DNA of 64,000 nucleotides from an uncultured Acidimicrobiaceae bacterium. Lineage in GTDB: Bacteria > Actinomycetota > Acidimicrobiia > Acidimicrobiales > Bog-793. Below the pieces are notes generated by a model, which was not told the DNA's origin, ran no database searches, and saw only the letters and a list, made by a program, of their open reading frames with translations. The stretch covers positions 155,705 through 219,704 of the forward strand of contig CAWDRQ010000030.1 of assembly GCA_963804765.1 (NCBI GenBank), read 5' to 3'. Positions within the stretch are counted from its first letter, which is position 1. The number at the start of each line of letters is the position of its first letter. Positions 1-64,000 of the stretch are shown here, in pieces. Made by a program: the position numbers and the translations under genes.

Positions 1-124
1 GCATCGGTGGAGCACTCGGAATGACGTGCCAGTCGGCATGGGAGCGCTTCTCCGCGGAGCAGTAGCCGGTGTCTCCACCACACAAGCGATCAGGGGCGCT
101 TGGCGACGGGCTGCTGACTATCGG

Positions 125-910
125 TCAACTCGGCTTCCGACCCCAGGCCGACACCATGGGCGAGGTTGCCAAGTCGAGCTGACCTGTAGCGACGTTGGAT
201 AGGTGCTGTTCGATCTCGTCCGCGGTCGCCAGTTGTGCGGCGATCAGGCTCTGCCGGATCTGTTCCGCGGTTGCACGCTCGAGCCGATCTACCGCAGGGC
301 CGCCGATCGGAAAGTAGGCATCCGACTGCACGTCCACAAGGCCCGCAGCTCTGAGCAGTCTTGGAAGCTTGCGAGCGAATGTCAGATCCACACCTCGTTC
401 GGCCATAAGGGCACGAAACGCCAGTTTCAACTTGTTGGCGAGTTCTTCTGCTGGGCCGTGGTCGTCGGGACATGCAAGAGGCTGTAGACCGGGGTCAGCT
501 TCTTCGACCAGGAGCCATCCACCAGGTTTGAGGGCGTCAATCATCGTGGCGAGGGCTTCGGACCGCTGAGGGACGTGGACGAGCACAAGTCGAGCGTGGA
601 CGAGGTCAAACCCGTGGTCGGGTGCTGGCTCGGTTCCGATGTCGTGCCGTTTCACTGCGAAGCCGTCCTCGGCGGCTTCCAGCCAGGTCGTGTCGATGTC
701 GGTGGCCAGCACATGGCCCTTGGTCTGTTCGGCGATCCAGGCGGGCACGCTTGCACCTCCGGCCCCAACCTCCCACACTCGCCAACCGGGTGACAGGCCG
801 ATCGACACCATGTGCCGGAAGGTCGACGGGTTGAAGAGCGTCCCGAGAGCATCGAAGCGTTGTCCCGCCTCGCTCTGTTGATTGTCGAGCAGGTAGTGCG
901 CACGAGCCAT
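125..910 (-). CDS. Class I SAM-dependent methyltransferase
   Basis: 261-aa ORF. Glycine-rich SAM-binding motif VWEVGAGGA is followed by the acidic loop VLATDID and a later LKPGGWLLV strand, the usual Rossmann methyltransferase order. Confidence 0.8.
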   Translation of the reverse strand: MARAHYLLDNQQSEAGQRFDALGTLFNPSTFRHMVSIGLSPGWRVWEVGAGGASVPAWIAEQTKGHVLATDIDTTWLEAAEDGFAVKRHDIGTEPAPDHGFDLVHARLVLVHVPQRSEALATMIDALKPGGWLLVEEADPGLQPLACPDDHGPAEELANKLKLAFRALMAERGVDLTFARKLPRLLRAAGLVDVQSDAYFPIGGPAVDRLERATAEQIRQSLIAAQLATADEIEQHLSNVATGQLDLATSPMVSAWGRKPS

Positions 911-1182
911 TCCAGGATCCTACGGACAGACCCGCTCGGGTGACCCACATGCGCAGATCAGAGTCAGCGCCGAACGCACGCCCGGAACCTCCGAGCTTAC
1001 GGGGATCGGACCACGCCCGATCGAGGCTCGGAGTGCGTCAACGCCCACATCGATTCGACGGCAAGAACAACGATCCGCCCTTCGAGCGTCGCCCGTGTCC
1101 GCGCCAGCGGGACCGACTACCGCAGCGGACACCCCTTGGTGCCGCCCGCCGCGGGCCCCGACATAAACTCGGGCGTCATCCA

Positions 1183-2010
1183 ATGATCATCGACGTGGAA
1201 CCGCTCTATCTCCAGCACCTGACCGAGGCCGATCGGCGCCTGATCGCCAGCGTGTGCAGGCCGGGCTACCCGCTGAGCACGGCGCTGGGCGACCCCGCTC
1301 TCGAGGAAGCGGTGTTCGGGCCAGGGACAGCCGACGCCATCCGGGCCGCGATGTCCCCGTTCCTCTGTTTCGCCGTGGCCGTGCATGGCACTCGGGCTTA
1401 TCTCAACACCACCACCTACGTCGAGGAGCGCTGGGCTCCCCGTAGACGAATACCGGTGTTCGACGTGGGCCCGCTGCGGGACCTCCTTGCGGACCCGGGG
1501 CGTCGGCTATTCCTCGCGGAGCTGCTCGGCTCCTACACCCACGTGGCCAGCGGGGCCACGTGGCAGCGGACCCGGCGGGGGTGGCGTCGCCGGCGTTTCA
1601 GCGAGCTGGACCCGGTGCGCTTGGCCGAGCTCCTCGAGGCGGTAAGACCGGAGGAGCGGGCTGGCATCTACCGCCGCCTCGGGAACTTGGCGCTGTTCCT
1701 GACCGGTGTGTTCCCCGACCATCACGCTGCGCCGGCCACGGGCCAGCTAGCCGCCAACCGGCTGCTCCGGATCTCGGGGCTTCGTCCCGATGACGATGCC
1801 GTGCTGGGCCCTGAGCTGCTCGGCCAGCTCGGCCCGCGCTGGTACGCCATGGCGGCCCGCTCCGCGGCGAGGCACGGAGCGGCGATGACCGCGGGGCTGG
1901 CGGTGGCGGCGGAGATGGGAGAGCGCTTCGGCGAGGCGCGCCGGGTGCTGAACGTGGTCTCCGACCGCTACCTGTTTCCGCTACGCGAGCGGTGGTTCGG
2001 CCTGTCCTGA
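1183..2010 (+). CDS. Hypothetical protein
   Basis: 275 aa from ATG 1183 (MIIDVEPLYLQHL...). The upstream part of the 940..2010 ORF is Arg/Pro-rich and looks non-coding. No family recognised. Confidence 0.5.
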   Translation: MIIDVEPLYLQHLTEADRRLIASVCRPGYPLSTALGDPALEEAVFGPGTADAIRAAMSPFLCFAVAVHGTRAYLNTTTYVEERWAPRRRIPVFDVGPLRDLLADPGRRLFLAELLGSYTHVASGATWQRTRRGWRRRRFSELDPVRLAELLEAVRPEERAGIYRRLGNLALFLTGVFPDHHAAPATGQLAANRLLRISGLRPDDDAVLGPELLGQLGPRWYAMAARSAARHGAAMTAGLAVAAEMGERFGEARRVLNVVSDRYLFPLRERWFGLS

Positions 2011-2282
2011 CCGGCGTCTACGGGGGTTGGCATCGTCTCGGTCGCAGGGCGGCCGATGGCAGGAGCGTGCACAAACGACGATGGGCTGGCTGTGGCAGGG
2101 CTCGTGGTCTCCGACCCGGCATGGTCGCTGCCGGGCGCGAGGGTCGCCTTCATCTACTCGCGCTACGTCAATCGCCTCCCCGAGGTGGACCGGGGACCGC
2201 GTCGTCGGGTGAAGAGAGTTCCCGGCGGGCGGCGAGGACGACATGAAAGGCGGGCGCAGGATGAGGGCTCTCGCTGCCCGGC

Positions 2283-2574
2283 CTACGGCCGCTCCTCGTA
2301 CATGGCGCGGCCGGGAACGAAATCGCCTTGGCGTAGGAGAGCCATGATGCGGTGGAACACGGCCTGCTGGCCTTCATGGAAATCCTCGCCGAGGTCCGAG
2401 TGGTCTTCTTCCGCGCGATCGGACAACTGTTGGAGCCACCGCGCGATTCGCGAGGTGGTTGCGGTACAGCACGGGCTCCTCGATGAGCAGCCGGTCAGCC
2501 GTCGCGCGGTTCCATCCCGCTATTTCACTTGTATCGAAATCGAGCAACTCTTCGTCGGGTGGAAACTCAGCCAT
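2283..2574 (-). pseudogene. Small hypothetical protein, apparent +1 frameshift near 2455
   Basis: N-terminal frame reads MAEFPPDEELLDFDTSEIAGWNRATADRLLIEEPVLYRNHL. It continues sensibly only in another frame (RIARWLQQLSDRAEEDHSDLGEDFHEGQQAVFHRIMALLRQGDFVPGRAMYEERP*). The span is 292 nt (3n+1). Confidence 0.35.
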
Positions 2575-2736
2575 GACGCGAGGATAGGACGACCTTCCGC
2601 CGCACCACGCGCTTCGCGTAGGCCCCCGGGCCGACGCGATGGCGGCGCGATTCCTGAGCCGTGCGGCCCGGTAGAGGGCGCTCGCTAAGCTACGGCGCTG
2701 CAGACGAGGAGGCTTTTTTTCGCGGGCCGGAGGGCC

Positions 2737-3318
2737 TTGTCCTATACAGAAGAGGGGGGCGAAGCAATGCGGTTTTTGCTTGATGACTCGGTTGACGTCT
2801 CGCGTTCGTTCGAGGCCGTACGGGAGCGATTCGCCAGTGAAGAAGCTTGGTTTGCGCCGCTCGCGAATGCAGCCGAGGAGGAATGCGAAGCGCTTTACGT
2901 CCGGATCGGACCGTCGTGGGCGAGCGGGCGAGTCGTGCGTGAGGTCCGCGTGACGCTGGGTACTCCCAGCGACCGCGGGGTCACGCTGGTCGTGCCCATA
3001 TCTTGGCAGTCGAGTGAACTCCCTGGGCTCTTTCCCGTGCTCGAGGGCGAAGTGGAACTCTTCGCGCTGGGCCCCGACCGCTGCCGCATCTCCCTCTTTG
3101 TTTCCTATGTACCCCCGTTCGGGCAGCTCGGGGGCTATCTCGACCGCGCCTTATTGCACCGCGTCGCCCAGTCGACCTTGCGTTCCTTCCTCGTGCGGTT
3201 GGCCGAGAGCCTTGAGAGGGAGAACTTCGCGGTCGGCGCCCCGGGACGTCGGGCGTCCGGAGAGATTGAGCCCAACCGGCAAGACCTGCCACGACCGGCT
3301 CAGGCGATCCTCGATTGA
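2737..3318 (+). CDS. Hypothetical protein (possibly SRPBCC-like)
   Basis: 193-aa ORF with coding-like composition. An alternative start exists at MRFLLDD. The pattern VLEGEVEL...YVPPFGQLGGYLDRALLHRVAQSTLRSFL resembles small-ligand-binding SRPBCC folds, but this is a weak impression only. Confidence 0.45.
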   Translation: MSYTEEGGEAMRFLLDDSVDVSRSFEAVRERFASEEAWFAPLANAAEEECEALYVRIGPSWASGRVVREVRVTLGTPSDRGVTLVVPISWQSSELPGLFPVLEGEVELFALGPDRCRISLFVSYVPPFGQLGGYLDRALLHRVAQSTLRSFLVRLAESLERENFAVGAPGRRASGEIEPNRQDLPRPAQAILD

Positions 3319-3439
3319 GATCGTGTGGCACTCGCCCGGTGAGGAGACTTACCGCCTTATCTCGCGTCGTCCTGCGCTGGGAGCATTGACACCACGACCT
3401 TCCCAAACACCGATTAGTTGTATTACACTTATTAGTTAG

Positions 3440-3685
3440 AGGTCCATCCGTCGGCTCACCGCCACCACGTCCCTGACACAGACATCTCCCAATGCTTACG
3501 AGCACGCCATCGCCTCGGTGGAACTCGGCGACGATCCCTACCGATATCTGGTGGCTAGGCCCGACCGAGCAGGCAACCTCCTCGAGCTCGTCGTTCTTGA
3601 ACTCCCTGACACCATGCTCGTGATCCACGCCACGGCCCTGCGACGGTCAACCCGACAAGAACTGTTCGGAGACGAACCATCATGA
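3440..3685 (+). pseudogene. Small toxin-like ORF upstream of an RHH antitoxin; no canonical start for full length
   Basis: Open frame from the stop at 3437 to TGA 3683-3685. It reads ...DPYRYLVARPDRAGNLLELVVLELPDTMLVIHATALRRSTRQELFGD. The motif (G.D..G..LE.VV......V.IHAM.lR) is one I recognise from small actinobacterial proteins paired with CopG/RHH antitoxins. Only an internal GTG is available as a start. Its stop overlaps the next gene's ATG (ATGA). Confidence 0.35.
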
Positions 3686-3966
3686 CGAAGAGAACCTACG
3701 GACACACTCGAAGCGGCGAGCCCATCGACGACGCCATGATCGAAAGGCTTGCCAACGAAGCCGAAAGGGGCTACGAACCCGGCAAGCTGCTCGCCAAGCC
3801 TCGCGGCCGCGGACGCCCCCCTCTGGGCGAACTCGCAAAAGAGGTCGAATCCGTTCGACTCGACGTCCAGCTGCGAGACGAGACCACGCGGCGAGCCGCT
3901 CAGGAAGGCATCACCGTCTCGGAACTAATCCGTCGAGCGCTGCGGCAGTACCTCCGCGCAGGCTGA
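3682..3966 (+). CDS. Ribbon-helix-helix (CopG-like) antitoxin-type protein
   Basis: 94 aa. The C-terminal part is VRLDVQLRDETTRRAAQEGITVSELIRRALRQYL, a beta-strand plus two helices typical of RHH domains. The N-terminal part is (ANEAERGYEPGKL...GRPPLG), typical of this antitoxin group. Its start overlaps the preceding ORF by 4 nt. Confidence 0.75.
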   Translation: MTKRTYGHTRSGEPIDDAMIERLANEAERGYEPGKLLAKPRGRGRPPLGELAKEVESVRLDVQLRDETTRRAAQEGITVSELIRRALRQYLRAG

Positions 3967-4025
3967 ACTCCGCGCCCGCAGGGGCGGAACCACTTCTGGG
4001 CCGCAATACGATGGCGCCGAGCGGG

Positions 4026-4156
4026 TCAACGACGGCGACCGTTCTGAATGGGCTGTGTCCCCCGATGATCACCCAGCCGTTCTGGGTGGCGAGCACCATC
4101 GAGCCAGGTGGCGATCTCGGCCGGGTCGAATCTGACAAACCACCCGACCTTCAGGT
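4026..4156 (-). pseudogene. Excisionase/HTH_17-like gene, C-terminal fragment only
   Basis: Minus-strand translation is VPYLKVGWFVRFDPAEIATWLDGARHPERL...*. This matches the end of MerR-type excisionase HTH domains (..P..KVGR..R....d...WL.). The N-terminal half is replaced exactly at 4156/4157 by the SnoaL-fragment repeat. Confidence 0.45.
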
Positions 4157-4372
4157 ACGGCACGGAGACTGGGCCGGGCCTCGAATCAACCAAGGCTGGC
4201 ACCAAGCAACTGTTCGCCATGATGAAGGCCGGTTTCCCCGATCTGCGATTCGACGCCGAAGACATCCTTGAGAGTGGGGACAAGGTCGTGGCTCGGGCCC
4301 GCGTAACAGGGACCAACAAGGGCGAGTTCATGGGCATCCCCGCCAGCGGAAAGAGCATCGACATTCAGGCCT
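4157..4372 (+). repeat. 216-bp internal fragment of the SnoaL-like gene (copy 1, orphan fragment)
   Basis: Identical to 13209-13424 except for two substitutions (acaggg/acgggg and gcggaaag/gcgggaag). Both flanks are unrelated to the intact gene, so the 4108..4512 ORF is a chimeric artefact. Confidence 0.9.
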
Positions 4373-5119
4373 GTGAGACAGTCTTCATCCCGGACGGATA
4401 CACGCTGGGGCAGGCGCTGACGAAGCTTCCTGTTCACTGGCCCGGCACCAATGAAGCTGTCGGGTATGCCAACGTGGCCCTCACGAGCTTCGGGACATTA
4501 GCGGTGCGGTAGCCGGTGCAAACGCCCAGCGCGGCATGATCTCGGTCAGCTCGTGAGTGAGCGGAGCACATGGCCGAACGTGGCCGTCTGAGGTCTCGGT
4601 GAACTCGACCTTGCGGAAGGTTCGACGCTCAATCAAGTCGAGAACGAAGCCCTCCGCCTCGGGCCGTACCGGCTCGACCAGGTCTAGCGCCGTCGACTGG
4701 CGGCCTCGGGCGTCGTTGTGGACGATCCTGCCTTCTCGCTCGACTCCCAGGCGAAGCCTGTGGGCAGACTCGAGCGAGCACGGGGATGGTCAGGTGCTCC
4801 CCTTTTCGATCAGCGTTTACACGACGCTCTGCGCTGTGGGCTGAAGCCCCCTGTGGTTCCGTGACTGGTTTCGGCCGGTCTTCCACTCCCCCAGGCCGTC
4901 GTGGGCCGTTCTGACGCGTGCCGGTGAGCAGACAGCCTTTTGAATCCGACAGGTGGCACATTTGAACATCTGGAGGACTCCAGGCAGAGGACGGCGTCGC
5001 ATGCCGCCACCGCCGGAAACATCTTCGAGTGGTCAGCCTGGCGGTGGCCGCCACCATCCGAGGTTCGGTGGCGCTGTCGAGTTGTCGTCGTGGGAATGCG
5101 ACGTGGGCCTCCCCTGGGC

Positions 5120-5153
5120 GAGTCGGCGGGGGGAATCGCACCCCCCGCCGCTC
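5120..5153 (-). ncRNA. Group II intron domain V candidate
   Basis: RNA sense is GAGCGGCGGGGGGUGCGAUUCCCCCCGCCGACUC. It is 34 nt with an AGC triad at positions 2-4, a GCGA (GNRA) tetraloop and a bulge on the 3' strand. The pairing register is ambiguous because of the G/C runs. Confidence 0.6.
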
Positions 5154-5179
5154 TCAGGACCGGACGTGACAGTCTCCCG

Positions 5180-6523
5180 TCATCCGGCCCCCACAGGCCG
5201 GCCGTCGGTGAATGCGACGAGTTGCCAGTGGGCGAAGAGTTTGGGGTTGCGTCGGTAAATCCGTTGCAGCCATTCCATCGCCCGTAGGTATCTCTTGCGG
5301 AATCGCTTGAACTTGTGCACGGCCCATCTGGTGAGATGCTCATTGATGCGCCATGCGAGGAAGCTCAACTCGGAGCGGTAGAAGCGCCCGTAGTAGTTGA
5401 TCCAGCCGCGCACTTGGGGATTGATTTCCTCGGCGATGCCAGACAGGTCCATCCCGGTTCGACGACCGAGATGCCAGGCTCTGATCTGTTGGCCTTTCGC
5501 TTTCCTCGCCGCTGCCGAGATGGCCGGCAAGAAGCCAGCAAAGTAGCCTCTTGGCCCTTTGGCCAGGCGAGTCCGGAAGGTGTAGCCCAAGAAGTCGAAG
5601 CTGGTGTGCTCGTAGCTTCCGGGGCGGTTCGCGTCCTTGCAGAACACGATCTTGGTCTTCTCGGGGTGCAGCTCGAGACCCAGGGTCCCCAGCCGCTCGG
5701 CGATCGCAGCTCTCAGATTTCGGGCCTGTTCTTCGGTGTCGCAATGAGCGACGATGTCGTCTGCGTAGCGCTCCCAGGGACATCCCGGGTGTTCCCGGTC
5801 CATCCACCGGTCGAACGCGTAGTGCATGAACAGGTTGGCCAATACGGGCGAAATCGGAGAACCCTGCGGGGTTCCCTTCTCCCGTGGTGTCAGGGTCCCG
5901 TCCGCCATCTGCATGGGGGCTGTAAGCCACCGTTGGATGTAGAGCAGAACCCACCGCTCGCTGGTGTGGTGAGCCACCGCTTGTAACAGCAGATCATGGG
6001 GGACGGAGTCGAAGAAGGCCCGGATGTCGCAGTCGAGCACCCAGTCCTTCTCCCAGCACCGTCTCCGACAGACAGCCAGCGCGTCATGGGCCGAGCGGCC
6101 CGGACGGTAGCCGTAGCTGTCAGGGTGGAAGATCGGCTCCAGCTTCTCCTCCAGCAGCATCGCTGCCGCCGTCTGCGCCACCCGGTCGGCCACGTTCGGC
6201 ACCCCGAGGACGCGCACGCCCTTCCCGTGATCCTTGGGTATCTCCACCGCCCGCACCGGGCCAGGGAAGTAGCTCCCCGACGACATCCGGTTCCACAGCT
6301 TGTAGAGGTTGTCCCTCTCCCGCTCTTGAAACCCGTTGATGCTGACGGCGTCCACGCCCGGAGCCCCGTAGTTGGACCGGACCTTCTCCCACGCCCGAAA
6401 AACCAGGCGCTTGTCGATCTCAAACGACTTCACTTTCGGCTTGGGTGTCTCCCCAGGCTCCTCCCCCGCAGGGTTGGCCTCGGACTTCCCCTGGTCTGCG
6501 CGGCCCCTTGGCTCCAGCCCCAT
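5180..6523 (-). CDS. Group II intron reverse transcriptase/maturase
   Basis: 447 aa. RT blocks are present, including YRPGRSAHDAL, TPQGSPISPVLANLFMH and the catalytic YADDIV. The maturase X region is GWINYYGRFYRSE. No HNH endonuclease tail is present. Confidence 0.95.
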   Translation of the reverse strand: MGLEPRGRADQGKSEANPAGEEPGETPKPKVKSFEIDKRLVFRAWEKVRSNYGAPGVDAVSINGFQERERDNLYKLWNRMSSGSYFPGPVRAVEIPKDHGKGVRVLGVPNVADRVAQTAAAMLLEEKLEPIFHPDSYGYRPGRSAHDALAVCRRRCWEKDWVLDCDIRAFFDSVPHDLLLQAVAHHTSERWVLLYIQRWLTAPMQMADGTLTPREKGTPQGSPISPVLANLFMHYAFDRWMDREHPGCPWERYADDIVAHCDTEEQARNLRAAIAERLGTLGLELHPEKTKIVFCKDANRPGSYEHTSFDFLGYTFRTRLAKGPRGYFAGFLPAISAAARKAKGQQIRAWHLGRRTGMDLSGIAEEINPQVRGWINYYGRFYRSELSFLAWRINEHLTRWAVHKFKRFRKRYLRAMEWLQRIYRRNPKLFAHWQLVAFTDGRPVGAG

Positions 6524-7170
6524 TACAGGACCTTCATCGCTACTGCGAGCCGCCCCGTCCCAGTGCCCCGCATCGGTACTCTGCCCCTCACGGTTGACGC
6601 CGCTTGGGGTCCTCCCTTTCGCGACCAGGGGGTCAACAACACCCGTTTCGACTGGCCGACAGCATCGGGACGACTGGTTCTCCTGTTCCGTATCAGCGCC
6701 TGCGACGAGCTCACGCCACCTCTACACCGGACACCACCAGGCCAGCACACAGGCCACCGCCTGGCTGAGGGCGCGCCAAGTCGGCGCGCCTTTGTCACGG
6801 GAACTATGCGACTCCCCGCTTTTGGCACCATCGTTTCGGCTTTCGATGCTTCAGACAGTGGTTCACTCACGTTCGTCTTCTCGTCGCCCACCTGACCGGC
6901 TCCCGGCCGGCCTTTTCCGCAACGCTCACCACCCCGGCTCTTAACCGACGCAGCTTGCGGTGGTTTGGGATCCCCGCCTGCACGGCGAACCCGGAGGGCC
7001 ACCCTCCATCACTGATACAGCACGGTTCGTGCTGGTGGCTTCTACCTCACCCTCACTCTCCTTTCAGGACACACGGCGTAACGCCGATTATTTCCGCAGC
7101 GCGCCGATCCACTGGGCCGCTCTCCGGCATTCCCCGCCGCGCATTATGCGTTTGCCCACGTAATGAGGAT

Positions 7171-7497
7171 TCAGTCGTACCCTGACATCTCGCCCATGTC
7201 TGTTCGCCTTCGCTTGAGGGCTTTCAGCGCGTCCTCCCTGGCGGCCTCGACCCTCGCATCCCGACCGACCGCTTCAGGGCGGAAGACACTCCATGGAACT
7301 TCTGTCGCCAAGCCGGTCGCGGTATCCCCTCCACCGTCGCTTCGCAGGTCGAGACCGAGTATCAGCCGACCGGCGTCGGCGATGGCGTTCACTACGGCTG
7401 GTGCGACCGCCAAGGGCCACATAACCTCGCCGGTTTCTGTCCTGATGGCACTGGACAGGAGCTCGGCGGGAAGAAATGACAGGTCAGCGCCTGGCAC
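7171..7497 (-). CDS. Hypothetical protein
   Basis: 108-aa ORF with a GTG start (MPGADLSFLPAELLSSAIRTETGEVMWPL...). No family recognised. Its stop lies about 27 nt before the inferred 5' end of the intron. Confidence 0.45.
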   Translation of the reverse strand: MPGADLSFLPAELLSSAIRTETGEVMWPLAVAPAVVNAIADAGRLILGLDLRSDGGGDTATGLATEVPWSVFRPEAVGRDARVEAAREDALKALKRRRTDMGEMSGYD

Positions 7498-7652
7498 ATC
7501 GCCCAGTCTGCTCCCTGGTAGCCGATGCCGCAGAACGCCAACCGGTGTTCCCCACTCTGCTCCTTAGCCGCCTTCAGGCCTCATTACCACACACTCGTAT
7601 TCGCGACTCTCTTCTGGGCGAGCCGCTTTTCCCCTCCAGTCACGCAGGCCGC

Positions 7653-7844
7653 TCATGTGTAGGCGGACTCGTCCTTCAGGTTTTGGCGCAGCCAGGTCCT
7701 CACCTCTTCCTTGTCCTCGTGCCCATGAACGGTCATCGCATGATGTGTGGCGGCGGCGAGCACTTCGTCCTCCTCACCCGAAATTGTGAGCGTGCAGCCG
7801 CTATCGCTCGGGAAGTCTCGGCAGTCGGCAACTTTTCGGCTCAT
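7653..7844 (-). CDS. DUF1059-type small metal-binding protein
   Basis: 63 aa from ATG 7844: MSRKVADCRDFPSDSGCTLTISGEEDEVLAAATHHAMTVHGHEDKEEV.... The C..(S)..C...I.G...e.v.......H....H pattern is characteristic of DUF1059. The rest of the 258-aa ORF upstream is Arg/Ser-rich noise. Confidence 0.75.
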   Translation of the reverse strand: MSRKVADCRDFPSDSGCTLTISGEEDEVLAAATHHAMTVHGHEDKEEVRTWLRQNLKDESAYT

Positions 7845-7875
7845 TGGGTCTCCGTTCTCTCGATCGCTGTGGTGG

Positions 7876-8172
7876 TCACATTTCCTCGACGCTGCGCACG
7901 TCCAGGTTGCGGAACAGCATCGGCCCGTCGCACAGCTGGCCGAGGCGCTCGGCGAAAGATGCCGTCTCAGGGAGGTCCGAGTTGACCATGGCATCCTCAT
8001 AGGAAGGGAACTCCACGATCTGGACATAGGTGTTCGGCCGTTCCCTGTCCTGGGTGAAGGTGCCCCGCTGAGCGGTCCGACGTCCCGCTGTCTTCGTCCG
8101 CCACTCGCTGACCAGCGCCTCGACTTCGTCTGGCCGGGTCGTCGTGAACTCGATGATCTGGACGAACGCCAT
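7876..8172 (-). CDS. Small ABM/dimeric alpha-beta-barrel-like protein
   Basis: 98 aa from ATG 8172 (MAFVQIIEFTTTRPDEVEALVSEW...YVQIVEFPSYEDAM). The repeated (V/I)QI(I/V)EF strands are typical of this small-protein fold in actinobacteria. Confidence 0.55.
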   Translation of the reverse strand: MAFVQIIEFTTTRPDEVEALVSEWRTKTAGRRTAQRGTFTQDRERPNTYVQIVEFPSYEDAMVNSDLPETASFAERLGQLCDGPMLFRNLDVRSVEEM

Positions 8173-8425
8173 CGCGACATCTCCCCCCGGGAGCCGTTTT
8201 CCCGCGGCGGGACTTCGCCGCTGGGTTCCCCCCCTTCGCGCACGGTAACGCTGTTCGCGGACCATTTCAATTGGTTCTTTGCGCCAGATCGCCAGGTCGA
8301 CAGCACCCCGCAGCTCAATTGCCACGAGGCCCTCCGGCCACACTCATGAACGGTGGTCTTCGCGAGGTCCCTTGTGCCGTCGACTGGCTGCACTCGGCCC
8401 ACCGAACGTCCACGTAGCGCGGATA

Positions 8426-11071
8426 TCACTCCGTACGCAGCATCAACGCCGTCTGGGTCCTCCCCGCCACTCTCCCTGGGAAGAAGGCGACGAGGTTCGC
8501 GAGGACGACCGCGCTGAGCGCAACGAAAACGATGGACATGCCGGGCACCGTGGGATCCGGAACCGCATAGATCTCACGAGCGAAGAGAATCCAAAGCCAC
8601 CGCCCGAGCACGACCCCGACGGGCACGCCAACGATCGTCCCGACGACAGCGACAAGGGACGCTTGCCACGCGACGGTGGCTGCAAGCTGTCGTCTCGTAA
8701 ACCCGAGCGTCTTCAGCAAGGCCAGGTCTCTCCTTCGACGACGAACCGAGGCAACGAGGGTGAGGCCAAGGGCGACGATCGCTCCGACCGCAAGCCCAGA
8801 CACAAGAATCGTGGGCGTAGCTCCCATGGAGCGGTAGTTGACAATCTCGGCCGGATGCTGGACCGGCAGTACCACGATCGTTCCACCACCTTGGCCATTC
8901 GGAACGGCCGCGAGGGCTTTGGTCCCAACCTCAGCGATCCGCTGCAGCGAGGCCAGCCCCGCCGCCGGACTCACTCCGTCTCGCAACCGCACGACCACCA
9001 TGGTCGGACCATTCAAGGTCGGATACGGACTTGTGGTGGCCCGTATCATCGCGGCCGGTTGGATCCCGTTCGCTACCAGTGCTCCTGTACCCATCGAAGG
9101 GTGCAGGCTCTCCGAGTCTCCGATAGCAGGCATGGTCGCTGTTCCCACGACGACAAGGGATGTCGGCGGAATGTAGAACGGTGCGTCCTTCGGGGACCCG
9201 TACGACACGACCACGCGATCGCCAACACGCCTATGCAACTGCGCGAGCGTGGCCGAACCGAGCACAATCTGGTCGTTGGCTTCAAGTGCGTGTCCGGTGA
9301 GGATCGGCGGAGTCACTTGGGCGTGCACGCTCCCGGCCAGTATCGGTACGGTTTGGCCGTCAATCCGCGCGCTCCCAAAGTTGAAGCCAGTCCACCCTGC
9401 AACGTCTCGGGAATGGTTTAGGAGTGCTCGAGCCTGAGGCGGTACGTTTCCTCCCGTTGTCTGTTCCAGGGCGTAGTTCCAGTTCCACCCATACAGTGCT
9501 GGGTGGGACACGAGGGTTTGGAGACTGCTGCCGAAGGTGAGGGTTGCGACCACCATGAGTACCGCGAGAGCTGTGCCGAATAATGCAGAGCGGACCGGCA
9601 CCGCCGTTCGACCGCGTCCTGGAGCAACGGCAAAACCGAGGCCGACGATCGCTGGAGCCGCGAGGCCGGAGGACACAGCGGCACGCACGATTCTTGATCC
9701 CGATCCTCCGATCCGCCTTCCCTGACGCGTGATGCGATCAGACGATCTCCAATATGCGAGTGCCAAAGCAAGCACGCCGAGGCCGATGATCAGTACCATG
9801 ACCCCAACGCTCAATACGTCCCAGTCGAAGGCGATACCAGGAGACGGATCAACCTCGCGGACCGCTCCGATCGGCGCGAGCGGCGAAAGCCCGACAGCCA
9901 CGCCCGCGGCAAGAAGTGAACCGCCGATCACCGCGCCAAGCACGCCGATCAGTCCGCCGGTCATCACCATCGTTGGACTGGCACCAAGTGCACGCAGCAC
10001 GTCAAGGTCGTCGTCGTCGGCTCGCAGTTGACGTCCGATCGCCTGGCCCGCGATGAGCAGCGTGGCGAGGGCCGCGATGGCTCCGAACACCCCGAGGGCG
10101 ATCGTCTCTGGTTTGATCGCCCGCTGCACCTCTGCTTCGACGACCGAAAGAACGTAGAAGTTGTATTGCGAACCACGCGGAACGAGTCCGATGATCTCCC
10201 CCTCGACGGCGGCTAAGTCGTTGCTCCCGTGGTCCAGCTGGAGGCCATAGACAACGAACGGCCAGAAGCTCGAACCTGCGATTAGAGATCGTGTGAGCCT
10301 CGGGGTGAAGAGCGCCTGGGCGACGAAGTGGTCAACATCATCATGGACAACCGCATGATTGTTGAACACGACAATCCCGACGAGCTTGGCAGCGAACCGG
10401 AGGTGCGCTTTGATTGTGGAAGCACCCGTTGCCGCTTGAGCAAGCGTGAAGGCACCGAAGGGGATCGTCTCGTTGAGGTACCACCCCGCCAGTCGTGCCG
10501 TTTCTGAGTCAGTGACGAACTCGTTCTCCCGCGCCGGATTGGCCATCCGCCCTTCAACGACAGTGACGCGGTCTTGTTTGAAGAACAGCCCGTTTGCACT
10601 TCCGATCGCTTGCGTCGAACCCGTGACAAAGGCGGACGAGCTATCGATGGTTCCATTCGGTCGAACCGGACCAACGAGGAGTTCCACATAGTTCGCCACG
10701 TGCTTGACGTAGGGAAGGTGGGCCAGCTGGTTCTTCAGGCCAGCGATGCCTGAGGAGGCCGTGCTCTGGGAGACGAACGCGACATCGAGGTCGGACGGGT
10801 TGGTGCTGGCCAAGTACGCGGGATACGAGGACTCTGTGCGGCGGGCACCTGCAATAGAGCCCATGGCGAGTCCACCGACCGACCCGATAAGAAGGACGAG
10901 CGACAAGTAGCCAACCCAACTGCGACCGAGAGCGGCGCGGAAGCGGTACCACGCGACCCGCATGACCTGTGCGTTCATGGCATCGTTCGCCCCTGGCGCG
11001 GCCGCTGTCGCCGCGATTAGCAGTTTGGGCAACCTCGAGATTGCGTCCAAGGTGGTCAGCCCATCGGTCAC
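8426..11071 (-). CDS. FtsX-family ABC transporter permease (duplicated FtsX module, MacB-like topology)
   Basis: 881-aa ORF. The true start is probably near MRVAWYRFRAALGRSW. There are two membrane blocks, each ending in an FtsX-type motif (...RELALLRALGAS/ RDLALLKTLGFTRRQL...). They are separated by large extracytoplasmic regions. Confidence 0.85.
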   Translation of the reverse strand: MTDGLTTLDAISRLPKLLIAATAAAPGANDAMNAQVMRVAWYRFRAALGRSWVGYLSLVLLIGSVGGLAMGSIAGARRTESSYPAYLASTNPSDLDVAFVSQSTASSGIAGLKNQLAHLPYVKHVANYVELLVGPVRPNGTIDSSSAFVTGSTQAIGSANGLFFKQDRVTVVEGRMANPARENEFVTDSETARLAGWYLNETIPFGAFTLAQAATGASTIKAHLRFAAKLVGIVVFNNHAVVHDDVDHFVAQALFTPRLTRSLIAGSSFWPFVVYGLQLDHGSNDLAAVEGEIIGLVPRGSQYNFYVLSVVEAEVQRAIKPETIALGVFGAIAALATLLIAGQAIGRQLRADDDDLDVLRALGASPTMVMTGGLIGVLGAVIGGSLLAAGVAVGLSPLAPIGAVREVDPSPGIAFDWDVLSVGVMVLIIGLGVLALALAYWRSSDRITRQGRRIGGSGSRIVRAAVSSGLAAPAIVGLGFAVAPGRGRTAVPVRSALFGTALAVLMVVATLTFGSSLQTLVSHPALYGWNWNYALEQTTGGNVPPQARALLNHSRDVAGWTGFNFGSARIDGQTVPILAGSVHAQVTPPILTGHALEANDQIVLGSATLAQLHRRVGDRVVVSYGSPKDAPFYIPPTSLVVVGTATMPAIGDSESLHPSMGTGALVANGIQPAAMIRATTSPYPTLNGPTMVVVRLRDGVSPAAGLASLQRIAEVGTKALAAVPNGQGGGTIVVLPVQHPAEIVNYRSMGATPTILVSGLAVGAIVALGLTLVASVRRRRRDLALLKTLGFTRRQLAATVAWQASLVAVVGTIVGVPVGVVLGRWLWILFAREIYAVPDPTVPGMSIVFVALSAVVLANLVAFFPGRVAGRTQTALMLRTE

Positions 11072-11360
11072 CCTCGTGTTAGCACCACTTCGATTCGGCG
11101 TACGAGGTCAGGGCGGCTCGACGGCAGGCGCGCTGATCCGCCGATACTCGGAACTGCAGGCCATAGGTCCGGGACGGTTGGGAGCAGCTGTACCGTTAGT
11201 GGCTACTTGCGCACATCGCCCCGAATACCGGCCCAACCGAAAAGGGCCGAGGCGACCGATCGACGGATCCGGACGCGATGGCCGATCAGCGCCCAGTCGG
11301 GCGTAGCTGCGCGTGTCCCAAACCGCCGCGTTCCGTGCTTCCGGGAACTGAGGTCGGGAA

Positions 11361-11624
11361 CTAAGCCTCGACGAGGATTACGAGGGTTTCAGGCAGCACG
11401 CCGTCGTGCGCCATCGCCTCGGCCGCCGCCTCGGTTTGCATCGCGCCCATGAAAGCGTCCATGTCGGGGACGTCCATGAGGACCGCAACATGCGTCGGGT
11501 TCTGCGGGTCGACGAACCTCCGGATGTTGGTGACACCAAGGGGCCCGAAGAGCTCTTCGCGCTTGGGCGATGCAAGCCAATGTTCCTTGTCCTTCACATC
11601 GTGGTGACCGATTATGGTCGGCAT
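11361..11624 (-). CDS. Conserved small hypothetical protein
   Basis: 87 aa: MPTIIGHHDVKDKEHWLASPKREELFGPLGVTNIRRFVDPQNPTHVAVLMDVPDMDAFMGAMQTEAAAEAMAHDGVLPETLVILVEA. I recognise the sequence type as a recurrent actinobacterial small protein. Function unknown. Confidence 0.6.
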   Translation of the reverse strand: MPTIIGHHDVKDKEHWLASPKREELFGPLGVTNIRRFVDPQNPTHVAVLMDVPDMDAFMGAMQTEAAAEAMAHDGVLPETLVILVEA

Positions 11625-11836
11625 GGCTCCCCCTCAAGTGCTTGGACCCGACGGCGGTGCCGAGCCCGGTGCGCCGACGCTACACCTACGTAGGTCACGC
11701 CTGCGTCGAAGAGTCGGGCCATGCCCTGAGTGATGGCGATGGGGGCAGGTGGAACAGTTTGACGTATCGAATACCGGCCAAGGTCCACGAGGTGGGCGAG
11801 CAGATCGAGATGTGTCCGTCTAACTGGCGCCGAGTG

Positions 11837-12752
11837 CTAACGGGCCGCCCCTGCCACGAATGCAGCGACGATGTACGTGGCGTGCCTATCCAAAGACACC
11901 CGTGCCCGGTCGTACCGCATCGTCGTTCGTGGGTCGGCGTGCGATGCCGCCTCCTGTACGTCGCGGAGCGGCACCCCGGCGTCGAGCGCGGCGGTGATGA
12001 AGGCGTGTCGGAGTGTGTGCGGACTCACGGACTTGGTGATCCCTGCACGCCGCGTGACGCGTCGGACGATTCGGCCGGCGCCGTGGCGGTCGAGGCGGCC
12101 GCCGTCAATACCGAGGAAGATCGGGCCCTCGCAGCGCTCACCGACTGCGAGATCGACCGCACGGGCCGTGCGTGGGGCGAGCGGGATCGTGACGACTTTG
12201 CCGCCTTTACGCACAATCGTGAGGGTTCGATGTCCGCGTTCGAGGCCGAGCGCCTCGATGTCGGCACCGGTCGCCTCTGAGACCCGCAACCCGTGAGGGC
12301 GAGCAAGGAGATGAGGGCGTGCTCGACGGCCGCTCCGAGCCCGGCGGCTACAAGTAGAGCGCCGAGTTCGTTGCGATCGAGGCCGGTGACGTGCGACTCG
12401 TAGTCAAGGCGAGGCCGGCGGACATGGACCGCTGGTGAGTGCTCGAGAAGCTCCTCCTCGACGGCGTAGCGGTAGAAGCCGGCGACTGTGCAAAGCCTCC
12501 GGGCAACCGTCGCGCGAGCGCGGCCGCGCTCCTCGAGGTCGCGACCGAAGCACTCGATGTCCGCGCGCCTTACCTCGAAGAGGTGGACGTGGTGCTCCTC
12601 GCACCAGGAGGCGAACTGGCGCGGGTCGAGCACGTAAGCCCGCGGGTGAGCCCGCTGTAACCGGCAAGGAATCCGGCGAGAGCGACTCGCTCGGCGTCGG
12701 TGAATACGGGCTTTGAGACGACGACGGCAGTTGACGGCATCGTGGTGGTCAT
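11837..12752 (-). pseudogene. Tyrosine recombinase/integrase split over three reading frames
   Basis: Three consecutive pieces lie in three frames. Piece 1 is MTTTMPSTAVVVSKPVFTDAERVALAGFLAGYSGLTR (frame 1). Piece 2 is AYVLDPRQFASWCEEHHVHLFEVRRADIECFGRDLEERGRARATVARRL...LISLLALTG (frame 2). Piece 3 is LRVSEATGADIEALGLERGHRTLTIVRKGGKV...HTLRHAFITAALDAGVPLRDVQEAASHADPRTTMRYDRA (frame 3, with the R..H.LRH..Y catalytic signature). The shifts lie near 12640 and 12290. Confidence 0.8.
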
Positions 12753-12934
12753 GGCGCACCTCCAGGTCGAGCTGAGACCCGGGGCTGGGCCGAGCGGGCC
12801 CCAGCGATGATGAGAGGCTCACCGTAGGCCGGTGTGCTCGCACACGCTCGAGGGGCGCGGTCAAGAGAGACATGCCGCCGATTACAGGCGGTGGTGCTGA
12901 GGCTCCACGGTGGGGTGCGGAGTTTGGTTATCTA

Positions 12935-13037
12935 CGAAGTGATGCGAGTTGTTGTTCTCGGTCGAGGTGGAGCTGGCAAGAGCACGCTCGTCGATGGGCT
13001 CGCTGCCGCGACGAGGCCCAGTGCCCGCGCGTCGTGA
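12935..13037 (+). pseudogene. P-loop NTPase (adenylate-kinase-like) N-terminal fragment
   Basis: VMRVVVLGRGGAGKSTLVDGLAAAT... carries a Walker A motif directly after the start, then decays into stops in all frames. Only about 33 codons are recognisable. Confidence 0.4.
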
Positions 13038-13109
13038 TTGGTCGGGACCTCGACGCTCGAAGTAGTTCCACGGCTAACATCACCGCCACCGACTACACAA
13101 GGGGGGACA

Positions 13110-13529
13110 GTGGGTAACTCGGACACTCTGCGCCGCGCGTATGAGCTCGTCAGTGCCGGTGATCTGGATGGGTTCTTCGACTACCTAGCGGACGACTTTG
13201 TTGAGCACGAGACTGGGCCGGGCCTCGAATCAACCAAGGCTGGCACCAAGCAACTGTTCGCCATGATGAAGGCCGGTTTCCCCGATCTGCGATTCGACGC
13301 CGAAGACATCCTTGAGAGTGGGGACAAGGTCGTGGCTCGGGCCCGCGTAACGGGGACCAACAAGGGCGAGTTCATGGGCATCCCCGCCAGCGGGAAGAGC
13401 ATCGACATTCAGGCCATTGACATCCTCCGCTTTGGCGCCGACGGATTGGCGCACGAGCATTGGGGCGTCATGGACATCATGTCGATGATGCAGCAAATAG
13501 GCGCCGTACCCCAAGGCCCGCCTGCCTAG
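13110..13529 (+). CDS. SnoaL-like ester cyclase family protein
   Basis: GTG 13110 follows a GGGGGGA ribosome-binding site. The sequence is VGNSDTLRRAYELVSAGDLDGFFDYLADDFVEHE...KAGFPDLRFDAEDILESGDKVVARARVTGTNKGEFMGIPASGKSIDIQAIDILRFGADGLAHEHWGVMD. This is the canonical ester-cyclase (SnoaL_2-type) signature. Confidence 0.8.
   Translation: MGNSDTLRRAYELVSAGDLDGFFDYLADDFVEHETGPGLESTKAGTKQLFAMMKAGFPDLRFDAEDILESGDKVVARARVTGTNKGEFMGIPASGKSIDIQAIDILRFGADGLAHEHWGVMDIMSMMQQIGAVPQGPPA
13209..13424 (+). repeat. 216-bp repeat, copy 2 (inside the intact SnoaL-like gene)
   Basis: Partner of 4157-4372, with 214/216 identical bases in direct orientation. Confidence 0.9.
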
Positions 13530-13840
13530 TGCTGGAAGGACCCCCGACGTTCGCTCACCGGCATATTCGCTGACAGCGTTCCATCAGGTTCCTTCCGGAG
13601 CCCGCAGATCGGCCAATTTCAAGCGCGAGTTCCCGCGTCGCTCCGTACGCTCTGGCAGTACGGAAGGACGGCTCGGCGTGCGCACGGAGCGCCGAATATT
13701 TGTGTACCCGCTACGTCTCGCCGGCCTATGTCACGCGTCGTTCTGGCTGACGAGATGAACGCTCTGCATCGACTTCGGTTGCGGACGGCGACGACCAGAG
13801 CACACGCTGAAGCCGGGTCGCCTGGCGGAGCGGTCCCGCT

Positions 13841-15340
13841 CTACGGGCCGATCCCGGCGAGGTCGACCGGGACAGTGCCCGCCACGTAACCCCAGCACTC
13901 GGCTCCGCCATCTTTCAGCACAGCGCAAGCGCTTCCGGTGCCGACCTCGAGGCTCGCAATGCCAGCGAGGCCCTTCACCGTGACAGGAACGTCGGAGGCG
14001 CCTTCGCTGCCGTCATCCCCGAGTTCCCCGTAACCGTTCTGCCCCCAGCACATGGCCGTGCCGTTCTTGAGTACGGCGCAGTAGGTGTAGCCACTGCCGG
14101 TGGAACCGTTGTCGTCACCGCCCACAAGGCGCGCCGCGCCGGCGAGCCCCTTCACAGTGACAGGTATGTTCGAGAACGGCTGAGCAGTGGAGGGGCGGCC
14201 GTCTCCCAGCTCATCTGAGGAGTTGGATCCCCAGCACTTCGCCCCGCCAGTACGCAACTGGGCGCAGTAGCCGTAGTCGGTACCCGCGAGGCTCACCGCG
14301 TCGGCAAGACCTTTGACTCTGACCGGAACGTCCGAGCCGTCATTGGTCTTGGGGTTGGGCTTGCTGCCATCTCCCAGCTCGCCGAACGAGTTGTTTCCCC
14401 AGCACTGCACCTCGCCGCTGCCCAGCAGGGCGCAGTAGCCGATGCCGTCACTCGCCAGACTCGACGCGCCGGTGAGACCCTTCACCACGACTGGCACGTT
14501 CGAGGACACCTGGGTCGAGGAGCCGGAGCCGGCGAGATCACCGAGCTGGCCGTCGCCAAGTTCGTTGTAATCGTTGTCGCCCCAGCACTCGGCCCGACCG
14601 TTCTTCAGCAAGGCGCAGTAGCCGGCCTGGTCGCTCGCCAGGCTCTTGACGTCGGCGAGCCCCTTCACCGTGACCGGCACGTCAGAAGAAGTTGCGTTGC
14701 TGCCATTGCCTAGGAGTCCGCTGGCCGTCACACCGCCGCCGATAACAGCGTCGTTACTCCCCCAGCACTTAACTCCGCCTCGCCCCCAGACTGCGCAGAA
14801 GCCGAACGCGGAGCCGTACCCGTTTCGATCGCTCACCAGGCTCTTCACTCCGGTAAGGCCCTTTACCGCCACCGGTACGTCCGAGAACTCTTCGCCGCTT
14901 CCATTGCCCAGCAAACCCGCGGCCTCCCCTGGAGCACCCGGAAAGCCGCCGTGGTTGTAACCCCAGCACTCGACCAGCTCACTTCTCAAGACAGCGCAGT
15001 AACCGTCGCCGTCGCTCACGAGGCGCGTGACGCCAGAGAGGCCCTTGGCAGCTGGAGCGACATCCGAGTACCACAGAGACGCAACAGTGCCGTTTCCCAG
15101 CGCTCCGTAGGTGTTGGCACCCCAGCACTCGACCGCGCCACTCCTCAACAATGCACACGTGCCTTGGTCGTCGCCGACCAAGGCAGCAGCAGGCTCGAGC
15201 TTCGTTGCCGTCGTCTGGATCGTCGTTGTCGTCTGGGCCGTGGTCTGTTGGCTCGATCCATTCGTCGCTGACGCAGCAGCCACTGCCGCACTCATCAGCG
15301 CTACCGTCGCCACAAGCGCGGCAAATATCCTGAAACGCAT
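13841..15340 (-). CDS. Secreted RCC1-repeat (beta-propeller) protein
   Basis: 499 aa with signal peptide MRFRIFAALVATVALMSAAVAAASA. Seven to eight repeats of the RCC1 signature are present: (A/V)(E/K)CWG.N..G.LG(D/N)G ... VPV.VKGL.G. A Thr/Gln-rich linker follows the signal peptide. Confidence 0.85.
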   Translation of the reverse strand: MRFRIFAALVATVALMSAAVAAASATNGSSQQTTAQTTTTIQTTATKLEPAAALVGDDQGTCALLRSGAVECWGANTYGALGNGTVASLWYSDVAPAAKGLSGVTRLVSDGDGYCAVLRSELVECWGYNHGGFPGAPGEAAGLLGNGSGEEFSDVPVAVKGLTGVKSLVSDRNGYGSAFGFCAVWGRGGVKCWGSNDAVIGGGVTASGLLGNGSNATSSDVPVTVKGLADVKSLASDQAGYCALLKNGRAECWGDNDYNELGDGQLGDLAGSGSSTQVSSNVPVVVKGLTGASSLASDGIGYCALLGSGEVQCWGNNSFGELGDGSKPNPKTNDGSDVPVRVKGLADAVSLAGTDYGYCAQLRTGGAKCWGSNSSDELGDGRPSTAQPFSNIPVTVKGLAGAARLVGGDDNGSTGSGYTYCAVLKNGTAMCWGQNGYGELGDDGSEGASDVPVTVKGLAGIASLEVGTGSACAVLKDGGAECWGYVAGTVPVDLAGIGP

Positions 15341-15783
15341 AGCCCTCCCCCTCCATAAATCTGGGCTCGGCGCGTGTTGAGGCTGAACCCGCCGGACTCT
15401 CTCGCCTGGTGGCAGTCATCGTACAGGAGCGACCGCTCCCGAGTCGGGGCGGACGAAGTCACCAAATCCGGCCCGGCAGCCTGAGGGCGCTCGCTATTGC
15501 TTCCTCGTTGGTGCGCAGCGCGGGTACGTGTCGAGCCGCCCATCCAGCTCTCGCAGGTAGGTCCACTGGGCCTCGGTGAGGCTCACGTCCTCGTGCCCGT
15601 CTACTTTGTCCGCTTCACCGACCCCCAAGGCGCGGCTACGTGGCAAACCTCATCGCTCCCTCAGCGCCCGCACGAGCTGGTCGAGGATCGCGAGCGGCGC
15701 GTGCCCGGATAACGAATCCTCTTGTGCAGGTCGGGTGACGACAGTGCGCTGCCACGAAAATCACCACACGAGAGGATCAGTCA

Positions 15784-16074
15784 ATGCTCTTAGGGGGGAC
15801 CTACAAGTTCCGGACAGGTGTTGACCAGCGCGTCGGGCTGAAGAGATTCCAGGCTTGGATGCCTCCGGCCGGCTTCACGTTTCATGGCCACTGGGCGAAG
15901 GCCGATGGCACGGGCGGAATGTTCATCGCCGAGGCGGAGAGCGCCGCGGCTGCTTTTGAGGCCACGGGGGCGTTCGGCGACCTGATCGAGTTCCACCTCG
16001 TTCCCGTGCTGGACATCATGGAATCGGTGCCGATTAGTGCACGAGTGCTCGGCTGGATCGACCCTGTCGGCTAA
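15784..16074 (+). CDS. DUF3303-like small protein
   Basis: 96 aa. The pattern (...RFQAWMPPAGFTFHGHW...GGMFIAEAESAAAAFEATGAFGDLIEFHLVPVLD) fits what I recall for DUF3303. Confidence 0.55.
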   Translation: MLLGGTYKFRTGVDQRVGLKRFQAWMPPAGFTFHGHWAKADGTGGMFIAEAESAAAAFEATGAFGDLIEFHLVPVLDIMESVPISARVLGWIDPVG

Positions 16075-16325
16075 TCACCCTCTCATGCCGTAACTGGCCC
16101 TTGGCGGCGCACGGGAGGAGCGACATAACGCCTCATCCGGATCCTCGAGCCGGAGGCTTGACGGAACCAGAGGCCCGGCCATATCGACGGCTCGGCGTGC
16201 ACACGAGATCCTGGCCGAGTCTGTCGCGGCGTTCGCGTCGACGGGTGCTGACATAAGTGCGTCGTAAGATGTGCGTCGTTCTGTATCCGTGCGCCACTGA
16301 ACGCCGGCTCGGTGGTGTGGACCGG

Positions 16326-16628
16326 CTAGACGTCTCCCCCGTTGCCGCGTCTAGCCAGCTCTACCAAGCGACCCACGTTCACGGTCCAACCCACGCCGAA
16401 GCCGTGCGGCATCAAGATTCGCGAATCGTCAGGAGACCATACGGACGCGAGGAGCCGTCGAAACGTCGGTCGCCGGAGATCGTAAGGCACGATGCCAGCG
16501 ACCTTCCCAACCCACCGTCTCTCGTCCGGCGGCTTCCTGAGCTCCTGGATAATGGCGGCTGCCAGCAGTGCTGCAACGACGATCAACGAGACGGTTCTTT
16601 CGGTGGATCGCTCAGTCTTATTCGCCAT
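16326..16628 (-). CDS. DUF5808-like small membrane protein
   Basis: 100 aa from ATG 16628. One transmembrane helix (VSLIVVAALLAAAIIQ) is followed by PYDLRRPTFRRLLASVWSPDDSRILMPHGFGVGWTVN, the PYD.R.PT...P..FGvGW..N motif. Confidence 0.55.
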   Translation of the reverse strand: MANKTERSTERTVSLIVVAALLAAAIIQELRKPPDERRWVGKVAGIVPYDLRRPTFRRLLASVWSPDDSRILMPHGFGVGWTVNVGRLVELARRGNGGDV

Positions 16629-16777
16629 GTCGCCATTGTCGCGGCTGCCACACCGACCTGCGACTCCTATTGCTGCCGGTTGGGTGACGCTCCCGAGCGT
16701 CGTTCTGCTCGCCTCGGCCAGGGCGCCATAGTCCTCAGCGCCTGGCGCGTATGGACCGATATGGATCTGTGGCTTCG

Positions 16778-18127
16778 TCAGCCGTTCGCGTAACGAGCGA
16801 GCAGGGGCACAAGCACTCCGGCGTTCGGGCTGCCCCAGCCGGTTACAGGGTCCCAGCCCGGGCCTGCTCGGTAGCCAGTGATCGTCCCGTGGGGGAACTC
16901 GGCCGTGTTGGCGGGACCGGCTGTGATGTCGTGGAAGGCCTGGTGGTAGTGCGGGCCGCGGACGATTTGGTAGATCGCCGGGTTGACGAAGCCGAGGTGA
17001 CGCTTCGCGTACTGGTCGGCGAGGGCGATGATTCCGGCCCACAGGGGAGCGCTGGCGCTCGTTCCGCCGTGCCCGCTCGCGTAGACCCGGCCGGCGTTGG
17101 CCGTGACGACCGGAAAGCCGGTGTGGGGGTTGGCGTCAGCGGCCACGTCGGGCACCCCACGGTAGGCACCGATGCCCACCACGCTGTTCTGGTAGGAGGG
17201 CCGACTGAAGAGATGGCTGAACCCCCCACCCGATGCCTGGAAGCCGGTGCCGGGATCGCCGTAGGGAAGGCCCCAGGCGGTCTCGCCGATCCAGGCACCG
17301 GTCGTGTGGCTGGCGTCGAGGGTCGTGCCCCCGACGCTTAAGACGAGCGGGTCGGAGGCGACAAGGACGACTTCCTTCCTCGGAACGAAGCTGCTGCTGA
17401 TGCCGCCGGAGAGGGCGTCGATGAGGGCGCACGGCTCGCCCGCCGCGCCGGTGTCGCCCGTGGCCGCGACAATGGTCACGTGGTGGTCGGCATCGGTTTG
17501 GAGCGCCGTGTTCAGCTGGGCGAGCTGGGCGTGGTCGACGCAGTGCTCGCCGCCGATCTGGCCGGCCGGACTGAGCGAGATGATGCCGCCCTCCGAGGCA
17601 CCGAGTCGCAATGCGGCGACAGAGGCCGCCACCGCCTGGCCGGCGCTGTCGAGGGAGGTTCCTTTGACCAAGACGATGGTGAGCGCGGCGCTTGGAGCGA
17701 TCGTGTGGACGACCTCGGCATCCAAGACCTCCTCCCCGTAGGCAAGCCACGGGTCCTTTGGCCCAGCGAAGGTGCTCACGACCCGCAGGCGCGGCGCCGG
17801 CAAGTGGAACAGCCGGTCGAACGCGGCGAAGTCCTGTCGCAAGTCAGTAACCAGTGGCGGTGAGAGCTGCGACTCGGCCAGCTCGGGCAGCACCACGGTC
17901 TCGCCGCGGCCATCGGTACCGCTCTTAAGGAGCGGCTGGACGCCGTAGGCAACCTCGAGCTGCTGTGGCGTGTAGCAGGTGGTCACCGAGTTGCATTCGG
18001 CGGTCCCGCTCGTCGGCCCCGGTTGGGGCCTCCTGGCGCTCGATGAGGCGGCCGCGGTGAGCGTGGTGGCCGCGACCAAGGAGATCGCCGCGGCACTGAC
18101 GACGAGGAAGTGCCTGCGAGGGATCAT
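16778..18127 (-). CDS. S53 (sedolisin/kumamolisin-like) serine peptidase, secreted
   Basis: ATG 18127 gives the signal-like N-terminus MIPRRHFLVVSAAAISLVAATTLTAAASSSA. The ORF also opens 11 codons earlier at 18160. A pro-domain motif YTPQQLEVAYGV is present. The catalytic Ser block is GHGGTSASAPLWAGIIALADQY. Confidence 0.85.
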   Translation of the reverse strand: MIPRRHFLVVSAAAISLVAATTLTAAASSSARRPQPGPTSGTAECNSVTTCYTPQQLEVAYGVQPLLKSGTDGRGETVVLPELAESQLSPPLVTDLRQDFAAFDRLFHLPAPRLRVVSTFAGPKDPWLAYGEEVLDAEVVHTIAPSAALTIVLVKGTSLDSAGQAVAASVAALRLGASEGGIISLSPAGQIGGEHCVDHAQLAQLNTALQTDADHHVTIVAATGDTGAAGEPCALIDALSGGISSSFVPRKEVVLVASDPLVLSVGGTTLDASHTTGAWIGETAWGLPYGDPGTGFQASGGGFSHLFSRPSYQNSVVGIGAYRGVPDVAADANPHTGFPVVTANAGRVYASGHGGTSASAPLWAGIIALADQYAKRHLGFVNPAIYQIVRGPHYHQAFHDITAGPANTAEFPHGTITGYRAGPGWDPVTGWGSPNAGVLVPLLARYANG

Positions 18128-18453
18128 GACGCCACTGTAGGCAGCGGGTGCCGCCGGCACGTCGGGCGACGGAATGAACGCGCCCCATCGCGAAGGGTGT
18201 GCCTGCCGTTCATCAGGCAGTCAAGAGAATTCATCGAAGCCCTCGCCACATCTGAACGACGCACATCAGAACGCGGCCCCGGCTCGGTGGGACCGCCACG
18301 CCAGATCGGATCTCGAGCGCCTCCGCCGTCCGAAGCGGAGAGCCTCTCACGCGTGCGAGGACTCGCGCAGCCTGTCGCGCACTGGCGGCCGGGAGCACTC
18401 CCGCGCTTGCTCAACGGGACGTTGTCCGGGAACAGTCGACGGCACCGGGATCC

Positions 18454-18714
18454 TCAGTGCTCGTAGTGATACCTCGCCTGGAGGACCACGACGTCATCAC
18501 CGTCAATCAGGTACACGAGGCGGTGCTCCTCGTCGATCCGCCGCGACCAGCAGCCCTGCAGAACATGCTTCAACTGTTCGGGCTTGCCGATCCCTGACAG
18601 CGGATCGCGGAGTACCCCTTCAAGCAGGCGATTGATCCGCTTGGTCGTTGTCCGATCCGTCGCCTGCCAGTAGAAGTAGTCCTCCCAGCCGTGTGGCGTG
18701 AAGACGAGACGCAC
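18454..18714 (-). CDS. yoeB: YoeB/Txe-family mRNA interferase toxin
   Basis: 86 aa: MRLVFTPHGWEDYFYWQATDRTTTKRINRLLEGVLRDPLSGIGKPEQLKHVLQGCWSRRIDEEHRLVYLIDGDDVVVLQARYHY. This is a near-textbook YoeB sequence. Confidence 0.92.
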   Translation of the reverse strand: MRLVFTPHGWEDYFYWQATDRTTTKRINRLLEGVLRDPLSGIGKPEQLKHVLQGCWSRRIDEEHRLVYLIDGDDVVVLQARYHYEH

Positions 18715-18956
18715 TATGTGATCTCGTGCTCTTCACGCTGCCCATCGAGCGACTGTCGGAGGCTCTCGAGCAGGCGACGGGCGTTGGCCGGAACACGGAG
18801 CAGGTAGGCCGTCTCCTGAAGCGCGTCGTAGTCCACTCGAGACATGAGGACGGCATCGCCCCGCTTCGAAGTGATCTCGACCGGTTGGCGGTCGTCGTTC
18901 ACCTGCTCGATCAACGGGAAGAGGTGCTTCCTCGCCTCGCTCGCGGTAATCGCCAT
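18714..18956 (-). CDS. yefM: YefM/Phd-family antitoxin
   Basis: 80 aa from ATG 18956: MAITASEARKHLFPLIEQVNDDRQPVEITSKRGDAVLMSRVDYDALQETAYLLRVPANARRLLESL. Its stop shares a base with the yoeB start. Confidence 0.92.
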   Translation of the reverse strand: MAITASEARKHLFPLIEQVNDDRQPVEITSKRGDAVLMSRVDYDALQETAYLLRVPANARRLLESLRQSLDGQREEHEIT

Positions 18957-18973
18957 CGCCCTCTCCTCTCCGA

Positions 18974-18995
18974 CTGGTACATTATATGGTACCAG
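18974..18995 (-). promoter_or_regulatory. Putative yefM-yoeB promoter/operator palindrome
   Basis: Plus strand reads CTGGTAC-ATTATATG-GTACCAG. On the gene strand this places a perfect TATAAT hexamer between 7-bp inverted arms with GTAC cores. It lies 18-40 nt upstream of the yefM start. Confidence 0.55.
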
Positions 18996-19372
18996 TGTGC
19001 GTTGTCTCGCCCGACGCAGCTCAAGTGCCGGTCTCCGCACGTTGATACGGAATAAGGCATTTCTTCAGTAGGGACGCCCCGTTTGGCAAGGATGACCGCT
19101 TAGGTTGCCGCCTGGGTCCAGGCTCGACGCCTCTCCTGACCGATCCGGGAGGCGACGCGTGTCCAAGGCCGATCAACTTGCCAAGCCTGACGCCCTGAGA
19201 ACACAAGGGGTCTTCTCCGAGGCGGAACTTGCCGCTGAGCCAGCAAGACTGCTTGAGCCACCGGCACCGAGCAACCTTCCCGTCCCCGCGCCGTGGGCCC
19301 TGAGCCTCGTGGCCGCCGTCTGGTTCGTCCTCAGCGAAGTCGTCACTCAATGAACCAAGCAAGGGAACAGTC

Positions 19373-20470
19373 ATGAACACGCCATCAACACCACGAGGGG
19401 CGCAACTGCTGACGAAGGTGGGGGTCGCCGGCCTCTGCGCGGCGCTACTCCTCGGTCCCCTGAGCGTGGTCGCCGGGGCGACAGCCTCGCATCAGGTGAA
19501 GCGGATCACCATTGGCGAGTTCGCCCGCGGCAAGACCGCACTGACCGCGGCGTTGGCGAGGCAGGTGAATCAACTGGCGGCGACCATCGTGCGCGATGGC
19601 GTCACCCACGTGTTGCTCGAGGGCTACACCCCGTGGCACCTTGACAATCCGGTCATGGCGGGTCGGGCCAGTGCTCGAGCACATCACGTACTCGCCTACC
19701 TCGGGCGTCGCCTGCAGGCCCTCGGCGACGCGAAGGTGCATCTCACTGACGGGGGTGCCGTGAGCGGATTGTTCACCAACCACTCGAACGACCGCGTCGT
19801 CGTGGCCAGCTTCGCGGTGCCAGGGGTCAACTACCGGGTCACCTTCGACGCCAACGGCGGAACGGGCACGATGCCGGCCGAGTCCTCAAACGGGGCGGCC
19901 GTGCGCTCGACCGACACCTTCCTATGCACCGGCTACACGTTCGCGGGCTGGAACACCGCCGCCAAAGGCTCGGGCATGAGCTACGCCGACGCGGCGACCT
20001 ACCCCTTCAGCGCCAGCGCGACCCTCTACGCGCAGTGGACGGCGCTCGCGGTACCGACCCAGGTGCTGATCGGCACGACGACGACCTTCGCCAGCACCAC
20101 GTTCAGCGACGCGTTGGCCAGGAGCGCCTTCGCGAGCGCTCTCACCTACGCAACGACCGGATCCAACGCCGACCTGCTCGTGTCGTCGAACGGGGTCGTC
20201 ACCACGGCCAACGGGCCACTCGACGTCGGCACCTACGAGGTCAGCGGCACGGTGCGCGACGCGCTGGGGGGCACCGGGACCTGGAGTTACACGTTGGTCG
20301 TGGGCACGAGCGGGCTGCTGACACAGACCGGCGGAGTCATCACCCAGACCGGCGACGTCAGCGGGGTCACCACCGACGAGGCCTCCTCCTCGTTCACCGA
20401 CCAGCTTTCGGTGAGCGGGGCGGTCGGGGGTTCGTCTGATGGGTGCGCCGCGCTGGTCACCCGCTACTGA
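19373..20470 (+). CDS. Secreted protein with OmpA-like region and an InlB-B-type repeat
   Basis: 365 aa with an N-terminal signal/TM segment. The stretch GEFARGKTALT..L...V..LA..I....V..VLLEGYT...RASARAHHVLAYL resembles an OmpA_C fold. The stretch YRVTFDANGGTGTMPAESS...GYTFAGWNTAAKGSGMSYADAATYPFSASATLYAQW is the Listeria-Bacteroides (InlB B) repeat. Confidence 0.65.
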   Translation: MNTPSTPRGAQLLTKVGVAGLCAALLLGPLSVVAGATASHQVKRITIGEFARGKTALTAALARQVNQLAATIVRDGVTHVLLEGYTPWHLDNPVMAGRASARAHHVLAYLGRRLQALGDAKVHLTDGGAVSGLFTNHSNDRVVVASFAVPGVNYRVTFDANGGTGTMPAESSNGAAVRSTDTFLCTGYTFAGWNTAAKGSGMSYADAATYPFSASATLYAQWTALAVPTQVLIGTTTTFASTTFSDALARSAFASALTYATTGSNADLLVSSNGVVTTANGPLDVGTYEVSGTVRDALGGTGTWSYTLVVGTSGLLTQTGGVITQTGDVSGVTTDEASSSFTDQLSVSGAVGGSSDGCAALVTRY

Positions 20471-20486
20471 TCGCGATGAGTAACCC

Positions 20487-20852
20487 TCACGGTCCTTCGG
20501 GCCTTCGAACACGAACCAGATGGCCACGCACGACGACGATGCATCCTGTGAGGTCGCCGAGTTGCTCGTTGCTCAGAAAGCTCCGTACCGTGCTGGTTAC
20601 TGTTTCGACGTCCTGGTGCTCAGCACGGATGACGGCGATGCCAGGGTGGCTACCAGGCGGGTATCGACGGACATTGCCAAAGCCTCGATCGAGTGTGATG
20701 ACAAAGCGCTGCTCCCTCATCGCTGCGGCGAGGACATCGGGGTCGCCGGCGCCCGTAAGACCTTCGTCGATCACGGTGTCGACATCGTGGCCCCGGGAGG
20801 CGGCGGCAAGCCGCGCTGCCTCTGGGAGATTCTCGTCTAGCTTCAGCCTCAC
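20487..20852 (-). CDS. DUF5615-family PIN-like putative toxin
   Basis: 121 aa. It begins MRLKLDENLPEAARLAAASRGHDVDTVIDEGLTGAGDPDVLAAAMREQRFVITLDRGFG. The (L.DENlp......l...GhdV.....eGl.G..D..vl..a..e.r.liT.D.dF) pattern is typical. Confidence 0.8.
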   Translation of the reverse strand: MRLKLDENLPEAARLAAASRGHDVDTVIDEGLTGAGDPDVLAAAMREQRFVITLDRGFGNVRRYPPGSHPGIAVIRAEHQDVETVTSTVRSFLSNEQLGDLTGCIVVVRGHLVRVRRPEGP

Positions 20853-21109
20853 CCCGGCGACGGCTCGAGTGGGTGCAGCTCCTCACGGGCGAGAAAGGCC
20901 GCGTAGGAAAGGGCGGCGGCGACAGCACCTGGCGGAAGTGACGGGTACTCGACGCGGATCTGCTCCTCGGTCATTCCCGTGGCAAGGCAGTCAAGGATGA
21001 CGCTCACCGGGATGCGGGTGCCGCGAATCCGGGCCTGACCGTGCACGACCGCCGGGTCGGCGTCGATGAGGTCGAGGGGCTCGATTGCCATTGCTCCATG
21101 GTCCCACAT
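20849..21109 (-). CDS. DUF433-family antitoxin-like protein
   Basis: 86 aa; the start may be the second Met at 21091. It contains DPAVVHGQARIRGTRIPVSVILDCLATGMTEEQIRVEYPSLPPGAVAAALSYAA, the DUF433 signature. It overlaps the DUF5615 gene by 4 nt. Confidence 0.8.
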   Translation of the reverse strand: MWDHGAMAIEPLDLIDADPAVVHGQARIRGTRIPVSVILDCLATGMTEEQIRVEYPSLPPGAVAAALSYAAFLAREELHPLEPSPG

Positions 21110-21158
21110 CGGTCTGCCAATCGGTCATCCGATCCGCGGGCGAAAGCCTCGTCAAGTG

Positions 21159-21200
21159 GGTGGTGATGGCGAGCCGGCCTGTAGGCGGGGTTCTGTCCGC
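21159..21200 (-). repeat. Orphan copy of the 3'-terminal 42 nt of rnpB (att-type direct repeat, distal copy)
   Basis: ggtggtgatggcgagccggcctgtaggcggggttctgtccgc is identical over 42/42 bases to 33756-33797, in the same orientation. The flanking bases differ on both sides. Confidence 0.9.
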
Positions 21201-21242
21201 TGTGCTATTTGACCAGGACTCTTGTCTGCCGACAGGTGATTT

Positions 21243-21263
21243 GGGCCGCAAATGGGCCGCAAC
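21243..21263. promoter_or_regulatory. Phased GGGCCGCA direct-repeat pair (candidate arm-type integrase site)
   Basis: GGGCCGCAaatGGGCCGCAac, 43 bp inside the distal att copy. The partner pair GGGCCGCGgatGGGCCGCGtg is at 33653-33673. Confidence 0.5.
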
Positions 21264-21284
21264 ACCAGACGCGGGTCTGTGAAA

Positions 21285-21900
21285 TCAGCCTTCGATGGGC
21301 GCTCGCGCTGCTATATCGGAAGCACGCAAGCCTCGATCTACTGCTGCCCGAGTCCGGTCGTCAGTATCTGGCCACAGGTGGCCGTAGGTGTCGAGCGTCT
21401 CACTGGCTGTCGCGTGCCCGAGGCGGGCCTGAACGATCTTCACACTCTCGCCGCCGTCGATCAGTAGCGACGCGTAGTAGTGACGGAGAGCGTGAAAGCC
21501 AGTTCCATTAGGCGCGCCTGCCGCTTTCACTGCCGGACGCCAGACCTCGGAGAATCGCGTGCGGCGCAACGGCCCGCCCTGTGGATTGGTGAACAAGAGC
21601 CCGTCCGAGCCAAGCGGATAAGCCGCCATGTGAGCTGCGAGCTCACTGAGCACGACGTCGGGGAGCGGGATCGTGCGGACGCTCGCCGTCGTCTTCGGGG
21701 GGCACAGAATGATCCCGACGATCGCGCCAGATCGACGTTCTTGTGCACTTCACTGCTTCCGTTGCGATTCATGCGAGTTCCCCAGCCATTTCGTGAAGCA
21801 GCAGCATCAGGCAGTCTTGGCGAGCACCAGACCCCAATAACGCTGCCGCGCCGTGGCCGCGTCCACGATGCCCGCAGACCGCCCACCCTTGCGCGTTGAG
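21285..21900 (-). pseudogene. Tyrosine recombinase (phage-integrase family) remnant: catalytic half only, with frameshift(s)
   Basis: The C-terminal frame reads ...GIILCPPKTTASVRTIPLPDVVLSELAAHMAAYPLGSDGLLFTNPQGGPLRRTRFSEVWRPAVKAAGAPNGTGFHALRHYYASLLIDGGESVKIVQARLGHATASETLDTYGHLW (H.LRH...LGH...Y). The preceding EVHKNVDLARS lies in another frame. The N-terminal ~180 aa expected for such enzymes are not present. Confidence 0.7.
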
Positions 21901-22138
21901 GCACGCAATCGCCTCTTAAGTAGAAGGGCCTAACAGCAACAATCTCATCGCCAAAAACGCAATACGGGCCATTCGGAGAGCCTCTGCTTCACACCGCCTT
22001 CGCGGGTTCCGGGTCCGCTAAATCGGCCCGCCATTGTCGTCGCCTAGTGCCATCAGACTCGCTTCTAACTAACGATAAGACTGGTTTATCGTTGGTCACA
22101 AACGAGGAAAAGGGGAGGGCGCCGTGACGCTGCTCCAA
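21857..22138 (+). repeat. Integrase-leader module, copy a (about 282 bp)
   Basis: Roughly 75-80% identical by eye to 26641-26920. Weaker similarity extends back to 21764/26587. The module ends with a ribosome-binding site and the first five codons GTG ACG CTG CTC CAA of a plus-strand integrase. Confidence 0.8.
22071..22093 (+). promoter_or_regulatory. Conserved palindrome in the integrase leader
   Basis: Copy a is AACGATAA-gactggt-TTATCGTT. Copy b (26856-26876) is ACGATAAA-gctag-TTTATCGT. The arms are conserved while the centre differs. It lies about 30 nt upstream of the GTG start. Confidence 0.5.
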
Positions 22139-22294
22139 AGCACCAAGCAAGCCGTCGAACTGGCCGAGATCGCCTCCGATGCTCGGGACTACGTGGCCGC
22201 GAGCCGGGCCGAGAACACGACCTGTGTCTACCGCGCCGGCTGGGCGCAGTTCACCGCCTGGTGTGACGAGCACGGGGTGACGGCTCGGCCCTGA
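22124..22294 (+). pseudogene. Tyrosine recombinase, N-terminal 56-codon fragment
   Basis: VTLLQSTKQAVELAEIASDARDYVAASRAENTTCVYRAGWAQFTAWCDEHGVTARP*. The A..NT...Y...W..F..WC motif marks the SAM-like N-terminal domain of this integrase type. No catalytic domain follows. Confidence 0.6.
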
Positions 22295-22496
22295 GGAGCT
22301 GGCGCCGCTCTTCCAAGATTGGCAATGGCGGCCGAACGCTTGTCCGCGAACGTCGCCCCACGCTGACGTGAGCCTCCCCCGGTTTTCCGGAGGGGTTGGG
22401 AGGCGATATGGCAACGACGATGGGCAGACGGAAGGCGCGCCGCGGCGCCATCCCCAACGCCGCTCGAGTGCCGTCACCGGCGTCGACGGGGACGTG

Positions 22497-23261
22497 CTAG
22501 GTGCGGCTCGGCGTCGTGCCGGCGCGGCGGATGTCCTCCACCAGGGCGGCCAGGCGGTCATAATGCGAACCCTGCCAGTAGATCCGACTGCAGTCCGGGC
22601 ACGTCGAGAAGTCATTGTAGTCCCGCCGTGTCCGGGGCGGCAGGCGGTGTTCAACGTCCTGCTTCGCCACACGTTCGAGCACGCCGTTGCACTCGAGGCA
22701 TCGGCCGAACGGGGCGATGGCCCCGAACAGGTCGAACCGGCGCAGGATCTCGACGACCTGGCGACGGTAATTGGTCTCCCGCACTAGATGGCCGTGTGTG
22801 ACTTTGGCGTGCTTCAACAGGCCTCGATCCCTGGTGAGGAGGATCCGCTTCTCGTCCACCGAGATCGTCGCCAGTTCGTGGTCGGTGATGTCGTTTCGCC
22901 ACACTGAATCAAAGCCGAGGAGTCGTAGGATTCGGGCGAGCCGGCCGAGATGGACGTCGAGTACGAACCGCGGCTCGCGCAGCGGTCTCGGACGCAGCAG
23001 CACGAGCGACGACACGTCGAGCGCCTCGAACACCGGATACACGCTCACGCGGTCACCCTCACCCACCTGGTGGACGAAGTCCACGGACTCGCCGTTCACC
23101 AGGATCACCTCGATCTCGGTGTGTGGCACCCCGAACGACTCCGCCAGGTCCTTGACAGTGGTGCCGGCGGCCACCTCGAGCGTGATCGGCCGGCCACGCC
23201 GGTCCGGTGGCAGGAAGTCGTTCAACTCGGCATAGAAGCGGACTTCGACGCGGTGGCGCAT
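22497..23261 (-). CDS. Mut7-C RNase-domain protein with N-terminal ubiquitin-like (beta-grasp) domain
   Basis: 254 aa. The N-terminus MRHRVEVRFYAELNDFLPPDRRGRPITLEVAAGTTVKDLAESFGVPHTEIEVILVNGESVDF is the Mut7-C ubiquitin-type domain. It is followed by RFVLDVHLGRLARILRLLGFDS...ILLTRDRGLL (PIN-like Mut7-C). The C-terminal zinc ribbon is RCLECNG...CPDCSRIYWQGSHY. Confidence 0.85.
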   Translation of the reverse strand: MRHRVEVRFYAELNDFLPPDRRGRPITLEVAAGTTVKDLAESFGVPHTEIEVILVNGESVDFVHQVGEGDRVSVYPVFEALDVSSLVLLRPRPLREPRFVLDVHLGRLARILRLLGFDSVWRNDITDHELATISVDEKRILLTRDRGLLKHAKVTHGHLVRETNYRRQVVEILRRFDLFGAIAPFGRCLECNGVLERVAKQDVEHRLPPRTRRDYNDFSTCPDCSRIYWQGSHYDRLAALVEDIRRAGTTPSRT

Positions 23262-23452
23262 TTGCGTCGAGCGTAGGGGCCGTGGATGCCGGATTCCTGT
23301 GGGGTCCGCTCCAGCTCCCCGGCCAAACGCACGAGACTCTCGTCCAGACTGGCCGGCGATCTGCGCCGCGGCCTGCGCGAGTCACGGTCCGCTCGGCCTC
23401 GGCACCCCTGGTCGTCGAGTTGCAGGCCGACCTCGAACGGTGGCGTCTCTGC

Positions 23453-23530
23453 GGCGCGCCAGCCATAGTGGAACTGTTCACGGGCTACTGGCTCTGCCGC
23501 CCGTGCTGCGATCGCCTCGGGCGTGAGGCC
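23453..23530. repeat. Short diverged repeat (copy a) shared with the integrase downstream flank at 27340-27418
   Basis: Both copies start at GGCGCGCC and share about 65-75 nt at roughly 75% identity. On the minus strand several differences fall at third codon positions (EA(I/V)AA..AEPV(A/V)REQ(F/L)). Confidence 0.55.
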
Positions 23531-24151
23531 ATGAAGCTCAGCGGGGAATGGTCCGGCCTGCACTCCGCGGCGAGGCTGCCCACGCCTTTTCGCGCGCGGC
23601 GACCCCGCCCAGATCGCCATTCGTGCGGGCGTCTTTTGGATTAGCAAGCTCCACGGAGGAGCCAAAGAACCTCGGTTATGTCTTCGCCCGCGACCTCTCC
23701 GTTCCCGTGCCCGCTGTCATCGTCCAGCTGGCCTGCCCCAGTGATGGCCCTCCACGTCGCACACCTGACTAGGACGACGTCATCGACGACTGAGGGATAA
23801 CCATCACCGTGCCTCTGCAATGAGCATGGGCGGCAGTGCCGCACCCAGGTCGGTCCCGGCGCTGTGTCGCTCGCCACCCTACGGCATGCACGTGCGGTGC
23901 CCACCTCTTGCGCGTCAAGGTGCTGGCGACGCATGCTTGCGCGGTGGGCCCAAGGCCTAGCTGGAGGTAGCCGACGTGTTACCCAACGGTCATCCCTGTG
24001 ACGGGCCGTGGCCGGAACTGCCAGCTCGTCGCCGTCCCCCTGTCGTGGCGCTGCTGGTGGCCGCGCCGTCCCCCATTTGTGACACGGGTGCCAGTGCTTT
24101 AGGCCCTCATGACACCACGACCGTCATCGGCATCATCCCAGGAGGCGTGAG

Positions 24152-26254
24152 TTGATTCGTACTTGGCAGGTACGCAAGGTTGGAGCAGGTCGTCTGTGGC
24201 TGTGCCTCGTTTGTGTTGTCTCGACGGTTGCTCTCTCGATTGCCCCGGTGATGCTCGCTGGTGCTGCGAGGCCACCTTCGAACGCGCCGCTCGGGTTCTG
24301 GAACAGTTACGCGTACATCACTGACTGGGGCCCGACGTTCCCGTCCGACAAGCCTCCGGGAGGGCCTTTCCCCAACCCGACAACAATTACCTCCTACGAC
24401 CCGACGACAGGCGCTTTCTCAGGCACCGACAATGCCTGGGGCATAGGGCTGGAGAAGATAACCGGGACGCTCTACCCCGACGGCGCCGTGACGTACACGA
24501 TCGTTCACGCCGATGTGGTGCTGAATGGCAAAGGGACCATTACGTTCAACGCTGATGGAACCACCGCGATCTGGAAAGGTACCTGGAGCAATTCGATCGG
24601 CGAAATCGGCACGGACTACGGCGAATGGAAAGGATTCGTGCTGACGGGAACGGTGGAGGCGGACCCGTGCGGGCCTGACGCTACGTCGTGCTCTGTTCCG
24701 CCGACTCCGGTGTCCGGTGTGACAATGACCGCCACCGGGGCTTACCACGTTTCGGCGACAACTGACAGCAAGGGCGACTACTCGATGGTCCTCCAGGTGG
24801 GGACTTACACCATTAGGCCGACCATGGATGATTTCACCTTTGACCCCCCGTCGCGTTCAATCCACCTCGAGACCGACACGACGGATGTGGACTTCACGCT
24901 CTTGAGTTCTCCGTACAGCATCGACTGGCAGATGCCCAGCCGCGTGAAAGAAGGCACGGATGTCTCTTCTGACGGCGGCCTGCCACCTGCCAGCTATGTG
25001 TACCCGGACATGTGGTCGGCGAAGCTGTACCTGACCGAAGGTGGCACGCGGGTGACGTCCTGCCCGTCGGGGTCTGTCTGGAAGTGGCATGTGACCCCGC
25101 TCCACACGGTGGGCAACCGGGAGCCCACCATCACCGAACCGGAGGACGGGTGCGCAACTTCGTTCGAGACAACCCAGCTCGGGACTTACAGGGTGGTCGC
25201 TCAGGAATACAAGCGGACCCCCAAAGGCCTCGTCAAGGACGGGCCCGCAGTCGCCACGCCCGACGTGGTGCTCAACGACTTGTTGATCGTCGGCCTGGGC
25301 GACTCCAACGGGTCGGGCGAAGGGTACCCACCGTTCTACTTCAACCAGTGCCACCGGGGCACAGCGTCCTACCAGTACCAGGCAGCGCAGATGCTGGAGA
25401 AGCTGTTGGAAGGCCACACCAGCATCACGTTCGTTTCCGCCTCCTGCTCGGGTGCCAAGATCCAGAACCTGATCTCCCTCTCCTACGACGGCTTCCCACC
25501 GGGGAACTCGCTGGAGCCGCAGGTCGGTGCCGTGCGCGCGCTCATTGCCGACAGCGGTGGACAACCGCCCCGCAAGGTGGACGCCGCTTTCGTCTCGGTC
25601 GGGGTCAACAACATCGCGTTCGGGCCGGTGATGAGGTACTGCATGGCTGTTCATCTTTCGTACACGACGTGCTCAAACCAAAATGTCACGCCGGTCTACA
25701 ACGCGAACGGCCTTATCAGCGGCTTCGAGCATACGATGTCGTTTAGAGCTTTGACTTTGTCGGACTGGGTCGCCAAGCTGACAGCCGACCTGCCCAGGCT
25801 CTACGGCACGCTCGGGCCAGTGCTGGCGGACCTGGTTGCCCCCGAGGACACGTTCATCACGCAGTACCCGACTTTCGCCTACGCCGATACCAAAGGCAAT
25901 ATCTGCAGCATGCTCGGCCACGACAGCATCTTTACCGAAGCAACCTGGAAGTGGCTGATGGACGTCAACTTGGCGCTCAACGCCCAGGTCGCCGCCACTA
26001 GAAGTCTCGGCTGGCGGGTCGTGCCCGTCGCGCCCGCTTACTTCCTGGGCCACGGCTACTGCGCCACCGACTCCTGGTTCGTCAGTATTACCCGTTCCAT
26101 ATTCAACTTGAACATCGACGGCGCCTTCCATCCCACCGCGGACGGTGCTGCCGTGACGGCCAAGCTCGTCGCAGACGACTCGTGCCTGTGGCTGGTAGGA
26201 AAGCCCGAATGCGGCTATCACATCTTGCCTGTTGCTGGACCAGCTACGGGCTAG
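24152..26254 (+). CDS. Large secreted protein: carboxypeptidase-regulatory-like beta-sandwich plus C-terminal SGNH/GDSL-type hydrolase
   Basis: 700 aa with a TTG start after AGGAGG. The N-terminal TM/signal is LWLCLVCVVSTVALSIAPVMLAGA. The stretch GVTMTATGAYHVSATTDSKGDYSMVLQVGTYTIRP is a CarboxypepD_reg-like motif. SGNH blocks are IVGLGDSNGSGEG (block I), ...SVGVNNIAFG (block III) and FHPTADGAA (block V-like). Confidence 0.7.
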   Translation: MIRTWQVRKVGAGRLWLCLVCVVSTVALSIAPVMLAGAARPPSNAPLGFWNSYAYITDWGPTFPSDKPPGGPFPNPTTITSYDPTTGAFSGTDNAWGIGLEKITGTLYPDGAVTYTIVHADVVLNGKGTITFNADGTTAIWKGTWSNSIGEIGTDYGEWKGFVLTGTVEADPCGPDATSCSVPPTPVSGVTMTATGAYHVSATTDSKGDYSMVLQVGTYTIRPTMDDFTFDPPSRSIHLETDTTDVDFTLLSSPYSIDWQMPSRVKEGTDVSSDGGLPPASYVYPDMWSAKLYLTEGGTRVTSCPSGSVWKWHVTPLHTVGNREPTITEPEDGCATSFETTQLGTYRVVAQEYKRTPKGLVKDGPAVATPDVVLNDLLIVGLGDSNGSGEGYPPFYFNQCHRGTASYQYQAAQMLEKLLEGHTSITFVSASCSGAKIQNLISLSYDGFPPGNSLEPQVGAVRALIADSGGQPPRKVDAAFVSVGVNNIAFGPVMRYCMAVHLSYTTCSNQNVTPVYNANGLISGFEHTMSFRALTLSDWVAKLTADLPRLYGTLGPVLADLVAPEDTFITQYPTFAYADTKGNICSMLGHDSIFTEATWKWLMDVNLALNAQVAATRSLGWRVVPVAPAYFLGHGYCATDSWFVSITRSIFNLNIDGAFHPTADGAAVTAKLVADDSCLWLVGKPECGYHILPVAGPATG

Positions 26255-26640
26255 CTACAGTCACAGTCGCCCTCTTCCTCTTGCTTGGTTGTGCCAGCTC
26301 CGGCGGCCGTAAGTGGTCCGGTGGATAAGGGGACGCGTCGCTCCACCATGAGCCACGGCGGGCCGTGCAGAACTCCAGGTCCTGGACGCTCCCAGAACCC
26401 TCGCGGCGAGTGCGTCGTTGAGATTGGCGTAGCCCCGGAGCTGAAAGCAAGCCCAGGTGTCGTCAGGGACGCACGGGTCATCTCGCTATCCGCACCGATC
26501 GCCCCTTATTGAGTGGACGTTTTCTCGGTGCCCTGGGTGGATAGAGAGCGCGGAACGACGGGTCTAGCGTACGTCGCTGCTCTTGTCGCGACCCATGCGA
26601 GTGCCCGGGCCATCTCGACAAGAAAGCTACGGTGCGGTTA

Positions 26641-26920
26641 CCGCGTCCACGATGCCCGCAGACCGCCCACTGTTGCGTATGGGGGGGCGCAATCGCATCT
26701 CGAGTAGGAAGCTACCAGCGAGCAATCTCATCGCCTAAGCGCCGTCCGGGGCCAACGGAGAGCCGGTACTTGCATGCTGCATTCGCGAATCCCAGGCCCA
26801 CTGACTCGGCCTGCCATTGTCACCTGTCAGTGTCCTTGTGACTCGCTTCTAACTCACGATAAAGCTAGTTTATCGTTGGTCACAAATGAGGAAAAGAGAG
26901 GGACTGTGACGCTGCTCCAA
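26641..26920 (+). repeat. Integrase-leader module, copy b
   Basis: Partner of 21857-22138. It includes the palindrome at 26856-26876 and the GTG ACG CTG CTC CAA start at 26906. Confidence 0.8.
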
Positions 26921-27323
26921 GACCGATCAGGAAGGCGCCGGGCGCGCTGTCGGCATCCCCTACGGGTCGAACCCGGTTACCTGCCCGGTGCGTGCCTGGC
27001 GCGCGTGGCTCGAGGTCTCAGGCATCACCGAGGGACCGGCCTTTCGCCCGGTGGACCGCCATGACCGCATCAGCACGACACGACTAAGCGCCCAGGCGGT
27101 GGCCCTCGTGCTGAAGCGCCACGCTGGCCGTGCGGGGCTCGACCCCGGCGAGGTGGCCGGTCACTCGCTCCGCGCCGGCCTTGCGACTTCGGCTGCTGCT
27201 GCCGGCGTACCCGAGCGCGTCATCGCCGAGCAGACGGGCCACAGGGGCACGGCCATGCTTCGCCGCTACATCCGCGAGGGCTCGCTGTTTCGTGAGAACG
27301 CCGCCGGGGCGGTTGGGCTGTAG
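26906..27323 (+). pseudogene. Tyrosine recombinase with large internal deletion (first 5 codons fused out of frame to the C-terminal 133 codons)
   Basis: VTLLQ is followed, one base out of frame, by SKTDQEGAGRAVGIPYGSNPVTCPVRAWRAWLEVSGITEGPAFRPVDRHDRISTTRLSAQAVALVLKRHAGRAGLDPGEVAGHSLRAGLATSAAAAGVPERVIAEQTGHRGTAMLRRYIREGSLFRENAAGAVGL*. This carries the SKTDQ..G, HSLR and GH...Y motifs. The junction lies in the shared string CTCCAAG. Confidence 0.75.
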
Positions 27324-27552
27324 GGGAGGCTGGCGGGCAGGCGCGCCGGGCACGGTCGAGTTGTTCGCGAACTACCGGCTCTGCCGGCCCTGCTGCAACC
27401 GCCTCGGACGCGTAGGCGAGCCGTTGCCAGCGGTAGGAGACTTCCCGCTGGTAGCGCATATCGGCCAGCGGGCTGCCGTGCCTGGGCCGATTGCATTGTC
27501 CTCGTCGGGTACAACATGTGTCGGACCAACGATCCGTACCTGGAGGACCTTC

Positions 27553-28389
27553 ATGGCGACGAGCCCCACCGTCACGCTCAACAACGGCGTCGAGATTCCT
27601 CAACTCGGCTTCGGTGTCTTCAAAGTCAAGCCAATTGAGACCGTGTCCGCCGTGACCACCGCACTTCGGGTGGGGTACCGCCACATTGACACCGCGGAGA
27701 TGTACGGCAACGAGAAGGAGGTCGGCCTGGCCATCACCGCCTCAGGACTCGACCGGGACGACGTGTTCGTCACGAGCAAGCTAAACAACAACCACCACCC
27801 TTACAGCGATGCTCTCGCCGCCTTTGACCAGACACTGAGCGACCTTGGCCTCGAATATGTCGATCTTTTCCTCATCCACTGGCCTCTGCCGGCCGTTGGC
27901 GACTTCGTCGAGACGTGGCGCGCACTCGAGAGCGTGTACAGGGACGACCGCGCTCGGGCCATCGGCGTCTCTAACTTTCACGCCGACCACCTCCGCCGCC
28001 TGCTTGACGAGACGGAGCTCGTCCCGGCAGTCAACCAGATCGAGGCACACCCCTACCTGACCCAGGAGCCGCTTCGCGCTTTCAACGCCAGCCACGGCAT
28101 CAAAACCGAGGCCTGGTCGCCGATCGCCCGGGGCAGGGTACTGGACGATCCGACCATCAAGGCTGTCGTCCATCGGACCGGTCGGACAGCGGCGCAGGTC
28201 GTATTGCGATGGCACATTCAACTGGGCAACATCGTGTTCCCGAAGTCTGTCCGGCCGGATCGAATCGAGGAGAACTTCAACATCTTCGATTTCGAGCTCT
28301 CCGGCGAGGACATGGCGGCAATCTCGAAGCTAGACCGGGGCGAACGCACCGGCCCGGACCCCGACACGTTCAACTACGTGCCGGACTGA
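27553..28389 (+). CDS. Aldo/keto reductase (2,5-diketo-D-gluconate-reductase-like)
   Basis: 278 aa from ATG 27553: MATSPTVTLNNGVEIPQLGFGVFKV...GYRHIDTAEMYGNEKEVG...LFLIHWP...AIGVSNF...NQIEAHPYL...AWSPIARG. All standard AKR blocks are present. Confidence 0.9.
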   Translation: MATSPTVTLNNGVEIPQLGFGVFKVKPIETVSAVTTALRVGYRHIDTAEMYGNEKEVGLAITASGLDRDDVFVTSKLNNNHHPYSDALAAFDQTLSDLGLEYVDLFLIHWPLPAVGDFVETWRALESVYRDDRARAIGVSNFHADHLRRLLDETELVPAVNQIEAHPYLTQEPLRAFNASHGIKTEAWSPIARGRVLDDPTIKAVVHRTGRTAAQVVLRWHIQLGNIVFPKSVRPDRIEENFNIFDFELSGEDMAAISKLDRGERTGPDPDTFNYVPD

Positions 28390-28585
28390 GTTCATCGGTG
28401 GGCATGGTCGCGCCCAGTTCAGGTCGTGGAGGTATCTGCCGAGCTTGACTGCAAGATGGTCGCGAAGCACCGGTGTGACTCCTCCGGGCATGGGCTGCTC
28501 GACCTGGCTGCCTATGACGACTACCTGCAATGGCGGCTCGACCTGGGCTGAACAGGGCTCTCCGCCGCTTCGACCGTCGGTCGGC

Positions 28586-29017
28586 CTAGCGAGCCCAGTC
28601 CGGATCGAGCTGACTGAGGAACAGCGCACAGCGCTGCGCCTCGTCGATCTCTCCTATCGCTTCGGCAGCTCGGCGCAGGGCCTCGACTGAGCGCAGGAAG
28701 CCACGGTTCGTCTCGTGCCGCCAGCGCACGTAGCCCGAGCCTCGCCAGCCCGCGGCGCGTAGCGCGTCGAGCCCGCGGTGATAGCCGACTCGGGCGTAGG
28801 CGTAGGACTCCACTTCGTCCTCGACCAGCTCGGCCAGTGAGGCCCAAGCCTCGAGGAAACGCGGGTACGCGCGGGCAACGGCTTCGACCGCGGTTTCACG
28901 CTCCGCACCCGACATGGCGAACGCGTCCGCGAGGGCCTCCGTCCACTCCTCGGGCGGAGCGGGAAGCACCGTCTCAGGGAGGCCTCGGCTGAGATTGACT
29001 GCTGCGTCGTCGGTCAT
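28586..29017 (-). CDS. DUF3151-family protein
   Basis: About 143 aa from ATG 29017 (MTDDAAVNLSRGLPETVLPAPPEE...). The stretch AYPRFLEAWASLAE....ESYAYARVGYHRGLDALRAAGWRGSGYVRW....NRGFLR matches my memory of DUF3151. Confidence 0.7.
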   Translation of the reverse strand: MTDDAAVNLSRGLPETVLPAPPEEWTEALADAFAMSGAERETAVEAVARAYPRFLEAWASLAELVEDEVESYAYARVGYHRGLDALRAAGWRGSGYVRWRHETNRGFLRSVEALRRAAEAIGEIDEAQRCALFLSQLDPDWAR

Positions 29018-29163
29018 GGCTTCATCCTTGCTCAGGCCGCCGCGGGCTGGGCCACGGCGCTCAGGCCATCCTGTACGTGCTGATCGATCCAGGTCACCTT
29101 GGTCGGTCACTTACCCGACATGTATCGCCGAGTGGGAACTCTCCCGATGGTCTGGTCTCGGGA

Positions 29164-29814
29164 CTACTTAGCCGCTCTGGCCAACGTGATCTTGATCTGT
29201 GGTCGCCACGGCACCGACGCTCGCCGGATGCTTCGGAAGTCCTCGTCCTCCAGCATACGATCGAGGACTATCGAGGAGCTAAACCTGCCTTCACTCGGCC
29301 GTCGTGCCAAGAGCCAGCGGAGCCACCGCGCGGCAAGGATGTCAGTCAGGACGAAAAGGCCACCGCCACGAAGTACACGCCGAATCTCGTGGAGGCCCAG
29401 CTGCTGATCCGCCCAGTGATGGAAGCTGAGGGTCGTCAGGACAAGATCGAAGTGGGCGTCGGGGAAAGGGAGCTTCTCGACCGATCCATTCACGAAGCCG
29501 ATATGGTGATCTGCCCGAGACGCTTGAGCCTGCTTCACCATTCCAAGAGCGGGGTCCACCCCGACAAGCTCGGCGTAGGGGAAGCGACGATCCAACCGAC
29601 GTAGCAGTTGGCCAGTCCCGCATCCCACATCGAGAACAGCTTGGACCGACCGGGCGTTGACAGCGGCTTCGGAGATCGTCGCCTCTTGGACTGGTCCGAA
29701 GAAGATGCGCTGCAGGACGGAGCGGTCATAGTGCGACGACTGTTGACCGACTGACTCGATGAGCACGGCGACGGCATCCACCTTGATCATGACTGATGGT
29801 CGTGCCGTCGCCAC
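29164..29814 (-). CDS. Class I SAM-dependent methyltransferase
   Basis: 216 aa. Motif I is VLDVGCGTGQLLRRL, followed by ELVGVDPALGMV, FPDAHFDLVLT and LRGGGLFVLTD. Confidence 0.85.
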   Translation of the reverse strand: MATARPSVMIKVDAVAVLIESVGQQSSHYDRSVLQRIFFGPVQEATISEAAVNARSVQAVLDVGCGTGQLLRRLDRRFPYAELVGVDPALGMVKQAQASRADHHIGFVNGSVEKLPFPDAHFDLVLTTLSFHHWADQQLGLHEIRRVLRGGGLFVLTDILAARWLRWLLARRPSEGRFSSSIVLDRMLEDEDFRSIRRASVPWRPQIKITLARAAK

Positions 29815-29856
29815 TCGTGTTCACCGTGTCGAGCGCGAATGTTCAGGCTGTCGGCA

Positions 29857-30672
29857 TCACTCAGCGGTGATCTCCGCCACCGCCATTCGAGCCGATGATT
29901 CGTCGACGATCGCCTTCTTCTCACCGTAGGCGGCGACGAGGGACTGGACCGCCAGGTTGTTCACCACGCGGGGCAGGCCGCGGCTGACCTGGTGTATGAG
30001 CGAGTTGGCGTCGTCGGAGAACAGCCGGTCGCTCCGTCCCGCGAGCGCCAGGTGATCCGCGATGTAGTCGCCGGTCTCCGAAGCGCTCATGCCCTGCAGG
30101 TGGTAGCGCAGAGCGATCCGCTGCTCCAAGGCGGCGAATGCTCCGAGGCGGATGCGCCGGCGCAGCGTCGGCTGGCCGCAGAGCACGAGGGAGAACGGGC
30201 TCACCGAGTCGAGCTCGGCGTTCATGAGCAGGCGCAGCCCCTCGAGCTGCTCGGGGGAGAGAAGGTGAGCCTCGTCGACCGCGAGGATCACCTTCTTCCC
30301 CCGCTCGGCGGACTCCTGCGCGAGGAGGTCGGCCGTCTGAGGGACGAGCGCCGCGGCATGGAACCGGGGGACCCCTCCGAGCGCGCTGACGATCGCTGCG
30401 TGCATTCCGCGCACGCCGATCGTCGGGTTGGCGAGGTAGACGACGGTATGGCGCGACGAGTCGAGTCCGGCGACCGCGGCCCGAAGAGCCACGGTCTTGC
30501 CGGAGCCGACTTCGCCGGTGAGCACCCCCGCCGCGGACTCCACGACGAGGAACCCGACCCGGGCGACGGCCTCCAGGTGGCCGGCGTGACGATGCAGCGC
30601 CCCGGGGGCGACGTCCTTTCCGAAGGGCATCTTCGAAAAGCCGTAATGGGCACGAAGCAGCTCGATCGTCAT
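29857..30672 (-). CDS. ExeA/TniB-like AAA+ ATPase (transposition helper)
   Basis: 271 aa. It begins LLRAHYGFSKMPFGKDVAP.... Walker A is GEVGSGKTVAL and Walker B is ILAVDEAHLL. The stretch PFSLVLCGQPTLRRRI is typical of ExeA-type ATPases that accompany Mu-like DDE transposases. It has a 4-nt overlap with the upstream gene. Confidence 0.85.
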   Translation of the reverse strand: MTIELLRAHYGFSKMPFGKDVAPGALHRHAGHLEAVARVGFLVVESAAGVLTGEVGSGKTVALRAAVAGLDSSRHTVVYLANPTIGVRGMHAAIVSALGGVPRFHAAALVPQTADLLAQESAERGKKVILAVDEAHLLSPEQLEGLRLLMNAELDSVSPFSLVLCGQPTLRRRIRLGAFAALEQRIALRYHLQGMSASETGDYIADHLALAGRSDRLFSDDANSLIHQVSRGLPRVVNNLAVQSLVAAYGEKKAIVDESSARMAVAEITAE

Positions 30673-32069
30673 GACCGTCCCTCTCGTGTCTCGATGGGCC
30701 GGTCGGTGACGAGGTCCCAGCTCGCCGGGCGGGTGACGACGATGCCGTCCAGGTCCTGCTCGCTCGGGCCGGCGCCATCGGGCAGGTCGGTGTAGGCGAT
30801 CCTCTTGGCCATCTCCTCGCTGTGGCGGGCCTCGATGAGAGCGAGGTAGTCGATCCCGGTGGGCACAGGTGGTGGCTCGGGGTCCTTCGCGACCCGGGGA
30901 TGGCTGTGACGACGGGTGACGTGCGGCACCGCCTCACCCATCGGTCGGCCCTCGAAGCGGACCTCGACGGCTTCCAGATGGAACGGGTCGAAGACGAGCT
31001 CGACTCGCCGACCGATGAGCGCGGGATCGACCTCATATGAGTTGCCGAACAGGTTGACGGTGCCGGTCTTTGTGACCATGCGCCGCTCGGCCCACAAGAA
31101 GGCCTCGTGAAGCTGTTCGGCAGACGGCGGAGAACTGGGTGCTCCGCCGGCGAGGAAGCGCTCGATCGGCGCCTCGCCGGTCTCGGTGTGCCGGCGGCGG
31201 TGATAGACGGACTCGACGAAGGCGGAGAACAACGAGTTCATCTCGTCGAGGCCGCAGACCTTGCCGGGATCGAGCTCGACCAAGAACTGCTCCCGCACGG
31301 TCTTGAAGACGCGCTCGATCTTCCCACGGCCTTCCGGTCGACCCGGCTTGCTGTGATGGAGCTTCATCCCGAGCACCGCGCACGCCCGCAGCAGCTGGAT
31401 AGAGACCATTGCGCTCCCGTTATCGAGGTAGATGGCCTCGGGGATCCCACGTCGCTCGATGCCCGAGCGGAGTGCGGCCTCGAGGCGGAGCGTGTCCTCG
31501 GCGTGTCCCCAGCGATAGCCGACAAGAGCTCGGGAGTAGTCGTCGATGAAGGCGAACAGATAGGTCTTCCTCCCCCCGATGACCGGCCCGTGCAGGGCGT
31601 CGCCGGTCCACAGCTCGTTCGGGCGGTCCGCCTCGAAGCGCCCGAAGGCGAGTTTCGGCCGGCTCTCGGACCGGGCGAGGCCGACACGGACGAAGTGGCG
31701 CTGCAAGGTGCGCTCGTGCGGTGCCCAGCCCCCGACGGTCCGCAGCAGCTCGCAGATGTGCGCCGCGGTGCGCTCTGGGCGCTCGCGCCGCAGTCGGCAG
31801 GCGAGGTCCAGCAGCTCCTCGGGCGTGCGGGGGTTGGCATGGCGCGCCTCGGGCTTCAGTGCCGCGAAGCCGCCGGAGCGGAGCATCCTCGTCCAGCGGT
31901 CGATCGTGGCGCGTGACACGTACACCTCGGTCCCTCCCGGCCCGAGGTGGGCCGTGCCGGCCAGCTCTCGCGCGAGCCGGCCACGTTCAGCTCCCGACAG
32001 CGACTCGTCGACGAGGCAGCGCACGAGCGAGTAGCGGAACAACGCGACTTCGGTCGCGTGGTCTTCCAT
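30669..32069 (-). CDS. DDE (rve-type) transposase with Mu-transposase-like C-terminal domain
   Basis: 466 aa from ATG 32069, preceded by GGAGGAGG. An N-terminal HTH is present. The DDE triad context is WTGDALHG / FIDDYSRALVGYRW, IYLDNGSAMVS and GRPEGRGKIERVF. The C-terminal beta-barrel-like region is VTKTGTVNLFGNSYEV. Confidence 0.9.
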   Translation of the reverse strand: MEDHATEVALFRYSLVRCLVDESLSGAERGRLARELAGTAHLGPGGTEVYVSRATIDRWTRMLRSGGFAALKPEARHANPRTPEELLDLACRLRRERPERTAAHICELLRTVGGWAPHERTLQRHFVRVGLARSESRPKLAFGRFEADRPNELWTGDALHGPVIGGRKTYLFAFIDDYSRALVGYRWGHAEDTLRLEAALRSGIERRGIPEAIYLDNGSAMVSIQLLRACAVLGMKLHHSKPGRPEGRGKIERVFKTVREQFLVELDPGKVCGLDEMNSLFSAFVESVYHRRRHTETGEAPIERFLAGGAPSSPPSAEQLHEAFLWAERRMVTKTGTVNLFGNSYEVDPALIGRRVELVFDPFHLEAVEVRFEGRPMGEAVPHVTRRHSHPRVAKDPEPPPVPTGIDYLALIEARHSEEMAKRIAYTDLPDGAGPSEQDLDGIVVTRPASWDLVTDRPIETREGRS

Positions 32070-32127
32070 GGTCCTCCTCCTTCTTGTCTTCGGCCCTTTC
32101 CAGGTCGCCAAGAAGGCTCGCGGGCGC

Positions 32128-32709
32128 TCAGGACCCTGACGAGGGGGAACTCGTGTTGGTGAGGAGGCGGCCCGAGGTGATCACCGCCGCCCATCCCCAC
32201 CCCGGGCGCGGACCGAGGCGCCGGGTGGCCGTGGCCATCGCGAGACCGAGCGCTGCGAGCGCGTCGGCGAAGGGCGATCCGACCGGTGTGATCGCCCCGA
32301 GGGACGCGTCGAAGGCGTGCGCCCAGGCCCAGCAGCGCACCCGCAGCTGCTCGGCTGCCGCAGCGAAGCGACGGAACCATCCCCGCACGGTGTCCGGCGG
32401 GATGGACAGGCGCGCCCCGATCACGCGTCGACCGTCCCCGGCTGCTTTGGCGAGGAGCGCTTTTCCGATCGTCGCGAGCGCGTCGCGTCGGCGCAGGAGA
32501 CACGAGTCGGGCAACAAGACGTGGGTCTTCTCGCACGACCTGCAGCGTGAGCGTCTCGGGACGAGCGCGGTCTCGACACCTTCTTCACGAAGCGCGCGTT
32601 TGCGTGCCGAGCCCCAGGGTCGCAACTCGCCACCGCAACCCGGGCAGAAGAGCACCCCCGCCCCAAGGGACTGCTCGACCGCGGCGCGGTCACTCTCTAC
32701 GATGAGCAC
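32128..32709 (-). CDS. DUF6431-like zinc-ribbon protein (first gene of the transposon)
   Basis: 193 aa with GTG start 32709 after GGAGG. It has CPGCGGEL...RSRCRSCEKTHVLLP cysteine pairs and DTVRGWFRRFAAAAEQL. I recall this protein type directly upstream of DDE/ExeA pairs in actinobacteria. Confidence 0.55.
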   Translation of the reverse strand: MLIVESDRAAVEQSLGAGVLFCPGCGGELRPWGSARKRALREEGVETALVPRRSRCRSCEKTHVLLPDSCLLRRRDALATIGKALLAKAAGDGRRVIGARLSIPPDTVRGWFRRFAAAAEQLRVRCWAWAHAFDASLGAITPVGSPFADALAALGLAMATATRRLGPRPGWGWAAVITSGRLLTNTSSPSSGS

Positions 32710-32732
32710 GGATGCCTCCGGGCGTTTTAGGA

Positions 32733-32771
32733 GGACCCCCTCGTGCTCGGCAAGAGTTGGCGAGGGGGTCC
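32733..32771. other. Strong inverted repeat (11-bp stem, 17-nt loop) just upstream of the transposon's first gene
   Basis: GGACCCCCTCG-(17 nt)-CGAGGGGGTCC, a perfect stem, 24 nt upstream of GTG 32709 on the gene strand. No U-tract follows on the gene strand. A weak one (CUUGCAUUUA) follows on the plus strand. Confidence 0.5.
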
Positions 32772-33652
32772 TTGCATTTACTGGACGTCCTCACCCTGTC
32801 GTCGCTCGACCGACAGCGCAACCACTGCTGTCAGCTCAGCGCGTCGACACCTTGAATGCCCGGAAACCTCGCGGCGGTGTTCAAGGAATGTGTCGTTCTA
32901 CAACGACCAGCGATCGAAGTGGGCAACATCTCGGTCCTCCGCCATCCCGCTAGTGTGCGGTCCGCCAACGTACCTCGCAAGTGCCCACCAACCCGAACTC
33001 CCGGCGGCATCTTGGGTGTGATCACGCCTCCGTACACAACGTGCCGGTTGTGCGCCGAGACGCCCGAACTCGCCGGCGTACTCGGTAGCGACGCCCGAGG
33101 GAGACACATAATGACACCCCGAATGACGATCCGAGCTCAGGGTCGTACCGCGCCAGATCGAAGGTTCCGGAGCGGCTTCTCCAACGGCCTATCCGGCCCA
33201 CGACGGCCAAGCGCAGACCCGCCAGCCGGAGATCGTTGACGTCGGCCCTCCGACACGAACGTTCCTCCTTAGCTCGGACGTGCACGACCGAAGCCGATCT
33301 ATTCTCGCGGACGTGGCCAAGTTCTTGAGCGTCTGGACCGAGAAACTGAGAGAAGAATCTGGCCGCCATTCTGCACCCGAACTTTCCGCCGACACGGACG
33401 CCTTTGGCGCGGTCATGTTTTACGTCGATTTCTACATCTCCGACTACGCAAGAACCCGACGAATCGCTAAGCACCGAGCAGCTCGGGTCGTATCGATTAC
33501 GTCTCTCTTCTCAGGGTTCATTGTCACTACTCATGCCCGCAATACGTTGGCGTCCTTACCGTAGCTAGGAACAGCGAGCTGAACCTAGACCGCACGGCCC
33601 CACTGGGACGCGTGCGCTACCTTCACTCAGGCCAGTCGATCAGGGGTCGCGC

Positions 33653-33673
33653 GGGCCGCGGATGGGCCGCGTG
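33653..33673. promoter_or_regulatory. Phased GGGCCGCG direct-repeat pair (candidate arm-type integrase site, rnpB-proximal arm)
   Basis: GGGCCGCGgatGGGCCGCGtg, 83 bp from the att core. It has the same orientation and 11-bp register as 21243-21263. An AACGATAA motif at 33697-33704 matches the arms of the integrase-leader palindrome. Confidence 0.5.
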
Positions 33674-33755
33674 ACCACCGCAAGCGCGTGATAATCAACG
33701 ATAACGAGTGACACGTGAACAACCTGGTCAGGGGGTATTTCTACCCATCTCACCA

Positions 33756-34140
33756 GGTGGTGATGGCGAGCCGGCCTGTAGGCGGGGTTCTGTCCGCCGG
33801 CCGGCAAGCCGGTACCGACGGGGTGGCCATCCATCTACGCGGCCTACCTGGGGACATCGGGCGGGCCACCCGTCCCACGTTTGGCCTTGCTCCGGGTGGG
33901 GTTTACCGAGCCGACCGGGTCGCCCCGGCCGCTGGTGCGCTCTTGCCGCACCTTTTCACCCTTGCCTGTACACGGCGTGCCGTGCCATCGGCGGTCTGTT
34001 CTCTGTGGCACTGTCCTGCGGGTCGCCCCGACTAGCTGTTAGCCAGCACCCTGCCCTGTGGAGCCCCGACCTTCCTCAGCCGGCTGCGGCGCCGAAACGC
34101 CACACCGGCCGCGGCCACCCGGTCGACTCGCCATCACCGG
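33756..34140 (-). ncRNA. rnpB: RNase P RNA, bacterial type A
   Basis: The minus-strand sequence contains the universally conserved blocks GAGGAAGGUCGGGGCUCCACAGGGCAGGGUGCUGGCUAACAG, GGUGAAAAGGUGCGGCAAGAGCGCACC, GGUAAACCCCACCCGGAGCAAGGCCAAA and ACAGAACCCCGCCUA. A 12-bp P1 stem forms between GGUGAUGGCGAG (5') and CUCGCCAUCACC (3'). The ends are accurate to a few nt. Confidence 0.92.
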
Positions 34141-34222
34141 CGCCATTCTCCCACGTCCCGGGCGCGGCAGTCACGGGCCTCCACAATGAGCAGAAATCCT
34201 CATCGTGTCACATGATGAGTGG

Positions 34223-34251
34223 TTGAATATCGAAAACATGAGTGTTATACT
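34223..34251 (+). promoter_or_regulatory. Candidate sigma-70-type promoter of hsp20
   Basis: TTGAAT-17 nt-TATACT lies in a locally AT-rich stretch about 50 nt upstream of the hsp20 start. It is followed by the 12-bp perfect palindrome ACTGTATACAGT (34271-34282) and AAGGAG. Confidence 0.5.
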
Positions 34252-34301
34252 GTCAGAAATAGTTATACGGACTGTATACAGTAAGGAGATGAGCAGTAGA
34301 G

Positions 34302-34733
34302 ATGATGCGTTTTGATCCATTTCGTGAGCTCGATCGGCTGGCGCAGCCACCCTGGAGCGCCCGGGCGTCTGTGCCGCTTGACGTCTACCGCAAGGGTGAG
34401 AAGTTCATCGTTCGTGTCGACCTGCCAGGAATCGACCCCGCGAGCCTCGATCTGACGGTCGAGAGGAATGTGCTCTCGATCAAGGCCGAGCGCACCTGGG
34501 CGCCCGCTGACGATGACGAAGTCCTGGTCGCGGAGCGTCCCCAGGGAACCTTCACCCGTCGGCTCTTCCTCAGCGAAGGCTTGGACGCCGACAAGATAAC
34601 CGCCCAATACGAGCACGGCGTGCTGACGGTGACGGTGCCGGTCGCAGCCTCGGCGAAGAGCCGCAAGATCGACATCACGCTCGGCGCCCCGGACGACTCG
34701 AACGTCCTCGACGTCCAGGCAACCTCGCACTGA
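34302..34733 (+). CDS. Hsp20/alpha-crystallin small heat-shock protein
   Basis: 143 aa: MMRFDPFRELDRL...PLDVYRKGEKFIVRVDLPGIDPASLDLTVERNVLSIKAER...GTFTRRLFLSEGLDADKITAQYEHGVLTVTVPV. This is the full ACD signature. Confidence 0.92.
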   Translation: MMRFDPFRELDRLAQPPWSARASVPLDVYRKGEKFIVRVDLPGIDPASLDLTVERNVLSIKAERTWAPADDDEVLVAERPQGTFTRRLFLSEGLDADKITAQYEHGVLTVTVPVAASAKSRKIDITLGAPDDSNVLDVQATSH

Positions 34734-34917
34734 CCTGCACACGCCCAGGCGTCAAAGCGCCTGGGCGCCCGGTCACGAGACCTGATATCCCCTCACCGGT
34801 GATGGACGCGAGGTCTCCCGTGCGTGCCCAGCTGAAAAGCTGAGGGTCCCGAGGGGCCCGAGCGTCGTCTCCCAGTGCGACGGGGCGAGTCTGAAGTGCG
34901 GCGGTCCGCGCCTGCGA

Positions 34918-35547
34918 TCACCCGAGACCGGCGAGGTGTGCCGTCTCGTTGAAGCTGACCAGTGCCGGACCGAACGAGTCACCCGTCGAGATCCGGCTGA
35001 TCGACGCGACGCCGAGCGACAGCCGCCATGACATCTCCGGCCCGCCACCAAGCGCCCAGGTGACGGCCGCCCTGATCGGCGACAGGTGGGTCACGACGAC
35101 AACGTCACCGCGGGCTGCCTCGGCCGCGAGCTCCTCACAGGCGGCAGTCACCCTGACCCTGACCTCCTCGAGGGTCTCGCCGCCAGGCGCGCGCCAGCCG
35201 GCGTCCGAACGCCAGCCTTCCCAAAGCCCGGGCGGGAGCTCCCACGGCAGCGTCCCGTCAAGCTCGCCGTAGTCGAATTCCACAAAACGCTCGTCGAGCT
35301 CCACGCGGGGAAGCGCGCCGGGTCCGAGCGTTCTCGCGTAAGCCGCTGCGATCGCCTCCGCAGTCTGCCCGGCACGCCGGAGCGGGCTCGTGAAGATGTG
35401 GCAGGCACCAGTGCCACGCGTCGCCAACACGTTGCCAAGCGCGATCGCCTGGCGGTGCCCAAGCTCGGTCAATGGCGAGTCGATCCTTCCTACGAGCAGC
35501 CCTACGGCATTGGCCTCGCTCTGGCCGTGGCGGACGAGGAGGAGCAT
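34918..35547 (-). CDS. Histidine phosphatase (phosphoglycerate-mutase-like) family protein
   Basis: 209 aa. The N-terminal LLLVRHGQSEAN is the catalytic RHG motif, followed by LTELGHRQA and a later VVVTHLSPIRA. Confidence 0.85.
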   Translation of the reverse strand: MLLLVRHGQSEANAVGLLVGRIDSPLTELGHRQAIALGNVLATRGTGACHIFTSPLRRAGQTAEAIAAAYARTLGPGALPRVELDERFVEFDYGELDGTLPWELPPGLWEGWRSDAGWRAPGGETLEEVRVRVTAACEELAAEAARGDVVVVTHLSPIRAAVTWALGGGPEMSWRLSLGVASISRISTGDSFGPALVSFNETAHLAGLG

Positions 35548-35553
35548 CGACTG

Positions 35554-36342
35554 CTAACTACCTGCCTGGTCGCTCGTGAGCACCAGTATTCGGCCGCACT
35601 GGTCGCAGTAGACAACCGAGTCCGGCGTGGCGCGGCGCAGCCTGTGCAACTCGCCTGCCGGCAGCAGCAGGTGGCAGCCACTGCACGCGCCACCCACGAC
35701 GTGGGCGGCGCCGATGCCGCCGAGCTTGGCCCTGAGACGCTCGTAAGACGCCGCAAGCTCGGGCGCTACGCGCGTGGCCAGCTGATTCCTAGCCGCACGG
35801 ACCACGGCTGCCTCGTCGTCGATCGCAGCCGTTGCCAAGCCGAGTTGCTCGCGGGCCAGAGAGAGCTCCTCGGCCGCCGAGGAAGAACTGGCCGTGAGAG
35901 CCGCCAGCTCCTGGTCCAGTGGCTCCAGTGCCTCCATGACCTCGAGCTCTTGATCCTCGATCTCGCGGCGAAGATGGGTGAGCGACGTCACCTCCTCCCC
36001 CATCGCCTGCTCGTCGCGGTATGAGCCGGCTCGCCCGGAGCGCAGCCGCTGTTCGATGGTCGCGATTCGCCCGCCGACCGCTTCCGACCGCTGATCGAGG
36101 GTCAGCTGCTGCAAAGCAACCTTGTCGCGCTGGTCTTGAGCTTCGGCGACGCGCGCGGTCAGCTCGGCGAGCCTCGCGGCGAGCTCGGAGACGGCGACAC
36201 GTTCGGCAAGCTCACGGCGTCGGTAGGCGAGGCGGTCCAGCGCGAGGTCTGCCTCTTGAAGCTCGAGCAGGCGCGCGAGCTGCCGAGTCGACTGGGCGGT
36301 AGGGACCTCGCTGTCGGGGGGCTCGGCGTCGCTCGTGGACAT
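35554..36342 (-). CDS. COG1579-type coiled-coil protein with C-terminal C4 zinc ribbon
   Basis: 262 aa. Long heptad-like regions are followed by the C-terminus CSGCHLLLPAGELHRLRRATPDSVVYCDQCGRILV. Confidence 0.7.
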   Translation of the reverse strand: MSTSDAEPPDSEVPTAQSTRQLARLLELQEADLALDRLAYRRRELAERVAVSELAARLAELTARVAEAQDQRDKVALQQLTLDQRSEAVGGRIATIEQRLRSGRAGSYRDEQAMGEEVTSLTHLRREIEDQELEVMEALEPLDQELAALTASSSSAAEELSLAREQLGLATAAIDDEAAVVRAARNQLATRVAPELAASYERLRAKLGGIGAAHVVGGACSGCHLLLPAGELHRLRRATPDSVVYCDQCGRILVLTSDQAGS

Positions 36343-36354
36343 CGCTGCTCGAGG

Positions 36355-37179
36355 CTACCGGCGCCAGGTCGCCCTGGCGGCGAGGAGCTCTGAGAGCAGC
36401 GCCGAGCTGCTGGCGGCCACGGGAGTCCGGCGACCGGAATGGTCCCGCACCACGAGGTCCCGTCCCGCGGCATCGACAACAGGCGCACCGGCCTCGGCAC
36501 AGACGAGCAGACCGCCTAGGTAGTCCCAACTTCCGTGCGCATCGCGCATGCAGTCGATGTACCCGTCCAAGGTCCCATCCGCGACCGCGCACAGGTCCAA
36601 CGCGGCGGCCCCGAGCGACCGATACCACCGCCAGCCGAGGTGACGGGGCGGGTACCCCGACAGTCCGATCAACGAGCGACCGAGCGACTCCACGTGAGAG
36701 GGCGCGATCACCTCGCCGTCGCGCCGTGCTCCGCAACCTCGCACCGCCTCGTAGCGGGTGCCGGTCGCCTGGTTCACCACCAGCGCGGCCAATGGCCCCT
36801 CCTCATCCAGGACACAGATGCTGGTGGCAAACCACGGGATGCGACGAGAGGCGTTCGTGGAGCCATCCAACGGGTCGAGAACCGCGAGCAGCGCCTGTTC
36901 CGATGCGCCTGGGCTCAGACCGGACTCCTCGCTGAGCACCCCGAGGCCGGCGCCGGTGAGAACCCGAACCGCCACAGCGTCCGCGGCGAGGTCGGACCGG
37001 TACTGTCCGGGGCGGGTCCCGGCCAGTCCCCAGTCGGTGAGCCCGCTCAACGAACCGGCGACAGCGTCGGCCGCTTCGCCGAGGACTTGAAGAAGCTCCG
37101 CTCCGTCCACACCACCGAACCGTAGCCTGCCGACCGCGCCTCGTCGCTCGCCTACACTTGCCTTCCAGATGGCCGTCAT
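36355..37179 (-). CDS. Inositol monophosphatase family protein
   Basis: 274-aa ORF; the true start may be internal. Motifs are VLSEESG and AVLDPLDGSTNASRRIPWFATSI (the DP(i/l)DGT-type motif), with a C-terminal WDYLGGLLVCAEAGA (WD..A). Confidence 0.8.
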   Translation of the reverse strand: MTAIWKASVGERRGAVGRLRFGGVDGAELLQVLGEAADAVAGSLSGLTDWGLAGTRPGQYRSDLAADAVAVRVLTGAGLGVLSEESGLSPGASEQALLAVLDPLDGSTNASRRIPWFATSICVLDEEGPLAALVVNQATGTRYEAVRGCGARRDGEVIAPSHVESLGRSLIGLSGYPPRHLGWRWYRSLGAAALDLCAVADGTLDGYIDCMRDAHGSWDYLGGLLVCAEAGAPVVDAAGRDLVVRDHSGRRTPVAASSSALLSELLAARATWRR

Positions 37180-37729
37180 CGACGTCGCCGGTTATGTTGC
37201 CGAGCTCAAGGATCATGCGGTCGACCACAAGTTCCACGTGCACGACGAAAGGCATTTCGTCGAGACGTACTCCCTTCGCCAGTTCTGGGAGGTCGACCTC
37301 CACCCCGAGGAGGGATGTGGCGGACCGATCGACTTGCACCTCGCTCTCGAGGTGGAACCCCGCGTGCTGCTCGACTTCGAGGACGCCGTTGTCGCTCTGC
37401 CCGAGGATGAGGACCCTCCCGACAAGTGGTTCTTCCCGCTGACTTTCAACTGGGGTGTCCCGCCACTGCCCAAGGGCCCCGACCTGCTAAGGCTCGCGAT
37501 CGACTTGGCGGGAGTCGGCGGCGTCGAGCTCCCACTCGAGATCTCTGCTACCGACTCGTTCGGCTCGGTGACCGACGCACCGGTCCGGCGTCTCACGATC
37601 GTCGCCAGGCAACAGGTGTCGCTGGCGCGGGTGCTCGCGGGCGAGGAGCTGCTCTGCGACACCTTCGACCGGGCGCTCGCCGTCACCCGTTTCTTCCTTG
37701 ACAATGCTCCGAATTGGCTCGGGGAATAG
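37169..37729 (+). CDS. Hypothetical protein
   Basis: 186-aa ORF with acidic, coding-like composition. It is divergent from the IMPase gene. No family recognised. Confidence 0.5.
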   Translation: MAVIDVAGYVAELKDHAVDHKFHVHDERHFVETYSLRQFWEVDLHPEEGCGGPIDLHLALEVEPRVLLDFEDAVVALPEDEDPPDKWFFPLTFNWGVPPLPKGPDLLRLAIDLAGVGGVELPLEISATDSFGSVTDAPVRRLTIVARQQVSLARVLAGEELLCDTFDRALAVTRFFLDNAPNWLGE

Positions 37730-38090
37730 ATCGGCGCGGCCGCGTGTGGTCGCCTGCTGCGTCATGCTCGCCTTAGCTGGCGGCGGCCTGTTCACCGGTT
37801 GCGCCAGTCAAGATGCCGCGCCACTTGCCAGGCAGGCGTGCACGCACGTCGAGCGCGCCCTGGCGGCGGAGCACGAGGCGGCCGCCGGCGGCGGCGCGCA
37901 AGCGGCGAGGCTTCAATCCGATGTGCTCGACCAAGTGCGTGCGGCCCTGCCGCTCGCGGCGCAGGCGGCGGGAGACGACACGACTTGGCAGCCGCTCGAC
38001 GCCACCTTGAGCGAGTCGAACCGCGTGCCGGTGCACTTTCTGCTCCCTGCTCTGGCCGCCCAATGTGCCGGCGTTGCTGGACAGGGCTGA
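37698..38090 (+). CDS. Putative lipoprotein
   Basis: 130 aa. A hydrophobic segment ends in the lipobox-like LFTGC, followed by an Ala-rich helical region. Confidence 0.4.
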   Translation: MTMLRIGSGNRSARPRVVACCVMLALAGGGLFTGCASQDAAPLARQACTHVERALAAEHEAAAGGGAQAARLQSDVLDQVRAALPLAAQAAGDDTTWQPLDATLSESNRVPVHFLLPALAAQCAGVAGQG

Positions 38091-38129
38091 GGTCAGCACC
38101 GGACAGACCGTGCTGGTCATTCCGACAGC

Positions 38130-39065
38130 TCAGCGCTCAGGCAGCTCCCAGAGCTTGATCCCACCGAGGATGCCAGCGACGTTGTCGACGATGGTCACCG
38201 ACGGGTCGACGTAGCCCGCCAGCAACCGCGAGTTGCCGCCTCCGATGTAGAGCCGGTCGTAATTGAGCAGCCTGTGGAAGTTGGTGAATGCCTCTGCGGC
38301 GCGCTTGCGCCATTTCTTGAGGCCGATCCTCCGCAAGGCCGCGTCGCCGATCTGCTGGTCATAGGTCTGGCCGTTGCGGAACGGATGGTGCGACAACTCG
38401 AGATGCGGCATCAGCTTCCCGTCCAGGAAGAGGCCAGTCCCGACTCCGGTGCCGAGCGTGACGACGAGCTCGAGTCCGGAACCGCTCACGACCTCCAGAC
38501 CCTGAAGGTCTGCGTCATTGGCGACGCGGACCGGATGGCCGAGACTTGTCTCCAACGCGCCAGCGAGATCGAACCCAGTCCACGCGGACAACAACTTGGG
38601 CACCACTGGCGCTCCGGCGGCGCCCGATCGAGTCACGAAGTGCGGCGCTGTCAGCACGACGCCCTTGCGGACGACACCGTTGAAGCCCACCGACACGCGG
38701 TCGAAGTCCGGGAGCGGGGCGACGAGCCCGGCAAGAGCGTCGACGAGGTCCTTGGGTGTGCACGGGTAGTGCGTAGGCACACGGACGCGGTCCGCGACGA
38801 GCTTGCCCGCCGCGTCGAGCACCGAAGCCTTGAGGCCGGTGCCGCCGATGTCGATCGCCAGAGTCGTCGGTCGCAACGGGGGCACGACGGCTGGTGCCGC
38901 CGGAGCGCCGGCTCTCTTCAGCGTGGCCGCCGCCGTTGCCTTGCCGGGTGTGCTACGGGCGGTCTCACGTCGCGTCGCCGGCCTTGCGGCGTCGTCCCCG
39001 ACCGGCTTGGCCTCAATCGGCACGACAGGTCCTGTTGGCTCGCCGGCGTCGTCCTCTCCTGTCAT
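38130..39065 (-). CDS. ppgK: ROK-family kinase, polyphosphate-glucokinase-like
   Basis: 311 aa. A disordered N-terminus is followed by LAIDIGGTGLKASVLD (the ROK ATP-binding DxGGT motif). Later stretches VGFNGVV, VANDADLQGL and LGTGVGTGLF are present. Confidence 0.75.
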   Translation of the reverse strand: MTGEDDAGEPTGPVVPIEAKPVGDDAARPATRRETARSTPGKATAAATLKRAGAPAAPAVVPPLRPTTLAIDIGGTGLKASVLDAAGKLVADRVRVPTHYPCTPKDLVDALAGLVAPLPDFDRVSVGFNGVVRKGVVLTAPHFVTRSGAAGAPVVPKLLSAWTGFDLAGALETSLGHPVRVANDADLQGLEVVSGSGLELVVTLGTGVGTGLFLDGKLMPHLELSHHPFRNGQTYDQQIGDAALRRIGLKKWRKRAAEAFTNFHRLLNYDRLYIGGGNSRLLAGYVDPSVTIVDNVAGILGGIKLWELPER

Positions 39066-40595
39066 GGGACCACCTTTCCTCCGGCGGCGCCCGCCGCCGG
39101 CGAGTTGAGCGGCTCATACGCGCAAAGGAGCTCGAGCAGCGTGCGAACCCCGAAACCTGTGGCACCCTTGCGGAGCTCGCCCGAGTCCTCGTCCGAACGC
39201 GAAGGGCCGGCGATGTCCAGATGGGCCCACGGCCGGTCCGCGACGAACTCCTGGAGCAAGAGGGCGGCAGTGAGAGCGCCTCCCCAACGCTTGCCCTGGT
39301 TCTTCATGTCTGCGACTTCCGAGTCGATGTCCGCCCGGTACGCGTCGGGAAGCGGGAGCTGCCAGGTCGGCTCACCGGCGCGCTCGGATGCCGCCTGGAC
39401 CGCCGAGATCAACCGATCGTCGTTGCCCATCAGCCCGGCGATCCTGAGGCCCAGGGCGACCACGCAGGCGCCCGTGAGAGTCGCGATGTCGATGATCGCG
39501 TCCGGAACCTCCTCGGCCGCGAGCGACAGACCGTCGGAGAGAACCAGTCGCCCCTCACAGTCGGTGTTCACGACCTCGATGGTCTTGCCGTTGCGGATCT
39601 TGAGAACGTCGCCGGGCTTGGTAGCGCGCCCGCCGGGCATGTTCTCGGTGCTGGGGGCGAATCCGACGACCCGGACGCCAACGCCGAGCGCCCGGCACGC
39701 GCCCAGCGTGGCGATCACGTCGGCGGCGCCGCTCATGTCCGTCTTCATCGTCAGCATGCCCTCGGGTGTCTTGAGTGAAAGTCCCCCGGAATCGAACGTG
39801 ATGCCTTTGCCGACCAGAGCGACGGTGGGAATGCTCCCGTCAGGTCGCCTTCGGGCCTGGGCCGCCGAGGGCTCGTAGACGAGCTTGATGAGCCGCGGGG
39901 ACTGGACCGAGCCCGCGGCGACACCGAGCAGGCCGCCTAGGCCGGCTTCAACGATCGCCGCCTCGTCGAGGATCGTCGCTTGGAGTCCTCCGCGCTCGGC
40001 GATCTCGACGGCCACCTCCGCAAGCTGGACGGGGGTGAGCGCACCGGCCGGCTCGTTGGAAAGGTCCCGCGCGAGCCGTGTCGCGTCCGCAATCACGCGG
40101 CCACGCTCGAGGCCGCGCTCGGCAGAAGGGACCTCGTCGGGTCGCGACGACGATCGTGAGCGACTCGAGGGGATCCGGATCGCCGGTGTGGTAACGCGTG
40201 TAGCGATACCGAGCCCCCCAGAAACCCTCGATCGCCGCTTCCACGGCCTGTTCCGCCCCGATACCGAGCTTGGTGATCCCGGTGAGGTCCAGCGCGACTG
40301 TCCTCGCTTCACCGGTGGAGACGGCGAATGCCGCCGCCGCCTTGCGCAAGATCGTCGCGCCGAGGTGCTCGCGATCGCCGAAGCCGAGCACCACGTCCAC
40401 CCGCCCGCCTTCGCCCGGAGCTACGAGCGTGTCACCAGGCTTGGCCTTGAAGCGCCTCTGCTCGCACCAAGCGGCATCCAGCTCGAGTCCGGGCCGCGCC
40501 GTCTCGAGGCCTTCGAGTGCGCCCCAGCCGACAGCCTCGACCCGATCGGGGGCGGAGCGGGCGACTTCGGTCGGGAGTGTCAGTGACGAGTGCAT
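39062..40595 (-). pseudogene. pepA: Leucyl aminopeptidase (M17), apparent +1 frameshift near 40140-40155
   Basis: The N-terminal domain frame (MHSSLTLPTEVARSAPDRVEAVGW...ESLTIVVA) switches to the catalytic-domain frame. That frame reads ...RVIADATRLARDLSNEP...VGKGITFDSGGLSLK...MKTDMSGAA...NTDCEGRLVLSD. The span is 1534 nt (3n+1). Confidence 0.85.
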
Positions 40596-40603
40596 GACCG
40601 CCA

Positions 40604-41167
40604 TCATGCCTCGCCTCGGGGGGCCTTCACCCGCCGAGCGCGGGCCGTCAGATGCTCCTGCTCGGATGAGCGGGCGAGCAGCCAGCACAGGTCTGACAGG
40701 CGATTCAGGTACCGCACCACATGCGAGCCGTCCTCGATGCCAAGAGCGACGGCCTTACGCTCGGCACGCCGGACGACGGTGCGGGCGAGGTCCAGCGCCG
40801 CACTGGCCCGGTTCTGGCCTGGCACGACGAACTCGGACGGCGTCGTGCCGGACGCCTCGAGCTCATGCACGCGCCGCTCCAGGTCATCGACCATCTCCCC
40901 TGTGACGAGCGTCTCACCCGCAACAAGCCTGGGCCTGTTGCGGGGTGCCGTAGCGACCTCTGCCATGACGACCCACAGGCCTCGCTCCAGGCCTGCAAGC
41001 TCGTCGTCAAGCTTCGAACCGCGTACCTCGGCCCGAGCCAGGCCGAGGGCCGCCTGCGCCTCGTCGATGACGCCGTTGGTCTCGATACGGGCCGAGTCCT
41101 TGCGTACTCGGTCGCCGTGGAGGAGGCCGGTGGTGCCGTCGTCGCCTCGTTTGGTCGAGATGCTCAT
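40604..41167 (-). CDS. PduO-type ATP:cob(I)alamin adenosyltransferase
   Basis: 187 aa from ATG 41167: MSISTKRGDDGTTGLLHGDRVRKDSARIETNGVIDEAQAALGLA.... This is the typical TkxGDxGxT start of PduO-type enzymes. Confidence 0.85.
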   Translation of the reverse strand: MSISTKRGDDGTTGLLHGDRVRKDSARIETNGVIDEAQAALGLARAEVRGSKLDDELAGLERGLWVVMAEVATAPRNRPRLVAGETLVTGEMVDDLERRVHELEASGTTPSEFVVPGQNRASAALDLARTVVRRAERKAVALGIEDGSHVVRYLNRLSDLCWLLARSSEQEHLTARARRVKAPRGEA

Positions 41168-41273
41168 CGGACCGCAGCGTACCGGCGATCTCCGAGGCGA
41201 CGATACCGACGAGGTGGCCGCAGAGGGTCCGAAGAACACGCAGGGGCCAGGTCGGCGTCCATAGACTCACCGT

Positions 41274-41882
41274 GTGCCGACCAACCGAACCTACGGGGTC
41301 CCGCGGCCGCGGGCCCCCCGATCGAGCCGTTTGACAAGACATGCCTCTGGCGTCCACAGGCGCGGCCGGCCACAGGCGCGGCCGGTCCGTCGCGCCGCCG
41401 GGTTGTGCGTCTCGGCGATGGTCGCGCTGGGGCTCGCCGCCTGTGGTTCTTCCGGCGCGCCGACCACGACGACCACGACGCTTCCGTCACTGAGCGCGTC
41501 CACGGCCGCCATAAAGCAGGCCTACACGGTGCTGTTCGATCTCGCGGACCCCGCGCTTGCGCCCAAGCTCGCCGTCGTCCAGGGCGGCTCGACGCTCGAG
41601 TCGGCGATGAAGACGGCGCTCAAGAGCGCACTGGCCAAGAGCGCCGGAGGTGCGTCACTGAGCAAGATCACGATCGAGCACGGAGCCGATTGCAAGAACG
41701 AGCTCCTGCCGAGCCCGTGCGCCAAGGTGGTCTATGACGTCTTGAGCCCGACGAAGACGGTGGTGCTGCGCAACGCGGGCGGCCTGGCTCTCTACGAGCA
41801 CGGGCACTGGCTCGTGGGCAAGATCACGATCTGTGCGCTGCTCGAGCTCGAGAACTCGGGAGCCGTGCCGCCGGGATGTTGA
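41274..41882 (+). CDS. Putative secreted/lipoprotein, function unknown
   Basis: ORF with MVALGLAACGSSGAPTTTTTT (lipobox LAAC). The real start is probably internal, near VRRAAGL. Confidence 0.5.
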   Translation: MPTNRTYGVPRPRAPRSSRLTRHASGVHRRGRPQARPVRRAAGLCVSAMVALGLAACGSSGAPTTTTTTLPSLSASTAAIKQAYTVLFDLADPALAPKLAVVQGGSTLESAMKTALKSALAKSAGGASLSKITIEHGADCKNELLPSPCAKVVYDVLSPTKTVVLRNAGGLALYEHGHWLVGKITICALLELENSGAVPPGC

Positions 41883-41886
41883 GCGC

Positions 41887-42690
41887 CTAGGAGCTGTCGC
41901 GCGAACCGGGCAGCAGTTCGCGGGCCAGCTCGCTGAGCCGGTCGACAGGCCCAGCCTCGACGACTTGACCCTTGCGCAAGATCACGAGTTGCTCTGCCAG
42001 CTCGAGTGCCCGCGGCAGCTGCTGTTCGATGACGAGAAGCGAGGTGCCCGCGTCGCGGATCTGCCGCAGCGCCCGGTACACGTCGTCGACCACCCGCGGC
42101 CCGAGCCCGAGGGAGAGCTCGTCGACTACGAGCAGCTTGGGCGGAACGGCAAGAACGCGGGCGAGCGCGAGCATGCGCTGCTCGCCGCCCGACAGCGTGC
42201 CCGCGAGTTGGCGTCGCCTGTCGGCGAGGCTTGGAAAGCGCTCGAAGGCGCGCGCGAGCGCGTCGGCTGTCCCCTTGCGGCCGAACGCGCGGATGAAGGT
42301 CAGGCGGAGGTTGTCCTCGACGTCCAAGGTCGCGAACACCGAACGCCCCTCGGGCGCGTGAGCAACGCCCCGGCGGACGAGCCTCCAAGTCGGCAGACCG
42401 GTGACGTCCTCACCGGCGAAGAAGATCCGGCCCTTGGTCGATGGCACGAGCCCGGTCACGACACGGGCGATCGTCGACTTCCCGGCACCGTTGGGTCCCA
42501 CGAGCGCGGTGACCGAACCCGCGGGAACTGACAACGACACGCCGAACAGCGCCCGGAAACGACCGTAGGCGGCCGAGACGTCACGAAGCTCGAGCACGGG
42601 AGGCTCCCGCGTGGCGGAAGGCGACGTGGCAGAGGACGCCGCGACCGTGGAAGGCCCCGTTGCCGAAAGCGGCTTGTCAGCGGCGTTCAT
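41887..42690 (-). CDS. livF: Branched-chain amino-acid-type ABC transporter ATP-binding protein (LivF-like)
   Basis: Walker A GPNGAGKST, signature LSGGEQRMLALAR and Walker B LLVVDELSLGL are present. It has a 4-nt overlap with the LivG-like gene. Confidence 0.85.
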   Translation of the reverse strand: MNAADKPLSATGPSTVAASSATSPSATREPPVLELRDVSAAYGRFRALFGVSLSVPAGSVTALVGPNGAGKSTIARVVTGLVPSTKGRIFFAGEDVTGLPTWRLVRRGVAHAPEGRSVFATLDVEDNLRLTFIRAFGRKGTADALARAFERFPSLADRRRQLAGTLSGGEQRMLALARVLAVPPKLLVVDELSLGLGPRVVDDVYRALRQIRDAGTSLLVIEQQLPRALELAEQLVILRKGQVVEAGPVDRLSELARELLPGSRDSS

Positions 42691-43442
42691 GAGGTATCAC
42701 CGAGATATGCACGGCGCACCACGGGATCGGCAAGAACCTCGTCGACCCGTCCGGACGCGATCATCTTGCCGAAATCGAGCACGTAGGTTCGCTCCACGAC
42801 ACGCCGGACGAAATCGAGATCGTGCTCGACGAGGAGCATGGCCGTCTGACGGCGGGAGCGTAGCTCGAGGAGGACTGTCGCAAAACCGATGGCCTCGCGC
42901 GTGTCGAGACCCGACGACGGCTCGTCGAGCAACAAGAGCACTGGGTCCTGGACGAGGGCGCGCCCAAGCTCGACCAGGCGCCCGTGGCCGTGGCTCAGCG
43001 ACTCGATCGGGTCGTCGGCGACCTCGTCCAATCCGAGCTCGTCGAGGAGCTCCTCGACGCGTGCCACAGGCGTTCTCGCCCTTCCGCGACCGATCAGGTC
43101 CTTCCAGAACCGTCCGTCGGCCCGATGCACTCGCTCCGCAACCATCAGGTGCTCGCGTGGGCTCATCCCGGCGAACAGCTCGAGTCTCTGGAAGGTACGC
43201 CCGATTCCAAGGCGCGCACGCTCATAGACGGGCATCCGGTCTATCCCTCGGCCCTCGAAACGTACCTCCCCTGCGTCGAAGCGGAGCACGCCGTTCAGGC
43301 AGTCGAACAGGGTCGTCTTCCCGGCGCCGTTGGGACCCACGAGGCCCACGGCCTCACCCCTGTCGATGACGATCGAGACGTTGTCGAGCGCGACGATGCC
43401 GCCATAGTGCTTGCTGATCCCGGTGCCCTCCACGAGTGCCAT
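42687..43442 (-). CDS. livG: Branched-chain amino-acid-type ABC transporter ATP-binding protein (LivG-like)
   Basis: 251 aa from ATG 43442 (MALVEGTGISKHYGGIVALDNV). It has GPNGAGKTTLF, LSHGHGRLVELGRAL and LLLLDEPSSGL. Confidence 0.85.
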   Translation of the reverse strand: MALVEGTGISKHYGGIVALDNVSIVIDRGEAVGLVGPNGAGKTTLFDCLNGVLRFDAGEVRFEGRGIDRMPVYERARLGIGRTFQRLELFAGMSPREHLMVAERVHRADGRFWKDLIGRGRARTPVARVEELLDELGLDEVADDPIESLSHGHGRLVELGRALVQDPVLLLLDEPSSGLDTREAIGFATVLLELRSRRQTAMLLVEHDLDFVRRVVERTYVLDFGKMIASGRVDEVLADPVVRRAYLGDTS

Positions 43443-43443
43443 G

Positions 43444-45378
43444 TCAGCCGACCGCTTCGGGGTGCTTGCGCCAACCGACGACGATCTCGACCGCGCGCCG
43501 CTTCTGCCATTCCACGACACCTTCGGGATGGAGCGCATAGGTGACCGCGCCGAGGCCGAACAGGATCGGGAAAAGGTTGCGCCACTCCGAGGGCAGGTAG
43601 TCGAGCACCTGGTACAAGACGACGTAGGCCATTCCCGCCTGGATCGCTCCTTGCACGCTGTAGACCCCCGTCGTCACCACTACGACCATGAACACCAGCG
43701 ACAGGATCGAGTTGAAGTCGTCCGGCGAGACTGTTCCCTGAAGCGAGCCGTACAGGGCGCCGCCGACGCCGGCGAGCGCTGCGGCAACCGCGAAGACCGT
43801 GATCTTCAGCTTGGCTACGTTCGTGCCGATCGACGCGGCCGCCAGCTCGCTGCCCCGCATGGCCGCGAGCTCGCGCCCGGTGGTGCCCTGGCGAATAGCG
43901 AGCACGACCGCCGAGCAGGCGATGAGCAAGACGAATGCCAGGACGAAGAAGGCTTTTCCGCTCGTGAAGTCGAGCGAGCCGAGTTGGGGGCGCGGGATGC
44001 TGACTCCGGAGTCGCCGTTTCCTGACCAGGGGAACTGGAAGCCGACGTTGTCGGCGAGCAGCCCGAAGGCGAGCGTTGCCAACGCCAGCGCGAGGCCGCC
44101 CAGGCGGAGCGCGGGCACGGCCACCACAACACCGACGACTGCGGCGACCGCGCCTCCTGCCACGATCCCCGCCAGCACCGAGACACCGAAGTGGGTCGCG
44201 AGCTGCGCGCAGGTGAACGCGCCGATGCCGGCGAATGCCGCCTGGCAAAGCGAGATCTGGCCGCTCATCCCCGTCAACAACACGATGGACAGGAAGATGA
44301 TCGAATAGGCGATCCCCTGGGTGAGGGTGAAGGTCCAGTTGCCCGGCATCCAGGTGAGACACGAGACGAAGAACACCGCGAGCACCAACCATCCGCCACC
44401 GCGCAGCAGTTCCTCGAGCCCGTGACCTCCGATCGTCGTCGCCATCGGGGGAGGTGGCGGATCGCAGCCAGAAAGGGGGTCGTCGTGGAACCACCGTTCG
44501 CGAAGGCCCGGCAACGCGAGCAGGAGGACGATGAGCACCGCGAAAGGAAGGGCAGGCCTGAGCCCCGACGAGAGCACGCTTCCACTTGGGAGGTATCCCC
44601 CGAGGAGCTCCTGGACGACACCGAGGCCGATACCGCCCCAGAAGGCGAGCGGGAGACTCGTGAGGCTCCCGAGTGCCGCAGCGGCGATGGCGGCGACAAG
44701 CAGGTCGGTGAAGTTCAGCGCCTGCAGCTCCGCGAACAACGGGGCGAGCATCACTCCCGCGAGGCCCGCGAGAGAACTGGACAGGACCCAGATGGCGACG
44801 CCGACGCGCTCGGAGTTGATGCCGGCGAGCTGGACCATGCGGGGGCTCTCGGCCATCGCCCGCATCCGCAGCCCGATCTGGGTGAAGTGAGACATGAGGG
44901 ACGCCAGCAGCACGACGGCGAGGGTCACGATGACCGTCGACAGCTCCGTGCCGTTGATGGCGTCACCTGCGACGTGGAAGTAGACCGAGCCCGGAGGTAG
45001 CCACAACGAAGGGGGCGCCAGCCTTTCCTGGCCCCCGAAGATCAGCTGGAGCGCGCTCGGGATCGCGATCAACATGCCGAGCGCGCTCACGAGCTTGACC
45101 AGCACGGGGGCCGACCGGATGAAACGGTAGAGGAAACGGTCCATCGCGAGACCCAGCAGCGGCGCCACGACGACGACCGCCACGAGGAACCCGGCCCAGC
45201 TCGGCCAGCCGTCGTTGACACAGACGTAGAAGATCAGCGCCGACGCGTACGCCTGAGCCCCGTAAGCGAGGTTGAACACTCCCGAGGTCTGGTAGGTGAG
45301 GACAAGGCCCACGGCCATGAGGGCGAATACGCACCCGTAGGGCAGGCCCGGGATGGCGTAACTGAGAAACTGGGTCAC
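43444..45378 (-). CDS. Fused LivH/LivM-type ABC permease
   Basis: About 644 aa from GTG 45378 (VTQFLSYAIPGLPYGCVFALMAVGLVLTY, a LivH-type start). The second half has a LivM-type pattern (GQISLCQAAFAGIGAF). Many TM helices are present. Confidence 0.85.
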   Translation of the reverse strand: MTQFLSYAIPGLPYGCVFALMAVGLVLTYQTSGVFNLAYGAQAYASALIFYVCVNDGWPSWAGFLVAVVVVAPLLGLAMDRFLYRFIRSAPVLVKLVSALGMLIAIPSALQLIFGGQERLAPPSLWLPPGSVYFHVAGDAINGTELSTVIVTLAVVLLASLMSHFTQIGLRMRAMAESPRMVQLAGINSERVGVAIWVLSSSLAGLAGVMLAPLFAELQALNFTDLLVAAIAAAALGSLTSLPLAFWGGIGLGVVQELLGGYLPSGSVLSSGLRPALPFAVLIVLLLALPGLRERWFHDDPLSGCDPPPPPMATTIGGHGLEELLRGGGWLVLAVFFVSCLTWMPGNWTFTLTQGIAYSIIFLSIVLLTGMSGQISLCQAAFAGIGAFTCAQLATHFGVSVLAGIVAGGAVAAVVGVVVAVPALRLGGLALALATLAFGLLADNVGFQFPWSGNGDSGVSIPRPQLGSLDFTSGKAFFVLAFVLLIACSAVVLAIRQGTTGRELAAMRGSELAAASIGTNVAKLKITVFAVAAALAGVGGALYGSLQGTVSPDDFNSILSLVFMVVVVTTGVYSVQGAIQAGMAYVVLYQVLDYLPSEWRNLFPILFGLGAVTYALHPEGVVEWQKRRAVEIVVGWRKHPEAVG

Positions 45379-45406
45379 TCGATCGCCGACCCCGTGCTCA
45401 GGTCCT

Positions 45407-46705
45407 TCACGTCCCGGGCACGCCGGGAGCCGGCGCCACCACGACGACTCTTTGGGCGTGGGCCGGCTGAGGAGTCTCGAAACAAGTGAACACGGTGCGG
45501 GACGACCCGAAGAGAGGCACGAAGTGACCCCCGATCGCCTGCACGTAGACATTGCAGTCGACCGGCCCGTTGTTCCGGTGCTCCAAGCGCCAGTCGATCG
45601 GCGAGACGATGCCGTCGGCGGTGAAGTCCGTCAACGAGTTGAGGGCGTCAACGAGTCTGGTGCGGGTGAGGTCCCGCCCCACGAGGCGCAGCCCAGTAAC
45701 GAACATCTCGGCGTCGACCCAGCCGGCGAGAGACGCCTCGCCCGGCAACTCCCCCGGGAAGTACTCCGCGAGCTTGCTCAGGTACAGGTCGATCCCCGGG
45801 TACTTGCCCGGGGACAACCTCGCCGACTCGAAGGGGACGTGCCCGATGAGGAAGTACGCGCCCTGCATCAGCGACGAGAACTTGGCGATGGCCGCCTCGT
45901 CGTAGCCGCTCAGCCAGTACTGGGCGACCGACCCCATGCCGTCCTGGCGCATGGTGCGCGACAGAAGGACGTTGCCCGAGAGATCCATGCAGCTCACGAC
46001 GAGGTCCACGCCGAGGGCGTGCATCCGGTTGACATCGGTGGTGAGGTCGACCGGCGGGGCCTGGACCGAGAGGTCCTCGTAGGCGACCGGGATGTGAAAG
46101 CGGTTCATGACGAAGGCCATCCCTTCGCCGGCCGCTTCGGACCCGCCAACGTTGTAGGCGAGGATCCCGACCTTCTTGGCATGGAGCTGCTCGGCCAGGT
46201 AGGCGGCCTCAGGGCCGGGGCGGGTGAAATCGAGGAAAGAGCCCTCCGAGCCGAACAGGCTGGGCCCGGCCGTCCAGTCGGTGCTGACGTCGTAGCCGAA
46301 CGTCGGCACGTTGTTCGCGGCGAGATAGCTCGCCCCTGCAAAGCTCGGCGTGCCGACGCCGACCACTGCGAAGACGTGGTCCTGCTCGACGAGGGTGCGA
46401 ACCTGGTCGGTGTCCTGGGAGGCGTTCGAGCCGTCGTCGAGGGGATAGCGGAACTCGATCTTGCGACCGTCCACACCTCCGGAGGCGTTGATCATGTTCA
46501 GATAGGCCTTGACCCCGTGGAAGATCGGCGCGAAGTCGGCCGGGATCGGGCCGGTCAAGGAGGCCACGCCGCCGACGGTGATCTCCGAGCTGGTCACACC
46601 CTGGGCGTTGCCCGCGTTGGACACAGTGGTCTTGGCGTTGCCACACGCCGCGGCGACGATGACGACGGCCACGAGAACCCCAAGCGATCTACGAGGACTA
46701 CTCAC
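45407..46705 (-). CDS. ABC transporter substrate-binding protein (LivJ/type I periplasmic-binding fold)
   Basis: 432 aa with a lipoprotein-type signal (VIVAAACG). It contains ITVGGVASLTGP...GVKAYLNMINASGGVDGRKIEF, typical of Leu/Ile/Val-binding family proteins. Confidence 0.85.
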   Translation of the reverse strand: MSSPRRSLGVLVAVVIVAAACGNAKTTVSNAGNAQGVTSSEITVGGVASLTGPIPADFAPIFHGVKAYLNMINASGGVDGRKIEFRYPLDDGSNASQDTDQVRTLVEQDHVFAVVGVGTPSFAGASYLAANNVPTFGYDVSTDWTAGPSLFGSEGSFLDFTRPGPEAAYLAEQLHAKKVGILAYNVGGSEAAGEGMAFVMNRFHIPVAYEDLSVQAPPVDLTTDVNRMHALGVDLVVSCMDLSGNVLLSRTMRQDGMGSVAQYWLSGYDEAAIAKFSSLMQGAYFLIGHVPFESARLSPGKYPGIDLYLSKLAEYFPGELPGEASLAGWVDAEMFVTGLRLVGRDLTRTRLVDALNSLTDFTADGIVSPIDWRLEHRNNGPVDCNVYVQAIGGHFVPLFGSSRTVFTCFETPQPAHAQRVVVVAPAPGVPGT

Positions 46706-46920
46706 GCTCCTACCCCTTGCTCTCGGCGCCGAAGCGATCGCCCGCGGTCGGGGACGCTACCAGAGCAGGTCATGGCTCCGGCCGGCTGCGGCGGACACCG
46801 GCCTATTCTCGTCGGCCTTCCCGCCGGGCAGGCGGATGCACGGCCCGGCCGGCAGGTCGAAACGCCTGCTGGCGACCGGGGCTCACGGGCCATGGTCCCC
46901 GCCGCCGTACGATAAGGACC

Positions 46921-47364
46921 GTGAAGGTGTCGACTCGTGGGGACTATGCAAGCCGCGCTCTGCTCTCTCTAGCGCTTCGCGAGGACGTCTCACCGACTTC
47001 GGTCCGCGACATCGCAGAGCGGACGGGCCTTCCACAGCCGTACCTGGAGCAGATCCTGCTCGCGCTCAAGGGCGCCGGCCTCGTCCGTTCCAAGCGCGGC
47101 GTGGGAGGCGGGTATGTTCTCGCTCGATTGCCGGAGCAGATCACCTTGGGCCAGATCGTCAGTGCGGTCGACGGCCCTATCGTTGCAGGAGATTTCGGCC
47201 AGCCGCACCAGAACGGCGCGTGCGACCACGAGGGCCAGTGCGTGTTGCTCGCCGTGTGGGCCGACGTGGGTGAGCACATGCGCCACCACCTCGACTCGTT
47301 CACCCTCAAGGACATGGTGCTGCGCGCACGGGGCAACCTGTCGCCGCTATCGCCGCTGGATTGA
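46921..47364 (+). CDS. Rrf2-family transcriptional regulator
   Basis: GTG 46921: VKVSTRGDYASRALLSLALREDVSPTSVRDIAERTGLPQPYLEQILLALKGAGLVRSKRGVGGGYVLAR. This is the canonical Rrf2 winged helix. A later C..(6)..C pair is present. Confidence 0.85.
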   Translation: MKVSTRGDYASRALLSLALREDVSPTSVRDIAERTGLPQPYLEQILLALKGAGLVRSKRGVGGGYVLARLPEQITLGQIVSAVDGPIVAGDFGQPHQNGACDHEGQCVLLAVWADVGEHMRHHLDSFTLKDMVLRARGNLSPLSPLD

Positions 47365-47517
47365 CGAAAGCCGGCCGCGCGGCCGCCGGATGGGCGCCGG
47401 CAGCTTGGCACGAGTATCAGGGCAAAAGCGGAATGGCGGGGCCCCGATTCGCGTTGTCATGGATGAGACCAATTACTGGGAAGGGAGAGGGGCGCCATCA
47501 CAGTCGAGAACAAGATC

Positions 47518-48316
47518 GTGGATGTCAACGCGCCGGAGCTGACCGCTGCCGAGCGGAGTCGCGTCATGAGGGAGCCCAGCTCCAGCGGGCCCGACTTGAT
47601 GCGGCTGTTCCTCGACGATCTCGGTCGATTCCCGCTTCTCAGCGCCGCCGAGCAGACCGAGCTCGCCAAGAGGATCGAAGAGGGGGACGAGGAAGCCCGC
47701 AAGCAGATGATCGGCTCCAACCTGCGCCTTGTCGTGCACTGGGCACGCCGGTATCAAGGACGCGGCGTCGACATGATCGACCTCGTCCAAGAGGGGACGT
47801 TCGGACTGATGCGGGCGGTCGAGAAGTTCGATTGGCGCAAGGGATTCCGTTTCTCGACCTACGCGACCTGGTGGATCCGCCAGGCTCTTCGAGCGCGCCG
47901 TGCAGTCGAAGGGCCGCGCCATCCGGCTGCCCGAGGACGCACTTGCGGCCGAGCTCGAAGCCGACCCCGATCATGTCCGGCTTCCACGTGTGGTGGCCAG
48001 CCTCGACCAGCCGTTGACCAGCGACGCCACCGCGACGCTGGGCGACGTGGTAAGTGGCGACGAAACTCCCTTCGAAGACGAGATTGCACGGACGCTCACC
48101 CTCGGCAAGCTCGACGCGGCCATCGACCGCCTGCCCGAGTTGGAACGCGACGTCGTCCGGCTGCGTTTTGGTCTTGACGGCAGCTCCCCCGCCTCTTTGG
48201 AGTCGACGGCGCGCACCTTGGGCATCGGTGTCCGCCGCGTGAGGCGCATAGAGGCCTCAGCCTTGGCCTTCCTCGCCGTTCAGCCTGAGGTCGAGGGAGT
48301 GCACGACGCCGCCTGA
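47518..48316 (+). pseudogene. Sigma-70 family RNA polymerase sigma factor, apparent +1 frameshift at about 47890
   Basis: Region 2 is in frame 1 ([18 protein letters not shown]...[57 protein letters not shown]). Regions 3-4 are in frame 2 ([14 protein letters not shown]...[17 protein letters not shown]...ARTLGIGVRRVRRIEASAL). An extra C lies in cttCgag. The span is 799 nt (3n+1). Confidence 0.8.
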
Positions 48317-48330
48317 GCCTCGGGCGGAGC

Positions 48331-49290
48331 TCAGGAGAACTGCTCGAGCACGACGACGAGATCGTCGGGCAACGGAGAGCTGAAGCCGACCTCCTCATCG
48401 GTCGCCGGATCGACAAAAGCCAAGCCCGTTGCGTGCAGGAACGGGCGCGCGCACCCCGATCGCCTCCGGTCGCCCCGATAGCGCGCGTCGCCGACGACGG
48501 GATGGCCGATCGCGGCAAGGTGCACACGGATCTGATGAGTGCGGCCGGTCTCCAGTCGCAACTCCAGATAGGTCGCCTCGAGCGGCTCGGCGTACCTGGC
48601 GAGCACGCGGTAGTGCGTGCGCGCCGCCCGGCCTCCGGCCGCGACGGCCATCCGCGTGGGATCACGCAGCGACCGCCCGATCGGCGCGTCCACGACTCCC
48701 GCTTCCGCGTCGAGCGCCCCGCACGCCAGAGCGAGGTACGTCCGGCGCACTGTGCGTGCCGCCATCTGGGCCGTCAACGACCGGTAGGCGTCCGGTGTCC
48801 GGGCGACCACCAGCAGGCCGGAGGTGTCCTTGTCCAGTCGGTGCACGATGCCTGGCCGGTCGCTCTCCCCGCAACCGAGTTTCGCCAGCTGGGCGAGCTC
48901 GGGGTACCTGGCCAGGAGACCGGCCACGAGCGTGCCCGAACGATGAGCCGCGTCGGGATGGACGACGACTCCCGGTGGCTTGTCCACGACGATCACCGCC
49001 TGGTCGTCGTAGACGACGCGGAACCGGACCTCTCCGGGCGCAGCAGCCCTCACAGCCTCGCTCTCGGTCTCGACCAGGAGCCGGAGGTCGGTCTCCAGGA
49101 GATCGCCGGTCCGGACCCTGCGGCTCCCTGCGGCCACGACGACGTCCGAAAGGCGCACTCCCCCGGCTGCGATGAGCCTCGCGACCTGTGCCCGGGTGCA
49201 GCCGGACAGCAACGCGACGACCCGGTCCACGCGCTCGCCGGAAAGCGCGCCCGGGATCGCGACAGGCGATCTCGTGCCTGGGTCGATCAT
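48331..49290 (-). CDS. rluD: RluA-family pseudouridine synthase (RluD-like) with S4 domain
   Basis: 319 aa from ATG 49290. The S4-like N-terminus is ERVDRVVALLSGCTRAQVARLIAAGGVRL. The catalytic motif is HRLDKDTSGLLVVA. An ATGA overlap joins it to the lspA stop. Confidence 0.85.
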   Translation of the reverse strand: MIDPGTRSPVAIPGALSGERVDRVVALLSGCTRAQVARLIAAGGVRLSDVVVAAGSRRVRTGDLLETDLRLLVETESEAVRAAAPGEVRFRVVYDDQAVIVVDKPPGVVVHPDAAHRSGTLVAGLLARYPELAQLAKLGCGESDRPGIVHRLDKDTSGLLVVARTPDAYRSLTAQMAARTVRRTYLALACGALDAEAGVVDAPIGRSLRDPTRMAVAAGGRAARTHYRVLARYAEPLEATYLELRLETGRTHQIRVHLAAIGHPVVGDARYRGDRRRSGCARPFLHATGLAFVDPATDEEVGFSSPLPDDLVVVLEQFS

Positions 49291-49901
49291 GGCAGGAGCC
49301 GCCGGTCGACGTCCGGGGACGCCTGGTCGGCCCCGGCGGACGGCTGGCCGGCCCCGGGGGACGCCTGGCCGGCGACGGGGCACGGCTTTGTGGCAGTCGT
49401 CCGCCACATTGCGATGGCGAACACGACACAGCCACAGACGACCGCCGAGTCGGCCAGGTTGAAGGTCGGCCAGAAACCGGAACGGAGGAAGTCGACCACC
49501 GCGCCGTGGTGACCCCTGAAGAGCCGGTCGGAGAGGTTGCCGACGGCGCCGCCGAGGATCATGCCGACACCGACCGCTGCGGCGGTGTTCGGCACGGTCC
49601 GGGAGAACCACGCAAGCAGGGCGACGATGACCACGACGATCACGATGATCGGCAGTGTCAGGCCCGTACCGACGCTGAAGGCGACGCCTGTGTTGTAGGA
49701 CAGAACGAGCGCGAACGGCCCGATCAGGTGTACGGGCCCCGACGAGAGCCGAGAGACCGCGAGCGACTTGGTCACCTGGTCGGCGATCACCACGGCGAGC
49801 GCTACGGCAAGCAACACGCGAATGCGCCGGGCACGTCGCCTCGCCTCGCCCGAGATCACTCCCCCGGTGGCGCCGGGCCGGTCCTCGCCGGCCGTGTTCA
49901 A
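49287..49901 (-). CDS. lspA: Signal peptidase II
   Basis: 204 aa. It contains IADQVTKSLAV, SYNTGVAFS, GGAVGNLSDRL, VVDF and the conserved FNLADSAV block. Confidence 0.88.
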   Translation of the reverse strand: MNTAGEDRPGATGGVISGEARRRARRIRVLLAVALAVVIADQVTKSLAVSRLSSGPVHLIGPFALVLSYNTGVAFSVGTGLTLPIIVIVVVIVALLAWFSRTVPNTAAAVGVGMILGGAVGNLSDRLFRGHHGAVVDFLRSGFWPTFNLADSAVVCGCVVFAIAMWRTTATKPCPVAGQASPGAGQPSAGADQASPDVDRRLLP

Positions 49902-50938
49902 CGTTTCGACAGCCCCCCGCTCTTGCAGTCAATGCACAAGCGGGCGTAGGGAAGGGCCTCGAGCCGAGCCTTGACGATCAACCGACCGCAGTTCTCGCAG
50001 ATCCCGTAGCTGCCGTTGTCCAGTTTCGAGAGGGTGTGGTCTATCTCCTCGACGGCGACCAGCGCCTGTGCCGAGAGTGCCAGGTCACGCTCCCTGTCGA
50101 CGGTGACGGTCCCACCTTCGCCCGACTCGTCGTCAAACTGGATGTCGCCCGGCTCCATCTCCTCGACCAGCGCCTCCGCCTCGGCTTTCAAGCTTGCCGC
50201 CTGCTCGAGATAGGTCGCACGCTCGCGTAGGAGCGCGGCCCGCTGGCTTGCCAGGAAACGTGCTTCCTTGGCATACCCTTCGCTGACCCGCTTCGCGGTC
50301 GCGACCTTTGCGCCAAGCCCGCCACCTGTGCGTGCGGAGCCTGGCGGCGCCTTGCGCGCCTGAGAGGGCGCCTTGGCGGCCCTGGTCTTGGACGAGTCGG
50401 CGGCCTTGGCAACGCCGGAGCTCGCCCTTGTGCTCGCCGGCTTTCTCGTCACCGCCACCGCGTCGCGCGTGCGGGCCTTGGCCACTGACCTTGCAGCCGG
50501 GGCTGCCGGCCGCTTGGTCGCCGCAGTCGGGGCAGTGACGGCCTTCGAGCGCGGGGCCGCGACCTTGGGCGCGGCCGGGGACGTGACGGCGGACTTTACG
50601 GGCGTCTTGGCTGCTGTCTTGGCCGCGGCAGGCGCCGCTTTGCCCCCCGCCTTGGCCGCCGCGGGCGCCGTTTTGCCGACCGCCTTGGGAGCCGCGGGCG
50701 CCGCTTTGCCGACCGCCTTGGCCGCGGCCTTTGCCGGCACGGCTCTCGGAGGCTTGGCCACCCCTGGCTTGGAGGCATTCTGAACGGTAACGGGCGGCAC
50801 CGCGATCCCCTTTGACTTGGCCGCGGACGCAGCCTTCTTCGACGGCTCAGTTGTCGTGTTGGACGACGCAACTTTCACGGACGCCTTCGAGGCGTTCTCC
50901 TTCACGACGACTCTCTTGTCAGCATTGGCCGCCACCAT
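49898..50938 (-). CDS. DksA/TraR-type C4 zinc-finger protein with long Ala/Lys/Pro-rich N-terminal extension
   Basis: 346 aa from ATG 50938. The C-terminal ~120 aa are DksA-like (coiled coil, then CENCGRLIVKARLEALPYARLCIDC). The N-terminal ~220 aa are low-complexity and basic (AAKAVGKAAPAAPKAVGKTAPAAAKAGGKAAPAAAKTAAK...). Confidence 0.75.
   Translation of the reverse strand: MVAANADKRVVVKENASKASVKVASSNTTTEPSKKAASAAKSKGIAVPPVTVQNASKPGVAKPPRAVPAKAAAKAVGKAAPAAPKAVGKTAPAAAKAGGKAAPAAAKTAAKTPVKSAVTSPAAPKVAAPRSKAVTAPTAATKRPAAPAARSVAKARTRDAVAVTRKPASTRASSGVAKAADSSKTRAAKAPSQARKAPPGSARTGGGLGAKVATAKRVSEGYAKEARFLASQRAALLRERATYLEQAASLKAEAEALVEEMEPGDIQFDDESGEGGTVTVDRERDLALSAQALVAVEEIDHTLSKLDNGSYGICENCGRLIVKARLEALPYARLCIDCKSGGLSKR
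50618..50738. repeat. 3.6 copies of a 33-bp tandem repeat inside the DksA-like gene
   Basis: The units are 50618-50650, 50651-50683 and 50684-50716, plus a partial fourth. They follow cttggccgc(c/g)gc(g/a)ggcgccg(c/t)tttgcc(gac/ccc)cgc and encode 11-residue Ala/Lys/Pro repeats on the minus strand. Confidence 0.85.
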
Positions 50939-51029
50939 GGTCGTTGGCACGATCGGTCCCTCCTGTCGCGGCGAGGGTGACCGACGATAGTCCTGCCGGC
51001 CACCTGTCGCCAACAACACATCGCCGATC

Positions 51030-51407
51030 TCACGAGCTCGATCGACCCGGGCGCTCGGTGCGCTCGTGTGAACCGGGCCGGACAATCGCCGAGCGGAGCT
51101 CTTGCGCGATCGCGTCGCGCGCCCGGTCAGGGTCGATGTCTGTGACGCGGACGCGCTTGAGGCGGCTCTTCTCCCCCGAAACCAGCTCGACCTGGGACTT
51201 GCGGACACCGAGCAGATCGGCAACGAACTCGACACACTGTGCATTCGCGCGGCCGCCAATCGGCGGAGCGGCCACCTTCAAAGCGAGCGCGTCACCGTGA
51301 CGTCCGGTCACCGACGAACGGCCGGCACCGGGTTGCACACGGACCCGCAACACGATGCCGACGGGCCCGCCTTCGGGTGACTCGACGTCAAAAAAGTCAT
51401 CTGCCAT
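51030..51407 (-). CDS. DUF167 (YggU) family protein
   Basis: 125 aa: VLRVRVQPGAGRSSVTGRHGDALALKVAAPPIGGRANAQCVEFVADLLGVRKSQVELVSGEKSRLKRVRV. This is the complete DUF167 signature. Confidence 0.8.
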   Translation of the reverse strand: MADDFFDVESPEGGPVGIVLRVRVQPGAGRSSVTGRHGDALALKVAAPPIGGRANAQCVEFVADLLGVRKSQVELVSGEKSRLKRVRVTDIDPDRARDAIAQELRSAIVRPGSHERTERPGRSSS

Positions 51408-54400
51408 GGCCGCCTACTGTATGACCATGGCAGAGGCACCCGGCGCGAGCCCCTATCCGCAGGTCCCCGCGCAGCCGCGTTATCCGTCCCTAGAGGAGCA
51501 GATTCTCGCCTCCTGGCAGGTGGACCACACTTTCGAGGCCTCGGTGGCCCTGCACGGCCCCGAGACCGAGTACGTCTTCTACGACGGGCCCCCGTTCGCC
51601 AACGGGCTGCCCCACTACGGCCACCTCCTCACCGGGTTCGTGAAAGACGCCGTGCCTCGCTATCAGACGATGCTCGGTCATCGCGTCGAGCGCCGCTTCG
51701 GTTGGGACTGCCACGGTCTTCCCGCCGAGATGGCCGCCCAGCAGGAGCTCGGGCTGTCTGGCCGCCAGGCGGTGATCGATTCCGGCATCGGCAGCTTCAA
51801 CGCCTACTGCCGCCAGCTCGTGCAGCGGACCACCGACGCCTGGGAGCGTTATGTGACTCGCCAGGCACGCTGGGTGGACTTCGAGAACACGTACAAGACC
51901 ATGGACACCTCCTTCATGGAGAGCGTGCTGTGGGCCTTCAAACGGCTCTACGACAAGGGCCTCGCCTACGAGGGCTTCCGCGTCCTGCCCTACTGCTGGG
52001 AATGCGAGACGCCCCTGTCGAATTCCGAGACCCGCCAGGACGACGCCTACCGGAACCGCACCGACCCGGCGATCACTCTGCGCTTCGACCTCGAGCCGGT
52101 CGAGGACGGGCCCGAGCTGCTGAGAGGCGAGATCGGGATGCTCGCCTGGACCACGACGCCGTGGACCTTGCCGTCGAACCTCGCCCTTGCCGTCGGACCG
52201 GAGCTTTCCTACAGCGTGCTCGCCTTCGGTGAGGGCCGTGTCGTGATCGGCGAAGAGTGCCTGCAAGCCTACGAGCAAGCCCTCGCAGGTGCCGAGGTCC
52301 TCGGCACTGTGGCCGGGGCGGATCTCGTCGGGCGGCATTTCCGCCCCCTTTTCGGCTACTTCGCCGACACTCCCGGCGCCTTTGTGGTGCTGGGCGCGGA
52401 CTTCGTCGCGATGGACGAGGGCACCGGCATCGTCCAGATGGCGCCCGGGTTCGGCGAGGACGACCAACGCGCTTGCGAGGAGGCAGGGATACAGGTCGTG
52501 TGCCCGGTCGACGATCGCGGACGTTTCACCTACGAGGTCGGCGATCTCGCCGGTGTCCAGGTCTTCGACGCCAACGCCCGGATCGTCGAGCGGCTCGCCG
52601 CCGTGGGGGCCCTCGTAAGCGTCGAGGAGTACACCCACAGCTACCCGCATTGCTGGCGGACCGACACACCGCTCATCTACCGGGCGATGAGCTCATGGTT
52701 CGTGGCCGTGACAGCTTTCAAGGACCGCATGGTCGAGCTCAACCAGCAGATCCGCTGGGTGCCCGAGCACGTGCGCGACGGCTCGTTCGGCAAGTGGCTG
52801 GAGGGGGCACGGGACTGGTCGATAAGCCGGAACCGTTTCTGGGGCACCCCGATCCCGGTGTGGAAGAGCGACGACCAGGCTTACCCGCGCGTCGACGTCT
52901 ACGGCAGCCTAGACGAGCTCGCGGCCGATTTCGGAGTGCGCCCCGACGACTTGCACCGCCCGTACATTGACGAGCTGACCCGGCCGAATCCCGACGACCC
53001 GACCGGTGCTTCGACGATGCGCCGCATCCCGGACGTCTTCGACTGCTGGTTCGAGTCCGGCTCCATGCCCTTCGCACAGCTGCACTACCCCTTCGAGAAC
53101 GCCAAGCGGTTCGAGGACCACTTCCCGGCCGACTTCATCGTCGAGTACGTGGGCCAGACCCGGGGCTGGTTCTACACCTTGCACGTGCTGGCGACGGCCC
53201 TGTTCGACAGGCCGCCTTTCAAGACCTGCATCGCCCATGGCGTCGTGCTCGGAGACGACGGACGCAAGCTCTCCAAGAGGCTGCGCAACTTCCCCGATCC
53301 CGAGGAGGTGTTCGCCGCCTACGGGGCCGACGCGATGCGCTGGTACCTGCTCAGCTCGGCCGTGCTACGCGGCAACGACGTCGTCATCGAGGAGAAGGGG
53401 CTGGCCGAGCCCATCCGGCTGGTCTGCAACCCGATCTGGAACACGTGGTACTTCCTGTCCATGTACGCCAACGCGGACGGCCTCGGAGGACGGGTCCGAA
53501 CCGACCAGACCGGCGTGCTCGACCGCTACGTCCTCGCCAAGACGCGCCGACTCGTCGAGGATGTCACCGCCGCCATGGACACCTACGACCTTGCGGGCGC
53601 GACCGGTCACATCTCGCTGTTCCTCGATGCGCTGACCAACTGGTACGTGCGCCGCAGTCGCGACCGCTTCTGGCGCCCCGTGGACGCCGGGACCACACCC
53701 CTGACCCAGGAGTCCCCCGGGGCCCCGCCCGACGACAAACAGGACGCCTACGACACGCTGCACACCGTTCTCGAGGTGCTCTGCCGGGTCTCGGCGCCGT
53801 TCCTCCCGTTTCTCAGCGAGGCCGTCTACCGAGGGCTGACCGGCGAGCGCAGCGTGCATCTCAACACCTGGCCGCTCGCCGACGAGCTGCCTTCGGACCC
53901 AGGCCTCGTCGAGGCGATGGACCTCGCCCGGGAGGTGTGCTCGGCCGGCCACTCGATCCGCAAGGCGGCCGGACGCCGGGCGCGCCTGCCGCTGTCGTCA
54001 TTGACGGTGGCGGCGCCGGGCGCCGGTCGTCTCCTGGCCTACGCGGACCTGATCGCCGACGAGGTGAACGTGCAGCAGGTCAAGCTGGTCGAGACGGTCG
54101 GCGACCTGGCGGAGACCGTTCTCAACGTCATCCCTGCCGTGCTCGGCCCGAGGCTCGGGGAGCGTACCCAGCACGTCATCGCGGCCACGAGGAGGGGCGA
54201 CTGGTCCCGGCTCGCCGACGGCAGCGTGGAGGCCGGCGGCGTACGGCTCGAGAACGGTGAATTCGAGCTGCGCCTGCGGCCTTCGCAGCCGGGTTCCAGC
54301 CGGACGCTGCCCGGCGAGGTGGGGATAGTCGCCCTCGACCTCGAGACGACCCCTGAGCTGGAGGCCGAGGGCCTGGCCCGGGACGTCATCCGTTTCGTGC

Positions 54401-54654
54401 AGCGCGCCCGACGCGACGCAGGACTGAGAGTCACCGACCGGATCAGACTGTGGATCGGGCTCCCGAACGCCTCAGCCGCCGTCGTCGAACGGTGGAAGGC
54501 TCACATCGCGGCCCAGGTGCTCGCGATCGAGATCGAGATCGCGGCCCTGGCCGACTCCCGAGCACAGACCACGACGCCCGATGACGTCTTCACAGCCGTG
54601 GGCGAGCTGTCGGACGGCGACGACGTCGTCGCCCGAGTCCAACGCCTCGGCTGA
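51406..54654 (+). CDS. ileS: Isoleucine--tRNA ligase (type 2, actinobacterial length)
   Basis: About 1080 aa. Candidate starts are ATG 51406, 51421 or 51427. It contains PPFANGLPHYGHLLTG (HIGH), a CP1 editing domain, KLSKRLRNFPDP (KMSKS) and a long C-terminal anticodon-binding extension. Confidence 0.95.
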   Translation: MAAYCMTMAEAPGASPYPQVPAQPRYPSLEEQILASWQVDHTFEASVALHGPETEYVFYDGPPFANGLPHYGHLLTGFVKDAVPRYQTMLGHRVERRFGWDCHGLPAEMAAQQELGLSGRQAVIDSGIGSFNAYCRQLVQRTTDAWERYVTRQARWVDFENTYKTMDTSFMESVLWAFKRLYDKGLAYEGFRVLPYCWECETPLSNSETRQDDAYRNRTDPAITLRFDLEPVEDGPELLRGEIGMLAWTTTPWTLPSNLALAVGPELSYSVLAFGEGRVVIGEECLQAYEQALAGAEVLGTVAGADLVGRHFRPLFGYFADTPGAFVVLGADFVAMDEGTGIVQMAPGFGEDDQRACEEAGIQVVCPVDDRGRFTYEVGDLAGVQVFDANARIVERLAAVGALVSVEEYTHSYPHCWRTDTPLIYRAMSSWFVAVTAFKDRMVELNQQIRWVPEHVRDGSFGKWLEGARDWSISRNRFWGTPIPVWKSDDQAYPRVDVYGSLDELAADFGVRPDDLHRPYIDELTRPNPDDPTGASTMRRIPDVFDCWFESGSMPFAQLHYPFENAKRFEDHFPADFIVEYVGQTRGWFYTLHVLATALFDRPPFKTCIAHGVVLGDDGRKLSKRLRNFPDPEEVFAAYGADAMRWYLLSSAVLRGNDVVIEEKGLAEPIRLVCNPIWNTWYFLSMYANADGLGGRVRTDQTGVLDRYVLAKTRRLVEDVTAAMDTYDLAGATGHISLFLDALTNWYVRRSRDRFWRPVDAGTTPLTQESPGAPPDDKQDAYDTLHTVLEVLCRVSAPFLPFLSEAVYRGLTGERSVHLNTWPLADELPSDPGLVEAMDLAREVCSAGHSIRKAAGRRARLPLSSLTVAAPGAGRLLAYADLIADEVNVQQVKLVETVGDLAETVLNVIPAVLGPRLGERTQHVIAATRRGDWSRLADGSVEAGGVRLENGEFELRLRPSQPGSSRTLPGEVGIVALDLETTPELEAEGLARDVIRFVQRARRDAGLRVTDRIRLWIGLPNASAAVVERWKAHIAAQVLAIEIEIAALADSRAQTTTPDDVFTAVGELSDGDDVVARVQRLG

Positions 54655-54710
54655 GCGCGACGCCCCCCCGGCGTAGGCTCCGCGGACAGGGCAAGGGTCG
54701 CTCAGTGGGG

Positions 54711-55554
54711 TCAGGCGATCCAGTCCGATCCCATGGCACCGAAGTGGTGCGGGCCTGCATCGGCTTCGGTCCCGCCGACTTTGCCTCGTCCCGGGCTGAA
54801 GAATGTCATGGACTCGGCCTGCCAAGCCTCGGTGGGCGGCCCGGAGTCCTCGAGTGGCGGAACCGCTGCGAGGTTCCTCGGCCCGCTTTCATCCTCCTCG
54901 TCACCGGCGTCATCGGGAGGCGGGACCGACGGTGCCGCCGCAGCAGCGTCTTCGTTGATCTGGTCCTCGATGTCGTCGGTGACGCCCTCTCCTGAAGGAG
55001 TCGGGGCCGGGCGGTGCTTGGACATCTCCTTCGACGAAGTCAGCGTCTTCTCGACCAGACCGAGAGCGGCGCGCAACGACTCTGTCAACCTCTTGCGCTC
55101 GGTCTCGAGCAGCTCCGAGAGTTCCTTGAGCTCGCCTGTGACCTGAGCCCGTTCCCCGTGGAGCCGGGCCAGGTCGTCGGCATGCCGGCGCTGGGCTTCA
55201 GAGGAGAGGTGGAGCGCTTCCTCCCGTGCATCGGCCAGCAGCTTGTCGGACTCGCCGCGAGCGGTGTCCATGAGAACCGCAGCCTGCTCCTGCGCCTCGC
55301 GAATGGCGAGATCTGCGGTTCGCGTCGCCAACACGAGAGTGCGGCGGATACTGTCGTCGTCCTCCCCGACCGCCCTGTCGGAGGCCGACCGCTCTGCCGC
55401 GCTCGGCCCGGAGAGCCAGCTGGTGCATGTTCTCTTGCAGTTCCTCGAGCGCGACCGCGACCTTCTCGAGGAACTCGTCCACCTCATCGGTGTCGTACCC
55501 CCGAAGACTGGTACGAAACTCAACCTCTCGCAGGAGTTTTGCAGACAGGTCCAT
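54711..55554 (-). pseudogene. divIVA: DivIVA-family cell-division protein, apparent +1 frameshift near 55390-55425
   Basis: The N-terminal frame is MDLSAKLLREVEFRTSLRGYDTDEVDEFLEKVAVALEELQENMHQLALRAE, the classic DivIVA start. It continues in another frame as ...SASDRAVGEDDDSIRRTLVLATRTADLAIREAQEQAAVLMDTARGESDKLL.... The span is 844 nt (3n+1). Confidence 0.8.
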
Positions 55555-55608
55555 GCCCGGATGGTATCGGTCGCTCGGGAAAAGATGGTGGATGCTGGGT
55601 CGATCGAC

Positions 55609-55857
55609 CTACAGCAACCCCCTCACGATCAAGATGACAATCCACACGATGATCGGTGAAAGGTCCACAGCCGTGCCACCCACGCGCAGCGGCGGCACGA
55701 TGCGGCGCACCGGCCGCAGCACGGGCTCGGTGATCGCTTCGAAGAACCGGGTGATCGGCACCAGTGCCGAGCCCGGCGACGCGGGGAGATAGGAGAGCAC
55801 GACCCGCACCACGAGCACGAACAAGAAGAGGTTGAGGACGTCGATGACATAGGTCAA
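55609..55857 (-). CDS. YggT-family membrane protein
   Basis: 82 aa. Two TM helices are present, with LSYLP...P.TEP.LRP.RRI.P...G.DLSPI, the YggT pattern. Confidence 0.8.
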   Translation of the reverse strand: MTYVIDVLNLFLFVLVVRVVLSYLPASPGSALVPITRFFEAITEPVLRPVRRIVPPLRVGGTAVDLSPIIVWIVILIVRGLL

Positions 55858-55909
55858 GGCTCGGCGCCCCTGTCGATCGGGCTCGTGTCCCTGGTGAGCT
55901 CAGCGAGCC

Positions 55910-56437
55910 TCAGGGCCGGAACAGACCGTTCTCCTGAAGGCGCTGGCGCTCCTCGGGTGAGACCTCGACGTTCGACGGTGTGAGCAGGAACACCGATTCT
56001 GCGACCTTCTCCATCGATCCCCCGACCGCATATGTGAGTCCCGAGCAGAAGTCGATCATGCGCCGGGCCAGGTCCTTCTCGCTCGCCTGCAGGTTGACGA
56101 TGACCGGCGAGCTCGCTTTGACCATGTCGCCGATCTCCTGAGCGTCCGAGAAGCGGGCCGGGGCCACGACCTGGGGCTTGGAATGGCGTTGGGTCACGAA
56201 CGGCCGCACTACAGCGCCACGAGCCACCGGCGTCGACGGCTCACGCCCGTCTTCGCGCGCGATCGGGCGCACCGTGGCGACGCTCGTCCGCGGCGGCGCA
56301 GGTTCGGGATAGGAGCTCTGCCGCACTCGGCCCGCGGCAGTCTCTGAGACCTCCTCATCGTCGCCGTCGTAGTCGTCCTCGTCATCGATGTCCTTCAGAC
56401 CGAGGTACATCAGCGCTCTTTGCACAAACGAAGCCAT
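55910..56437 (-). CDS. sepF: Cell-division protein SepF
   Basis: 175 aa. An N-terminal amphipathic start MASFVQRALMYLGL is followed by an acidic linker. The C-terminal domain is FSDAQEIGDMVKASSPVIVNLQASEKDLARRMIDFCSGLTYAVGGSMEKVAESVFLLTP. Confidence 0.9.
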   Translation of the reverse strand: MASFVQRALMYLGLKDIDDEDDYDGDDEEVSETAAGRVRQSSYPEPAPPRTSVATVRPIAREDGREPSTPVARGAVVRPFVTQRHSKPQVVAPARFSDAQEIGDMVKASSPVIVNLQASEKDLARRMIDFCSGLTYAVGGSMEKVAESVFLLTPSNVEVSPEERQRLQENGLFRP

Positions 56438-56465
56438 CGCCAGCCCTCCTCCGAGAACTCTATTG

Positions 56466-57215
56466 TTACAGCCTGCGAGGTTGCGGGCGAGGACCGAACA
56501 GGCAAGTCCCGAGGCGAACCATCGTCGCGCCGGCCGCGACGGCCTGCTCGAGATCGGCCGACATGCCCATCGAGAGCTCGGCGAGACCCAGCTCGTCGCG
56601 CAACCGTGCGACCCGGTCGAATGCCGCTCGTGCCAGGCTCGCCTCGCCGGGAGGTGCCACGGTCATAAGTCCGTCTACGCGGCAGCCGATTTCCCGCAGG
56701 CCTGCCACCACGCCGGGCACCTCCCCCGGTGCGCAACCGCCCCGGCCCTCGATACCGGTCGTATCGACCTCCACCAGCAACGACGGGGGCTCGAGCCGAT
56801 CCCCGGCCGGCCGCGACGCGACGGGAGAGGTGCTCCGGCGGATCTCGGCGCGGTGCCGCATTATCGCCTCGCCTTCGACGACTCTTGCCACCGCCTGCCA
56901 GCAGTCCACGAGCCAGGCGAGACGGCCAACCTTGTTGCGCTGCACAGCCCCGAGGAAGTGCCACCTTGCCGTTTGGCCGACCGCCTCCCACTTGGCGATC
57001 AGCTCGTCCGCGTAGTTCTCGCCGAATTCCCTCAGGCCTGCGGCGAATGCCGCCGCGACCTCGCCGGGCCCGAAGCCCTTCGTCACCGCCACGATCCTGA
57101 CCGTCTCGGGATCGCCCCCGGCGTGCGCGATCCGGTCGCGCGCCTCGCCAACACGTGCGGTGATGCTCTCGACGAGCGCGCCATCGACGCTCGCGAACGG
57201 CGGCCGGGGGCTCAC
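56466..57215 (-). CDS. YggS-family pyridoxal-phosphate homeostasis protein
   Basis: 249 aa. It contains IVAVTKGFG (PLP lysine), [16 protein letters not shown] and [29 protein letters not shown]. Confidence 0.9.
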
Positions 57216-57880
57216 CGCTCCCCCGTGACCACGAGAGCGTGGCGTCCCGTGTCGTTCCGGGCGCGCCAGGAGAACCAGCCCGGATCACAAGCGGTGCAGT
57301 GCACATGGTCGGTCGACAGAGAGACCGAAAGCGCCTCGAGCGCCCGGAGCACTCCGGCGCGCAAGTCGAGCGCCGGATGCCCGTCAGCGGTCCTGGAGCG
57401 GACAGAGGGCCCGTAGCGCGCCTCCAGCGGCTCGAGGTCGCTCTCGCTGAACTCGTAGCACTCGGGCCCGATGCAGGCCCCGAGAACCGCCACGATCTCG
57501 GTCGCCCCCTGCGAACGCATGGTCGTGGCAGTCGCCTCGAGCACGCCTGCCAGCAAGCCCTGCCAGCCGACGTGCGCCGCCCCGACGACACCCTGCGGGC
57601 TGGCCAGGCCCACGAGCGCGCAATCAGCGGCGAAGACTGCCACGGGGGCACCGGGCATCGTGGTCACGAGCGCGTCGCCCTCCCGCCCCGAACAGGGCTC
57701 ATCTGGGCCCAGGACCACCACACCGCCGCCGTGGGACTGACTCAACCACCGCCAGCGCCCGGGTGCGACGGACTGGCGCCGCGCCTCCAGCGCCTCGAGC
57801 GGACAAGGCGAGCGCGGCCCGAGGTCGCCGTCGGAGGCGCTGCTCAGGACGACGGTCGCAGGAGTTCCCGCGATCGCGAT
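57212..57880 (-). CDS. pgeF: PgeF/YfiH (DUF152, laccase-domain) purine nucleoside phosphorylase-like protein; start codon unresolved
   Basis: In-frame sequence is ...[12 protein letters not shown]...[13 protein letters not shown]...[22 protein letters not shown]...AAHVGWQG...IGPECYEF...[14 protein letters not shown], covering all PgeF blocks. No ATG/GTG/TTG lies upstream of the conserved N-terminal region in this frame. In the ORF track it is read through from ftsZ. Confidence 0.7.
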
Positions 57881-57884
57881 CCGC

Positions 57885-59062
57885 CTAGCGGAGGAAGGAC
57901 GGGACGTCGAAGTCGTCGTCGAGGTCGAGATCGTCGTCGCCGCCGACGTCGAAGACGTCGCGTCCAGGCTCGCGCCGCGGCCCGGGACCGGGCCGGCGAG
58001 ATCGCTCTCGGCCCTGTCTCCAGCTTGAGCGCGCGACGTGGGCCGTGCGGGCGGCTGGCCCGCGGTCGTCCGTGAAGCGCCCGTAGAGGGTTTGCGCGGC
58101 TCCTCGACGGCGTCGTAGCGGTCGAAGCCGGCTGCGATCACGGTCACTCTCACCGTGTCGCCCAGAGCGTCGTCGATGACGTTGCCGAAGATGATGTTGG
58201 CGTCGGGATGAGCCACGTCGTGGATGATCGCTGCGGCCTCGTTCACCTCGAACAAGGTGAGGTCGCTGCCGCCGGCGATGTTGAGCAGGATCCCCCTGGC
58301 GCCCTCGATCGAGGCTTCCAACAACGGGCTCGTGATCGCGTGACGGGCTGCGTTGACCGCGCGCCCCTCACCGGAGCCGGTACCGATACCCATGATCGCG
58401 GAGCCCGCGTTGCTCATCACCATCTTCACGTCGGCGAAGTCGGTGTTGATGATGCCGGGCACGTTGATGAGATCGGTGATGCCCGACACGCCGTGGAGCA
58501 GCACCTCGTCGGCCATCGAGAACGCCTCTACCATCGAGGTGCGCTCGTTCGAGATCGAGAGCAGGCGCTCGTTCGGGATGACGATGAGGGTGTCCACCTT
58601 CTCGCGCAGGCGTTGGATGCCTTCATCGGCCTGGGTCGACCGGCGCCGGCCTTCGAAGGCGAACGGCCGGGTGACCACTCCGATGGTGAGCGCGCCGAGC
58701 GCCTTGGCGGCCTCCGCGATCACCGGGGCCGCACCCGTGCCTGTGCCGCCTCCCTTGCCGGCGGTTATGAAGACCATGTCGGCGCCCTTGAGGACTTCCT
58801 CGATCTCCTCGAGGTGCTCCTCGGCCGCCAGACGCCCGACCTCCGGGTCGCTGCCGGCGCCGAGCCCGCGTGTCAACGTGCGCCCGATGTCGAGCTTTAT
58901 GTCGGCTTCGCTCATCAACAGGGCCTGCGCATCGGTGTTGACCGCGACGAACTCGACCCCTTGCAGGCCGGCGTCGATCATGCGGTTGACGGCATTGACC
59001 CCGGCTCCCCCGACACCTACGACCTTGATCACAGCGATGAAGCTCTGGCCTGGCGTGCTCAT
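57885..59062 (-). pseudogene. ftsZ: Cell-division GTPase FtsZ, apparent -1 frameshift in the C-terminal linker
   Basis: ATG 59062 gives [28 protein letters not shown]...[11 protein letters not shown]...[15 protein letters not shown]..., the full tubulin signature. The conserved C-terminal peptide [11 protein letters not shown] (stop 57885-57887) lies in a different frame from the core. The span is 1178 nt (3n+2). Confidence 0.9.
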
Positions 59063-59283
59063 CCGCGCTCCATCCTCTCCTGAGTACCAGTTGGGTGATC
59101 CCCGAGCAGCAGTGGAGCGATCCTGGTTGGCTTCCGAGTGGCTCCGAGCGGTCATGACTTCTTGCCCTTCGCCTTGCCAGCCGGACAGCAGCTCCGCCGG
59201 CCCGCGTTTACCGCTGGTCAGCGATGCAAACTACCCCGGCGACCTCGACCACCCCTTCAGCACCGGTCTCGTCGCGGGCAATC

Positions 59284-60072
59284 TCAGCCATCACCCTTAC
59301 CATGAACGTTAGAGGGGCTGACCAGGGGGGTCAAGACCGGGGCAGCCGCGACCCGCAGGTCGATCCCGCCGATGCCCGCCAAGTTGACCCCGTGGAGCAC
59401 CGTCGCGAGCGAGACGAACTTCTGGACCAGTGCCTCGTCGTCTCCTACGACCGCCCTCAAACCGCCCTTCAGGCGCAAGACGACCCCGTCGGCGCGAGAG
59501 ACGACGATCTCCTGCAAACTGGGCAAGAGCGACACCGGGAGCTGGGCGGCGGCGGTGAGCAATGGTCGGGCCGAGGCTCCGAGCGAGCTGCCCGGAGACC
59601 CGGGGGTGCCCGGCACGGCGACGAGGGGAAGTGCCGAAGGCCGCGATGGTTGATCTTCCAGGACCCGCCCGGTGGAGTCGACGAGCGCGTAGTCTCCCGC
59701 CGGCAGGGCGGTCGTCGCGACCGGTACCCGCTCGACGATGGCAACTGCGACCGTGGACGGCCAGTCGACGTGCACCGATGCCGTGGCCACCCATGGGAGG
59801 CGTTCCAGCCGGCGCTGCATGGCACCGGTGTCGACATCGATGAGCGGAGGCTCCCGGTCGAGTCCCGTGACCTCGAGGATCTCGCTTCTCGGGGTCTGGA
59901 CCGCTCCGGCGATGACCACCGTCCGTGCGCTGAACAGCGACGAGTGCGCGATGGCCACAGCGCCGGCCACAGCGCCGGCTGCGACGAGCACCCCGAGGAG
60001 GAGGCTGAGGCGGCGGCGGCCGCGCTGACGCTCCACGCGCACCCGCCTGGCCTGGATCCTCGGATCTGTCAT
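59284..60072 (-). CDS. ftsQ: Cell-division protein FtsQ (POTRA domain)
   Basis: 262 aa. A basic N-terminus and a single TM helix (LSLLLGVLVAAGAVAGAVAI) are followed by the POTRA-like stretch TVVIAGAVQTPRSEILEVTGL...LERLPWVATASVHVDWPSTVAVAIVER. Its position between murB and ftsZ fits. Confidence 0.8.
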   Translation of the reverse strand: MTDPRIQARRVRVERQRGRRRLSLLLGVLVAAGAVAGAVAIAHSSLFSARTVVIAGAVQTPRSEILEVTGLDREPPLIDVDTGAMQRRLERLPWVATASVHVDWPSTVAVAIVERVPVATTALPAGDYALVDSTGRVLEDQPSRPSALPLVAVPGTPGSPGSSLGASARPLLTAAAQLPVSLLPSLQEIVVSRADGVVLRLKGGLRAVVGDDEALVQKFVSLATVLHGVNLAGIGGIDLRVAAAPVLTPLVSPSNVHGKGDG

Positions 60073-61004
60073 GACCCCCCCTCGAACCCGACGAGGTGCA
60101 GCTCGGTGCGGAGCTCGACCCCCAGCCGCTCGGCGACGAGAGCGCGTACCTCGTCGATGAGCCTCTTCACGTCGTCCGCCGATCCGCCGGGATCGGCTTG
60201 GATGAAGTTGGCGTGCCTGTCGGACACCACGGCGGAACCGATGCGCAAGCCCTTGAGTCCCGCTTCCTCGATCAGGCGCCCGGCCGCGTCGCCCGGCGGG
60301 TTGGTGAACACCGAGCCTGCGTTCTGGCCTCCTGGCTGGTGCTCCCGGCGCCAGCGCACGATCTCGTCGATCCGAGCGGTCGACAAGGCGGCGTCACCGT
60401 GCCGGAGGTGGTACGACGCCTCGGTTACGACGTCGTAGGGGCCGATCGACGAGTGCCGGTAGGAGAGATCCAGCCCGCTTGCCACGACGAGGTGCTCGGC
60501 TCCCGCCTGAAGGTTGACGATCCTGCAGTCGACCAACAGGTCCGAGGTCTGTGCGCCGTGCCCGCCCGCGTTCATCCTGACCGCGCCGCCGACCGAGCCC
60601 GGTATCCCGACCGCCCACTCCAGCCCGGCGAGACCGGCCGTCGCGGTTCGTCGCGCCAGGACGGGGTAGGCGGCCGCACCGCCGGCCCGCACGAGATCGC
60701 CCTCGATCCCGATCCTGGCAAAGACGTCGGAGAGCCGCACGCACAATCCGGCGAACCCGCAGTCCGCGACGAGAAGATTCGACCCCTTCCCGAGCACCAC
60801 GACCGCGATCCCGGTCGCGCCGACGGCTCCAGCCAGGCGTTCCAGGTCCGCGACACTGGCCGGTTCGCTGAAGAGCGCTGCCGGGCCGCCGACGCGGTAG
60901 GTCGTCAGCTCGCCCATCGGCCGGTCGCGTCCCGCCAGTGGGCCGAGCAGCTCGGCGGCCTGCTCGATCGCGGCCCCTGTCCGGCTGCGGGAGACGGCGC
61001 TCAC
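60069..61004 (-). CDS. murB: UDP-N-acetylenolpyruvoylglucosamine reductase
   Basis: GTG 61004 overlaps the murC stop (GTGA). It contains [41 protein letters not shown] and SVFTNP. Confidence 0.9.
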
Positions 61005-62396
61005 GGGTGGTCGCTCTTGCCGGTACCGGCGGCGAACTCGGCGGCGAGGTTCGTCAGGTCGCCCGCCGCGAGCGTGAGGCACAAGTCGCCCGGGCGAAGG
61101 TTCGTGCGGAGGTAGGCGACGACGTCTTCGCGCTTGGGCACGTACACCGCCGCAGCGTCAGGGTGAGCTCCGAGGATCGCGTCGAGGACCAGCCTGCCAG
61201 ACACGCCCGGGCGCGGCATCTCTCCCGCGGAGTAGACATCGGTCACGACGACCAGGTCCGCTCCTTCGAAGGAGTCCGCGAAACCTGGCGCGAGCGTCGC
61301 TACGCGCGAGTAACGATGAGGCTGGAAGACGCAGACGACTCGCCCGAAGCTGCCGCCCAGGGCAGCGTCCAGCGCGACGCGCACCTCGCCTGGCAGATGG
61401 GCGTAGTCGTCGACGAAGGTGACACCGCCGAATTCCCCGCGGAACTCAAAGCGCCTTGCGACCCCGGCAAATCGGGCGAGCGCCCGGCGGGCGTGGTCCG
61501 GGTCGACCCCGAGCGCGAGGGCTGCCGAGACCGCTGCAGCAGCGTTGCGGGCGTTGTGGAGACCGGGCACCGGCAGCTCGAACCAGCCGAGGCTCTCACC
61601 GGATGTCACGAGCTCGAAACGGAGATGGTTGCGCCCGGACTCGACCCCCACGATCCGCACCTTCGCACCCTCGCAACAGCCGTAGGTCGTCGCCGTCGCC
61701 GGTGCCAGGGATGCCGCGACCGGGTCGTCGGCACAGACGATCGCCGAGCCAGCTTGCCCGAGGAAGACCTCGAATGCCACCTTCAGCTCCTCGAACGACC
61801 CGTAGTACTCGATGTGGTCGGGCTCCACGCTGGTCACGATTCCGAGCTCCGGCTCGATGTGCAGGAATGTCCCGTCGCTCTCGTCGGCCTCGACGACGAG
61901 CAGCTCACCGGAGTCCCAGGCCGCGTTCGTCCCGATCTCGTTCACCTCGCCGCCGATGATGAAGCTCGGGCGCAAGCCGGCCTCGACGAGCACGAGCGCG
62001 AGCATCGACGACGTCGTGGTCTTGCCGTGGGTACCCGCGGATCGCGATCGTCCTGCGCAGCGCGACGATCGCCTCCAACATCGCGGCACGTGACAGCACC
62101 GGGATCTCGAGACGGCGGGCTTGTCTGATCTCGACGTTGCTCTCGGACACCGCCGTCGAGTAGGTCAGCACGTCGGCCCCGACGACATTCTCCGGCCGGT
62201 GGCCGATCTCGACCGCGATGCCGCGAGCGCCCAGTCGCTCCAGCGACCGCGAGGACTTGATGTCGCTTCCGGTGGTGTGATGGCCCATGCCCGCGAGCAC
62301 GGCCGCGATCGCGCTCATGCCGGCTCCGCCCACCCCGACCACATGAACGCGAAGGGGCCCACTCAAGTCGATCTGCGGTGTGGTCGAACCGCTCAC
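61001..62396 (-). pseudogene. murC: UDP-N-acetylmuramate--L-alanine ligase, apparent +1 frameshift at about 62048
   Basis: The N-terminal frame is [29 protein letters not shown]...LEAIVALRRTIAI. It continues in the next frame with AGTHGKTTTSSMLALVL...VVEADESDGTF.... An extra C lies in gcgatcCgcgggtacc. The span is 1396 nt (3n+1). The GTG start overlaps the murG stop. Confidence 0.9.
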
Positions 62397-63553
62397 GCCC
62401 GCACCTTCGACACCGACTCGACAAGCGCGGCCACCCGTTCGGCGGCGTCCCGATGACCGGCCGCTGCGGCGGCCGAGCTCATGGACTCGAGACGCTCCGG
62501 GTCGTCGAGCAAGGGTGCGACGATCTCCTCCAGCCGCTCGGCCGAGCAGTCCTCGTCGGGGATCAACCTGGCCGCCCCGGCCCAGGCCAAGGCCTCGGCG
62601 TTGCGTGTCTGGTGGTCGTTCGGCGCACCTGGCAGCGGGACGAGAGCGCTCGGCGTCCCGATCGCCGCCAGCTCGGCGACTGTCGAGGCCCCTGCCCTGC
62701 AGACAGCGAAGTCGCAGGCGGCGAGAAGGGCCGGCATCTGGCGCTCGTAGCCGACGAGGCGGTAGTCGAGACCGGTCTCCGGCAGGGCCTGAGGGCCGAG
62801 GCCGAGGCCGCCGGCCTCGCGTGTCACCTCTGCGAGGTTCCGCTCGCCGGCCACGTGGTAGATCGTGACATCGTTCCGCGACGCCCAGGACTTGGCGAGC
62901 CCGAGCGCCGCATCGTTGAGGCGGCGAGCACCCAGGGAACCGCCCTCGACCGCGAGGAGGAAACGTCCCGCAGGTACCCCTAGAGCGGCACGGGCCGCGT
63001 TGCGCCCGTGCGGGGAGCGGTCCGTGCCGAGGACAGCCTTGCGCAGGGGTGCCCCGGTCACGACCTGGTTGTGCAGGGAGGTCCCCTCGAAGGCCACTGC
63101 GCACTTGCGGGCGAAGCGCGCCACCAGCCGGTTCGAGGCGCCCGCAACCGCGTCGCAGCTCACTACGACAAGCGGCACCCGCAACACGATCGCCGCCAGC
63201 GAACAGGCAAGTCCGGCGTAGCCGCCGACGGTGACCACGACGCGCGGCCGCCGTCGCAACACGATCGCAAAGGCGAGCGCGCACGCAACGAGCAGCCCGC
63301 CGGCAGCCTCGAGGTTTTCGCGCGTGAGCCGGCGCTGGACCCCCCTGCCGGGCAAGAGGATCACCTCGAAGCCCGCCTCGGGCACGAGCCGGCCCTCCAT
63401 GCCGCGGCGCGAACCGACGTAGAGGATCGTCGAGGGTTCGTGGCCCAGGTCCACCAGCGCCTCACCGACCGCCAGAGCGGGCTGCACGTGCCCGGCGGTC
63501 CCGCCTCCGGTGACGAGCGCGAAGGCGCCCGGCGATCCGCGCCGGGGCCGCAT
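62393..63553 (-). CDS. murG: Undecaprenyldiphospho-muramoylpentapeptide beta-N-acetylglucosaminyltransferase
   Basis: 386 aa from ATG 63553. It contains FALVTGGGTAGHVQPALAVGEAL, the MurG G-loop, with a later GGSLGARRLN and RAGASTVAEL. Confidence 0.9.
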   Translation of the reverse strand: MRPRRGSPGAFALVTGGGTAGHVQPALAVGEALVDLGHEPSTILYVGSRRGMEGRLVPEAGFEVILLPGRGVQRRLTRENLEAAGGLLVACALAFAIVLRRRPRVVVTVGGYAGLACSLAAIVLRVPLVVVSCDAVAGASNRLVARFARKCAVAFEGTSLHNQVVTGAPLRKAVLGTDRSPHGRNAARAALGVPAGRFLLAVEGGSLGARRLNDAALGLAKSWASRNDVTIYHVAGERNLAEVTREAGGLGLGPQALPETGLDYRLVGYERQMPALLAACDFAVCRAGASTVAELAAIGTPSALVPLPGAPNDHQTRNAEALAWAGAARLIPDEDCSAERLEEIVAPLLDDPERLESMSSAAAAAGHRDAAERVAALVESVSKVRA

Positions 63554-63555
63554 CG

Positions 63556-64000
63556 TCACCGCGGCCCCGCTGCCGGTTGGCGCCGCGCGATCCCGAACAG
63601 CAGTCCGACCCCGATCAGGGCGACGACCAGAGAGGAACCACCATAGGAGATGAACGGGAGGGGGATGCCAGTCACCGGGAGCGCGTCGACGACGCCGCCG
63701 ATGTTGATCACGGCCTGCGCCAGCACCCAGCCGGTGACCCCGATCGCGACGAAGCGTGCGAACGGGTCCCTCTCGCGGGCGGCGATCCTGAAGCCGGCCC
63801 AGCCGAAGGCGCCGAAGCCCGCGAGGACGATCAGGGCTCCCACGAGGCCGAGGTTGCCGGCGATGACGGCGAAGACGAAGTCGGTGTGCGCATTGGGGAG
63901 GAACCCCCATGGCGTGATCGATGCCCCGACGCCGCTTCCGGTGACGCCACCGAGCCCCAGGGTGGCAAGCGACTGCACGACCTGGTAGCCGCTGGTCGAA
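63556..64000 (-). CDS. ftsW: FtsW/RodA (SEDS) family protein, C-terminal part; gene continues past the window end
   Basis: ...LPNAHTDFVFAVIAGNLGLVGALIVL...GVVDALPVTGIPLPFISYGGSSLV.... These are the hallmark SEDS C-terminal motifs. It sits immediately upstream of murG. Confidence 0.85.
   Translation of the reverse strand, partial: STSGYQVVQSLATLGLGGVTGSGVGASITPWGFLPNAHTDFVFAVIAGNLGLVGALIVLAGFGAFGWAGFRIAARERDPFARFVAIGVTGWVLAQAVINIGGVVDALPVTGIPLPFISYGGSSLVVALIGVGLLFGIARRQPAAGPR

Follow-up and report, generated by a model that had tools for sequence, protein, structure and literature searches.

The DNA analyzed here, a window of 64,000 nucleotides from an uncultured Acidimicrobiaceae bacterium, contains two copies of the sequence GGTGGTGATGGCGAGCCGGCCTGTAGGCGGGGTTCTGTCCGC, at positions 21159–21200 and 33756–33797 of the plus strand, that agree at 42 of 42 positions and lie in the same orientation. 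A pattern search found no further match in the 64 kb, even when three mismatches were allowed (0 expected, 100 shuffles), and identity breaks off on both sides of the repeat—at t/c on the right and tg/ca on the left. The original prediction of a perfect 42-bp direct repeat at the 3′ end of the gene for RNase P RNA (rnpB) was thus borne out, with 0 mismatches. The gene itself is intact: the class A model of Rfam (RF00010, RNaseP_bact_a) matches over its full length at 33763–34130 on the minus strand (model positions 1–367, 220.5 bits, E = 3e-70). Because this match is full length from 33763, 35 of the 42 repeat nucleotides are the last 35 of the model, and the covariance-model check proposed for the gene ends accordingly places them inside rnpB. 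The remaining seven (CACCACC in RNA sense) prolong P1 and are complementary to the 5′ flank at 34131–34138, with which they form an inverted repeat; P1 probably extends the gene to about 33756–34138. The repeat had been thought to cover the 3′ strands of P4, P2, and P1, of which the RF00010 alignment retains P4 and P1 and leaves the 3′ strand of P2 (GGCCACC, about 33822–33828) outside. With rnpB full length and its P1 paired, the target gene is regenerated.

We refer to the copy formed by the final 35 nt of rnpB and 7 further nt (33756–33797, minus strand; placed by Rfam, the pattern search, and the breakpoints of relatives) as the proximal att core, or attL, and to the perfect 42-nt copy at 21159–21200 (minus strand) as the distal att core, or attR. 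The latter also occurs in an independent contig (L003, ENA, 8,970 nt) in which the distal junction is identical, and the proximal junction is found in a JGI contig (L113). As both junctions recur in independent assemblies, an assembly chimera is excluded, and the distal copy can be taken as genuine.

Integrase remnant, att arms, and island interior

The 12.6 kb between the core copies (21201–33755) constitute an island whose distal end holds the C-terminus of a tyrosine integrase, about 143 aa long (21288–21716, minus strand, stop codon at 21285–21287), identified by Pfam (PF00589), tblastn, and alignment. The Phage_integrase match spans 21285–21653 on the minus strand (E = 4.8e-12), and the stub retains the HxxR box and the region of the catalytic Tyr, whereas nothing remains of the N-terminal domains or of the first Arg box. 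By tblastn it is 60–72% identical to full-length relatives over 21288–21716, and over the catalytic domain it is 60–76% identical to integrases that abut rnpB elsewhere. A tyrosine-recombinase remnant had been placed at 21285–21900; the remnant is real, but its right end is not, as homology stops at 21716. The stub reads toward the distal core and its stop lies 85 nt from it, just as predicted. No other remnant of this integrase family was detected in the window by tblastn, and Pfam identified neither a full-length integrase nor a recognizable excisionase in the island.

Just inside each island end, and nowhere else in the window, lies a tandem repeat of the form GGGCCGC-N3-TGGGCCGC, on the same strand in both places (0.12 matches expected). 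Pattern search located it as GGGCCGC-AAA-TGGGCCGC on the integrase-side arm (21243–21260, plus strand) and as GGGCCGC-GGA-TGGGCCGC on the rnpB-side arm (33653–33670, plus strand), 86 nt from the proximal core, and we presume both to be arm-type binding sites for the integrase. Closer to the cores, we read the motif CCTGGTCA at 33723–33730 (plus strand), 25 nt from the proximal core, and its inverted partner TGACCAGG at 21210–21217, 9 nt from the distal core; a related motif, GCAGGTCAG, comes after the integrase stop in most loci of the family considered below. The pair of tandem repeats is what would be expected of the two halves of a single attP, and the window's own attP may be reconstructed from both ends on this basis.

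Other genes of the interior are of mixed character. A stub of 56 codons (22124–22294, plus strand; also called as a 56-aa gene in L003) resembles in translation the N-terminus of a second, unrelated tyrosine recombinase; because Pfam matches nothing there, the identification is one of motif resemblance only. A repeat search revealed direct repeats of about 380 nt (21760–22145 and 26540–26925, both plus strand, 76–94% identical) that bracket a 4.4-kb module. Together with the second recombinase stub, the repeats show that other events brought in some of the interior at least. All of the cargo genes listed in the original prediction were found by Pfam—a protein with Ub-Mut7C and Mut7-C RNase domains (22497–23261, minus strand, E = 4.7e-48), a 700-aa protein (24152–26254, plus strand) whose weak CarboxypepD_reg and GDSL-like matches fall below the curated cut-offs, an aldo/keto reductase (27130–28389, plus strand) with an additional DkgA-like match in NCBIfam, a DUF3151 protein (28586–29110, minus strand, E = 8.6e-39), and a class I SAM-dependent methyltransferase (29164–29814, minus strand). 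The aldo/keto reductase domain starts at about residue 142, and the true start of that gene is therefore probably near 27553.

A transposition module of three minus-strand genes follows (29857–32709; Pfam and NCBIfam), encoding an AAA_22 ATPase (29857–30672), a DDE transposase with rve and Mu-transposase C-terminal domains (30669–32111), and a DUF6431/HTH protein (32128–32709). Pairing of such a transposase with an AAA+ ATPase partner is characteristic of Mu (A/B), Tn552, and Tn5053 (TniA/TniB), and the module has the same two-gene architecture. Unlike those elements, it shows no TniQ or resolvase, and we found neither convincing terminal inverted repeats nor a target-site duplication; the module is a passenger of the island and not the maker of the 42-bp repeat. 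The rnpB-proximal end contains a 150-aa open reading frame of unassigned function (33022–33474, minus strand) shared with L113, at 100% identity over the 56 aa that this contig covers. Pfam found no capsid, terminase, or other virion gene among the island's reading frames, and no domains of an AICE replication initiator or FtsK-like transfer protein. The view that the island is composite and now immobile fits the truncated integrase, the second recombinase stub, the transposition module, and the lack of a detectable excisionase. Outside the island, a DUF5615/DUF433 pair (20487–21109, minus strand; Pfam) forms the flank and adjoins the att site in relatives too.

Occupancy of the rnpB site in relatives and across Actinomycetota

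As anticipated, close relatives with both chromosomal flanks lack the 12.6 kb, and the breakpoints lie at 21139–21141 and 33756. L011, L012, L097, and L105 show this. Homology to L009, L011, and L097 breaks at 21139–21141, and homology to L011, L097, and L105 resumes exactly at 33755/33756; in L011, positions 8268–8978 correspond to window 20431–21141 and 10451–15683 to window 33756–38980, with 1.47 kb between, and L097 matches the window to 21139 and then again from 33756. The predicted empty site, with rnpB leading directly into DUF433, did not materialize: the site is occupied by another, smaller cassette in L011, L012, L097, and L105, and among the relatives compared none of this lineage had a truly empty site with rnpB running straight into native DNA, a point against the integration reading. 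Integrase-only cassettes of 1.3–1.5 kb, devoid of cargo and in some cases pseudogenes, lie between DUF433 and rnpB in L011, L012, L089, L095, L097, and L108. In the window, the 19 nt next to the distal core (21140–21158, minus-strand feature, GCGAAAGCCTCGTCAAGTG on the plus strand) resemble CTGGTCAAGTG, the arm between the integrase stop and rnpB in relatives. From this resemblance we infer that they are left over from an older integrase cassette once present in tandem, which would mean that the distal copy does not lie beside native DNA.

A second chromosomal lineage carries this island end too, and there the site has alternative occupants. Contig L113, in which 492 nt of the island are visible, is identical to the window at 490 of these 492 nt (99.6%) and at 396 of 407 positions of rnpB, and the chromosome beyond is 87.9% identical. 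From the core's first base onward L113 and L105 are 99.8% identical, whereas before the core they are wholly different—L105 carries another integrase cassette where L113 has the island end, and the breakpoint falls exactly at the repeat edge.

Association of the integrase family with rnpB is widespread in a survey of 80 species-representative actinobacterial loci that encode a relative of the integrase (60–75% identity). A full rnpB lies within 10 kb of the integrase in 63 of the 80 loci, the rnpB 3′ end comes directly after the integrase stop in 53, and 67 have integrase frames of at least 330 aa; full-length members possess N-terminal, SAM-like/central, and catalytic domains, and the best match to a cultured-phage integrase is that of Arthrobacter phage TripleJ (42% identical). 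The family core consists of the last ~25–42 nt of rnpB, as does the core in the window, and this stretch of sequence is the family's probable usual attB. At least 20 loci contain a second co-oriented core copy, an rnpB 3′ fragment 2.3–10.6 kb away that bounds an island; orphan 3′-rnpB fragments near integrase genes, which the original prediction suggested seeking, are thus found in other genomes. Core fragments without an attached rnpB body occur at the tandem junctions of L006/L017 and L009, and the same core lies beside family integrases in the Mycobacterium loci L031, L037, L040, L056, and L070. Three kinds of arrangement are seen at rnpB, with highly diverse cargo. In the majority layout the integrase 3′ end abuts the intact rnpB and the two genes converge; the window differs, with its integrase at the far end, co-oriented with rnpB, and the core flipped relative to the integrase. 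About 6 loci share this layout against 53 that abut (L004, L013, L048, and L074 also have a co-oriented far-end integrase), and its rarity counts against attributing the island to integration by this family.

Viral contigs carry the core as well. In L129, genes for a large terminase (E = 7.5e-72), a helicase, and a minor tail protein lie on either side of the integrase and a 28-nt rnpB core that has no rnpB body, and L126 has terminase and major head genes arranged in the same way. In L126, L127, and L129, tandem repeats specific to each element stand on either side of the core; their sequences mark these as unsplit attP sites that hold the rnpB 3′ end between arm-type repeats. Virion genes are present in L119, L126, and L129, unlike in the window island. 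Heterobivalent tyrosine integrases such as lambda Int and mycobacteriophage L5 Int use an attP whose core is accompanied by short arm repeats distinct from it, and their int gene adjoins attP. The elements of the rnpB-associated family appear similar in sequence, with repeats on both arms of the core and int beside attP, but differ in that no Pfam arm-binding domain was found in the family's integrases at E ≤ 0.001.

Islands and prophages that occupy tRNA and tmRNA gene 3′ ends, the Islander class (Williams 2002, as cited in PMC4383910 and PMC12884075), offer the closest general parallel. In these accounts, the target gene is regenerated because attP carries the 3′ part of the structural RNA gene, and the elements resemble the window in having a tyrosine integrase, a direct repeat of the gene's 3′ part that bounds the island, tandem arrays at one site, patchy presence among relatives, and decay to immobile remnants. 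In the window, by contrast, the target is the gene of the RNase P ribozyme, the core comprises the 3′ strands of P4 and P1, and the integrase sits at the island end opposite the intact gene. The remark that rnpB is unusual as a target stands only in part—it is barely documented otherwise, but one precedent exists, the TIGER island Mav1.21.RNaseP_RNA of Mycobacterium avium 104 (NC_008595.1:2220283-2241568; Mageeney et al. 2020, PMC7192596, supplementary file 1). Its target is annotated as RNase P RNA, it has one tyrosine integrase at the island end, and it is missing from 55 M. avium reference genomes (PMC7192596). Like the window, it has a 42-nt block of identity, placed alike in rnpB (ggaacagaatccggcttacagg...), and the Mycobacterium loci named above carry this core beside family integrases; unlike the window, it is 21.3 kb long, has its integrase rnpB-proximal, 37 bp from the end, and resides in a host of another class. 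We infer that its integrase belongs to the same family as that of the window. Targeting of rnpB is thus on record in one database table and has apparently never been discussed in a paper, and the window island adds a new case to this sparsely documented kind.

Origin of the island and its meaning

We consider it very likely that 21201–33755 is a genomic island and that a tyrosine integrase of this large actinobacterial family inserted it site-specifically into the rnpB 3′ end. The predicted course, in which an attP with the rnpB 3′ end integrates, regenerates the gene, and leaves a second copy at the far end, is supported by the family's association with rnpB and further backed by absence of the island in relatives, its end in a second lineage, the phage attP sites, and the matching arm repeats. 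The free element would have had an attP of about 230 bp beside the 3′ end of int, in the order arm-type repeat, CCTGGTCA, the rnpB 3′ end in a 42-nt copy (the P4 and P1 3′ strands), TGACCAGG, arm-type repeat. Recombination with the identical stretch of the chromosome would have kept rnpB intact with element DNA after its tail, and set the second core copy at the far end, beside int. The site may already have been occupied by the older integrase-only cassette still seen in relatives, and the new island would therefore have made a tandem array; the old cassette would afterwards have been deleted down to 19 nt. In the order of events reconstructed here, decay would then have cost the integrase its N-terminal ~240 codons, other mobile DNA (the second recombinase stub, the 380-nt repeat pair, and the DDE transposase/ATPase module) would have gathered, and the island would have become unable to move by itself.

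Successive integration of two or more elements at rnpB, with the intervening cores erased, would also produce a tandem array, and the tandem junctions in L006/L017 and L009, the relic of another element at the distal copy, and an interior whose 4.4-kb module is bracketed by a 380-nt direct repeat and which also holds the second recombinase stub all speak for it. We nevertheless judge this unlikely: the best internal match to the core in 21201–33755 is 12 nt, with no remnant of at least 13 nt in either orientation, and the rare tandem repeat recurs just inside each end, as it would in the halves of one attP. Cargo-free cassettes of 1.3–1.5 kb between DUF433 and rnpB in several relatives, some of them pseudogenes, might instead suggest that the rnpB-side integrases are vertically inherited, domesticated residents, and that variable DNA arrives by other routes, such as homologous recombination in the flanks. 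Set against this are the differing occupants of L105 and L113 in otherwise 99.8% identical contigs, the three arrangements and highly diverse cargo, the same family and rnpB core inside phage genomes, and the 55 M. avium reference genomes without the island, so that this account seems very improbable.

We give the least credence, close to none, to an origin of the repeat by local duplication, as a transposon by-product, or as an assembly artefact, with the integrase stub present by coincidence. The interval does contain a transposition module and the integrase is a fragment; yet each junction is seen in an independent assembly, the repeat coincides exactly with the rnpB segment that relatives of this integrase use at more than 50 other loci and in phage attP sites, the breakpoints against relatives fall at the repeat edges, and 42 bp is far above the length of a transposon target-site duplication.

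Beyond site-specific integration at this locus, we lean modestly toward a broader interpretation, apparently undescribed save for one row of a supplementary table, in which one integrase family with an unusually plastic attP has rnpB as a major hot spot for integration in different classes of Actinomycetota. Its range would take in Acidimicrobiia and Actinomycetes, including Mycobacterium, Nocardioides, Geodermatophilus, Blastococcus, and Pseudonocardia; its carriers would be temperate phages, small capsid-bearing elements, mobilizable islands, and bare integrase cassettes; and the plasticity of attP would lie in an integrase that can occupy either arm and face either way with respect to the core. 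If this is true, the family's integrases could be put to use in actinobacteria as integration tools with a broad host range, because the core is part of the ribozyme gene's conserved P4/P1 tail.

Integration at the 3' end of rnpB

The perfect 42-bp direct repeat claimed in the original prediction was borne out by reading and by pattern search: the 42-mer GGTGGTGATGGCGAGCCGGCCTGTAGGCGGGGTTCTGTCCGC stands at window positions 21159-21200 and 33756-33797, with no third copy in the window at up to three mismatches (0 expected). The rnpB gene, a full-length match to the Rfam class A RNase P model (220.5 bits), occupies 33763-34130 on the minus strand, and by this boundary the 42-mer comprises the last 35 nt of rnpB, all inside the model, plus 7 nt, which lengthen helix P1 because they can pair with the rnpB 5' flank. 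In the model alignment the repeat spans the 3' strands of P4 (ACAGAAC) and P1, as predicted, but the 3' strand of P2, also placed within it, lies just beyond. Both junctions are present in independent assemblies—the distal one in contig L003, the proximal one in L113, from a second, diverged lineage—which excludes an assembly artefact, such as a chimera, as the source of the repeat.

Two other targets can be weighed against the 3' end of rnpB. A tRNA or tmRNA gene in its place is rejected, since ARAGORN found none in the window or in L003-L006; an Rfam search of the island interior likewise gave no credible RNA apart from rnpB. Integration at the rnpB 5' end, by way of the complementarity in P1, is rejected because the rnpB fragments contain the segment ACAGAACCC, which is missing from the 5' end.

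Comparison with relatives bears on integration at the rnpB 3' end directly. As had been expected of an empty site, close relatives share both flanks and lack the 12.6 kb, but rnpB is not joined directly to the DUF433 side: in L011, homology to the window runs to 21141 and resumes at 33756, and the interval is just 1.47 kb, an integrase cassette adjoining rnpB. Five further loci (L012, L089, L095, L097, and L108) resemble L011, with L097 matching to 21139 and then from 33756. At the rnpB-proximal island end, L113 differs from the window by 2 mismatches in 492 nt; within rnpB the two disagree at 11 of 407 positions, and farther along the chromosome identity is just 87.9%. L105, of the same diverged lineage, matches L113 at 99.8% identity for 4.6 kb from the first base of the 42-mer; on the other side of that base it holds an integrase cassette different from the occupant of L113. 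That one island end occupies the same position, to the base, in two diverged chromosomes, and that near-identical chromosomes hold different occupants with the break at the repeat edge, is what marks site-specific integration; the 12.6 kb is inserted DNA whose rnpB-proximal end, at least, has moved. A metagenome scan with the core returned 27 contigs, every match lying in an intact rnpB gene.

Variation extends to the surroundings of the site. The window, L011, L087, and L095 have an HSP20 gene just upstream of rnpB (34302-34733 in the window, plus strand), which L012, L097, L105, and L113 lack at that place, so rnpB has a variable neighbourhood on its other side too. The block at 19021-21139, encoding a Flg_new-repeat protein, DUF5615, and DUF433, is missing from the L105 lineage, where the chromosome joins at ~19020; it may be older island material, and no core remnant marking it was found.

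A widespread integrase family and its attachment site

At E ≤ 1e-10, homologues of the integrase stub in the window number over 1,000 and come chiefly from metagenome-assembled genomes of Acidimicrobiales and Nocardioidaceae. We surveyed 80 loci from a scan with one genome per species, drawn from Acidimicrobiia, Nocardioides, Geodermatophilus, Blastococcus, Modestobacter, Pseudonocardia, Mycobacterium, Kineococcus, Aeromicrobium, and others. The integrase frame reaches at least 330 codons in 67 of the 80, and a full rnpB lies within 10 kb of the integrase in 63, for a single-copy gene that by our own estimate has a less than 1% chance of falling in a random 20-kb stretch. At 53 of the 80 loci the integrase stop codon is followed by the rnpB 3' end, or a 3' fragment, in convergent orientation and typically 16-100 nt away. 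The proposed search for other 3'-rnpB fragments near integrases was also productive, as in 20/80 loci the last 22-40 nt of rnpB recur in the same orientation on the integrase side, 2.3-10.6 kb away. The cargo of these bounded islands is varied, including excisionase-like HTH_17 proteins, HK97-type capsids, a TrwC relaxase, metal resistance, toxin-antitoxin, and restriction-modification genes, and transposases.

Viral members of the family were recovered from IMG/VR through the integrase rather than the core, an exact search for which gave no match there. Roughly 15 viral contigs carry an integrase whose catalytic domain is 55-73% identical. L129, from a 33-kb contig, has its integrase gene set between genes for a large terminase, a helicase, and a minor tail protein; the integrase gene is followed by a 28-nt rnpB 3' core without the rnpB body—an unsplit attP in a phage genome. 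L127 and L126 (15.1 kb, with terminase and major head genes) are similar. Each of the three has its own tandem repeats on both arms of the core: GTGCACA in L129, GTCCGCAG in L126, and GTCCCCAGAT in L127. In attP sites of the lambda and L5 types the core is flanked by arm-type sites, and the layout of these phage loci appears comparable. L126 and the 9.7-kb L119 are very small elements that encode capsid and terminase proteins alongside a family integrase; such elements may be phage satellites or miniature phages using rnpB. Among cultured phages the best integrase match, in Arthrobacter phage TripleJ, is 42% identical, and among plasmids the best, from Streptomyces, is 37% identical; the family is therefore without a cultured representative. 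Targeting of rnpB in Actinomycetota is no one-off, but a widespread habit of one integrase family, real phages included.

The island in the window retains paired sequences of its own at both ends. The whole 64 kb contains exactly two copies of the motif GGGCCGC-N3-TGGGCCGC (0.12 expected); they share a strand and lie just within the two island ends, at 21243-21260 and 33653-33670. An inverted CCTGGTCA/TGACCAGG pair lies nearer the cores. Joining the ends rebuilds a putative attP of ~230 bp. No internal core copy was found within the island, which, together with the repeat pair, argues that both ends derive from one element. At most loci where the integrase adjoins rnpB, the interval from integrase stop to core contains a conserved GCAGGTCAG / CCTGGTCA motif, which in the window stands on both core arms as an inverted pair (33723-33730 and 21210-21217).

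Three placements of the integrase gene occur within this one family, among loci L007-L113 (for example, L008, L074, and L105). In the majority the gene converges on rnpB. In the window, L004, L013, L048, and L074 it lies at the far end and reads, in the same direction as rnpB, into the displaced core, and in L049, L066, and eight metagenome contigs it begins just downstream of rnpB and points away. The convergent and far-end arrangements are not separated in a neighbour-joining tree, weakly resolved over 111 aa. Inversion between the two cores as the source of the far-end arrangement is rejected, as it would scramble the rnpB tail and as unrelated loci with intact integrases show this arrangement too. 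The integrase-only cassettes carry a partial rnpB core on the far side of the integrase (L011, ~9075-9105; L009, ~1885-1915; L105, ~343-356, re-oriented); this copy is inverted, whereas simple integration predicts a direct one. At four loci (L028, L039, L047, and L082) the integrase frame runs on through antisense rnpB, giving open frames of 600-800 codons that are likely annotation artefacts in public data; the C-terminal tail of protein P0100 resembles such a read-through.

Probable site history and decay of the island

The distal copy had been interpreted as the displaced native tail of rnpB. A second core copy does stand there, but the DNA immediately beyond it is probably not native: chromosomal homology to relatives stops at 21139, and the intervening 19 nt (21140-21158, ...TCGTCAAGTG) resemble CTGGTCAAGTG, the short arm between integrase stop and rnpB in L009 and L089. 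In the simplest history, the island would have entered an rnpB that already had a resident integrase cassette behind it, producing a tandem array, and the resident cassette would have been deleted afterwards. L009 keeps a tandem array with its cassette intact.

A C-terminal tyrosine-recombinase fragment points toward the distal copy and stops 85 nt short of it. This remnant and its spacing agree with the original prediction, but its extent (21285-21900) does not, as homology to full-length relatives is confined to 21288-21716, ~143 of ~380 residues; in the alignment the stub lacks the first catalytic Arg box and any N-terminal domain. It is followed by the first copy of a ~380-nt direct repeat (21760-22145 and 26540-26925), present only in the window and L003, whose copies are 76-94% identical, lie 4.8 kb apart, bracket the Mut7-C gene and the 700-aa gene, and each terminate in a ribosome-binding site and GTG start. 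Copy 1 runs into a 56-codon stub (22124-22294, plus strand) with no Pfam match that resembles, by its motifs, the N-terminal part of a second tyrosine recombinase, one outside the rnpB family.

Every gene in the predicted cargo—Mut7-C RNase, SGNH protein, aldo/keto reductase, DUF3151 protein, methyltransferase, and Mu-like transposon—was found. The DDE transposase/ATPase module sits close to rnpB, and a search for transposon terminal inverted repeats gave weak pairs only, within genes. Exact-protein look-ups for the transposase and a 150-aa ORF returned no match, probably because start codons differ, and that for the HisPhos protein matched only contigs shorter than 2 kb. No excisionase was recognised, and ten small island ORFs are without a Pfam match. 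The description of the element as composite and immobile fits this interior decay and the lack of a recognised excisionase, though the att sites are still perfect.

Elsewhere in the window, group II intron RNA domains lie at 5117-5192 and 6890-7007 on the minus strand (Rfam RF00029 and RF01999, both over gathering scores), and weak tblastn matches to tyrosine integrases (27-37% identity) at 11918-12582 and 60531-60866, both minus strand, may be traces of other mobile elements. On the identical contig L003, gene calling places a YoeB-like toxin gene at 18454-18714 (minus strand) beside a Phd/YefM antitoxin gene.

rnpB among integration targets

The original prediction knew of no established use of rnpB as a target. 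Full-text literature searches, including mycobacterial genome papers by RNase P specialists, found no text naming it as an attachment site, but the supplementary table of the TIGER island catalogue holds one entry, Mav1.21.RNaseP_RNA in M. avium 104 (Mageeney et al. 2020, PMC7192596). In this 21,286-bp island the 42-nt identity block falls at the same rnpB position, a tyrosine integrase lies 37 bp from the rnpB-side end, and 55 reference genomes lack the island (PMC7192596). Our Mycobacterium survey loci share its core, adjoining family integrases. As far as we have seen, rnpB as a target is catalogued but not discussed. A later TIGER/Islander summary classes sites as tRNA/tmRNA, coding, or intergenic, and rnpB islands presumably fall under the last.

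Integration of an element into the 3' end of rnpB is thus supported, with refinements, and its mechanism is no different from the classical one at tRNA and tmRNA genes. The island is a decayed relic, of limited interest by itself, and belongs to a large family of integrative elements that target rnpB and have scarcely been documented; the family as a whole is of more interest. The RNase P ribozyme gene joins the short list of structural RNA genes (tRNA, tmRNA) that serve as safe landing sites. Island finders restricted to tRNA and tmRNA genes overlook such islands, site classifications may call them "intergenic," and gene callers yield spurious long ORFs antisense through rnpB. In mycobacteria rnpB is used as a phylogenetic marker, yet its 3' tail can derive from an element. 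Finally, candidate integrases for the genetics of poorly tractable actinobacteria, with a conserved, single-copy attB, can be drawn from the family.

What the first reader, a model, noticed from the sequence alone, without database searches (positions are those of the whole stretch)
21243..21263. Phased GGGCCGCR repeat pairs on both inner flanks of the att repeats look like arm-type integrase sites
**What is seen.** 21243-21263 reads GGGCCGCAaatGGGCCGCAac and lies 43 bp inside the distal att copy. 33653-33673 reads GGGCCGCGgatGGGCCGCGtg and lies 83 bp inside the rnpB-proximal copy. All four 8-mers have the same orientation. Within each pair the register is 11 bp, one helical turn.

**Why it matters.** A lone GGGCCGC is common in DNA this GC-rich. 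By a rough base-composition estimate of my own, however, an 11-bp-phased pair is expected far less than once per window. Both observed pairs sit beside the att cores.

**Inference.** Rejoining the two ends would give an attP with repeat pairs on both arms. This supports the view that the two island ends belong to one element rather than being coincidental.
Basis: partly seen in the sequence, partly recalled or inferred. Interest (0 to 1): 0.6.

Follow-up and report, generated by a model that had tools for sequence, protein, structure and literature searches.

The report
Integrase arm-binding repeats at island ends
Two phased GGGCCGC repeat pairs just inside the ends of a 12.6-kb island in the RNase P RNA gene are very probably leftover docking ("arm-type") sites for the island's integrase; this is a known kind of site, found here in an apparently undescribed family of elements.

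Summary
GGGCCGCAaatGGGCCGCA (21243-21261) and GGGCCGCGgatGGGCCGCG (33653-33671) are the only 11-bp-phased GGGCCGC pairs in the window. They lie 42 and 84 nt inside a perfect 42-bp direct repeat, which is the 3' end of rnpB.

The arm-type-site interpretation is supported by comparison, not by experiment.
- The island's integrase remnant belongs to a large Actinomycetota family that sits next to rnpB.
- In 15 of 19 related elements where both ends could be read, one short motif forms an 11-bp-phased pair on both arms, at conserved positions. Pair-to-pair distance in the rejoined attP is 187-221 bp.
- The motif differs between elements: GCGGAC, GAGGAC, GGGGAC, GCGGCC, ACGGCC, GTGTAC.
- Motif class tracks the integrase N-terminal domain, not the catalytic domain. 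That domain is predicted to fold like the lambda Int arm-binding domain.
- Across 1.25 Mb of related DNA, all seven GCGGCCC-N4-GCGGCCC pairs are next to an rnpB att site.

In this window the integrase has lost its N-terminal two thirds, so the sites are probably relics. This is a new member of a known kind. Binding by an excisionase instead of Int is not excluded.

The parts
21243..21261 (-). P' arm pair (integrase-proximal). On the + strand it reads GGGCCGCAaatGGGCCGCA. In the int/rnpB orientation it reads tTGCGGCCCatTTGCGGCCCa. It lies between the int stop codon (21285-21287) and the distal att copy.
   Evidence: The position matches the P' pair of related elements, 57-81 nt before the core block.
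33653..33671 (-). P arm pair (rnpB-proximal inner flank). On the + strand it reads GGGCCGCGgatGGGCCGCG. In the int orientation it reads aCGCGGCCCatCCGCGGCCCg.
   Evidence: It aligns column for column with the P-arm pairs of 17 related elements. The motif and spacer (GCGGCCCATCCGCGGCCC) are identical in the L024, L052 and L084 P arms.
33675..33681 (-). Possible degenerate third copy in the P arm. It reads CCACCGC on +, which is GCGGTGG in the int orientation, one further 11-bp step from the pair.
   Evidence: Read from the sequence. Only 4 of 7 bases match. Some relatives have three phased copies (L019, L029, L034). This part is weak.
21159..21200 (-). Distal att copy: the displaced 3' fragment of rnpB, one half of the 42-bp identity block.
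   Evidence: Perfect direct repeat. It matches the rnpB 3'-end HMM at E = 2.6e-7.
33756..33797 (-). rnpB-proximal att copy: the last 35 nt of rnpB plus 7 nt.
33763..34130 (-). rnpB (bacterial RNase P RNA class A), the integration target.
   Evidence: Rfam RF00010, 220.5 bits, model positions 1-367.
21285..21749 (-). Tyrosine integrase remnant. Only the C-terminal ~154 codons remain. The N-terminal arm-binding domain, the core-binding domain and the first catalytic arginine region are missing.
   Evidence: Translation. Pfam PF00589 matches only model positions 62-168 of 172. Full-length relatives are about 370-450 aa.
21210..21217 (-). CCTGGTCA box in the P' arm (int orientation), 9 nt before the core. 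It is an inverted copy of the P-arm box.
   Evidence: Read from the sequence. Related elements have GCAGGTCAG-like sequence between the int stop and the core. Its function is inferred only.
33723..33731 (-). CTGACCAGG box in the P arm (int orientation), 24 nt after the core. It is followed by GTTGT/GTTAT/GTTGA repeats up to the arm pair.
   Evidence: A CTGACC[TA]G box is present in most of the aligned P arms, whatever the arm-motif class. It is a candidate accessory-protein site, by inference only.

Best explanation
The two GGGCCGC pairs (GCGGCCC in the integrase orientation) are the arm-type binding sites of the attP of a small integrative island. The island inserted into the 3' end of rnpB.

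In the circular form the layout is: int 3' end, pair, about 60 bp, core (rnpB 3' end), about 85 bp, pair. All four copies point the same way.

A heterobivalent tyrosine integrase would hold each pair with the small N-terminal domains of two protomers, on one face of the helix because of the 11-bp phase. Its core-binding and catalytic domains would hold the rnpB-derived core. The arm DNA between them would be bent, probably with accessory proteins, to build the recombination complex.

What is shown:
- the sites, their positions and their rarity;
- their conservation and co-variation across the family;
- the fold prediction for the N-terminal domain.

What is inferred:
- that Int, rather than another protein, binds them;
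- that they are needed for recombination.

In this window the integrase gene has lost about two thirds of its 5' part. The sites are therefore most likely inert relics that still mark both ends of one element. A related GCGGCC-class integrase supplied in trans might still use them, but that is speculation.
For: 1. The pairs are real and non-random, and they flank the 42-bp rnpB direct repeat.
2. The int remnant's family is large, with 1165 hits at E<1e-10. It is rnpB-associated: a full or nearly full rnpB lies in the fetched DNA of about 60 of 80 genome loci, in most of them beside int.
3. In 15 of 19 att-copy pairs, one motif forms an 11-bp-phased pair on both arms. The P' pair lies 57-81 nt before the core, the P pair 84-122 nt after it, and the total is 187-221 bp (window 188). 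The P arms align with the pair in one column block.
4. Phase specificity: the same 6-mer forms two or more separate phased pairs in 19 of 83 sequences at d=11. At d=7, 8, 10, 13, 14 and 16 the count is 0-4.
5. Both-arm evidence exists for six different motif classes. GCGGCCC pairs occur only at rnpB att sites in 1.25 Mb.
6. Motif class tracks N-terminal-domain identity. The residual is +0.156, reached by 0 of 5000 label permutations. For the catalytic domain it is +0.013, reached by 771 of 5000.
7. Integrases chosen only for N-terminal-half similarity (185 aa: arm-binding plus core-binding region) to L024 carry GCGGCCC pairs beside rnpB.
8. The N-terminal domain is modelled as three strands plus a helix, at pLDDT 90. 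The top Foldseek PDB hits are lambda Int 1Z1B and 1Z1G. AtERF1 AP2 and the Tn916 Int N-domain are also in the list. There are sub-threshold Pfam hits to Arm-DNA-bind_4, and the precomputed annotation is PF26003 Integrase_N_phage.
9. Precedent: mycobacteriophage CrimD has two pairs of 11-bp repeats flanking the attP core. L5 and Giles have pairs in direct orientation, and site changes go with changes in N-terminal Int residues (PMC3203893).
Against: - There are no binding or recombination data.
- The window encodes no intact integrase, so nothing here can read the sites.
- Domain-level support is modest. Pfam arm-domain hits are below the curated cut-off (13.6-17.9 bits against 22.3). No Foldseek hit reaches E <= 0.001.
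- The excisionase gene (HTH_17) sits directly upstream of the int 5' end. It is therefore linked to the N-terminal domain, so the co-variation test does not separate Int-N from Xis. Too few Xis genes were recovered to test this.
- Four of 19 att-copy pairs showed no shared pair.
- About 30 of 82 family integrases show no exact phased pair. These include all those with int directly downstream of rnpB.
- Sequences in the co-variation test are phylogenetically related, so the permutation count is not a true probability.
Confidence: 0.8

Rival explanations
1. The pairs are binding sites for the element's excisionase/RDF (a small HTH_17 protein) or another accessory or regulatory protein, not for the integrase N-terminal domain.
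For: - An HTH_17 gene lies directly upstream of int in L084, L085/L086 and L024.
- That position links it genetically to the int N-terminal domain, so the co-variation could reflect Xis.
- RDF sites are typically phased direct repeats (my own knowledge of lambda Xis and L5 gp36).
Against: - The pairs lie on both arms, symmetrically about the core. Characterised RDF sites lie on one arm, between the core and the distal arm site (my own knowledge).
- A separate set of conserved repeats, GTTGR plus the CTGACC[TA]G box, already occupies that position in the P arm.
- The N-terminal domain has the arm-binding fold and needs sites somewhere.
- The Xis test itself was inconclusive, with only 2 same-class pairs.
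Confidence: 0.12
2. The repeats are conserved for a non-recombination reason. The P' pair would be a by-product of a conserved C-terminal peptide of Int (AD..[LV]RT). Alternatively, the pairs would be operators or terminators controlling int or rnpB expression.
For: - In most relatives the P' pair lies inside the int 3' coding end and corresponds to a conserved peptide.
- A hairpin lies between the int stop and rnpB.
Against: - In the window the P' pair is after the stop codon, so it is non-coding.
- The P-arm pair is non-coding in all elements, yet carries the same element-specific motif.
- The two copies of a pair fall in different reading frames, because an 11-bp offset is not a multiple of 3. 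A peptide constraint would not produce a DNA repeat.
- The motif varies while its position is fixed.
Confidence: 0.04
3. Chance co-occurrence of a GC-rich 7-mer in GC-rich DNA.
For: - The window is 66.6% G+C, and GGGCCGC occurs 39 times on the two strands.
- 7 of 300 Markov simulations give some 7-mer with two separate phased pairs.
Against: - Both pairs lie within 85 nt of the 42-bp att repeat.
- The same architecture recurs in 15 related elements.
- All 7 GCGGCCC-N4-GCGGCCC pairs in 1.25 Mb are adjacent to an att site.
Confidence: 0.01

Closest known systems
Arm-type sites of mycobacteriophage tyrosine integrases (L5 P1/P2 and P4/P5; Giles; Cluster K phage CrimD P1-P4)
   Same: - Actinobacterial hosts.
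- attP core taken from the 3' end of a stable RNA gene (tRNA or tmRNA).
- Two pairs of adjacent ~11-bp repeats, one pair on each side of the core. They are in direct orientation in L5 and Giles.
- Site consensus changes go with changes in N-terminal Int residues (PMC3203893).
   Different: - The target here is rnpB, not a tRNA or tmRNA gene.
- The integrases are only distantly related. The best phage match is 38.5% identity, to Arthrobacter phage TripleJ.
- The elements are 7-12 kb islands, with restriction-modification or defence-type genes in the two relatives inspected, not phages.
- In most members the P' pair is embedded in the int coding sequence.
Phage lambda Int arm-type sites (P1, P2, P'1-P'3)
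   Same: - Heterobivalent logic: an N-terminal three-strand-plus-helix domain reads arm sites that differ from the core sites.
- Adjacent sites are spaced about one helical turn apart.
- Sites lie on both arms.
- The best structural match of the modelled N-terminal region is lambda Int, 1Z1B and 1Z1G.
   Different: - The number and arrangement differ: 2+2 in direct orientation here, 2+3 in lambda.
- There is no sequence similarity between the sites.
- The host bending factors are unknown here.
- What is said about lambda rests on my own knowledge plus the PDB titles.
[quoted passage not shown]
   Same: - Small actinobacterial integrative elements.
- A Xis-Int module, with attP directly downstream of int.
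- An identity segment at the 3' end of an RNA gene that is restored on integration (PMC2440964).
   Different: - AICEs are described as targeting tRNA genes.
- No replication or conjugation genes were seen in the two relatives inspected (L024; L084).
Tn1549/Tn916 integrase
   Same: - It is the closest solved structure by sequence for the core-binding and catalytic part (6EMY, E = 1.2e-13).
- The Tn916 Int N-terminal DNA-binding domain appears among the fold matches.
   Different: - Those are conjugative transposons with relaxed target choice.
- The crystallised Tn1549 construct lacks the arm-binding domain (my own knowledge).

Membership tests
Arm-type sites of a heterobivalent (lambda-type) tyrosine integrase | Sites lie in the attP arms, outside the attP/attB identity (core) segment, on both sides of it. 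| tested here: met
   The pairs lie 42 nt and 84 nt outside the 42-bp identity block. The layout is the same in 15 of 19 related att-copy pairs.
Arm-type sites of a heterobivalent (lambda-type) tyrosine integrase | The arm-site sequence is distinct from the core sequence and is repeated within an element. | tested here: met
   GCGGCCC occurs four times in the arms and is absent from the 42-bp core, GGTGGTGATGGCGAGCCGGCCTGTAGGCGGGGTTCTGTCCGC.
Arm-type sites of a heterobivalent (lambda-type) tyrosine integrase | The cognate integrase has an extra N-terminal arm-binding domain (three-stranded sheet plus helix) before the core-binding domain. | tested here: met
   This holds for full-length family members, not for the window's remnant.
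- About 50-60 aa precede the SAM-like/Phage_int_M domain.
- The AF2 model is strand-strand-strand-helix at pLDDT ~90.
- The top Foldseek hits are lambda Int 1Z1B and 1Z1G, at probability 1.00 and 0.99 but E only 7e-3.
- Pfam Arm-DNA-bind_4 is sub-threshold.
- The precomputed annotation is PF26003 Integrase_N_phage.
Arm-type sites of a heterobivalent (lambda-type) tyrosine integrase | An intact cognate integrase is encoded by this element. | tested here: not met
   Only the C-terminal ~154 codons remain, at 21285-21749. The sites are therefore classed as relics of such a system.
Arm-type sites of a heterobivalent (lambda-type) tyrosine integrase | Site sequence co-varies with the N-terminal domain across related elements, while position is conserved. 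| tested here: met
   N-domain identity is 0.615 for same-motif pairs and 0.444 for different-motif pairs, at similar C-domain identity. In the permutation test, 0 of 5000 reach the observed value for the N domain and 771 of 5000 for the C domain. The sequences are related to one another, and Xis is linked to the N domain.
Arm-type sites of a heterobivalent (lambda-type) tyrosine integrase | The Int N-terminal domain binds the sites directly, and the sites are required for recombination. | not testable with these tools
   This needs gel shift or footprinting, plus integration and excision assays.
Integrative island in the 3' end of a stable RNA gene (tDNA-type island, here rnpB) | An intact target gene at one end, a displaced 3' fragment as a direct repeat at the other, and an integrase gene inside next to one end. 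| tested here: met
   rnpB is full length. The 42-bp direct repeat is perfect. The int remnant ends 84 nt from the distal copy.
RDF (excisionase) binding sites | Phased repeats on one arm only, between the core and the outer arm-type site. | tested here: not met
   The pairs occur on both arms and are the outermost conserved repeats. The defining feature itself comes from my own knowledge of lambda and L5.

The most novel reading that the evidence does not exclude
The window's pairs are one instance of a large and apparently undescribed family of rnpB-targeting heterobivalent integrases in Actinomycetota. Three features stand out.

- **Diversified specificity.** Arm-site specificity has split into at least eight sequence classes: GCGGAC, GAGGAC, GGGGAC, GCGGCC, ACGGCC, GTGTCA, TGTGCC and GTGTAC. 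These classes co-vary with a few residues of the N-terminal domain.
- **Dual coding.** The integrase-proximal pair is usually encoded inside the 3' end of int.
- **Core in both orientations.** The rnpB-derived core is found in both orientations relative to otherwise co-linear arms, even within one motif class.

This would be a natural data set for a recognition code of AP2-like arm-binding domains. It would also be a source of mutually orthogonal integrases for actinobacteria.
Probability: 0.55. Interest if true: 0.6.

Novelty: new member of a known kind. Interest (0 to 1): 0.45.

Why it matters
**For this window.** The sites confirm that the two ends belong to one integrative element, and they delimit a complete though inactive attP. 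That settles the island's boundaries at 21201-33755 and its origin.

**More broadly.**
- rnpB appears to be a regular integration target in Actinomycetota.
- The associated integrases offer many natural variants of one arm-site architecture, with matching changes in the N-terminal domain. This is useful for learning how arm-binding domains read DNA.
- They could also supply orthogonal site-specific integration tools for high-GC Gram-positive bacteria.

None of this changes the general picture of how tyrosine integrases work.

Tried and rejected
- **Pfam on full-length relatives.** Only the catalytic and SAM-like/central domains were found. The N-terminal 56-70 aa alone gave sub-threshold Arm-DNA-bind_4 and _3 hits.
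- **Xis versus motif co-variation.**
  - A first regular-expression search found nothing.
  - phmmer and jackhmmer recovered only 7 Xis genes, giving 2 same-class pairs. The result is inconclusive.
- **Literature.** Four full-text searches for rnpB as an integration target found nothing relevant. The mycobacterial ncRNA paper mentions extra rnpB copies but not integration. This does not prove that no report exists.
- **Phage collection.** There is no close relative of the integrase; the best match is 38.5% identity.
- **Simple inverted-segment idea.** I considered that the window's layout (int at the end far from rnpB) was a local inversion artefact. I rejected it as a one-off, because seven independent elements share that layout, four of them with intact int genes: L038, L060, L063 and L068.
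- **Members without a shared or exact pair.**
  - L006 (first fragment), L017 and L036 showed no shared pair.
  - The seven loci with int directly downstream of rnpB showed no exact phased pair.
  - They were not studied further.
- **Spacings of 9, 12 and 15 bp.** These are useless as controls because codon periodicity inflates them.

Full report
**1. Observation**

The window reads GGGCCGCAaatGGGCCGCA at 21243-21261 and GGGCCGCGgatGGGCCGCG at 33653-33671. Both are on the + strand with an 11-bp register.

A search for GGGCCGCRNNNGGGCCGCR with up to one mismatch finds only these two places. The expectation is 0.12, and 1 of 100 shuffles reaches two.

GGGCCGC occurs 20 times on + and 19 times on -. 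The only same-strand copies within 40 bp of each other are these two 11-bp pairs and one 33-bp pair near 54.5 kb. GGGCCGC is also the only 7-mer in the window that forms two separate 11-bp-phased pairs. Any 7-mer did so in 7 of 300 Markov simulations, before position is taken into account.

**2. Setting**

- A perfect 42-bp direct repeat lies at 21159-21200 and 33756-33797.
- rnpB (RF00010, full length, 220 bits) is at 33763-34130 on the minus strand. The repeat is therefore its last 35 nt plus 7 nt.
- No tRNA gene is present.
- On the minus strand, a tyrosine-integrase remnant ends at 21285. Only about 154 C-terminal codons remain, matching Pfam PF00589 positions 62-168 of 172.
- Homology to integrases stops near 21750. 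A block duplicated at 26619-26896 begins at 21835.

In the orientation of rnpB and int, the order is:

rnpB, core, P arm (33755 downwards, with the pair 84 nt in), about 12 kb of cargo, int remnant, stop, 21 nt, pair, 42 nt, core copy.

In that orientation all four copies read GCGGCCC.

**3. Relatives**

The C-terminal fragment has 1165 database relatives at E<1e-10. A scan of species-representative genomes returned 80 loci, nearly all from Actinomycetota. They include Acidimicrobiia, Nocardioides, Mycobacterium, Geodermatophilaceae and Pseudonocardia.

nhmmer with rnpB shows a full or nearly full rnpB in about 60 of them, in most of them beside int. An HMM of the rnpB 3' end finds displaced fragments in 19 cases.

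Three layouts occur:
- **Type A, the commonest.** Int is convergent with rnpB, and its stop codon is about 25 bp from the rnpB 3' end.
- **Type B, the window's layout.** rnpB comes first, then the island, then int pointing outwards at the displaced fragment. It is found in the window, L001, L038, L048, L060, L063 and L068. Four of these (L038, L060, L063 and L068) have intact int genes.
- **Type C.** Int lies directly downstream of rnpB and in the same direction. Seven loci show this.

**4. The decisive comparison**

Reading both arms of these elements shows that each has its own short motif. The motif forms an 11-bp-phased pair near the int 3' end, and again about 90-120 bp beyond the core on the other arm, in the same orientation.

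| Element | Int-side (P') pair | Far-arm (P) pair |
|---|---|---|
| L008 | CTGCGGACGcaCTGCGGACG | CTGCGGACGcaCTGCGGACC |
| L009 | GTGAGGACAatCTGAGGACA | CTGAGGACAatCTGAGGACA |
| L006 | GTGGGGACTctGTGGGGACT | TTGGGGACTagGTGGGGACC |
| L060 | ACGGCCCAcagACGGCCCAg | ACGGCCCAGagACGGCCCAG |
| L063 | GTGTAaagggcGTGTACgtcg | GTGTACGCCGcGTGTACGCCG |
| L024 | CCGCGGCCCAgCCGCGGCCCA | CCGCGGCCCAtCCGCGGCCCA |

L052 has the same motif as L024 on both arms. It is also the window's motif.

A scripted search found a shared phased pair on both arms in 15 of 19 att-copy pairs.
- The P' pair lies 57-81 nt before the identity block.
- The P pair lies 84-122 nt after it.
- The pair-to-pair distance in the rejoined attP is 187-199 bp for most elements (window 188). 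It is 211-221 bp for L060, L063 and L068.

A MAFFT alignment of 18 P arms puts the window's pair in the same columns as most of the others.

**5. Controls**

- The same 6-mer forms two or more separate phased pairs in 19 of 83 sequences at a period of 11. At periods 7, 8, 10, 13, 14 and 16 the count is 0-4. Periods 9, 12 and 15 are inflated by codon periodicity and cannot serve as controls.
- In 1.25 Mb (all loci plus the window), GCGGCCC occurs 926 times on the two strands. GCGGCCC-N4-GCGGCCC occurs 7 times. All seven are in the int orientation and next to an rnpB 3' end or fragment: L024 twice, L052 twice, the window twice and L041 once. Every other gap from 0 to 30 nt gives 0-2.

**6. Who reads the sites**

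*The domain.* Full-length relatives (about 370-450 aa) have 50-60 residues before the SAM-like/Phage_int_M and catalytic domains. This stretch has a W[RQ]ARYRD signature.
- On its own it gives only sub-threshold Pfam hits to Arm-DNA-bind_4, at 13.6-17.9 bits against a cut-off of 22.3.
- The database's precomputed annotation calls it PF26003 Integrase_N_phage.
- An AlphaFold2 model was built from P0213 with an 86-sequence alignment. It gives strand-strand-strand-helix for residues 2-47 at pLDDT about 90.
- The best Foldseek matches in the PDB are full-length lambda Int (1Z1B, 1Z1G; probability 1.00 and 0.99). AtERF1 AP2 and the Tn916 Int N-terminal domain are also listed. No E-value reaches 0.001.

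*Co-variation.* I grouped 29 integrases by the motif at their 3' end.
- N-domain identity is 0.615 within a motif class and 0.444 between classes.
- Catalytic-domain identity is 0.642 and 0.612 respectively.
- After regressing one on the other, the N-domain excess is +0.156, reached by 0 of 5000 label permutations. The C-domain excess is +0.013, reached by 771 of 5000.
- Class-specific residues sit in the third strand. By eye:
  - (K/R)EH goes with GCGGAC.
  - RQH goes with GGGGAC.
  - A Q-containing variant goes with GAGGAC.
  - ER[SA]R goes with GCGGCC and ACGGCC.

*Forward test.* I searched with the N-terminal half of the L024 integrase (185 aa) and fetched the two closest hits (P0121, 89% identity; P0123, 90%). 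Both carry TCGCGGCCCAaCCGCGGCCCA at the int 3' end beside rnpB. L084 also has the P-arm copy CCGCGGCCCAtCCGCGGCCCA.

**7. Limits**

- No binding has been measured.
- The permutation test ignores phylogenetic relatedness.
- An HTH_17 excisionase gene lies immediately upstream of int, so it is linked to the N-terminal domain. Too few Xis genes were recovered to test them separately.
  - the pairs are on both arms and are the outermost repeats;
  - a different conserved set, the CTGACC[TA]G box and GTTGR repeats, lies between the core and the P pair. That is where RDF sites are expected (for the repeats; the expectation is my own knowledge).
- About 30 of 82 integrases, including all type C, show no exact pair.

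**8. Mechanism proposed**

As in lambda, L5 and the Cluster K mycobacteriophages, Int protomers would bridge arm and core DNA. The N-terminal domains of two protomers would sit on each phased pair, on one helical face. Their catalytic domains would act on the near-palindromic rnpB-derived core (CCCGCCTACAGGCCGG in the window).

The published precedent is close. CrimD has two pairs of 11-bp repeats flanking a tmRNA-derived core. L5 and Giles have pairs in direct orientation. Site differences go with substitutions in N-terminal Int residues (PMC3203893).

In this window the reader protein is gone, so the sites are relics.

**9. Novelty**

The kind of site is well known. The family appears undescribed in the literature I could search. 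It has no close relative among sequenced phages, the best being 38.5% identity. AICE reviews speak of tRNA targets only (PMC2440964).

I therefore rate it a new member of a known kind, of moderate interest. The family-level features, listed under things noticed in passing, are the more novel part.

Noticed in passing
window 21159-21290 and 33650-33797, compared with L024, L052, L084 (type A) and L038, L060, L063, L068 (type B): The rnpB-derived core is in opposite orientation relative to int and the two arms in type A and type B elements, while the arms stay co-linear. Both types occur within one arm-motif class: for GCGGCC, the window against L024/L052/L084; for GAGGAC, L038 against L019; for GCGGAC, L068 against many. 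The core is near-palindromic. How the flip arises is unexplained.
   Followed up: partly
window 33685-33731 (P arm) and 21210-21217 (P' arm); P arms of 17 loci: A CTGACC[TA]G box lies 25-50 bp from the core in most of the aligned P arms, whatever the arm-motif class, followed by GTTGR repeats up to the arm pair. An inverted copy or hairpin (CTGAC...GTCAG) lies between the int stop and the core. These are candidate sites for Xis or a host bending protein, or a terminator.
   Followed up: partly
L002 6600-6620; int 3' ends of 48 of 82 family members: The integrase-proximal pair usually lies inside the int coding sequence, 41-75 nt after the HLWPD codons. Its two copies are in different reading frames. 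This produces the conserved C-terminal peptide AD..[LV]RT. In the window the pair lies after the stop codon instead.
   Followed up: partly
window 21835-22112 and 26619-26896; 22079-22294 (+); 26910-27323 (+): A ~280-bp block is duplicated 4784 bp apart at 79-91% identity. Each copy is followed by a piece of a second, unrelated tyrosine recombinase: an N-terminal piece at 22079-22294, and a C-terminal piece with a PF00589 hit at 26910-27323. The first copy abuts the point where the island's integrase is truncated.
   Followed up: no
window 29857-32709 (-): A transposon-like module lies inside the island. It has a DUF6431/HTH protein, an rve plus Mu-transposase-C protein (480 aa) and an AAA_22 ATPase (271 aa). 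It is probably a later insertion that enlarged the island.
   Followed up: no
window 5117-7007 (-): Group II intron RNA domains: RF01999 at 6890-7007 and RF00029 at 5117-5192. This lies outside the island.
   Followed up: no
L060 10634-10760; L006 975-1003 and 2499-2532; L063 7992-10507; L001 5325-5345: There are signs of tandem or successive integrations at rnpB. L060 has a second P arm with its own ACGGCCCAG pair after the displaced fragment. L006 has two displaced fragments. L063 has two integrase genes in tandem. L001 has an inverted GTTGACCGC pair beyond the fragment.
   Followed up: no
(protein database hits): Nearly all of the best database hits to this integrase family are short: 110-320 aa, against about 400 aa for the full length. 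This holds even on long contigs. Many rnpB-adjacent integrase genes may be truncated or frameshifted, as in the window, L001 and L002. Part of the effect comes from short metagenome contigs.
   Followed up: no
L024 450-10520; L084 3700-11140: The cargo of two GCGGCC-class relatives is defence-like. It includes C5 DNA methylase, HNH endonuclease, an EcoRV-type endonuclease, HATPase_c_3 and a weak Shedu SduA_C hit. No replication or conjugation genes were seen.
   Followed up: partly
window 20849-21109 (-): A DUF433 gene lies immediately outside the distal att copy. In the identical metagenome contig L003 it is followed by a PhdYeFM/YoeB toxin-antitoxin pair.
   Followed up: no

Follow-up and report, generated by a model that had tools for sequence, protein, structure and literature searches.

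Cre-loxP of phage P1 and single-recombinase Xer systems such as XerS-difSL rely on a two-domain enzyme of about 320 amino acids that lacks an arm-binding domain. Transposable elements are known to give rise to non-autonomous derivatives, namely internally deleted or cargo-swapped copies in which both ends are kept. Site-specific integrative elements, cis-mobilizable elements (CIMEs) among them, are described for the ICESt1 family as accreting side by side and undergoing deletion (Pavlovic et al. 2004, as cited in a genomic-island survey). The tycheposons of Prochlorococcus result from repeated tyrosine-recombinase integration in the same islands by a structural RNA gene, and fragmented integrases and partial target copies are left behind (bioRxiv 10.1101/2020.12.28.424599).

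The locus reported here lies within a 64,000-nucleotide stretch of DNA (the window) from an uncultured Acidimicrobiaceae bacterium. Our overall explanation, which we consider probable, is that the window holds two defective copies, units A and B, of a small site-specific integrative unit of peat-bog Acidimicrobiia. As in the ICESt1-family CIMEs, related elements with the same tyrosine-recombinase system pile up side by side, and some lack the recombination module while their ends are kept: unit A retains both ends without the enzyme, and its neighbour, unit B, located 2.9 kb away, is itself defective. Relative to the CIMEs, however, the autonomous unit is only about 1.6 kb long, has the integrase as its sole gene and is devoid of genes for conjugation or mobilisation; its defective derivative came about via gene replacement, and the copies are not arranged head to tail. 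Tycheposons share with this locus the repeated integration beside a structural RNA gene and the integrase fragments, whereas they are larger, carry replication or packaging genes plus cargo and target tRNA genes; the unit described here has a long conserved leader and a small recombinase of a different, Cre-like kind. The likeness to non-autonomous transposable elements is that unit A retains ends and leader without the enzyme gene, while unit B and a homologous protein (P0115) represent internal deletions. In contrast to those elements, the enzyme is a site-specific tyrosine recombinase and not a DDE or HUH transposase, and terminal inverted repeats and fixed-length target-site duplications were not seen at this locus.

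The leader repeat and the integrase family

Pairwise alignment of the two leaders (21835-22138 and 26619-26920) gave 76.2% identity over 307 nt (E 1.7e-53 to 3e-53), bearing out the repeated module of about 280 bp proposed in an earlier sequence-only reading of the window. The weaker upstream similarity proposed there reaches 21728 in copy A and 26553 in copy B, with an indel of about 40 nt. Both copies close with the same ribosome-binding site (RBS) and the codons GTG ACG CTG CTC CAA, as had been claimed, and this ending is almost invariant among 41 distinct leaders. A third leader copy was not found within the 64-kb window. Leaders of 72-84% identity stand upstream of intact integrase genes on unrelated contigs and comprise two conserved blocks, the 3' one carrying an almost invariant 13-7-13 palindrome immediately before the RBS. 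An independent contig (L168; related loci are given L numbers throughout) matches window positions 18411-27368 at 99.5%, which excludes an assembly artefact, and the arrangement was likewise found independently in L134.

The leader palindrome resembles the symmetric site that lies close upstream of its own gene in Cre-loxP and XerS-difSL. Unlike in those systems, a rearrangement junction at the palindrome is not seen here: the context changes at the palindrome in no locus, though all 66 metagenome loci were retrieved via it. It is therefore unlikely to be the crossover site and is more probably an operator. The possibility that the leader forms a structured or guide RNA was rejected, as a search of 21600-27600 returned no Rfam match, whether at the gathering threshold or with E relaxed to 1, and RNAalifold on the 41 leaders gave an unconvincing fold (-12.7 kcal/mol) in which pairing was consistent for the palindrome hairpin alone. 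Neither copy yielded a promoter or terminator signal above chance when scanned.

The full-length homologues demonstrated that both gene fragments derive from one family of 318-amino acid Cre/Xer-like tyrosine recombinases (81-90% amino acid identity); the concern that the N- and C-terminal pieces might belong to unrelated families was not borne out. This family is abundant in metagenome-assembled genomes (MAGs) of peat Acidimicrobiaceae. The best 120 of 3770 matches display 74-91% identity to the query, nearly all are 305-328 amino acids long and cover both fragments, and one of them, P0115, is a 206-amino acid deletion derivative. PF00589 (Phage_integrase) matches the C fragment of copy B (E 1.6e-9) and all homologues. 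The family has the catalytic domain residues of tyrosine recombinases (R...K...HxxR...H/W...Y), with the first catalytic Arg within a conserved ALRRSEL motif and K185, H266, R269, H292 and Y301 forming nearly invariant columns in the full-length homologues. Its closest solved relatives are Cre (E 2e-9, residues 29-304), to which the similarity is only remote, and XerD (residues 23-302). NCBIfam Xer models matched only far below their cut-offs, and the integrase is therefore not XerC, XerD or XerS itself. By these alignments, the integrase is a simple Cre/Xer-type enzyme with two domains and no N-terminal arm-binding domain. In further contrast to Cre-loxP and XerS-difSL, the gene is multi-copy, often truncated and present in many contexts. 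The window holds no functional integrase open reading frame: copy A stops after 56 codons, copy B has lost residues 6-182 and runs out of frame, and there is no other copy in the 64 kb.

The intact unit and its ends

The intact unit measures about 1.57 kb between fixed ends (for example, positions 5976-7546 of L111) and consists of a left extension of about 110 nt, a leader of about 290 nt, one gene for the 318-amino acid recombinase and a tail of about 205 nt. A motif similar to CCACGCAGATCG is located at both ends. Ten complete tails lead into ten unrelated right-hand sequences, and 30 left ends sort into 15 flank groups. Discrete ends, a shared core repeat and varied flanks are the marks of a site-specific integrative element. 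Units frequently occur several to a locus and are frequently truncated; several copies or fragments within 10 kb were observed in the window, L012, L011, L022/L134, L111, L122/L155, L126/L145 and L104/L117/L121/L154. Among about 180 loci we found no empty site, no circular or attP junction and no head-to-tail pair, and in none of them is the tail end (...GGCGACCCCACGCAGATCG) directly joined to the left extension (ACGGTTCCAGTGCACGTCGC...); it is thus the diversity of contexts that argues for mobility. The copies diverge by 10-25% and so give no sign of recent bursts. The recombinase would insert and excise the unit at the short core CCACGCAGATCG repeated at both ends, and units would accumulate in the same neighbourhoods and then decay.

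The tails are heterogeneous: immediately behind the stop codon of many genes stand different conserved sequences (T2, T3). The idea that the tail encodes a protein C-terminus (ELF.GYWLCRPCC.RLGR...) was ruled out, as the copies differ in indels that are not multiples of three, 2-nt ones among them, and in many non-synonymous changes. Recurrent breakpoints at codons 58 and 183, as suggested by L012, were likewise rejected; they were an illusion created by the absence of the gene's middle part from the window, and L012a is one continuous pseudogene spanning residues 1-220.

Integrons also combine a tyrosine recombinase with a conserved upstream region, and some relatives of the unit have a single gene inserted there: in L022/L134 and L011, one NlpC/P60 gene lies inside the leader between a 27-nt duplication of leader positions 161-187. 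This arrangement would fit an integron-like platform, with an attI-like site in the leader capturing single-gene cassettes (Mut7-C in the window, NlpC/P60 in relatives). We hold such a platform to be very improbable, as the integron/XerA model scored 45.7 bits against a cut-off of 220, leader breakpoints are scattered, NlpC/P60 is the one insertion type seen, and Mut7-C replaces the gene body instead of being inserted at a site. Moreover, unlike in integrons, the IntI-specific signature, attC sites (a search found no attC-like repeats) and a cassette array are all absent here.

Units A and B in the window

Unit A (21728-23622) begins on the plus strand with CAGATCGACGTTC in a left extension (21728-21834), where homology to L134, L123, L127, L148, L111 and L144 starts; the sequence to the left differs. 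Its leader core (21835-22123, plus strand) holds the conserved 5' block and the 3' block with the palindrome (core 22071-22093) and RBS. The N-terminal integrase remnant (22124-22297, plus strand) has the 56 codons and stop (22292-22294) described previously, is 81% identical to residues 1-58 of the full-length homologue P0007 and loses homology to intact genes at about codon 58. This remnant is decaying, with at least as many non-synonymous as synonymous changes and a frameshift in L148. Integrase codons 59-318 are replaced by the segment 22298-23430, whose junctions were mapped against L111 and L011. Within it, on the minus strand and antisense to the leader, lies a Mut7-C RNase gene with an N-terminal ubiquitin-like domain (22497-23261) and with homologues in ordinary chromosomal contexts. 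The earlier assignment of this gene was upheld by full-length Pfam matches above the cut-offs (PF01927, E 5e-48, 163 bits; PF14451 (Ub-Mut7C), E 2e-30, 105 bits). A complete T1 tail follows (23431-23622, plus strand), with the repeat 23453-23523, the palindrome GCCTCG-GGCG-TGAGGC near 23514-23529 and the right end ...CCCAGATCGCCATTC; L134 homology to unit A stops at 23622.

Two alternatives had been left undecided for the pair, a cassette-like replacement and the accretion of related elements followed by deletion, and each turned out to describe one copy. Replacement is correct for copy A, in which the antisense Mut7-C gene occupies the place of the integrase body. The replacement did not take place in the window's genome, however: the same allele, with the same junctions and stop codon, is present at 87-92% identity in five other contigs (L134/L022, L123, L127 and L148) with other flanks. 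All five start at window position 21728-21730 and fall into three left-flank groups and two right flanks; L111, which has an intact integrase gene, shares the left flank of L127 and L148. Chromosomal Mut7-C loci that lack the element match at 96% identity over 22428-23319 only, and the insert in unit A is of chromosomal origin. Unit A would thus represent a non-autonomous derivative whose codons 59-318 were swapped, almost exactly to the stop codon, for an antisense chromosomal Mut7-C gene, with both unit ends retained. The derivative is older than the window's genome and occurs in several contexts, so it would either be mobilised by an integrase acting in trans or have ends that keep receiving neighbouring insertions; the differing flanks could come from later adjacent insertions and not from movement of the unit itself.

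Unit A still has an undamaged leader, RBS and palindrome, in convergent orientation to Mut7-C. The arrangement recurs in the five other contigs, and the Mut7-C protein is 96% identical in L022/L134 and 74% in L148 while the integrase remnant decays. These observations are consistent with a leader that was kept or domesticated as a control element, antisense transcription from the integrase promoter through Mut7-C restraining a potentially toxic nuclease in an antitoxin-like manner, a proposal compatible with the defective-copy explanation. We nevertheless judge it improbable, since promoter and terminator prediction on both copies yielded none and chromosomal Mut7-C homologues exist without such a partner.

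Unit B is the copy that fits the deletion alternative, having decayed by deletion where it sits. On the plus strand, it comprises a short form of the left extension plus leader core (26553-26905, palindrome core 26855-26877), the first five integrase codons (26906-26920), a C-terminal integrase remnant (26916-27323) and the proximal part of tail T1 (27324-27414), which includes the repeat 27340-27410 and ends at the tail palindrome. The remnant corresponds to residues ~183-318 (SKTDQEG...AVGL*), has neither the core-binding domain nor the first catalytic Arg, is 90% identical to residues 182-318 and, as originally described, follows codon 5 out of frame with the start. To its right lies a flank (27383-29047) that is 96-100% identical to L011, with an aldo/keto reductase (AKR) gene (27553-28389, plus strand) and a DUF3151 gene (28586-29110, minus strand). 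L011 has an intact integrase at the matching position beside the same AKR-DUF3151 flank, and its GCTCCAA repeats are 539 bp apart. Precisely these 539 bp are gone between the repeats in copy B, in agreement with the suggested microhomology deletion. These 539 bp (codons 6-183) were lost through slippage or recombination between the GCTCCAA repeats. The junction lies within GCTCCAA (26914-26920), which is certain as microhomology; given suitable ancestral codons, it may have been as long as 11 nt (CGCTGCTCCAA). The tail of unit B is truncated as in L011, and the flank is 96-100% identical, but integrase and tail are only 80-88% identical between the two, and a one-event history is therefore insufficient. 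Module shuffling or gene conversion might have put an integrase of 84% identity on a flank of 98% identity.

One gene represented by an N and a C fragment on opposite sides of inserted DNA might also recall an SSV1-type partition, in which the two are halves of one integrase gene split at an internal attP. Fragment alignment refuted this reading, to which we assign a negligible probability: the two pieces are separated by a gap at residues 59-182, which neither contains; a leader and the first five codons precede the C fragment itself; the pieces are arranged N...C and not C...N; and many integrated copies of the gene are intact.

The spacer, the island and the meaning of the unit

The spacer between the units (23623-26552) holds a gene for a 700-amino acid secreted SGNH/GDSL-like protein (24152-26254, plus strand), assigned by Pfam and homologues. 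The earlier SGNH assignment stands through the homologues, which carry PF13472, while the protein's own match is weak (Lipase_GDSL_2, 21.6 bits against a cut-off of 32.9). The proposal that the two copies bracket a cargo was not sustained. Mut7-C lies inside unit A, and the SGNH gene lies between separate units and has a different upstream flank in L182, which is 95.7% identical over window 23856-26476. The second short repeat (23453-23523 and 27340-27410; 77% over 71 nt, E 5e-10 to 8e-10) is present at both copies as reported; rather than marking a downstream flank, it is the proximal part of the unit's own conserved tail of about 205 nt. As for tandem accretion, the units are indeed related, but they are separated by 2.9 kb and are not strictly tandem, and a head-to-tail junction occurs in no locus.

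Truncated tails tend to end at the internal palindrome, where they meet five unrelated right flanks (window/L011, L026/L118/L158, the L023 group, L163 and L054); this pattern points to a second or alternative crossover site. A strict tandem accretion would build on this clustering: crossover at the mid-tail palindrome GCCTCG-GGCG-CGAGGC would make the repeats 23453-23523 and 27340-27410 the attL and attR of a 3.9-kb element (distal tail, SGNH cargo, leader B, integrase B and proximal tail) integrated in the tail of a resident unit A, and the variable DNA beyond complete tails would be cargo. A simple Cre-like recombinase is expected to use a short symmetric site, the window and L011 have different integrase alleles on the same flank, and the window, L134, L111, L137 and L160 each have a distal tail 2-3 kb upstream of a unit. 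Against it, window-L134 homology runs at 95% through the palindrome and breaks only at the tail end (23622). The "distal-only" fragments of L111, L137 and L160 have about 100 nt more of common upstream sequence and resemble 5'-truncated units, and their junctions lie about 10 nt right of the palindrome, without overlap with attR-type junctions. We therefore consider strict tandem accretion unlikely and retain the reading of two separate defective units.

Units A and B belong to a 12.6-kb island whose insertion point is the 3' end of the RNase P RNA gene, rnpB; the rnpB repeat is part of this surrounding island and not of the unit. A search to the right of the units did not recover the missing half of the island's truncated integrase (21285-21653). 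Because neither copy is able to make integrase, the locus is frozen, barring an intact copy at some other place in the genome.

The element combines a long leader with a single Cre-like integrase gene; it is previously undescribed and is common in peat-bog Acidimicrobiia. Both this mini-element with the integrase as its only gene and the cargo-swapped derivative are new forms of an already known type; decay of mobile DNA is in itself ordinary, and so is the window, with two dead mobile-DNA copies in an island. More tentatively, and with rather less confidence than in the defective-copy explanation, the unit may be an autonomous, IS-sized site-specific element with a Cre-like recombinase as its sole gene and with a trans-mobilised derivative in which the recombinase is swapped for a host Mut7-C gene, which would make it a vehicle for single host genes. 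A genomic-island survey counted att-delimited intervals only above 2 kb, and just 0.5% of its integrative mobilizable elements had fewer than 5 genes. If truly mobile, the unit would define a class of very small bacterial integrative elements, made of one recombinase gene and about 600 nt of non-coding DNA, and units this small would be missed by surveys that use a threshold above 2 kb. The Mut7-C allele exemplifies the capture of a single chromosomal gene by such a unit with its ends kept. The unit also accounts for the recurrent integrase fragments, the conserved "orphan" non-coding blocks and the frequent contig breaks at these places in MAGs of peat Acidimicrobiia.

Two defective copies of one integrase unit

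Similarity searching and alignment of the 64-kb window bore out the repeated leader claimed by the sequence-only reading: 21835-22138 and 26619-26920 share 76% identity over 307 nt (E ~1e-53; families D1, D3, D4 and D5 of the repeat scan), and weaker homology, with an indel of about 40 nt, extends upstream to 21728 and 26553. Repeat and similarity searches of the 64 kb revealed no third leader copy. Both copies end in an identical ribosome-binding site (RBS) and GTG ACG CTG CTC CAA. The ORF of copy A (21728-23622) stops after 56 codons, and copy B (26553-27414) is one base out of frame past the shared start and reads SKTDQEG...AVGL*. The second short repeat was likewise recovered (23453-23523 and 27340-27410, 77%). 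The same arrangement is present in L168, a contig of independent origin with 99.5% identity to 18411-27368, and is therefore not an assembly artefact.

The N- and C-terminal fragments had been assigned to one integrase, and they do align to residues 1-58 and 183-318 of the same proteins. A query joining them retrieved 3770 proteins, the best 120 of which share 74-91% identity and are nearly all 305-328 aa long. The one 206-aa deletion derivative (P0115; 17-kb ENA contig) has an in-frame internal deletion joining residues ~1-42 to ~165-318 and is called as a gene. The integrase is a two-domain Cre/Xer-type tyrosine recombinase; among proteins of known structure its best matches are Cre (E 2e-9, aligned over nearly its whole length) and XerD. 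Close relatives (82-88% identity) belong to bog and peat MAGs of Acidimicrobiales and Acidimicrobiaceae, and those at 44-58% to many phyla. The NCBIfam cut-offs excluded XerC, XerD, XerS and integron integrase as identities. Integron-like capture was rejected since the integrase scores below the NCBIfam cut-off for an integron integrase, and SSV-type partition on the alignment of the fragments.

The intact unit, its ends and its leader

The leader also accompanies intact integrase genes in unrelated contigs, and a metagenome scan by its palindrome yielded 66 additional loci, which were then mapped. The intact example at L111 (5976-7546) comprises a left extension of ~110 nt starting CAGATCGACGGTTC, a leader core of ~290 nt, an integrase gene of 957 nt and a tail of ~205 nt ending ...GGCGACCCCACGCAGATCGCCGATT. 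Ten complete tails run into ten unrelated downstream sequences, thirty left ends represent 15 flank groups, and a CCACGCAGATCG-like repeat occurs at the junctions of both ends. Breakpoints cluster at the left end, the leader-core start, directly past the stop codon (where T2 and T3 are the alternative tails), a mid-tail palindrome and the tail end; empty sites, circles and head-to-tail pairs were all absent from this census of unit loci. As a rule, several copies or fragments share a 10-kb stretch (the window and the related loci L011, L012, L022/L134, L111, L122/L155, L126/L145 and the L104 group), and unit copies diverge by 10-25%. Sequence comparison thus points to a small site-specific integrative unit, presumably mobile, that accumulates in hot spots and then decays.

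The tail palindrome, GCCTCG-GGCG-CGAGGC, lies at 23514-23529 and 27401-27414 and also in the tails of L026, L118, L158, L163, L054 and the L023 group. Truncation points of tails concentrate no more than about 20 nt from it, next to five unrelated downstream sequences; recombination or deletion may have a second hot spot here. Strict tandem accretion would place the crossover here and read the short repeats as attL/attR of an SGNH-carrying element; the five unrelated flanks fit this scheme, but it is weakened by window-L134 homology that does not break at the palindrome and reaches the tail end, and by distal-only tail fragments that resemble 5'-truncated units.

Rfam searching gave no match to the leader, and RNAalifold of 41 distinct leaders (mean identity 76%) gave -12.7 kcal/mol. 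Conservation is concentrated in two blocks. The 5' one includes CCGCGTCCACGATGCCCGCAGACC and TTGCGCGTGGAGGCACGCAA; the 3' one contains a 13-7-13 palindrome (TAACTCACGATAA-AGCTAGT-TTATCGTTGGTCA), the RBS and the opening 14 nt of the ORF. The leader palindrome (22071-22093, 26855-26877) and those 14 nt (22124-22137, 26906-26919) are almost invariant across the 41 leaders, unlike integrase residues 6-10, which vary freely. Because no rearrangement junction falls at the leader palindrome among the mapped loci, we infer an operator or translational hairpin rather than a crossover site. The leader probably acts in DNA-level control and not as a structured RNA.

Two further contexts were observed. 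An otherwise intact unit has its leader interrupted by a single NlpC/P60 gene (SH3 + C40 peptidase; L022 4379-6000, equivalent to L134 6346-7970; L011 1-1250), with leader positions 161-187 (27 nt) duplicated on its two sides; the leaders of L119 and L114 begin at the same position. In peat metagenomes (L001-L010, L013-L021) the unit lies within a phage-like element, between sigma-70 factor and HTH_17 genes. The phage-like element further encodes a terminase, an N6/N4 methyltransferase and another integrase, 479-499 aa long, and may be a means of moving the unit from cell to cell.

Origins of copies A and B

Homology of copy A to intact genes ends at codon ~58 and restarts a few bases past the stop codon, about 23431. 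The intervening integrase-body space (1.13 kb between homology limits) carries, as proposed, the antisense Mut7-C gene. The label of Mut7-C with a ubiquitin-like domain proved solid, while that of SGNH is weak on the protein itself, with a GDSL domain in homologues. The copy A allele recurs in L134/L022, L123, L127 and L148 at 87-92% identity. Its junctions are identical there and so is the TGA stop codon, although in L148 a frameshift has arisen since. In all its loci it starts at the position equivalent to 21728-21730, behind three left-flank groups; two right flanks are known, and these differ. In L111 the left flank of L127/L148 (88%, about 500 nt of flank) precedes an intact integrase, and the intact and Mut7-C states are therefore allelic.

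Relatives carry Mut7-C as an ordinary gene of the chromosome. Identity to the window is 96% in L176-L181, confined to 22428-23319, and 82-84% in L169-L175; in all of these loci leader, integrase and tail are absent nearby. The shared allele, the chromosomal Mut7-C and the decaying 56-codon remnant together make copy A a cargo-swapped, non-autonomous derivative older than this genome. Leader A might also serve as an antisense-control element. In L169-L175 a Prim-Pol/DnaG zinc-ribbon gene regularly comes after chromosomal Mut7-C, which suggests another insertion hot spot adjoining Mut7-C.

For copy B, a contig of a related MAG (L011) holds an intact integrase adjoining the same aldo/keto reductase (AKR) and DUF3151 genes. 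Direct repeats around the stretch missing from copy B are 539 bp apart in L011, matching the loss in the window; this explains the frameshift and upholds the suspected microhomology deletion. GCTCCAA is certain as the microhomology, and up to 11 nt are possible depending on the ancestral codons. The copy B tail ends at the tail palindrome. Identity between the window and L011 is 96-100% from 27383 onward but 80-88% in integrase and tail; different alleles may have entered one site independently, or copies may have been homogenised against other copies. The AKR-DUF3151 flank (27383-29047) was compared with L011 2270-3936 (96-100%) and L026 7264-7829, the adjacent window and L011 integrases being ~84% identical; window-L011 synteny stops at 29047. 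L026 lacks AKR, and its tail adjoins a gene remnant for a PLP-dependent enzyme that is longer than the 75 nt surviving in the window at 28476-28551.

The island and comparison with known elements

The SGNH gene had been read as bracketed cargo; it lies between the units and inside neither, and L182 matches its region at 95.7% from 23856 onward behind a different upstream flank. Two identical direct copies of a 42-nt sequence (21158-21199 and 33756-33797), one of them at the 3' end of the RNase P RNA gene (rnpB, 33763-34130, minus strand), delimit a 12.6-kb island containing both units. The island also holds SGNH, AKR, DUF3151, a methyltransferase and, by inspection, an apparent IS21-family pair (480-aa and 271-aa ORFs resembling IstA/IstB; 29857-32111, minus). 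A truncated second integrase (21285-21653, minus) lies at the far end, by the distal 42-nt repeat. Toxin-antitoxin-like pairs near the boundary (18714-19040 and 20487-21109, minus) comprise PhdYeFM + YoeB (called in L168) and DUF433 + a DUF5615 PIN-like protein. Elsewhere in the window are a group II intron (5117-7007, minus; Rfam RF00029, RF01999) and a 447-aa ORF on the same strand (5180-6523).

Accretion with deletion of integrative elements, and derivatives with both ends but no recombinase, are established (Pavlovic et al. 2004, as cited in a genomic-island survey), and fragmented integrases accumulate in islands in tycheposons (bioRxiv 10.1101/2020.12.28.424599). Unlike these known elements, the presumed autonomous unit here has one gene, is smaller than the 2-kb limit of that survey, and has a long conserved leader; its derivative arose by a host gene replacing the recombinase gene. 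A limited literature check found no description of such a single-recombinase unit. The two-copy observation is confirmed, and decay of mobile DNA accounts for most of it.
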